The notes: generated from the sequence alone by a model not told the origin. DNA of 32,000 nucleotides from Saccharothrix sp. ST-888 (GCF_000955975.1 NZ_JYJF01000039.1:5272-37271); one strand, 5' to 3'; shown: positions 1 to 32,000, counted from the first letter of the stretch. A program made the numbers and translations.

Positions 1-740
1 CCGAGGACGGCGGCGGCGAAGGCGGTGATACCGGGGTTGAAGCCCATGGTGAAGGAGACCTGGGTGTTGAGGCCGAACAGGAATCCGGCGACGCCGCCCA
101 GCAGGCCGCCGATCACGAAGGTCCGCGAGATCACCCGGTCGGTGTCCACGCCCATCAGGCTCGCCGTCTCGGGGTCCTGGGCCAGCGCCCGGATGCCCGC
201 GCCCAGCCTGGTCCGGTTCACCAGCAGGTCGAGCCCGACCATCATGAGCAGCGCGCAGACCAGCAGCAGGAGTTGGGTGATCGTCACACGTGCGCCGAAG
301 ACCGTGAGGACGACGTTGTTGTCGTACAGGTGCGGCATCGGCAGCGGGTCGCGCCCGAAGAGCTTGCCCGCCAGGTTGTAGAGGAAGAAGGAGGCGCCGA
401 TCGCGCTGATCAGGAAGACCAGCTTCGGAGCGCCGCGCCGCCGCAGCGGCCGGTAGGCGACCTTCTCCAGGCCGTACGCGGTGGCGCCGCCGCAGAGCGC
501 GGACACCACGAGCCCGACCAGCACCAGCAGGACGGAAATCGGCGCGGAGGGGTGCGCGGGGGTGAGCGAGGTCAGGACGATCAGGCTGCCGAAGCCGCCC
601 AGCATGAACACCTCGCTGTGGGCGAAGTTGATCAGCTGCAGCACGCCGTAGACCAGGGTGTAGCCGATCGCGATCACGGCGTACAGGGCGCCCAGGGCGA
701 CCCCGGGGACCAGGTAGTCCCAGAACTCGTGGGGGGACAT
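1..740 (-). CDS. livH: Branched-chain amino acid ABC transporter permease (LivH family), 3' end runs off the window
   Basis: This gene is not in the ORF track because it is truncated. The reverse complement from 740 reads ATG TCC CCC CAC GAG..., giving MSPHEFWDYLVPGVALGALYAVIAIGYTLVYGVLQLINFAHSEVFMLGGFGSLIV...RLGAGIRALAQDPETASLMGVDTDRVISRTFVIGGLLGG. That is the typical LivH N-terminus (GYT-VYG---INFAHGE--M-G) and mid-protein motif. It lies 19 nt downstream of the binding-protein gene on the same strand. Confidence 0.85.
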   Translation of the reverse strand, partial: MSPHEFWDYLVPGVALGALYAVIAIGYTLVYGVLQLINFAHSEVFMLGGFGSLIVLTSLTPAHPSAPISVLLVLVGLVVSALCGGATAYGLEKVAYRPLRRRGAPKLVFLISAIGASFFLYNLAGKLFGRDPLPMPHLYDNNVVLTVFGARVTITQLLLLVCALLMMVGLDLLVNRTRLGAGIRALAQDPETASLMGVDTDRVISRTFVIGGLLGGVAGFLFGLNTQVSFTMGFNPGITAFAAAVL

Positions 741-759
741 CGTGTCACTCTCCCCCGGC

Positions 760-1932
760 TCAGCTCGCGGCCAGCGTCAGGATGTTGCCCTGGTAGGCGA
801 TCCTGCCGCTCTCGACCCGGTACAGGAACGCGGTCCGGTCCGGGAACTCGCCCTTGTCGTCGAAGCGGAAGCGCTTGGTCAGGCCCTTGTAGTCGGCGTG
901 CCTGACCTTGTCGAGCAGGGCCTCCCTGGTGGCGTCGGTGCCCAGCGTCCGCAGCTGCTCGATCACCAGGTTGGTGACGTCGAAGGCCTCCGCCGAGTAG
1001 GTACCCGGGTCCACCTTGAACTCGGCCCGGTAGTCCTCGGTGAACTTCTTGATCCCCGGCTCCACGGTGGCGTCCACGCACGGGCAGGTCAGCAGCCAGC
1101 CCTCGGACGCGTCGCCGGCCAGGTCGATGAACTTCCGGTCGTTGGTGCCGTCGCTGGCGATCTTCGGCTTGTCGAAGCCCGCCTCCTTGAGCTTCTTGGC
1201 GAACGGCGCGGCGTCGGCGTAGAAACCGGCGTAGATCAGGCCGTCGGCACCGGAGTTCCTGGCGGCGGTGGCCACCGCGGTGTAGTCCGGGGTCTTCTGC
1301 GGGACGCTCTCGTGCACCACCTGCACTCCGGCCTTCTTCAGGTCCGCCTCGGCGACACCCGCCAGACCGACGCCGTACTCGGTCTTGTCGTCGACCAGGA
1401 AGACCTTCCTCGCCTTGACCTTCCGCGCGAGGTAGGCCGCCATCCCGCCGCCCTGGGCGTCGTCGTTGGGGATGCCGCGCAGGAAGGAGGTGAAGCCCAG
1501 GGTGGTCAGTGCGGGGCTGCTGGCCGAAGGGGTCAGCGCCACCAGGCCGGCCTGCGAGTAGAGCTCGCCGGCCGCCTTGGTCGGGGCGGAGAAGGCCGGG
1601 CCGATGGTCGCGATCACCTTGTCGTCGTCGATGATCTTCTGTGCGGCAGCGGGCGACTGGTCCGCACTGCCGGCATCGTCACCGGCCGCGTACGAGAGCG
1701 TGAACGGCAGGTCCCCACGTGCGTTGGCCTGCTTGATCGCGAGTTTGACGCCGTTCTCCATGTGGACGCCGAGCGCCGAGCTCTCCCCGGTCAGCGGCCC
1801 CTGGTAGGCGATCCGGTAGACCTTCTTGCCGCCGTCCGAGCCCGCGTCGTCGTCGCTCTTCGAACAGGCGCTCAGCGCCAGCGCGCCGACGATCAGCGGC
1901 GCGGCGGTCCGCAGAAGTCTTCTGTGCAGCAC
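760..1932 (-). CDS. ABC transporter substrate-binding lipoprotein, branched-chain amino acid (LivK/type-I PBP) family
   Basis: 390-aa ORF with a GTG start preceded by GGGGGAAG. It has a signal peptide plus lipobox (LALSAC). IAYQGPLTGESSALG and the overall pattern match Leu/Ile/Val-binding proteins. It sits directly upstream of the LivH-like permease. Confidence 0.9.
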   Translation of the reverse strand: MLHRRLLRTAAPLIVGALALSACSKSDDDAGSDGGKKVYRIAYQGPLTGESSALGVHMENGVKLAIKQANARGDLPFTLSYAAGDDAGSADQSPAAAQKIIDDDKVIATIGPAFSAPTKAAGELYSQAGLVALTPSASSPALTTLGFTSFLRGIPNDDAQGGGMAAYLARKVKARKVFLVDDKTEYGVGLAGVAEADLKKAGVQVVHESVPQKTPDYTAVATAARNSGADGLIYAGFYADAAPFAKKLKEAGFDKPKIASDGTNDRKFIDLAGDASEGWLLTCPCVDATVEPGIKKFTEDYRAEFKVDPGTYSAEAFDVTNLVIEQLRTLGTDATREALLDKVRHADYKGLTKRFRFDDKGEFPDRTAFLYRVESGRIAYQGNILTLAAS

Positions 1933-2216
1933 AACTTCCCCCTGGTTGAACGGTTCTGGCGGTACTACGGCGCAGCGGTCCGATCTCGCGCGGTCCCGCG
2001 CCGCTCGGTCCCACGGTCACGCGGTGGGCTCCGGCGGGCCGACTCCGGTGAGCCGGACGCGTGCCGAGTGCGCCGGAGGACCGGACGGCAGCGGTCTCTG
2101 CGCCAACTGCAGCCTTCTGCAGCGGCCGTGACTCTAGCCAGAGTCGAAGAGCGGACGGCAGAACCGAGTTGGCGCTATGTCACCTCGGTGTCCGGACGTC
2201 CGGGGGTTCCCGCAGG

Positions 2217-5200
2217 CTACGCAGCGGCCTCCCGGTCCTCCTCCGAACTCCCGTCGGCCGAACCGCCGTCCTTCGCCCCGGCGGCACTCGCTACCGCCAC
2301 CGCCGGCCGCGGCTGTTCGGCTCCGCCCAGCCGCCCTGCTGTGGAGTCCGGCCGGGGCTCCCGCTGGGATCGGGCCACCCACCACCCCGCCAGTACGACG
2401 AGCAGGCCGACCCCGATCCTGATCAGCGCACTCTCCGCGTCCTTGGGCGAGCGGTGCACCCACTCCCAGACCACGTAGCCCATCCCGGCGGCGACCGGTA
2501 CGGCGAGGGCCAGGAGGCGCCGTCCGACGGTGCGGGCTCCCGGCGTCCACAGGGCCGCCGTGGACGCCCCGGCGAGCAGCAGCAGGACCCCTGCCAGCGT
2601 GAACGCCATCGGCAGTGCGGGCACCAGGACCGCACAGGCGAGGAGCACCCCGCCCGCGGCGAGGGCGAGTTCCACGGCACGGGTGCCGAACCGGCTCCGG
2701 CGGGTGAGGAAGACGACCATCCCCCACACCATCAGGGTGTAGCCCCGGAAGGCGGCGAGGATGATGCCGACCGGTCTGAACCGCGGCAGACCGGGGCGGC
2801 CCGCGCGAGGACGCAGGAGCTTCTGCGAGGTCGCGGTGTTCGCGGCGGCCGCCGCCGCGTGGGCGACCGTGCGGGCGAAGGTGTCGCTGCCCGCGTCGTC
2901 CGGAATCCGCTCACCGCCGATCCGCTCGGCCTCCCACCACAGCTGCCAGAGGTCCTCCGTCCTGAGCGTGCCCCCGGCGGCGTTCCGCTTGGCGTCGTAG
3001 AGCTCCAGCCAGATCCTGCCGTCGCGGGTGCGGTCGCTGTCGCCCTCGCCGCGGATCGAATCCGCCAGCGCGTCGAGGTCCTCCCGCAGGATGCCGGTCT
3101 GGGCCGACCGGCAGACCGCCCGGACGCACGCGTGCAGGCCGGCCAGTCCGTTCGCGTCACCGGCCGTCTCGTTCACGTCGCCGTCCGGTCCTGGCAGGCT
3201 GCCCGCCTGGTCGGCTCCGCTCGGCGCCGGTGCGCCGGTCGGCCCCGGTGCGTCCGGTGCATCCGGTGGGACGACGGTGACGATGCTCTCGATGAAGCGT
3301 CTGCACTCCGCCGCGTCCTCGGCCTCCCAACGCTCCGCCAGCCAGCCGCGGTCGCGGTCGCCCTTCGGACCGGTGGCGAGCGCGCAGGCCCGGATGAGCC
3401 CGAGCAGCTCGTCCACCCGCCTCCGCCGGAGCTCCGCAATCCGCTCGGCGGCCCGGTCGGCGGTCCGGTCGGCGGTCCGGTCCGTGGTCAGATCGGCGGC
3501 ACGGTCGGCCGGGCTCGGCCCGTCGTCCGCCGTAACCGTCCCGCACTGCCGGAGCCGGTCGGGCGAGAGCAGCATCCGGACGATGTGAGCCGAACCGTCC
3601 ATCCGCCCGTGCAGCCAGTCGTTGACCCGCCACGACGGACGGTAGAACGCACCGAAGTGGTGCAGCTGCTTCCCGGTCAGCAGTTGCGGTGTCATCGAGG
3701 AGAACTGGACCAGCTCCACCTCCTGCTCGACGTCCTGGCTCGCGCCGGAGAAGGCGAGCTGCACGACGTCGAGCCGGAGCATCCGCTGCAACAGCTGCGC
3801 CTCCCCAGCCGCGCCCGGTCCCTCCACCGGCCCGTCGTCCGCCGACCCCTCCACCGGTCCGAACAGGTAGTCGTGGAGGGCTTCGAGCCACTGGCTCTCC
3901 ACCCGTTCGGCTTCGACCAGCTGCGAGGTCCTGACCACGGCACCGATGGCCTGACGGCAGGTCCGCACCTGCTCGGCCACCGCCCCGGCCAGCTCGTACT
4001 GCCGCTGCCTGGGGTCGGCTCCCTCGTTCTCGGAGCGCGCGCTGTCCACCCACCCGTCGACGACCCGGCCGAGCCACCTCTGGAGCATGTCCCGGTTCGT
4101 CACCTTGCCGAACCGGTCCGACTCGCGCATCGGCATCCTGGAGCACTCGTCCACCGCACCGTCCACCGCCCTCGGGTACTCCCGCCCGGGCGCGCCCGCC
4201 CAGTACAGGTCCATCAGGCGCCGGTTCCGGTGGATGTCCTCCAGCGTGGCGCCGAGGCCTCGGCGGGCCTCGACGATCTCCCGACGCTGCGGGGAGCCCA
4301 TCGGCGACAGCTGGAGGGCCCGCCGCAGGACGTCGACGGCCATGTCCGCCAGCCGCTCGACGGTCGTCATCCCCCAGTCCCAGTCCCCGCCCGTCCGGGT
4401 CAGGGCGGTGGCCAACGGGTCGGCGGGGACGAACGATCCGTCCTGGCCCCGCATTTGCCGGATCAGCCCCCGCAGCACCTCGTCCAGCTCGCTCGGGCTC
4501 CAGCGGTGCTCCCCCACCGGCTGGCCCGCGGCGACGAGTCCGCCGATGGTCCGGGCGGCGTAGTCGATGCGGACGTCGACATACCCACTCCACGCCCGCT
4601 CGGACAGGTCCTCGGCGCCGCCCGTCATCGCGGCCGCGAGCCGGTCCCTGGCCCGCCGCCGGAACTGCACCGCCTCGTTGCGGGTGCGGATCTCGGTGAG
4701 CTCGCGCGACACCGAGTCGGTCGACCGCAGCCGGGTGAGCACACCGAGCAGGGCGTCCCGGGCGTGCGGGAGGTCCTCGGCGGTCGGAACCTGGGCGGGC
4801 AACGCCGTCGTCTCGGCCGGGTCGGGTACGACGTAGGCGAGCACCCGCCGCACCTGCACTCCGCCGGGCTGGCGGTACACCGCCTCCAGCGCCGGGCGGA
4901 TGGGCTTGTTGAGCAGCACCCCGCCGTCGAGGACGTACTGCGACTGACGGAAGTTGGCGCCACCCGCGGTGGACGGCCACGGGCCCTCGCCGGCGGCGGC
5001 GGGGGAGGCCGTCACCGCGACCCAGTGCGGTTCGAAGGCGCCCGGGAACGAGGAGGTGCACCGGGAGGCGACCGCCAGCTTCTCCACGACCTCGTCGGCG
5101 GTCAGGTCCCCGAGGGTGTCCGTGCCGTCGGCGGGCGCGGCGAACCTGAAGGTCGCGTCGTGGTCCACCTCGGTGATCCCGGTGCCCATGTCGTCGGTGA

Positions 5201-5753
5201 ACGAGGTCGTCCGGCCCTCCCACAGGGTGCCGGTGAGGATGAGCTCGACCGGGTGCGCCGCCACGTCCCGGGCCGCTTCGCCGCCGTCCCCGAGCGGCGG
5301 GGAGTCGAGCACCGTCCTGAGCGCGGAGCGGAGCTTCGGCAGGAAGTACTCGTCCCCCATCAGGAGCGAGGGCGGGTTCTTCCGGAGCGGGCTGCGCAGC
5401 AGCTTCTCCAGGCTGCCGTCCCGGCACCACAGGTCCCGCAGGCCGGCGAGCTCCCGGGGTCGCGCGAGACCGAGCGCGAGAAACGCGCCGTTGATCCCGC
5501 CCGCCGAGGTGCCGGCGATGACGTCCACGCGGGCCTCGGCCTGCAGCAGGTCGAGCAGCGGGAGGTAGGCCGCCCTTGTCCGGCGGCGCACCGTCGCCAG
5601 GCGGTGCAGCTCCAGCGTGACGCCGCTCATCCACACGGCCAGGCTCACACCGCCGTTCAGCACGACGGCGAGGCGGATTTCCTGACGGTCGAAGTCGGAT
5701 TCGGGCGCCGCGCCGCCCACCGGATCTGCGTACTCGTCCGCTGCGTTCACCAC
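2217..5753 (-). CDS. Large membrane-anchored patatin-like phospholipase (patatin domain + long helical DUF3376-type region + C-terminal TM bundle)
   Basis: 1178 aa. GTG start at 5753 with GGAG 7 nt upstream. Oxyanion motif LNGGVSLAVW, nucleophile elbow AGTSAGG (Ser83, codon 5505-5507) and catalytic Asp motif VLDGGVLLNKP. The C-terminal ~250 aa hold 4-5 hydrophobic helices (GIILAAFRGYTLMVWGMVVFL, LALAAGGVLLACAVLVPALPMAFTLAGVLLLLAG, LLALAVPVAAGMGYVVW, IGVGLLVVLAGWWV), followed by an acidic tail. Confidence 0.85.
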   Translation of the reverse strand: MVNAADEYADPVGGAAPESDFDRQEIRLAVVLNGGVSLAVWMSGVTLELHRLATVRRRTRAAYLPLLDLLQAEARVDVIAGTSAGGINGAFLALGLARPRELAGLRDLWCRDGSLEKLLRSPLRKNPPSLLMGDEYFLPKLRSALRTVLDSPPLGDGGEAARDVAAHPVELILTGTLWEGRTTSFTDDMGTGITEVDHDATFRFAAPADGTDTLGDLTADEVVEKLAVASRCTSSFPGAFEPHWVAVTASPAAAGEGPWPSTAGGANFRQSQYVLDGGVLLNKPIRPALEAVYRQPGGVQVRRVLAYVVPDPAETTALPAQVPTAEDLPHARDALLGVLTRLRSTDSVSRELTEIRTRNEAVQFRRRARDRLAAAMTGGAEDLSERAWSGYVDVRIDYAARTIGGLVAAGQPVGEHRWSPSELDEVLRGLIRQMRGQDGSFVPADPLATALTRTGGDWDWGMTTVERLADMAVDVLRRALQLSPMGSPQRREIVEARRGLGATLEDIHRNRRLMDLYWAGAPGREYPRAVDGAVDECSRMPMRESDRFGKVTNRDMLQRWLGRVVDGWVDSARSENEGADPRQRQYELAGAVAEQVRTCRQAIGAVVRTSQLVEAERVESQWLEALHDYLFGPVEGSADDGPVEGPGAAGEAQLLQRMLRLDVVQLAFSGASQDVEQEVELVQFSSMTPQLLTGKQLHHFGAFYRPSWRVNDWLHGRMDGSAHIVRMLLSPDRLRQCGTVTADDGPSPADRAADLTTDRTADRTADRAAERIAELRRRRVDELLGLIRACALATGPKGDRDRGWLAERWEAEDAAECRRFIESIVTVVPPDAPDAPGPTGAPAPSGADQAGSLPGPDGDVNETAGDANGLAGLHACVRAVCRSAQTGILREDLDALADSIRGEGDSDRTRDGRIWLELYDAKRNAAGGTLRTEDLWQLWWEAERIGGERIPDDAGSDTFARTVAHAAAAAANTATSQKLLRPRAGRPGLPRFRPVGIILAAFRGYTLMVWGMVVFLTRRSRFGTRAVELALAAGGVLLACAVLVPALPMAFTLAGVLLLLAGASTAALWTPGARTVGRRLLALAVPVAAGMGYVVWEWVHRSPKDAESALIRIGVGLLVVLAGWWVARSQREPRPDSTAGRLGGAEQPRPAVAVASAAGAKDGGSADGSSEEDREAAA
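3451..3510 (-). repeat. Degenerate 12-bp tandem repeat x5 inside the patatin gene, encoding (T/A)DR(T/A) tetrapeptide repeats
   Basis: Plus-strand units are gcccggtcggcg / gtccggtcggcg / gtccggtccgtg / gtcagatcggcg / gcacggtcggcc. On the coding strand they give ADRAADLTTDRTADRTADRAAE. Confidence 0.7.
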
Positions 5754-6014
5754 AAGGTCTCCACCCGGCTACGTGCGCCTCGCGCATCGGATCTGCCGCA
5801 AGAAGTGTGATCCGCAACCGACGGCAAGCGCAAAATGTCAACAAGAGATCGTTGGCGAAGTAACAGAAAGCCGGACCACCTGTCCGAGTCACGCTTCCGG
5901 CTCTTTCCGGTGGCATCCCGGCCCCGCCGATGATGACGTTGACAGGGCGCCGGTCCGCCGACGTTCCGGCGGAGGCGTCCCTTCCTCCGGCTCGCGGGAT
6001 TTCCTCACCACCCC

Positions 6015-6068
6015 GCCATGGGCTCCGAACCCGCCATGGACTCCGAACCCGCCCTGGGCTCCGAACCC
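6015..6068. repeat. 18-bp tandem repeat x3 in the divergent intergenic region between the patatin gene and the oxidoreductase operon
   Basis: gccatgggctccgaaccc (6015-6032), gccatggactccgaaccc (6033-6050), gccctgggctccgaaccc (6051-6068), with 1-2 mismatches between units. It lies 83 nt upstream of the ATG at 6151. Confidence 0.85.
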
Positions 6069-6150
6069 GCCGGGAGCGCGGCCCGGAGAGCCACCGGGCG
6101 CGCGGCCCAGATCACCTTCCGACATTCGTCCGACCGGGAACGTGGTGGAC

Positions 6151-6519
6151 ATGCACGAGATCGCCCGATACAGCCTTGCCGGTATCCGCCTCGTCAACGG
6201 AGCCGTGGCGCTGCTGGCCCCGAACACCCTGGCGCAACGACTCGGCATCGCCACCGGCCGTGACAGCGGCACGAGTTACACGCTTCCGCTCTTCGGGGTG
6301 CGCACCGTGCTGCTGGGCGCAGAGCTCCTGCTCGTCAAGGACGGCGCGGCACTGAACCGCTCGCTGCGCCTGGGGACGCTCATTCACGCGAGCGACGTGA
6401 TCTCGGCGATCCGGTCGGGGAAGAACGGTGACCTGCCGCCCCGGGCGGCCGTGATCGCCACGGCCATCTCGTCGGTCAACGTCGCGCTGACCTTCCTCGC
6501 CCGGGAGCCGTCGCGGTGA
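6151..6519 (+). CDS. Small (122 aa) hydrophobic membrane protein of unknown function, first gene of the GMC/alpha-dioxygenase operon
   Basis: I start it at ATG 6151 (MHEIARYSLAGIRLVNGAVALLAPNTLAQRLG...LFGVRTVLLGAELLLV...VIATAISSVNVALTFLA). The upstream part of track ORF 5773..6519 has mixed third-position GC and contains the tandem repeat. The stop overlaps the next start (GTGA at 6516-6519). From memory it resembles DUF4267-type small membrane proteins; this is unverified. Confidence 0.6.
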   Translation: MHEIARYSLAGIRLVNGAVALLAPNTLAQRLGIATGRDSGTSYTLPLFGVRTVLLGAELLLVKDGAALNRSLRLGTLIHASDVISAIRSGKNGDLPPRAAVIATAISSVNVALTFLAREPSR

Positions 6520-8510
6520 ACGCGGCGCCACGGCCCCACGAACCGTCCGCCTCCGCCGCGCCCGACTCACCCGACGCGGAGGAGGAGTTCGACTACGTCG
6601 TCGTCGGATCGGGGGCGGGCGGCGGGCCGTTGGCGGCGAACCTGGCCGAGGCCGGGTACCGGGTACTGCTGTTCGAGGCCGGCGGCGAGGACGAGCGACT
6701 CGACTACACCGTCCCGGCCTTCCACACCCACGCGACCGAGAACCCGGAGCTGCGCTGGGACTTCTACGTCCGGCACTGGGACGACGAGGACCGGCAGCGG
6801 CGCGACGACAAGTACGTCAGCGGCCACCACGGGGTCTGGTACCCCCGGGCCGGCACCCTCGGCGGGTGCACCGCGCACAACGCGATGATCACCGTCTGCC
6901 CGCATCCGGCGGACTGGGACCGCATCGCCACCCTGACCGGCGACAAGTCCTGGGCCAGCAGGCGGATGGCACGCTGGTTCCAGCGGGTGGAGCGCTGCAC
7001 CTACGTCCACCGGCCGCGGCTCCTGCCGCGGAGCCGCCTGCTCGCCGCCGTCCTGGAGCACCTGCCGCTGGTCTCCGCCAGGTTCGTCAACCGCAGTGGC
7101 CACGGCTTCGACGGCTGGCTGACCACCTCGCTCCCGGATCCTCGGCTGGTCCTGCGCGACCACCGGCTGCTCAAGGTCGTCGCCGCCGCCGCGGAGTCCG
7201 CGCTGACCGCCACGCTGGGGCGCCCGCTCACGGCTTTCGAGGGTCTGGACAGCTACTTCGACCCCAACGACCGGCGGGTGGCGGGCGGCGCCCCCGGCGG
7301 ACTGTGGCTGGTGCCGCTGGCCACCTCCGGCGGACACCGCGTCAGTGTCCGCGACCGCATCCGGGACGTGCGGCGGCGGCATCCGGACCGGCTCACCGTA
7401 CGCACCGGCACGCTGGTCACCCGGGTGCTCCTCGACGAGTCCCTGGCCGCGGTGGGGGTCGAGTACGCGGCGGCACCGCACGCGTACCGGGCCGATCCGC
7501 GCGCCGCTGCCGATCCCCTGCCGCCGCTGCGCCGGGTCAAGGTCCGCCGCGAGGTCGTGCTGTCGGGGGGCGCCTTCAACACCCCGCAGCTGCTGATGCT
7601 CTCCGGGATCGGGCCGCGCGCGGAACTCCGGCGGCACGGCCTGCCCGTCCGGCTCGACCTGCCCGGCGTCGGCTCGAACCTGCAGGACCGCTACGAGGTC
7701 GGCGTCGTCTCGGAGCTGGACGAGGCGTTCACCCTCATCGAGGACTGCACCTTCGCGCCCCCGGCGCCGGGAACCCCACCGGACCGCTGCCTCACCGAGT
7801 GGGAGAGCGGCCGCGGGGTCTACACCTCGAACGGGGCGGTGCTCGCGGTGACGGCCAGGTCGCGGCCGCAGCTGGAGTCGCCCGACCTGTTCCTCTTCGG
7901 CCTGCCCGCCTACTTCCAGGGCTACTACCCCGGCTACTCGGACCAACTGTTCCGCAACAGGCGCTACTTCACCTGGGCGGTGCTCAAGGCCCACACCCGC
8001 AACACCGGTGGCCGGGTGGGTCTGCGCAGCGCGGACCCCCGCGACACGCCCCTGATCTCGTTCCGGTACTTCGAGGAGGGCACCGACAGCCGCGGCGAGG
8101 ACCTCGACGCGGTGGTGCACGGCATCGAGCTGGCCCGCGACCTGATGCGGCGGGCCGGAGCGGTGGTCAGGCGCGAGGCGCTGCCCGGGGAGGGCGTGCA
8201 GACCTCCGAGGAGCTGCGCGAGTTCGTCCGGGACCGGGCCTGGGGGCACCACGCCTGCGGTACCGCCCGGATCGGAGCCGCGCACGATCCGCTGGCCGTG
8301 GTCGACAGCCGCTTCCGGGTGATCGGTACGAAGGGCCTGCGGGTCGTCGACGCCTCGGTCTTCCCCCGGATTCCCGGATTCTTCATCGTCACGGCCGTCT
8401 ACATGATCGCCGAGAAGGCGAGCGCCGTGCTGCTCGGTGAGGCGGCCGGGACCGGACGCGCTGCCCGCGCGAACCGCCGCCGCCCGGCCACGGCCGCCCG
8501 TACCGGCTGA
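6516..8510 (+). CDS. GMC-family FAD-dependent oxidoreductase (choline dehydrogenase/alcohol oxidase-like)
   Basis: 664 aa. N-terminal Rossmann FAD motif DYVVVGSGAGGGPLAANLAEAGYRVLLFEAGG. GTLGGCTAHNAM motif. C-terminal GMC signature with active-site His (WGHHACGTARIG...VVDSRFRVIGTKGLRVVDASVFPRIPG). Confidence 0.9.
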   Translation: MNAAPRPHEPSASAAPDSPDAEEEFDYVVVGSGAGGGPLAANLAEAGYRVLLFEAGGEDERLDYTVPAFHTHATENPELRWDFYVRHWDDEDRQRRDDKYVSGHHGVWYPRAGTLGGCTAHNAMITVCPHPADWDRIATLTGDKSWASRRMARWFQRVERCTYVHRPRLLPRSRLLAAVLEHLPLVSARFVNRSGHGFDGWLTTSLPDPRLVLRDHRLLKVVAAAAESALTATLGRPLTAFEGLDSYFDPNDRRVAGGAPGGLWLVPLATSGGHRVSVRDRIRDVRRRHPDRLTVRTGTLVTRVLLDESLAAVGVEYAAAPHAYRADPRAAADPLPPLRRVKVRREVVLSGGAFNTPQLLMLSGIGPRAELRRHGLPVRLDLPGVGSNLQDRYEVGVVSELDEAFTLIEDCTFAPPAPGTPPDRCLTEWESGRGVYTSNGAVLAVTARSRPQLESPDLFLFGLPAYFQGYYPGYSDQLFRNRRYFTWAVLKAHTRNTGGRVGLRSADPRDTPLISFRYFEEGTDSRGEDLDAVVHGIELARDLMRRAGAVVRREALPGEGVQTSEELREFVRDRAWGHHACGTARIGAAHDPLAVVDSRFRVIGTKGLRVVDASVFPRIPGFFIVTAVYMIAEKASAVLLGEAAGTGRAARANRRRPATAARTG

Positions 8511-8594
8511 CACCTGCCCCACCGGGCGCCACCGACCTGGCCGCGCCACCGACTTGAACCGCACCACCCGCACACCCGACACGAGGAGGCCGTC

Positions 8595-10439
8595 ATGGCC
8601 GACCAGCCCACCCCCCGAAACAGCCGGCCGCCGGCCGGATCGACCTCCCAGGAGGCGCCCGCGTTCATGCGGGCGTACGAGCGGCTGGCGCTGGCCGTCG
8701 ACCACAAGGTCGGCTGGGACAGGCTGCCCACGCCGCTCGGCCTGGCGACCCTGCTGGGCCTGCGGAACCTGCTGCGCCGCAAGAACCTCTTCGACACCAC
8801 GTCCTTCCCGGCGACCGACCTGCCGCCGATCGAGCCGCGCCAGGCCCGTGACACCACCGAGCGCTCGGCCGACGGCACCTACAACGACCTCGGCAGTGCC
8901 CGGATGGGCATGGCCAACTCGCGCTTCGGCCGCAACGTCCCGCCGGACCGGACCTACCCCGAACCCGAACCGGAGATCCTCTCGCCGAGCCCCCGCGAGG
9001 TGAGCCGCGCGCTGCTGACCCGGCACGCGTTCGTCCCGGCCACGACGGTCAACTCGCTGGTCTCCGCCTGGCTGCAGTTCATGATCCGCGACTGGTTCAG
9101 CCACGGACAGGGCGTCATGACCGATCCCTGGCGGATCGAGCTGGTCGACGACGATCCCTGGCCGGATCGCCCGATGCTGGTGCCGCGGACGATCCCCGAC
9201 CCGACCAGGCAGGCGGGCGACGGCCTGCCGCCCACCTTCATCAACGAGAAGACCCACTGGTGGGACGCGTCCCAGATCTACGGCGACGGCCCGCAGGAGC
9301 AGCGGCAGCTGCGCGCCGGCGAGGGCGGCAGGCTGCGGGTGCCCGGCAACGGCGCGATGTCCTCCGGCGACCCGGAGCAGGATCCGGCGAACACCCCGGG
9401 CTTCTGGCTCGGCCTGGCCATGATGCACCGGCTGTTCATCCTGGAGCACAACGCCATCTGCGACCGGCTGCACGACGAGTACCCGCAGTGGACGGACGAA
9501 CAGCTCTTCCAGCGGGCCCGGTTGATCAACGCCGCGCTCATCGCGAAGATCCACACGGTCGAGTGGACCCCGGCGGTCATCAGCCACCCCACCACGGTCC
9601 TCGCGCTGCGGGCCAACTGGTTCGGCGTCCTCGGCGAGCGGCTGAGCCGGCTCCTGGGCCGGGTCAGCCGCAGCGAGGTGCTCAGCGGCATCGTCGGCGG
9701 TGCGACGGACCACTTCGGCGTCCCGTACGCGCTCACCGAGGAGTTCACCGCGGTCTACCGGATGCACCCGCTGATCCGGGACGAGTGGGCCTTCCGCTCC
9801 GCCGCCGACGACACGCTGCTCCAGGAGGCGAAGTTCCCGGAGCTGTCCGGGCCGCACGCCTACGAGCTGCTGGCGAAGCACTCGCTGACCGATCTCTTCT
9901 ACTCGTTCGGCACGGCCCATCCGGGGCTGGTGACACTGCACAACTACCCCGAGTTCCTCCAGAAGTTCGAGCGGCCCGACGGGAAGGTCGTCGACCTGGG
10001 CGCCGTCGACATCCTGCGGATCCGCGAACTGGGCGTGCCCAGGTACAACGAGTTCCGGCGGCTGCTCCACCTCAAGCCCGCCAAGGACTTCGAGTCGCTG
10101 ACCCCGGACCCCGCCTGGGCCCGGGAGCTGAGCCGGGTCTACGAAGGCGACATCGAGCGGGTGGACCTGATGGTCGGGATGTTCGCCGAGCGCCGGCCCA
10201 AGGGGTTCGCCTTCAGCGACACCGCCTTCCGCATCTTCATCCTGATGGCCTCGCGCCGTCTGAACAGCGACCGGTTCCTCACCAAGGACTTCAGCAGCCA
10301 GGTGTACACCCGCACCGGGCTGGACTGGATCGCGAACAACACCATGACCTCCGTGCTGCTGCGTCACTTCCCTGACCTGCGCCCGGCGATGTCCTCGGTG
10401 ACCAACGCGTTCACCCCCTGGCAGAGCACCGGGGCCTGA
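8595..10439 (+). CDS. Heme dioxygenase of the peroxidase-cyclooxygenase superfamily, plant-type fatty-acid alpha-dioxygenase (alpha-DOX) homologue
   Basis: 614 aa. ATG preceded by GAGGAGG. It is colinear with my recollection of plant alpha-DOX along the whole length: WDRLPTPLGLATLLGLRNLLRRKNL (plant WHKLPV-LGL-YL--RR-LH--YNL), RSADGTYNDL...FGRNVPP, SAWLQFMIRDWFSHG (plant ASWIQFMIHDWIDH), KTHWWDASQIYG, AKIHTVEWTPAV, GVPYALTEEFTAVYRMHPL (catalytic Tyr / proximal His YRMH; Tyr codon 9756-9758, His codon 9765-9767), VPRYNEFRR, GFAFSDTAFRIFILMASRRLNSDRF. Confidence 0.85.
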   Translation: MADQPTPRNSRPPAGSTSQEAPAFMRAYERLALAVDHKVGWDRLPTPLGLATLLGLRNLLRRKNLFDTTSFPATDLPPIEPRQARDTTERSADGTYNDLGSARMGMANSRFGRNVPPDRTYPEPEPEILSPSPREVSRALLTRHAFVPATTVNSLVSAWLQFMIRDWFSHGQGVMTDPWRIELVDDDPWPDRPMLVPRTIPDPTRQAGDGLPPTFINEKTHWWDASQIYGDGPQEQRQLRAGEGGRLRVPGNGAMSSGDPEQDPANTPGFWLGLAMMHRLFILEHNAICDRLHDEYPQWTDEQLFQRARLINAALIAKIHTVEWTPAVISHPTTVLALRANWFGVLGERLSRLLGRVSRSEVLSGIVGGATDHFGVPYALTEEFTAVYRMHPLIRDEWAFRSAADDTLLQEAKFPELSGPHAYELLAKHSLTDLFYSFGTAHPGLVTLHNYPEFLQKFERPDGKVVDLGAVDILRIRELGVPRYNEFRRLLHLKPAKDFESLTPDPAWARELSRVYEGDIERVDLMVGMFAERRPKGFAFSDTAFRIFILMASRRLNSDRFLTKDFSSQVYTRTGLDWIANNTMTSVLLRHFPDLRPAMSSVTNAFTPWQSTGA

Positions 10440-10464
10440 ACCGGGCCCCGGCCCGCGCACTCCG

Positions 10465-10499
10465 CCACCGCCCGCCCGGTGTCCCGGCCGGGCGGGTGG
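10465..10499. terminator. GC-rich hairpin between convergent genes (candidate bidirectional terminator)
   Basis: ccaccgcccgcccgg (10465-10479), loop tgtc, ccggccgggcgggtgg (10484-10499). The stem is imperfect, with a bulge. It lies between the alpha-DOX stop (10439) and the stop of the 857-aa gene (10509). There is no U-tract, as is usual in high-GC actinomycetes. Confidence 0.4.
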
Positions 10500-10508
10500 C
10501 GACGCCCG

Positions 10509-13082
10509 CTACGGCTTCATCGACCGGAGATCGGGGCCGGCCAGGAACTTCCAGATCGAGATCACCACGGCGAGCTGCGCCATCACGTACGCGATCTGCA
10601 CGGAGAGCCCGCGCAGCTGGTAGATCGAGAGCAGCAGCTCGAACCGGCTGGGCCAGAACCGCCGTTCGGCGCGGAAGGTGTCCGCGTCCATGGCGAGGCT
10701 GGTGAGGGTCAGCACCAGGAGCATCAGGCAGATGGCCAGGGCCACGGCGCCGAGCGTCTGGTCGGTGATGAGGTTGCCCATGATGTCCAGGGCGATCAGC
10801 ATGCTGTAGGCGGCCACCAGCCACAGGGCGCGTGCCGGGCCGCGGCGACCGGGCAGCAGGCGCCAGAGCGCTCCCATGACCAGACCCGCGCCGGCCCAGA
10901 CGAGCTCCCAGGACGCGAACCTCCATACCAGATCGGGTACTCCGAAGAGGTTCTGGCGGGTGAGCATCCACTGCTCCTGCGGCGCGTAGGCCGACCAGAC
11001 CAGGATGACGCTGCCGGGAACGCCCACCGCGGCCGCCAGCAGGGCGGCCCGGCGGGCGTTGTCCCACCACCTGGCGTGCGGACCCCAGCTCAGGGCGATG
11101 TCCACGACCGTGACCTGGCTGGGCAGCCACGGCCGTGCCACGGCACCCTGGGCCACCTGCCGCCAGCGGTGCAGCCGGTTCAGTTCCTTCTCCACCGCGT
11201 GCCTGCCGAGGGCGCCCTCGCCGTGCCCCTGGTCCAGGCCGCGCAGCACGGTGGTCAGCTCCCGGTAGCGGCGGGCCCGTTCGATGAGGTCCCGGTGGCC
11301 CGCCTCGGCGATCGCCTCACCCAGCGTCGGAGCGGCGGCGCAGCCCTCCAGGTGCTGGTTCAGCACCGCCCACCGCTGCCCCACCGCCAGCAGGCCGTAC
11401 AGTGCGGCGATGTCCAGCACCAGCCAGAGGCTGGCCAGCACCTGGCTGCCCGCGTACGAGCCCTCGCGCCAGGCCACCACAACGGCGAAGAACACGGCCA
11501 GCAGGAGGCGGTCCAGCTCGGCGGGGTTCGCGTAGGGCACCGGCAGCCCGGTGCCCCTGGCCCGCAGTAGGGCCACGATCGCGACACCCGTCAGGACCCA
11601 GGCGTGGGAGAAGCACCACGCCGGGACACTGGCGGCCAGCGAGGCCGCTTGCTGGCTCAGGACGAGAAGGTGCAGCGAGCCGTACGCCGGTGCGGTGCGG
11701 TCGGTCAGCCAGCTGATGCGCTCCCAGTAGCCCTCGCGGGCCCAGAGCGCCCAGCCGAGCAGCAGGACGGTGAGGGCGGCCAGTGCCGCTCCGGTCCCGC
11801 GCAGCCGCAAGGGGTTCGCCGGTTCCCGGAGCAGACCGCCGTCACTCGCGATCAGCCGGACCCAGAGCACCAGACCGGTGAGCCACAGCCACAGCATCGC
11901 CGCGGTCAGCAGCACCAGAGCGGCGATGCCGGAGGCGGGCGGGGGCTGCTGGGGAACGAGCGTCGGGGGGAGCCCGAACAGGCCGGGCAGTACGGCCACC
12001 AGCGTCCCGGCGACCGCCGTCAGCGAGGCCGCGAGCAGCACCGACGCCCTCGGGCGGGCGGTGACCGTGAGGGCCCAGCCGGTCAGGACGCCGATCAGGA
12101 CCTGCCAGCGCCGCTCGTCGCCCCACGGACCCGGTTCGCCCACCGCCTTGGCCGCGTCCGGAATCAACAGGTAGAGCAGCAGGATCATCACGCCGACGAC
12201 GGCGTTGAGCAGGCCCCAGCGGAGCAGGGCTCCGCTGCTGCTCCGCTCCACCGGAGTGGCCACGGCGCCGGCCGGCTGGCGGCGGGCCCGGACGGCGGCC
12301 ACCACGATCACCGCCGAGGTGCCCGCCCACCAGGCGGCCAGCCCGGCCGCGTTGACGACGCGCCACCCCCTGCTGGTGTTCGCCGTCGCCAGGGCTCGCT
12401 GCCACGGGGGCACCAGCTGCACCGTCACGGCGGTGCTCGGGCCCCCGGGCTGCCCGAGCCCCGACCACACCAGGTTCTCGCTGTCGACGGCCGTGGGGGT
12501 GGGAGCCACCTCGAAGGCGTCCAGGCCGCCCAGGTCGATCTGGACCCGGTCCCAGCGGGCGCCCGCCAGTGCCGTCGGCGGGGTGAGGGACAGCTTCCAC
12601 CGCTCGGCGTGCATGTCGACCGCCCACGGCCCGACGGTGAAGGTGCCGCGCTGGTCGAACCAGAAGACCGTCTGGTACTGGACCTTGACCCAGGAATCCT
12701 CCGCGGTCACCTGCGGCCGGTGCGGGCGCCACTCGTCCGTCCGGAGGTCCTGGAACCGGGGACTCCCCTGCTCCTCCCGCAGCAGGCAGCGCATCGCGAG
12801 CCGGTAGGCATCGGAACTCTCGCTCAGCATCAGGTCGTTGGCGAGCGCCCAGGTGGTGGGCACCTGGACCGTCATGTCCCCCTTGCCCTCGATCACGGTC
12901 TGGGCGTGGTTGACGAGTCGCAGGACGGCCTCGGTCCGGGCCGTGACCAGTTGCTCCGCATGGCAGCCGTCGGCCGCCGCCTCCGCCCGGCCGGGCCACA
13001 GGGCCCACCAGGCCAGGCCCACCAGCAGGAGGGCGGTGCACCGCCGCCACCGGTGCACCAGCGCCCGGGCGTCCCGCCTCAT
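10509..13082 (-). CDS. 857-aa polytopic membrane protein of unknown function (N-terminal extracytoplasmic domain, ~15 TM helices, one ~100-aa soluble loop)
   Basis: Signal/anchor CTALLLVGLAWWALWPGRAEA, then ~230 aa of soluble sequence with Cys residues. After that come many hydrophobic helices, e.g. LLNAVVGVMILLLYLLI, IAALVLLTAAMLWLWLTGLVLWV, AVALAICLMLLVLTLTSLA. A charged loop (HRDLIERARRYRELTTVLRGLDQGHGEG...LNRLHRWRQ) is also present. Third-position GC is high throughout. I recognised no catalytic motif. Confidence 0.75.
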   Translation of the reverse strand: MRRDARALVHRWRRCTALLLVGLAWWALWPGRAEAAADGCHAEQLVTARTEAVLRLVNHAQTVIEGKGDMTVQVPTTWALANDLMLSESSDAYRLAMRCLLREEQGSPRFQDLRTDEWRPHRPQVTAEDSWVKVQYQTVFWFDQRGTFTVGPWAVDMHAERWKLSLTPPTALAGARWDRVQIDLGGLDAFEVAPTPTAVDSENLVWSGLGQPGGPSTAVTVQLVPPWQRALATANTSRGWRVVNAAGLAAWWAGTSAVIVVAAVRARRQPAGAVATPVERSSSGALLRWGLLNAVVGVMILLLYLLIPDAAKAVGEPGPWGDERRWQVLIGVLTGWALTVTARPRASVLLAASLTAVAGTLVAVLPGLFGLPPTLVPQQPPPASGIAALVLLTAAMLWLWLTGLVLWVRLIASDGGLLREPANPLRLRGTGAALAALTVLLLGWALWAREGYWERISWLTDRTAPAYGSLHLLVLSQQAASLAASVPAWCFSHAWVLTGVAIVALLRARGTGLPVPYANPAELDRLLLAVFFAVVVAWREGSYAGSQVLASLWLVLDIAALYGLLAVGQRWAVLNQHLEGCAAAPTLGEAIAEAGHRDLIERARRYRELTTVLRGLDQGHGEGALGRHAVEKELNRLHRWRQVAQGAVARPWLPSQVTVVDIALSWGPHARWWDNARRAALLAAAVGVPGSVILVWSAYAPQEQWMLTRQNLFGVPDLVWRFASWELVWAGAGLVMGALWRLLPGRRGPARALWLVAAYSMLIALDIMGNLITDQTLGAVALAICLMLLVLTLTSLAMDADTFRAERRFWPSRFELLLSIYQLRGLSVQIAYVMAQLAVVISIWKFLAGPDLRSMKP

Positions 13083-13140
13083 GCCACCGCCCCCGGCAGG
13101 GGTGCCCGGAGGAGCGGCGTCCTCGTTGCGCGGGAAGCCT

Positions 13141-13533
13141 TCAAGGCCGGCCGTTCGCGCTTCCCGGGCACCCGCTGACCGGACTGCACTGCAGGATCAC
13201 CTGGTAGGCGTGGCTGACGGCCGCTTCACCGCCGTCACCCCCGGCGGTCTTGACGAACCGCCACTGCGAGGGCCTGGTGTGCTCGGTCGTCGCCGCCTTC
13301 TCGACCTGGACGTGCAGTGTGCGCGCCGCGAGGTCGTGGGTCTCGACCAGGATCTCGTCGGCGGCGACGGGGAAGTGGTGGTGCAGCAGGCACAGGCCGA
13401 ACCGGTCGAGATTTCCGTGTTTCTCCAGCACCGCCACAAGATCGTCCACAAACTTGCGATCCTGCGGACCCAGCCCTTCGACCTCCTCGAACCGCGGGAG
13501 TGCCTGCCCGGAATCAGCCGTACGATTTCCCAT
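13141..13533 (-). CDS. 130-aa hypothetical protein, co-oriented 58 nt upstream of the 857-aa membrane protein gene
   Basis: I start it at ATG 13533, with GAGGAG 7 nt upstream, rather than at the track start 13620. Sequence: MGNRTADSGQALPRFEEVEGLGPQDRKFVDDLVAVLEKHGNLDRFGLCLLHHHFPVAADEILVETHDLAARTLHVQV... It has no TM segment and no motif I can name. Confidence 0.6.
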   Translation of the reverse strand: MGNRTADSGQALPRFEEVEGLGPQDRKFVDDLVAVLEKHGNLDRFGLCLLHHHFPVAADEILVETHDLAARTLHVQVEKAATTEHTRPSQWRFVKTAGGDGGEAAVSHAYQVILQCSPVSGCPGSANGRP

Positions 13534-13932
13534 CGATCCGCTCCTCGATATCACAGCGCTGCATGGCACTCGGAACGCTAAATGGGTCGGTATGCACCTG
13601 CAAGGACAGACATGGGACAACCGGCCCGTCCCCCGGAAAGATCAGCCGTTCACCCGGATCCACGCACTCGGCGCCGGCCGGCCGGCCGTCGCTGCGACCC
13701 GCCCGCCGCCGTGCCGGTGAGCAGAACCGCCCGAGGGAGCGGCCCGGGGGAACGGCTCGACACGGGCCGGCGGGCGGCGGCGAGCTGACGGGCCGACCAG
13801 CCTCTGCCGGGGCCGCGGCACCGACCGTTACGGTGCGGAGGAGGGCCGTTCGACCCGACCCCCCGGACTCGGTCTCCGGATGGACGGGTATCGTCCAACG
13901 GGCAGCTTTCCGATCCGATCGGTGGGGGACGC

Positions 13933-14523
13933 ATGGGCGTGGTACTGCCAGACGAGCTGGTGTGGATCCTGGACCTGATCGGGGTCGACTGGCCGAACGT
14001 GGACGAGGACGACTACCGGGCGATGGCGGACTCGCTGCGCTCGTTCGCCACCGACATCGACGACCACACTGCCGACACCCACCAGGCCGTGCAGCGGATG
14101 CTGGGCGAGAACGCCGGGATGGCCGTCGACGCCTTCCAGGCCCACTGGGGCAAGCTGTCCGGCACCCACCTCCACCAACTCGGCGAAGGCGCCCGGATGG
14201 TGGCGACGGTGATGGACGCCGTCGCAATGGTCGTCGAGGGCGCGAAGATCGCGGCGATCGCCCAACTCGGGATCCTGGCAGCCGAGGTGATCGCCGCCCA
14301 GGCCGCTGCGGTGGTCACCTTCGGCGCCTCCGAGGCAGCCGCGGCCGCGGCCACCCAGGTCACCCGGGTGGTCGTCAAGCAGCTGCTCAAGGAGGCCGAG
14401 CAGCAGATCATCTCGCAGCTGATGTCGATCGCCGAGGGGCCGATCATCAGCGCCCTGGAGGGCATGGCCGGGAACCTGGTTCTGAAACTCGGCGCCCCGG
14501 CCGGATCGGCGGCCACGGCATGA
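13933..14523 (+). CDS. 196-aa WXG100-like / CpnT-N-terminal-like helper protein, translationally coupled to the Rhs gene
   Basis: ATG with GGGGGA upstream and very high GC3. The N-terminus LPDELVWILDLIGVDWPNVDEDDYRAMADSLRSFA matches the (L/I)G--WP--DE---R--A--(W)R--A motif. I remember that motif from N-terminal domains of actinobacterial ESX/T7SS-associated toxins (e.g. CpnT YIGMIWPNGDSTKLRAAAVAWRSAG). A helical region with AFQAHWGKL follows, then an Ala-rich hydrophobic stretch. The stop overlaps the Rhs ATG (ATGA at 14520-14523). Confidence 0.7.
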   Translation: MGVVLPDELVWILDLIGVDWPNVDEDDYRAMADSLRSFATDIDDHTADTHQAVQRMLGENAGMAVDAFQAHWGKLSGTHLHQLGEGARMVATVMDAVAMVVEGAKIAAIAQLGILAAEVIAAQAAAVVTFGASEAAAAAATQVTRVVVKQLLKEAEQQIISQLMSIAEGPIISALEGMAGNLVLKLGAPAGSAATA

Positions 14524-17500
14524 ACGAGGAGGGGTTCAAGCACAACCACGAAGAGACCGAGAAGCTCGGTACCCACTTCCAGTCGTACGCGCAGAAGCTC
14601 AACTCCTCGGCCGGGACCCATCTGGGGAAGGCGAACCAGCACCTCGGCAGGACCCGGGGCAAGGGCGGCCTCGCCGCTGCCGCCGAGCAGGGTGCCGAGA
14701 AGCTGATGGGCAGTATCACCAAGGGCCAGCAGGCGCTCGGCAAACACCTCGACGACGTCGGCACGGGCCTGCACCAGACCAGCGCCAACCACAAGACCCA
14801 CGAGGAGGGACTCGCCAAGTCCCTCAGCGGCATGGGCGGCAAGGGCGCCCCGGCACCGGCCGCCCCCAAGAGCTGGGCCAGCATCGCCAAGGGCGAGGGC
14901 AGCAGCGCCCCCAAGCCGGGCCCGTCGGCCGGCGGCGCCCCGAAGCCGACACCCCCGAAGCTGCGGGACAACACGGCCGACCCGAAGAAGACCGCGACCC
15001 CGGCCACCGCCCGCAACACCAAGAGCGACCCGGTCGACATCGCCTCCGGCGAGATGCTCCTGCCGCAGACCGACGTCAGCCTGCCCGGTGTGCTGCCCCT
15101 GGTGCTCTCCCGCACCCACGTCTCGTCCTACCGGAGCGGTGGCTGGTTCGGTGCGTCCTGGGCATCGACGCTGGACCAGCGCCTGGAGCTCGACGACGAC
15201 GGCGTGGTCTTCGCCGCCGAGGACGGCATGCTGCTGGTGTACCCGGTCCCGCAGCCGGGCGGGCGGGTCGAACCGGTGGAGGGCCCGCGCTGGCCGCTGC
15301 ACTGGGACGGTACCCCGTCCGGCGGGATGCGGATCAGCGATCCGCACAGCGGCACCAGTTGGCACTTCGCGATACCCGCACAGGGGCCGGGCCCGCACGC
15401 CCGCCGGTCCGGCGCGCTGCAACTGCCCCTGCAGGCGATCAGCGACCGCAACGGAAACCGGATCGAGGTCCACTACGGGCCCGGCGGCGTGCCGATCGAG
15501 GTCCGGCACGGCGGCGGCTACCGGGTCGGCATCGACACCGACGGCCGCACCGTCACCGCCCTGCGGCTGCTGGCCACCGAGAGCACCGAGGCCGCTCCGG
15601 AGACCGACGCCGCCGAGGCCGAGGCGGTCCAGCTCGTCGGTTTCGGCTACGACGGCAACGGCCGGCTGTCGGCCGTGACCAACTCCTCCGGCCTGGCCAT
15701 GCAGTTCACCTACGACGCGGCCGGCCGCATCACCAGCTGGACCGACCGCAACCGGTTCCGCTACCGCTACCTCTACGACCGGGCCGGCCGCTGTGTGCAG
15801 ACGCGCGGCGACGGCGGCTTCCTCGACGCGGTCTTCTCGTACGACCCCGAGAACAGCACCACCACACTCACCGACTCGCTCGGCCACCGCACCGTCTTCG
15901 ACCTCGACGAGCACGGCCGTACCGTCCGGGAGACCTCTCCACTCGGCGCGGTCGCCACCACCGAGTGGGACCGTCGCGGCCGCCTGGTCTCGCGTACCGA
16001 CCCGCTGGGCCTCACCACCCGCTTCGGCTACGACTCCGACGGCAACCTCGCGCACAGCACCCTGCCCGACGGCACCACCAGCACCGCCGTGCACAACGCC
16101 GAGCACCGGATCGTCGAGCTCACCGCACTCGACGGCGCCACCTGGCACTACGAGTACGACCTCCGGGGCAACCTCAGCGGGACCACCGACCCGCTCGGCC
16201 ACCGCTCCAGGTACGCCCACAGCCCGCTCGGCCACCCCGCGGCCGTCACCGACGCCCTCGGCAGCACCACCCGGGTCGCCACCGACCCGGCCGGTCTGCC
16301 GGTGTCCGTCACCGACCCGCTGGGCGCCGTCACCACCTGCGTCCGTGACCGGTTCGGCCGCCCGCAGACCACCACCGACCCGCTCGGCGGCGTCACGGCC
16401 TACGGCTGGACGGTCGAGGGCCGGCCGGCCTGGCGGGTGGAGCCGGACGGCAGCCGCCAGGAGTGGCGCTACGACGCCGAGGGCAACCTGGTCGAACACC
16501 AGGACGCCGCCGGCGGCATCTCCCGCTTCGAGTACACCTGCTTCGGACGCCTCGCCGCCCGCACCGGTCCCGACGGGGCGCGCTACGGCTTCACGTACGA
16601 CACCGAGCTGCGCCTGACCGCCGTCACCGGCCCCGACGGCGCCCAGTGGACGTACCGGTACGACGCGGTCGGCGGGCTGATCTCCGAGACCGACTTCGGC
16701 GGGCGCACCGTCGGCTACACCCGCGACCTGGCCGGGCAGGTGACGTCCCGCACCAACGGAGCCGGCCAGACCGTCCACTACACCCTGGACGCACACGGCC
16801 GCACCACCGAGCTGCTGGCCGACGGGCAGGTCACCCGCTTCAGCCGCGACGGCGCGGGGCGGATCCTCTCGGCGCGCGACGCGGATGGCGAACTCCGCTA
16901 CAGCTACGACCCGTTGGGCCGGACCCTGACCGAGGAGTACAACGGCGCCGCGGTCGTCTCCGGCTACGACCCGGTCGGCCGGCGGCTGCTGCGCCGCACC
17001 CCCAGCGGGGTCGAGAGCGCCTGGACGTACGACGCGGTGGGCCAGCCCCGGACACTCACCGGCCAGGGCGGCGCGCTGCGCTTCGACCACGACCGGGCGG
17101 GCCACGAGATCCGGCGCGAGTTCGGGCCGGCCGCGCTGACCCAGACCTGGAACGAGGTGCACCGGCTCACCGCACGCCAGCTGGCCGTGGCTGAACAGCC
17201 CGTGCTGCGCGCCGGGTTCGACTACCGGGCGGACGGCGCGGTCACCGGGAGCACCGACTCCGCGCGGGGCCGGCGCTCCTACGAGCTGGACCCGCAGGGT
17301 CGCGTGACCGCCGTGACCGGCGAGAACTGGACCGAGCGGTATGCCTACGACGCGGCCGGGAACCTCACCCACGCCGAGTCCGCCGGATCGGCCGGAGCCG
17401 CGGGATCTGCGGGGTCTGCGGGGTCTGCGGAGCCGACCGGAGCGGACGCCGACGGCGCCCGGCTGCTGGAGCGCGGCCTGCTGCGGCGGGCGGGCCGTAC

Positions 17501-32000: not shown

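Follow-up and report, generated by a model that had tools for sequence, protein, structure and literature searches.

Positions 2217–10439 of the window (the whole stretch of DNA analysed, 32,000 nucleotides) raise the question of whether a lipase, a flavoenzyme and a haem dioxygenase encoded side by side in a bacterium serve a single route of fatty-acid oxidation. Based on sequence comparisons, we assign a probability of about 0.5 to the reading in which these genes form a cytoplasmic module, associated with the membrane, that would oxidise fatty acids at the alpha carbon and would be fed by the lipase, with a small protein, a GMC flavoenzyme and an alpha-dioxygenase (alpha-DOX) as its core operon. 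The host is a Kitasatospora-type actinomycete.

Genes and operon layout

GC3 frame analysis supports four real genes in this region, and profile matches agree with this layout, which is that of the original prediction. The features are as follows.

2217–5753, minus strand: patatin-like acyl hydrolase, 1178 aa (Pfam Patatin and DUF3376, TIGR03607)
5754–6150, no strand: divergent intergenic region, 397 bp (sequence)
6151–6519, plus strand: small hydrophobic four-helix-bundle protein, 122 aa, DUF4267-like (GC3, orthologues, AlphaFold2)
6516–8510, plus strand: GMC-family FAD oxidoreductase, 664 aa, without signal peptide (GMC_oxred_N and GMC_oxred_C)
8511–8594, plus strand: intercistronic gap, 84 nt, with the ribosome-binding site GAGGAGG at 8583–8589 (sequence)
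8595–10439, plus strand: alpha-dioxygenase (PIOX)-type haem protein, 614 aa (An_peroxidase, alpha-DOX structures)
10440–10508, no strand: convergent intergenic spacer with a GC-rich hairpin (sequence)

Direct reading of the sequence shows that GTGA at 6516–6519 joins the stop of the small gene to the start of the GMC gene in a 4-nt overlap. The shared strand, this overlap, the 84-nt gap and a gene order kept in distant genomes together indicate an operon of the small, GMC and alpha-DOX genes. The overlap, the gap with its strong ribosome-binding site and a divergent promoter region of about 400 bp had all been anticipated, and each was found at its place. Within the divergent region, blocks are kept across three Kitasatospora species, including CGATGATGACGTTGA with TTGACA at 5939–5944, and a scan of 5754–6150 for consensus promoters gave no match. 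The region also carries a lineage-specific tandem repeat (18 bp × 3.3 at 6012–6071, TRF score 106), and alignment with L086 and L081 shows the repeat block to be missing from L081. At the other end of the operon, the hairpin in 10440–10508 may be a terminator; its fold energy of −43.6 kcal/mol (z = −1.2 against shuffles) is not statistically distinctive.

The small gene starts at ATG 6151, and its orthologues are likewise annotated at 122 aa. The longest open reading frame opens at 5773, but GC3 shows no coding before about 6150. The protein scores 19.2 bits against DUF4267 (PF14087), under the Pfam gathering threshold of 27.8, and its homologue P0129 has a precomputed PF14087 match. An AlphaFold2 model comprises four helices (pLDDT 89.5), with which Foldseek found no match at E ≤ 0.001; R13, H79, S81, D82 and N110 are invariant. 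Only two of its four helices exceed the hydropathy threshold, which gives the original membrane label no more than moderate support.

The product of 2217–5753 is a patatin-like phospholipase of the TIGR03607 subfamily (416 bits against a cutoff of 262), and acyl hydrolysis is predicted. It matches Pfam Patatin (6e-17, 62.8 bits against a cutoff of 27.7) and DUF3376 (1e-15) and carries GTSAG at residue 81, DGG at 276 and NGGVS at 34, that is, a Ser-Asp dyad and a Gly-rich oxyanion motif. The patatin domain lies at the N terminus with DUF3376 after it, and the C-terminal part holds about four hydrophobic helices (hydropathy peaks at 995–1128). These features agree with the earlier lipase call. 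A "patatin-like protein" of Saccharothrix sp. ST-888 matches it at 100% identity, and NCBI places the start of that entry one codon later, at 5750. Against PADLOC anti-phage models, the patatin gave two marginal phospholipase-effector matches (E 4e-4, 18 bits) and the other proteins gave none, which does not qualify the region as an anti-phage system under those models.

Active sites of the haem protein and the flavoenzyme

The haem protein is genuinely homologous to alpha-DOX/PIOX, and fatty-acid oxygenase activity is predicted for it. It matches An_peroxidase (Pfam, 3e-104) and aligns end to end, over residues 34–610, with the alpha-DOX structures 4kvj (rice) and 4hhr (Arabidopsis) at E 1e-109; it is 36% identical to the rice enzyme across 564 positions, whereas its matches to COX-2 (4e-17) and lactoperoxidase (9e-18) are far weaker. 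Tyr388 (catalytic Y379 in rice) and His391 (proximal haem ligand H382) are invariant in 198 bacterial homologues. The same holds for His320, Thr325 and Arg555, together with Arg554; the first three match rice H311, T316 and R559, whose roles, with the other catalytic and carboxylate-binding residues of alpha-DOX, are described by Kim et al. 2021 (PMC8720084). The invariance of residues that bind the carboxylate and abstract the C2 hydrogen, together with the end-to-end match, bears out the plant-type alpha-dioxygenase call and favours the module reading. In contrast, replacement of the distal haem His (rice H157) by Arg165 counts against it. Among the 198 homologues, this position is Arg in 163, His in 20, Lys in 14 and Ser in one, and it has switched at least 13 times on an NJ tree; the distal His of alpha-DOX is only partly conserved according to PMC8720084. 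Neither a signal peptide nor a transmembrane segment was found in the haem protein.

The GMC protein belongs to its family by its FAD-binding fold, its N and C domains (GMC_oxred_N 5e-17, 62.9 bits; GMC_oxred_C 5e-31, 108.4 bits; Pfam) and its catalytic His, which lies in the motif WGHHACGT kept family-wide; it also carries GSGAGGG. Among solved structures, its closest relatives are fatty-acid photodecarboxylase (FAP, 4e-47) and then choline oxidase (3e-44), both of which share its FAD-binding and GMC C-terminal motifs. These relatives favour the module reading because FAP binds fatty acids and choline oxidase oxidises an aldehyde hydrate. An identity as FAP was itself rejected: Ala stands opposite Cys432 and a gap opposite Arg451, two positions of the Chlorella enzyme that we assign in part by comparing its wild-type chain with the C432S chain. 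The scores against choline dehydrogenase are also far under the NCBIfam cutoffs. The GMC oxidases differ from this protein in their second active-site His/Asn, which is Phe here within a conserved PRIPGFF; this placement, made by alignment to the motif of AAO, choline oxidase and FAP, is provisional. The substitution counts against the module reading.

Neighbourhoods of the haem protein and the flavoenzyme

To place these genes in context, neighbourhoods were counted at 80 species-level alpha-DOX loci outside the local Kitasatospora subclade. The small four-helix gene is the commonest neighbour (about 45 loci, tblastn), and the order small-GMC-alpha-DOX occurs in about 19, as well as in the metagenome contig L091. 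Hosts of this arrangement (Streptomyces, Pseudonocardia, Amycolatopsis, Acidimicrobiaceae and Ktedonobacteraceae) span two to three phyla, including Actinomycetota and Chloroflexota, and the GMCs linked to alpha-DOX are monophyletic. Collectively, these data support small-GMC-alpha-DOX as a conserved, tightly spaced unit, and the kept order, the single GMC clade and the GTGA overlap with its strong ribosome-binding site favour the module reading. Against it stands the fact that only about a quarter of alpha-DOX loci contain GMC. Uncultured soil lineages also widely carry the alpha-DOX family, there beside genes of housekeeping type.

Retention of both partner genes had been named as a check; GMC is retained in the ordered loci and the lipase is not: a TIGR03607-type patatin was found at none of the 80 loci and lies next to alpha-DOX only in one Kitasatospora subclade. 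This absence argues for an alternative that we consider rather unlikely overall, in which the functional unit is small-GMC-alpha-DOX or small-alpha-DOX only and the patatin is a neighbour by descent with an unrelated job in membrane-lipid turnover. Its closest relatives outside the subclade (Kitasatospora HPMI-4, Micromonospora and Streptomyces; 48–68% identity) indeed stand alone. The patatin also evolves much faster than its neighbours (55–58% identity versus 83–86% for alpha-DOX and GMC), and within Kitasatospora L082 has kept alpha-DOX and lost all but a remnant of the patatin. The genes are also only about 0.4–0.6 kb apart, so random rearrangements would seldom split them. However, the divergent pair is held in five Kitasatospora genomes across four different flanking contexts, and it survives in L084 and L088, where the small and GMC genes are precisely lost (L084 retains both as remnants). 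Furthermore, two other patatin lineages independently adjoin alpha-DOX or its GMC family. One of them, PAT2, is a different multi-TM patatin-like family unrelated to the TIGR03607 patatin; it adjoins alpha-DOX in seven loci from several orders (directly 3' in L001, L003, L040 and L064; nearby in L011, L055 and L069), so the predicted pairing, although not general, recurs with another partner. The five-genome persistence and these independent links favour the module reading, whereas the null count, the standalone relatives and the decay within the genus, which indicates that parts are dispensable, count against it. The link of this lipase to the operon is thus a Kitasatospora-specific local addition, mirrored in other lineages by different patatin families.

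The flanks of the cluster differ in every species. In a further idea, which is highly improbable, the operon would belong to a biosynthetic gene cluster and tailor a specialised metabolite, for instance a lipopeptide or polyketide whose acyl chain would undergo oxidative decarboxylation. The variable flanks speak against it, as do the housekeeping-type neighbours in soil lineages and the lack of core PKS, NRPS or terpene synthase genes in the window flanks or related loci. The idea draws on the actinomycete host and on alpha-DOX chemistry, which could shorten an acyl chain.

The wider GMC family was examined at 80 metagenome loci. Here, a secreted di-haem c protein of about 810 aa adjoins the GMC relatives in 58 loci, RoxA-like proteins also occur beside them, and patatins do so in about 13; alpha-DOX is absent from 79. 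This last count, with di-haem c neighbours instead, indicates that GMC may serve haem partners in general and not alpha-DOX products in particular, and it weighs against the module reading. Because the GMCs paired with the di-haem c protein have active-site motifs identical to those of the alpha-DOX-linked GMCs, a second alternative arises, which we judge improbable: a flavoprotein/haem-protein redox pair in which GMC would oxidise an unrelated alcohol and thereby provide its haem partner with H2O2 or electrons. That partner would be a peroxidase/peroxygenase or act on a non-fatty-acid carboxylate, and alpha-oxidation of fatty acids would not be physiological. The replaced distal His is consistent with such a pair, as are the DyP-type peroxidases beside alpha-DOX-type genes in about 14 loci and the order small/GMC/haem protein, which we take to resemble that of gamma-alpha-beta FAD-dehydrogenase complexes. 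In contrast, the invariant carboxylate-binding His/Arg, alpha-carbon-positioning Thr and catalytic Tyr count against it, as does the recurrence of patatin lipases in both the alpha-DOX and the GMC-family contexts. The di-haem c protein carries a signal peptide and the GMCs carry none, which disfavours a direct electron-transfer complex in that context. Finally, in L022 a catalase-related::alpha-DOX-type fusion and a mini-catalase lie directly upstream of small-GMC-alpha-DOX, which points to hydroperoxide products. Catalase-related enzymes process fatty-acid hydroperoxides (Brash 2014, as cited in PMC13049297), and the match of L022 to this precedent favours hydroperoxide chemistry.

PAT2 beside alpha-DOX and patatins beside the GMC family together indicate that the association of lipase, haem oxygenase and GMC recurs with non-orthologous parts. 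Tentatively, then, one cytoplasmic GMC clade could be a common partner in modular bacterial lipid oxidation, interchangeable between two unrelated haem proteins (an alpha-DOX-type haem-b dioxygenase with the four-helix protein in Actinomycetota/Chloroflexota; the secreted di-haem c protein elsewhere among soil bacteria) and joined by at least three separate patatin-like lineages. If this is so, it would represent a widespread, undescribed bacterial route to fatty-acid alpha-oxidation or oxylipin/aldehyde production, which might prime itself through GMC-made H2O2.

Proposed route and known systems

Collectively, gene structure, homology, residue conservation and neighbourhood statistics point to a modular lipase/haem protein/GMC system with predicted chemistry. 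We infer the individual reactions, what GMC acts on, what the small protein does and how the lipase is coupled as follows. The divergent patatin-like lipase would supply fatty acids cut from membrane lipids, and the haem protein would bind the free acid by its carboxylate via His320, Arg555 and Thr325. A Tyr388 radical, generated from haem and peroxide, would abstract the C2 hydrogen, and O2 addition would give a 2-hydroperoxy acid that yields a C(n-1) aldehyde and CO2 or is reduced to a 2-hydroxy acid. GMC, with its catalytic His kept, might then add a linked flavin oxidation, for which the aldehyde hydrate or the 2-hydroxy acid is the likeliest substrate, to give a shortened acid and H2O2; the latter could re-prime the haem. 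The four-helix protein probably tethers the haem/GMC pair at the membrane. The order of reactions, and the GMC role in particular, is purely conjectural.

Among known systems, the oleate-diol synthase operon of Pseudomonas aeruginosa, with its di-haem cytochrome c peroxidase-type dioxygenases (PMC4496055), provides a precedent for the oxygenation of fatty acids by bacterial di-haem c proteins; the protein of about 810 aa, which is absent from the window, resembles PA2077/PA2078 by analogy only. The Nostoc 10S-dioxygenase and catalase-related hydroperoxide lyase (Brash et al. 2014, as cited in PMC13049297) combine a haem dioxygenase of the peroxidase-cyclooxygenase superfamily with an adjacent hydroperoxide-consuming enzyme. 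L022 resembles this pair through its fusion next to small-GMC-alpha-DOX, whereas the window differs from it by a GMC partner in place of a catalase-related gene and presumably by C2 rather than C10 oxygenation. Cyanobacterial alpha-DOXs (CalDOX, LepDOX and the Crocosphaera enzyme; PMC8720084) are bacterial members of the same family as the haem protein, and actinobacterial sequences group with them in the phylogeny of Kim et al. 2021 (PMC8720084), a survey that already recorded alpha-DOX homologues in Actinobacteria. Compared by description, they differ in retaining the distal His and in having been studied as single enzymes with no partner genes described. In the literature searched, we found no characterised actinobacterial alpha-DOX, in keeping with the original view that the characterised bacterial enzymes are cyanobacterial. 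Finally, the plant alpha-DOXs (4KVJ/4KVK, 4HHR) differ by their distal His157 against Arg165, by their plant host and by having no operon partners, whereas the bacterial protein has a GMC flavoenzyme and a four-helix protein. Both nevertheless keep the catalytic Tyr, the proximal His, His311/Arg559, Thr316, the stacking Phe residues and the Ca-site Asp.

Gene organization of the window

Because the G+C content of the window is approximately 72%, most of the listed open reading frames (ORFs) are spurious, and by third-position GC four genes of the flagged region are real:

2217–5753, minus strand: patatin-like gene (1178 aa)
6151–6519, plus strand: small gene, starting at ATG 6151 (122 aa)
6516–8510, plus strand: GMC flavin oxidoreductase gene (664 aa)
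8595–10439, plus strand: gene of an alpha-dioxygenase (alpha-DOX)-type haem protein (614 aa)

The longest ORF of the small gene starts at 5773, but its coding signal by third-position GC starts only near 6150, and the true start is therefore ATG 6151. The GMC start overlaps the stop codon of the small gene in a GTGA at 6516–6519, a gap of 84 nt with GAGGAGG five bases 5' of the alpha-DOX ATG separates the last two genes, and 397 bp lie between the divergent patatin and small genes. All structural details of the original prediction, which had also named a ribosome-binding site in the gap and a divergent region of about 400 bp, were thus correct.

No Rfam match was obtained in window 1–14000, and a consensus scan returned no promoter sites. 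One terminator-like site was detected, at chance level, and the hairpin 3' of the alpha-DOX stop codon is no more stable than its shuffles (z −1.2). Additionally, the leader 5' of the small gene contains 3.3 copies of the 18-bp unit CCCGCCATGGGCTCCGAA (6012–6071), of which the 95%-identical locus L086 has a diverged version. The whole block is missing from the orthologous locus L081, so that a regulatory array is unlikely; the repeat has the look of an expansion particular to one lineage, not of a conserved regulatory site.

Further genes follow on the 3' side:

10509–13082, minus strand: DUF6185 protein (full-length profile match, 1067 bits), convergent with the alpha-DOX gene
13933–14523: WXG100_2-domain gene
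19058–31294: SpoIIE-type phosphatase, MFS transporter, sigma-70 factor, anti-sigma-type HATPase, MscS channel, monomeric isocitrate dehydrogenase and class A-like beta-lactamase

Synteny of the DUF6185 gene is limited to the 95%-identical genome, and the gene occurs in none of the 80 other alpha-DOX loci; therefore, it is not part of the module. The WXG100_2 gene lies within a polymorphic-toxin locus (13317–19012). The locus also encodes an RHS/YD-repeat protein that contains DUF6531 and ends in a DUF3990 domain, and after it comes a 106-aa ORF, a possible immunity gene. The 1792-aa ORF is listed from 13317, where it would overlap the WXG100 gene in a different reading frame, so it probably begins at about 14.5 kb. 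The toxin locus is missing from the otherwise syntenic L086. The genes of 19058–31294 appear ordinary and unconnected to the module.

Sequence features of the four proteins

The 614-aa protein aligns end to end with the rice and Arabidopsis alpha-DOX structures (E = 1e-109; 36% identity to the rice enzyme) versus only about 1e-17 with cyclooxygenase or lactoperoxidase. Kim et al. 2021 (PMC8720084) list the functional residues of rice alpha-DOX, and we mapped these onto an alignment of 198 bacterial homologues. The catalytic Tyr, the proximal His, the carboxylate-binding His and Arg, and the Thr that positions the alpha-carbon are invariant, as are the stacking Phe residues and the Ca-site Asp. 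The sole exception among the mapped residues is the distal His of the plant enzymes, which is replaced by Arg165 in the window enzyme. Across the family, this position is occupied by Arg (163), His (20), Lys (14), or Ser (1), with at least 13 changes among states on a neighbour-joining tree, and Kim et al. 2021 (PMC8720084) likewise describe the distal His as only partly conserved. Given this frequent switching, distal Arg was rejected as a clade marker, and the alignment points to a labile basic position instead of a subfamily marker. Collectively, these comparisons identify the protein as an alpha-DOX homologue and new member of a known family, in agreement with its predicted plant-type identity, and it would almost certainly bind a carboxylate beside a redox-active Tyr, as plant alpha-DOX does. 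The family comprises at least 7,992 sequence clusters at E ≤ 1e-20, mostly from soil Actinomycetota and their neighbours, and the best named matches are from Kitasatospora and Streptomyces.

The 664-aa GMC protein has no signal peptide, and among solved structures in the PDB, fatty-acid photodecarboxylase (4e-47) and then choline oxidase (3e-44) are its best relatives. Although the former is the best match, its Cys432 and Arg451 are not conserved in the window protein, which is therefore not a photodecarboxylase. The catalytic His is retained in an HHACGT motif, whereas the second His or Asn of the oxidases is replaced by Phe.

For the 122-aa protein, DUF4267 scored below threshold. It was confidently modelled as a four-helix bundle (pLDDT 89.5, with 30 homologues in the input), for which structure search found no specific structural relative; Arg13, Arg51, His79, Ser81, Asp82, and Asn110 are invariant polar residues. 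The predicted membrane location is plausible, with only two of the helices above the transmembrane hydropathy threshold.

The 1178-aa protein matches Pfam Patatin (6e-17), DUF3376 (1e-15), and NCBIfam TIGR03607 (416 bits against a cutoff of 262). Its nucleophile elbow reads GTSAG and its aspartate motif DGG, and residues 995–1128 contain about four hydrophobic helices. These profiles and motifs mark it as a patatin-like acyl hydrolase. As for a defence-system reading, PADLOC returned only marginal phospholipase matches.

Conservation of the neighbourhood

The block of patatin divergent from small–GMC–alpha-DOX is kept in Kitasatospora genomes of 95% and 86% identity, the latter with wholly different flanks. 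In two more Kitasatospora species, patatin and alpha-DOX are retained in divergent orientation without intact small and GMC genes. In one of these (L084:9633–9955), 34 codons from the end of the small gene and 74 from the start of the GMC gene survive between patatin and alpha-DOX. In another species (L082:9664–9774), a remnant of 37 N-terminal patatin codons accompanies alpha-DOX alone; the L084 and L082 remnants together show that the four-gene block has decayed step by step within Kitasatospora. Reciprocally, no alpha-DOX gene was found near the patatin relatives in Kitasatospora HPMI-4 (68%) or in Micromonospora and Streptomyces (48–49%). Because close relatives carry the pair and patatin relatives elsewhere lack alpha-DOX, the pairing is one ancestral juxtaposition in a Kitasatospora subclade, stable through rearrangements and also lost piecemeal.

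The close relatives of all four genes are, without exception, from Kitasatospora, and the strain name Saccharothrix sp. ST-888 is therefore probably wrong; a protein deposited under that name matches the window patatin with 100% identity.

We then considered 80 species-representative alpha-DOX loci with ±10 kb of flank, searched with the window proteins.

Occurrence of window gene families in 80 alpha-DOX loci
Small four-helix protein: approximately 45 of 80
GMC, always as small–GMC–alpha-DOX: approximately 19 of 80
Patatin family of the window (TIGR03607): 0 of 80
Downstream DUF6185 gene: 0 of 80

The usual place of the small gene is immediately upstream of alpha-DOX. GMC-bearing loci belong to Streptomyces, Pseudonocardia, Amycolatopsis, one Acidimicrobiaceae MAG, and one Ktedonobacteraceae MAG, and the predicted linkage of GMC to alpha-DOX stands. 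The neighbourhood is thus retained in part, for the small and GMC genes but not for the patatin family of the window.

Clustering of all neighbours of the 80 loci revealed PAT2, a second patatin-like family unrelated in sequence to the window patatin, with CxSGGGIR, VSGGxY, and TDGGHYENLG motifs and many transmembrane helices. Four loci carry PAT2 directly 3' of alpha-DOX in the same orientation: those of a Solirubrobacteraceae MAG, a Mycobacteriales MAG, and two Streptomyces species whose alpha-DOX proteins each share 73% identity with the window enzyme. In three further loci, Acidobacteriota included, PAT2 lies within a few kb of alpha-DOX. PAT2 provides independent support for a lipase link. 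The predicted pairing with the TIGR03607 patatin is restricted to the Kitasatospora subclade, though other lipase families echo it elsewhere. Many genome loci also gave short tblastn "PAT2" matches at approximately 11.4–11.8 kb; these are artefacts of an alternative frame across the alpha-DOX 3' end and were discarded.

Other neighbours recur. A DyP-type peroxidase (PDB 8re3, 3e-60) is present in approximately 14 of the 80 loci, and the DyP set (L011:7254–9984, L085:5144–9538, L004, L005, L019, and others) immediately adjoins the small and alpha-DOX genes in many Actinomycetota. The DyP-flanking proteins of approximately 390–590 aa gave no PDB, Pfam, or NCBIfam match. Those of ~430 aa resemble neither catalase nor alpha-DOX, and their membership in neighbour "cluster 0" is a single-linkage artefact. 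In 14 Streptomyces loci (including L012, L013, L017, L020, L021, L026, and L029), a protein of ~677 aa with an N-terminal Trypsin_2 domain directly follows alpha-DOX (about +17 bp). Its C-terminal half contains SHSLG but has no Pfam match, so we make no lipase claim for it. Finally, in S. ochraceiscleroticus (L022:3370–7524), a 954-aa fusion of a catalase-related and an alpha-DOX-type domain, followed by a 347-aa mini-catalase, lies directly upstream of small–GMC–alpha-DOX, giving two alpha-DOX paralogues in one cluster. In its alpha-DOX-type domain, which shares 45% identity with the window enzyme, the fusion retains the distal His. Partnering a haem dioxygenase with a catalase-related enzyme is a known means of processing fatty-acid hydroperoxides (Brash 2014, as cited in PMC13049297).

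A metagenome scan seeded with the window GMC gave a further sample of 80 loci from soil. Small–GMC–alpha-DOX occurs in the closest one (61% identity) and was not found in the other 79 (46–53% identity). A secreted protein of ~810–850 aa, with a signal peptide, two CXXCH motifs, and no family assignment, is encoded in 58 of the 80 loci (within L092–L170, e.g., L157:148–2574). Where gene calls allow the distance to be measured, this di-haem c protein lies immediately upstream of GMC on the same strand (median 72 bp). Some loci additionally encode RoxA-like di-haem proteins and a homologue of old yellow enzyme, PAT2-type patatins adjoin GMC in 11 loci, and a short patatin (Pfam 9e-16) does so in 2–4. 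The 145-aa protein 3' of the metagenomic GMC genes is unrelated to the small four-helix protein. The metagenomic GMC proteins have active-site motifs in common with the window GMC and likewise lack signal peptides; the alpha-DOX-linked ones form a single clade within the wider family. With alpha-DOX, the di-haem c protein, and patatins as its neighbours, the GMC family is a habitual partner of two unrelated kinds of haem protein and of patatins. The di-haem c protein/GMC set appears to be a separate, undescribed gene cluster. Di-haem c proteins that oxygenate fatty acids are known from Pseudomonas (PMC4496055) and are only an analogy for the metagenomic protein.

Proposed mechanism and relation to known enzymes

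Judged from sequence, the core of the locus is most likely a fatty-acid alpha-oxygenation unit. The haem protein would form a 2-hydroperoxy acid, which would yield a C(n−1) aldehyde and CO2 or be reduced to a 2-hydroxy acid. The lipase would provide free fatty acids, and a possible role of the small protein is to anchor the soluble enzymes at the membrane. The weakest step is the role of GMC. It might oxidize the aldehyde hydrate or the 2-hydroxy product, which fits its similarity to choline oxidase; alternatively, it might chiefly supply H2O2 to start the Tyr-radical cycle, which fits the occurrence of GMC beside another, unrelated haem protein located in a different compartment. Both options are compatible, because an aldehyde oxidase would regenerate a shortened-acid substrate as well as the H2O2 primer.

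If this proposal is true, actinomycetes would have a means of making odd-chain or 2-hydroxy fatty acids and volatile aldehydes, and an uncharacterized GMC clade and a DUF4267-like protein would gain a function. It would likewise yield new biocatalysts for ATP-free aldehyde formation, among them enzymes whose distal His is replaced by Arg or Lys. The conserved partner genes could point to the steps still missing from a bacterial pathway of alpha-oxidation or aldehyde formation.

To our knowledge, all characterized alpha-dioxygenases come from plants or a few cyanobacteria, each studied as a single enzyme. Within our literature coverage, outside which most subscription journals fall, no paper was found on an actinobacterial enzyme, DUF3376, DUF4267, or the partner genes. 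As far as we can tell, the operon with its modular partners is undescribed; the homologues themselves are not new, since Kim et al. 2021 (PMC8720084) already reported alpha-DOX family sequences in Actinobacteria. The two enzymes characterized in that study (PMC8720084) are both cyanobacterial, as the original prediction had stated for the characterized bacterial members. The locus is a testable lead and corrects which genes make up the conserved core. It would not surprise specialists aware of bacterial alpha-DOX homologues: a known enzyme family is extended to a new genomic and taxonomic setting, and existing ideas are not overturned.
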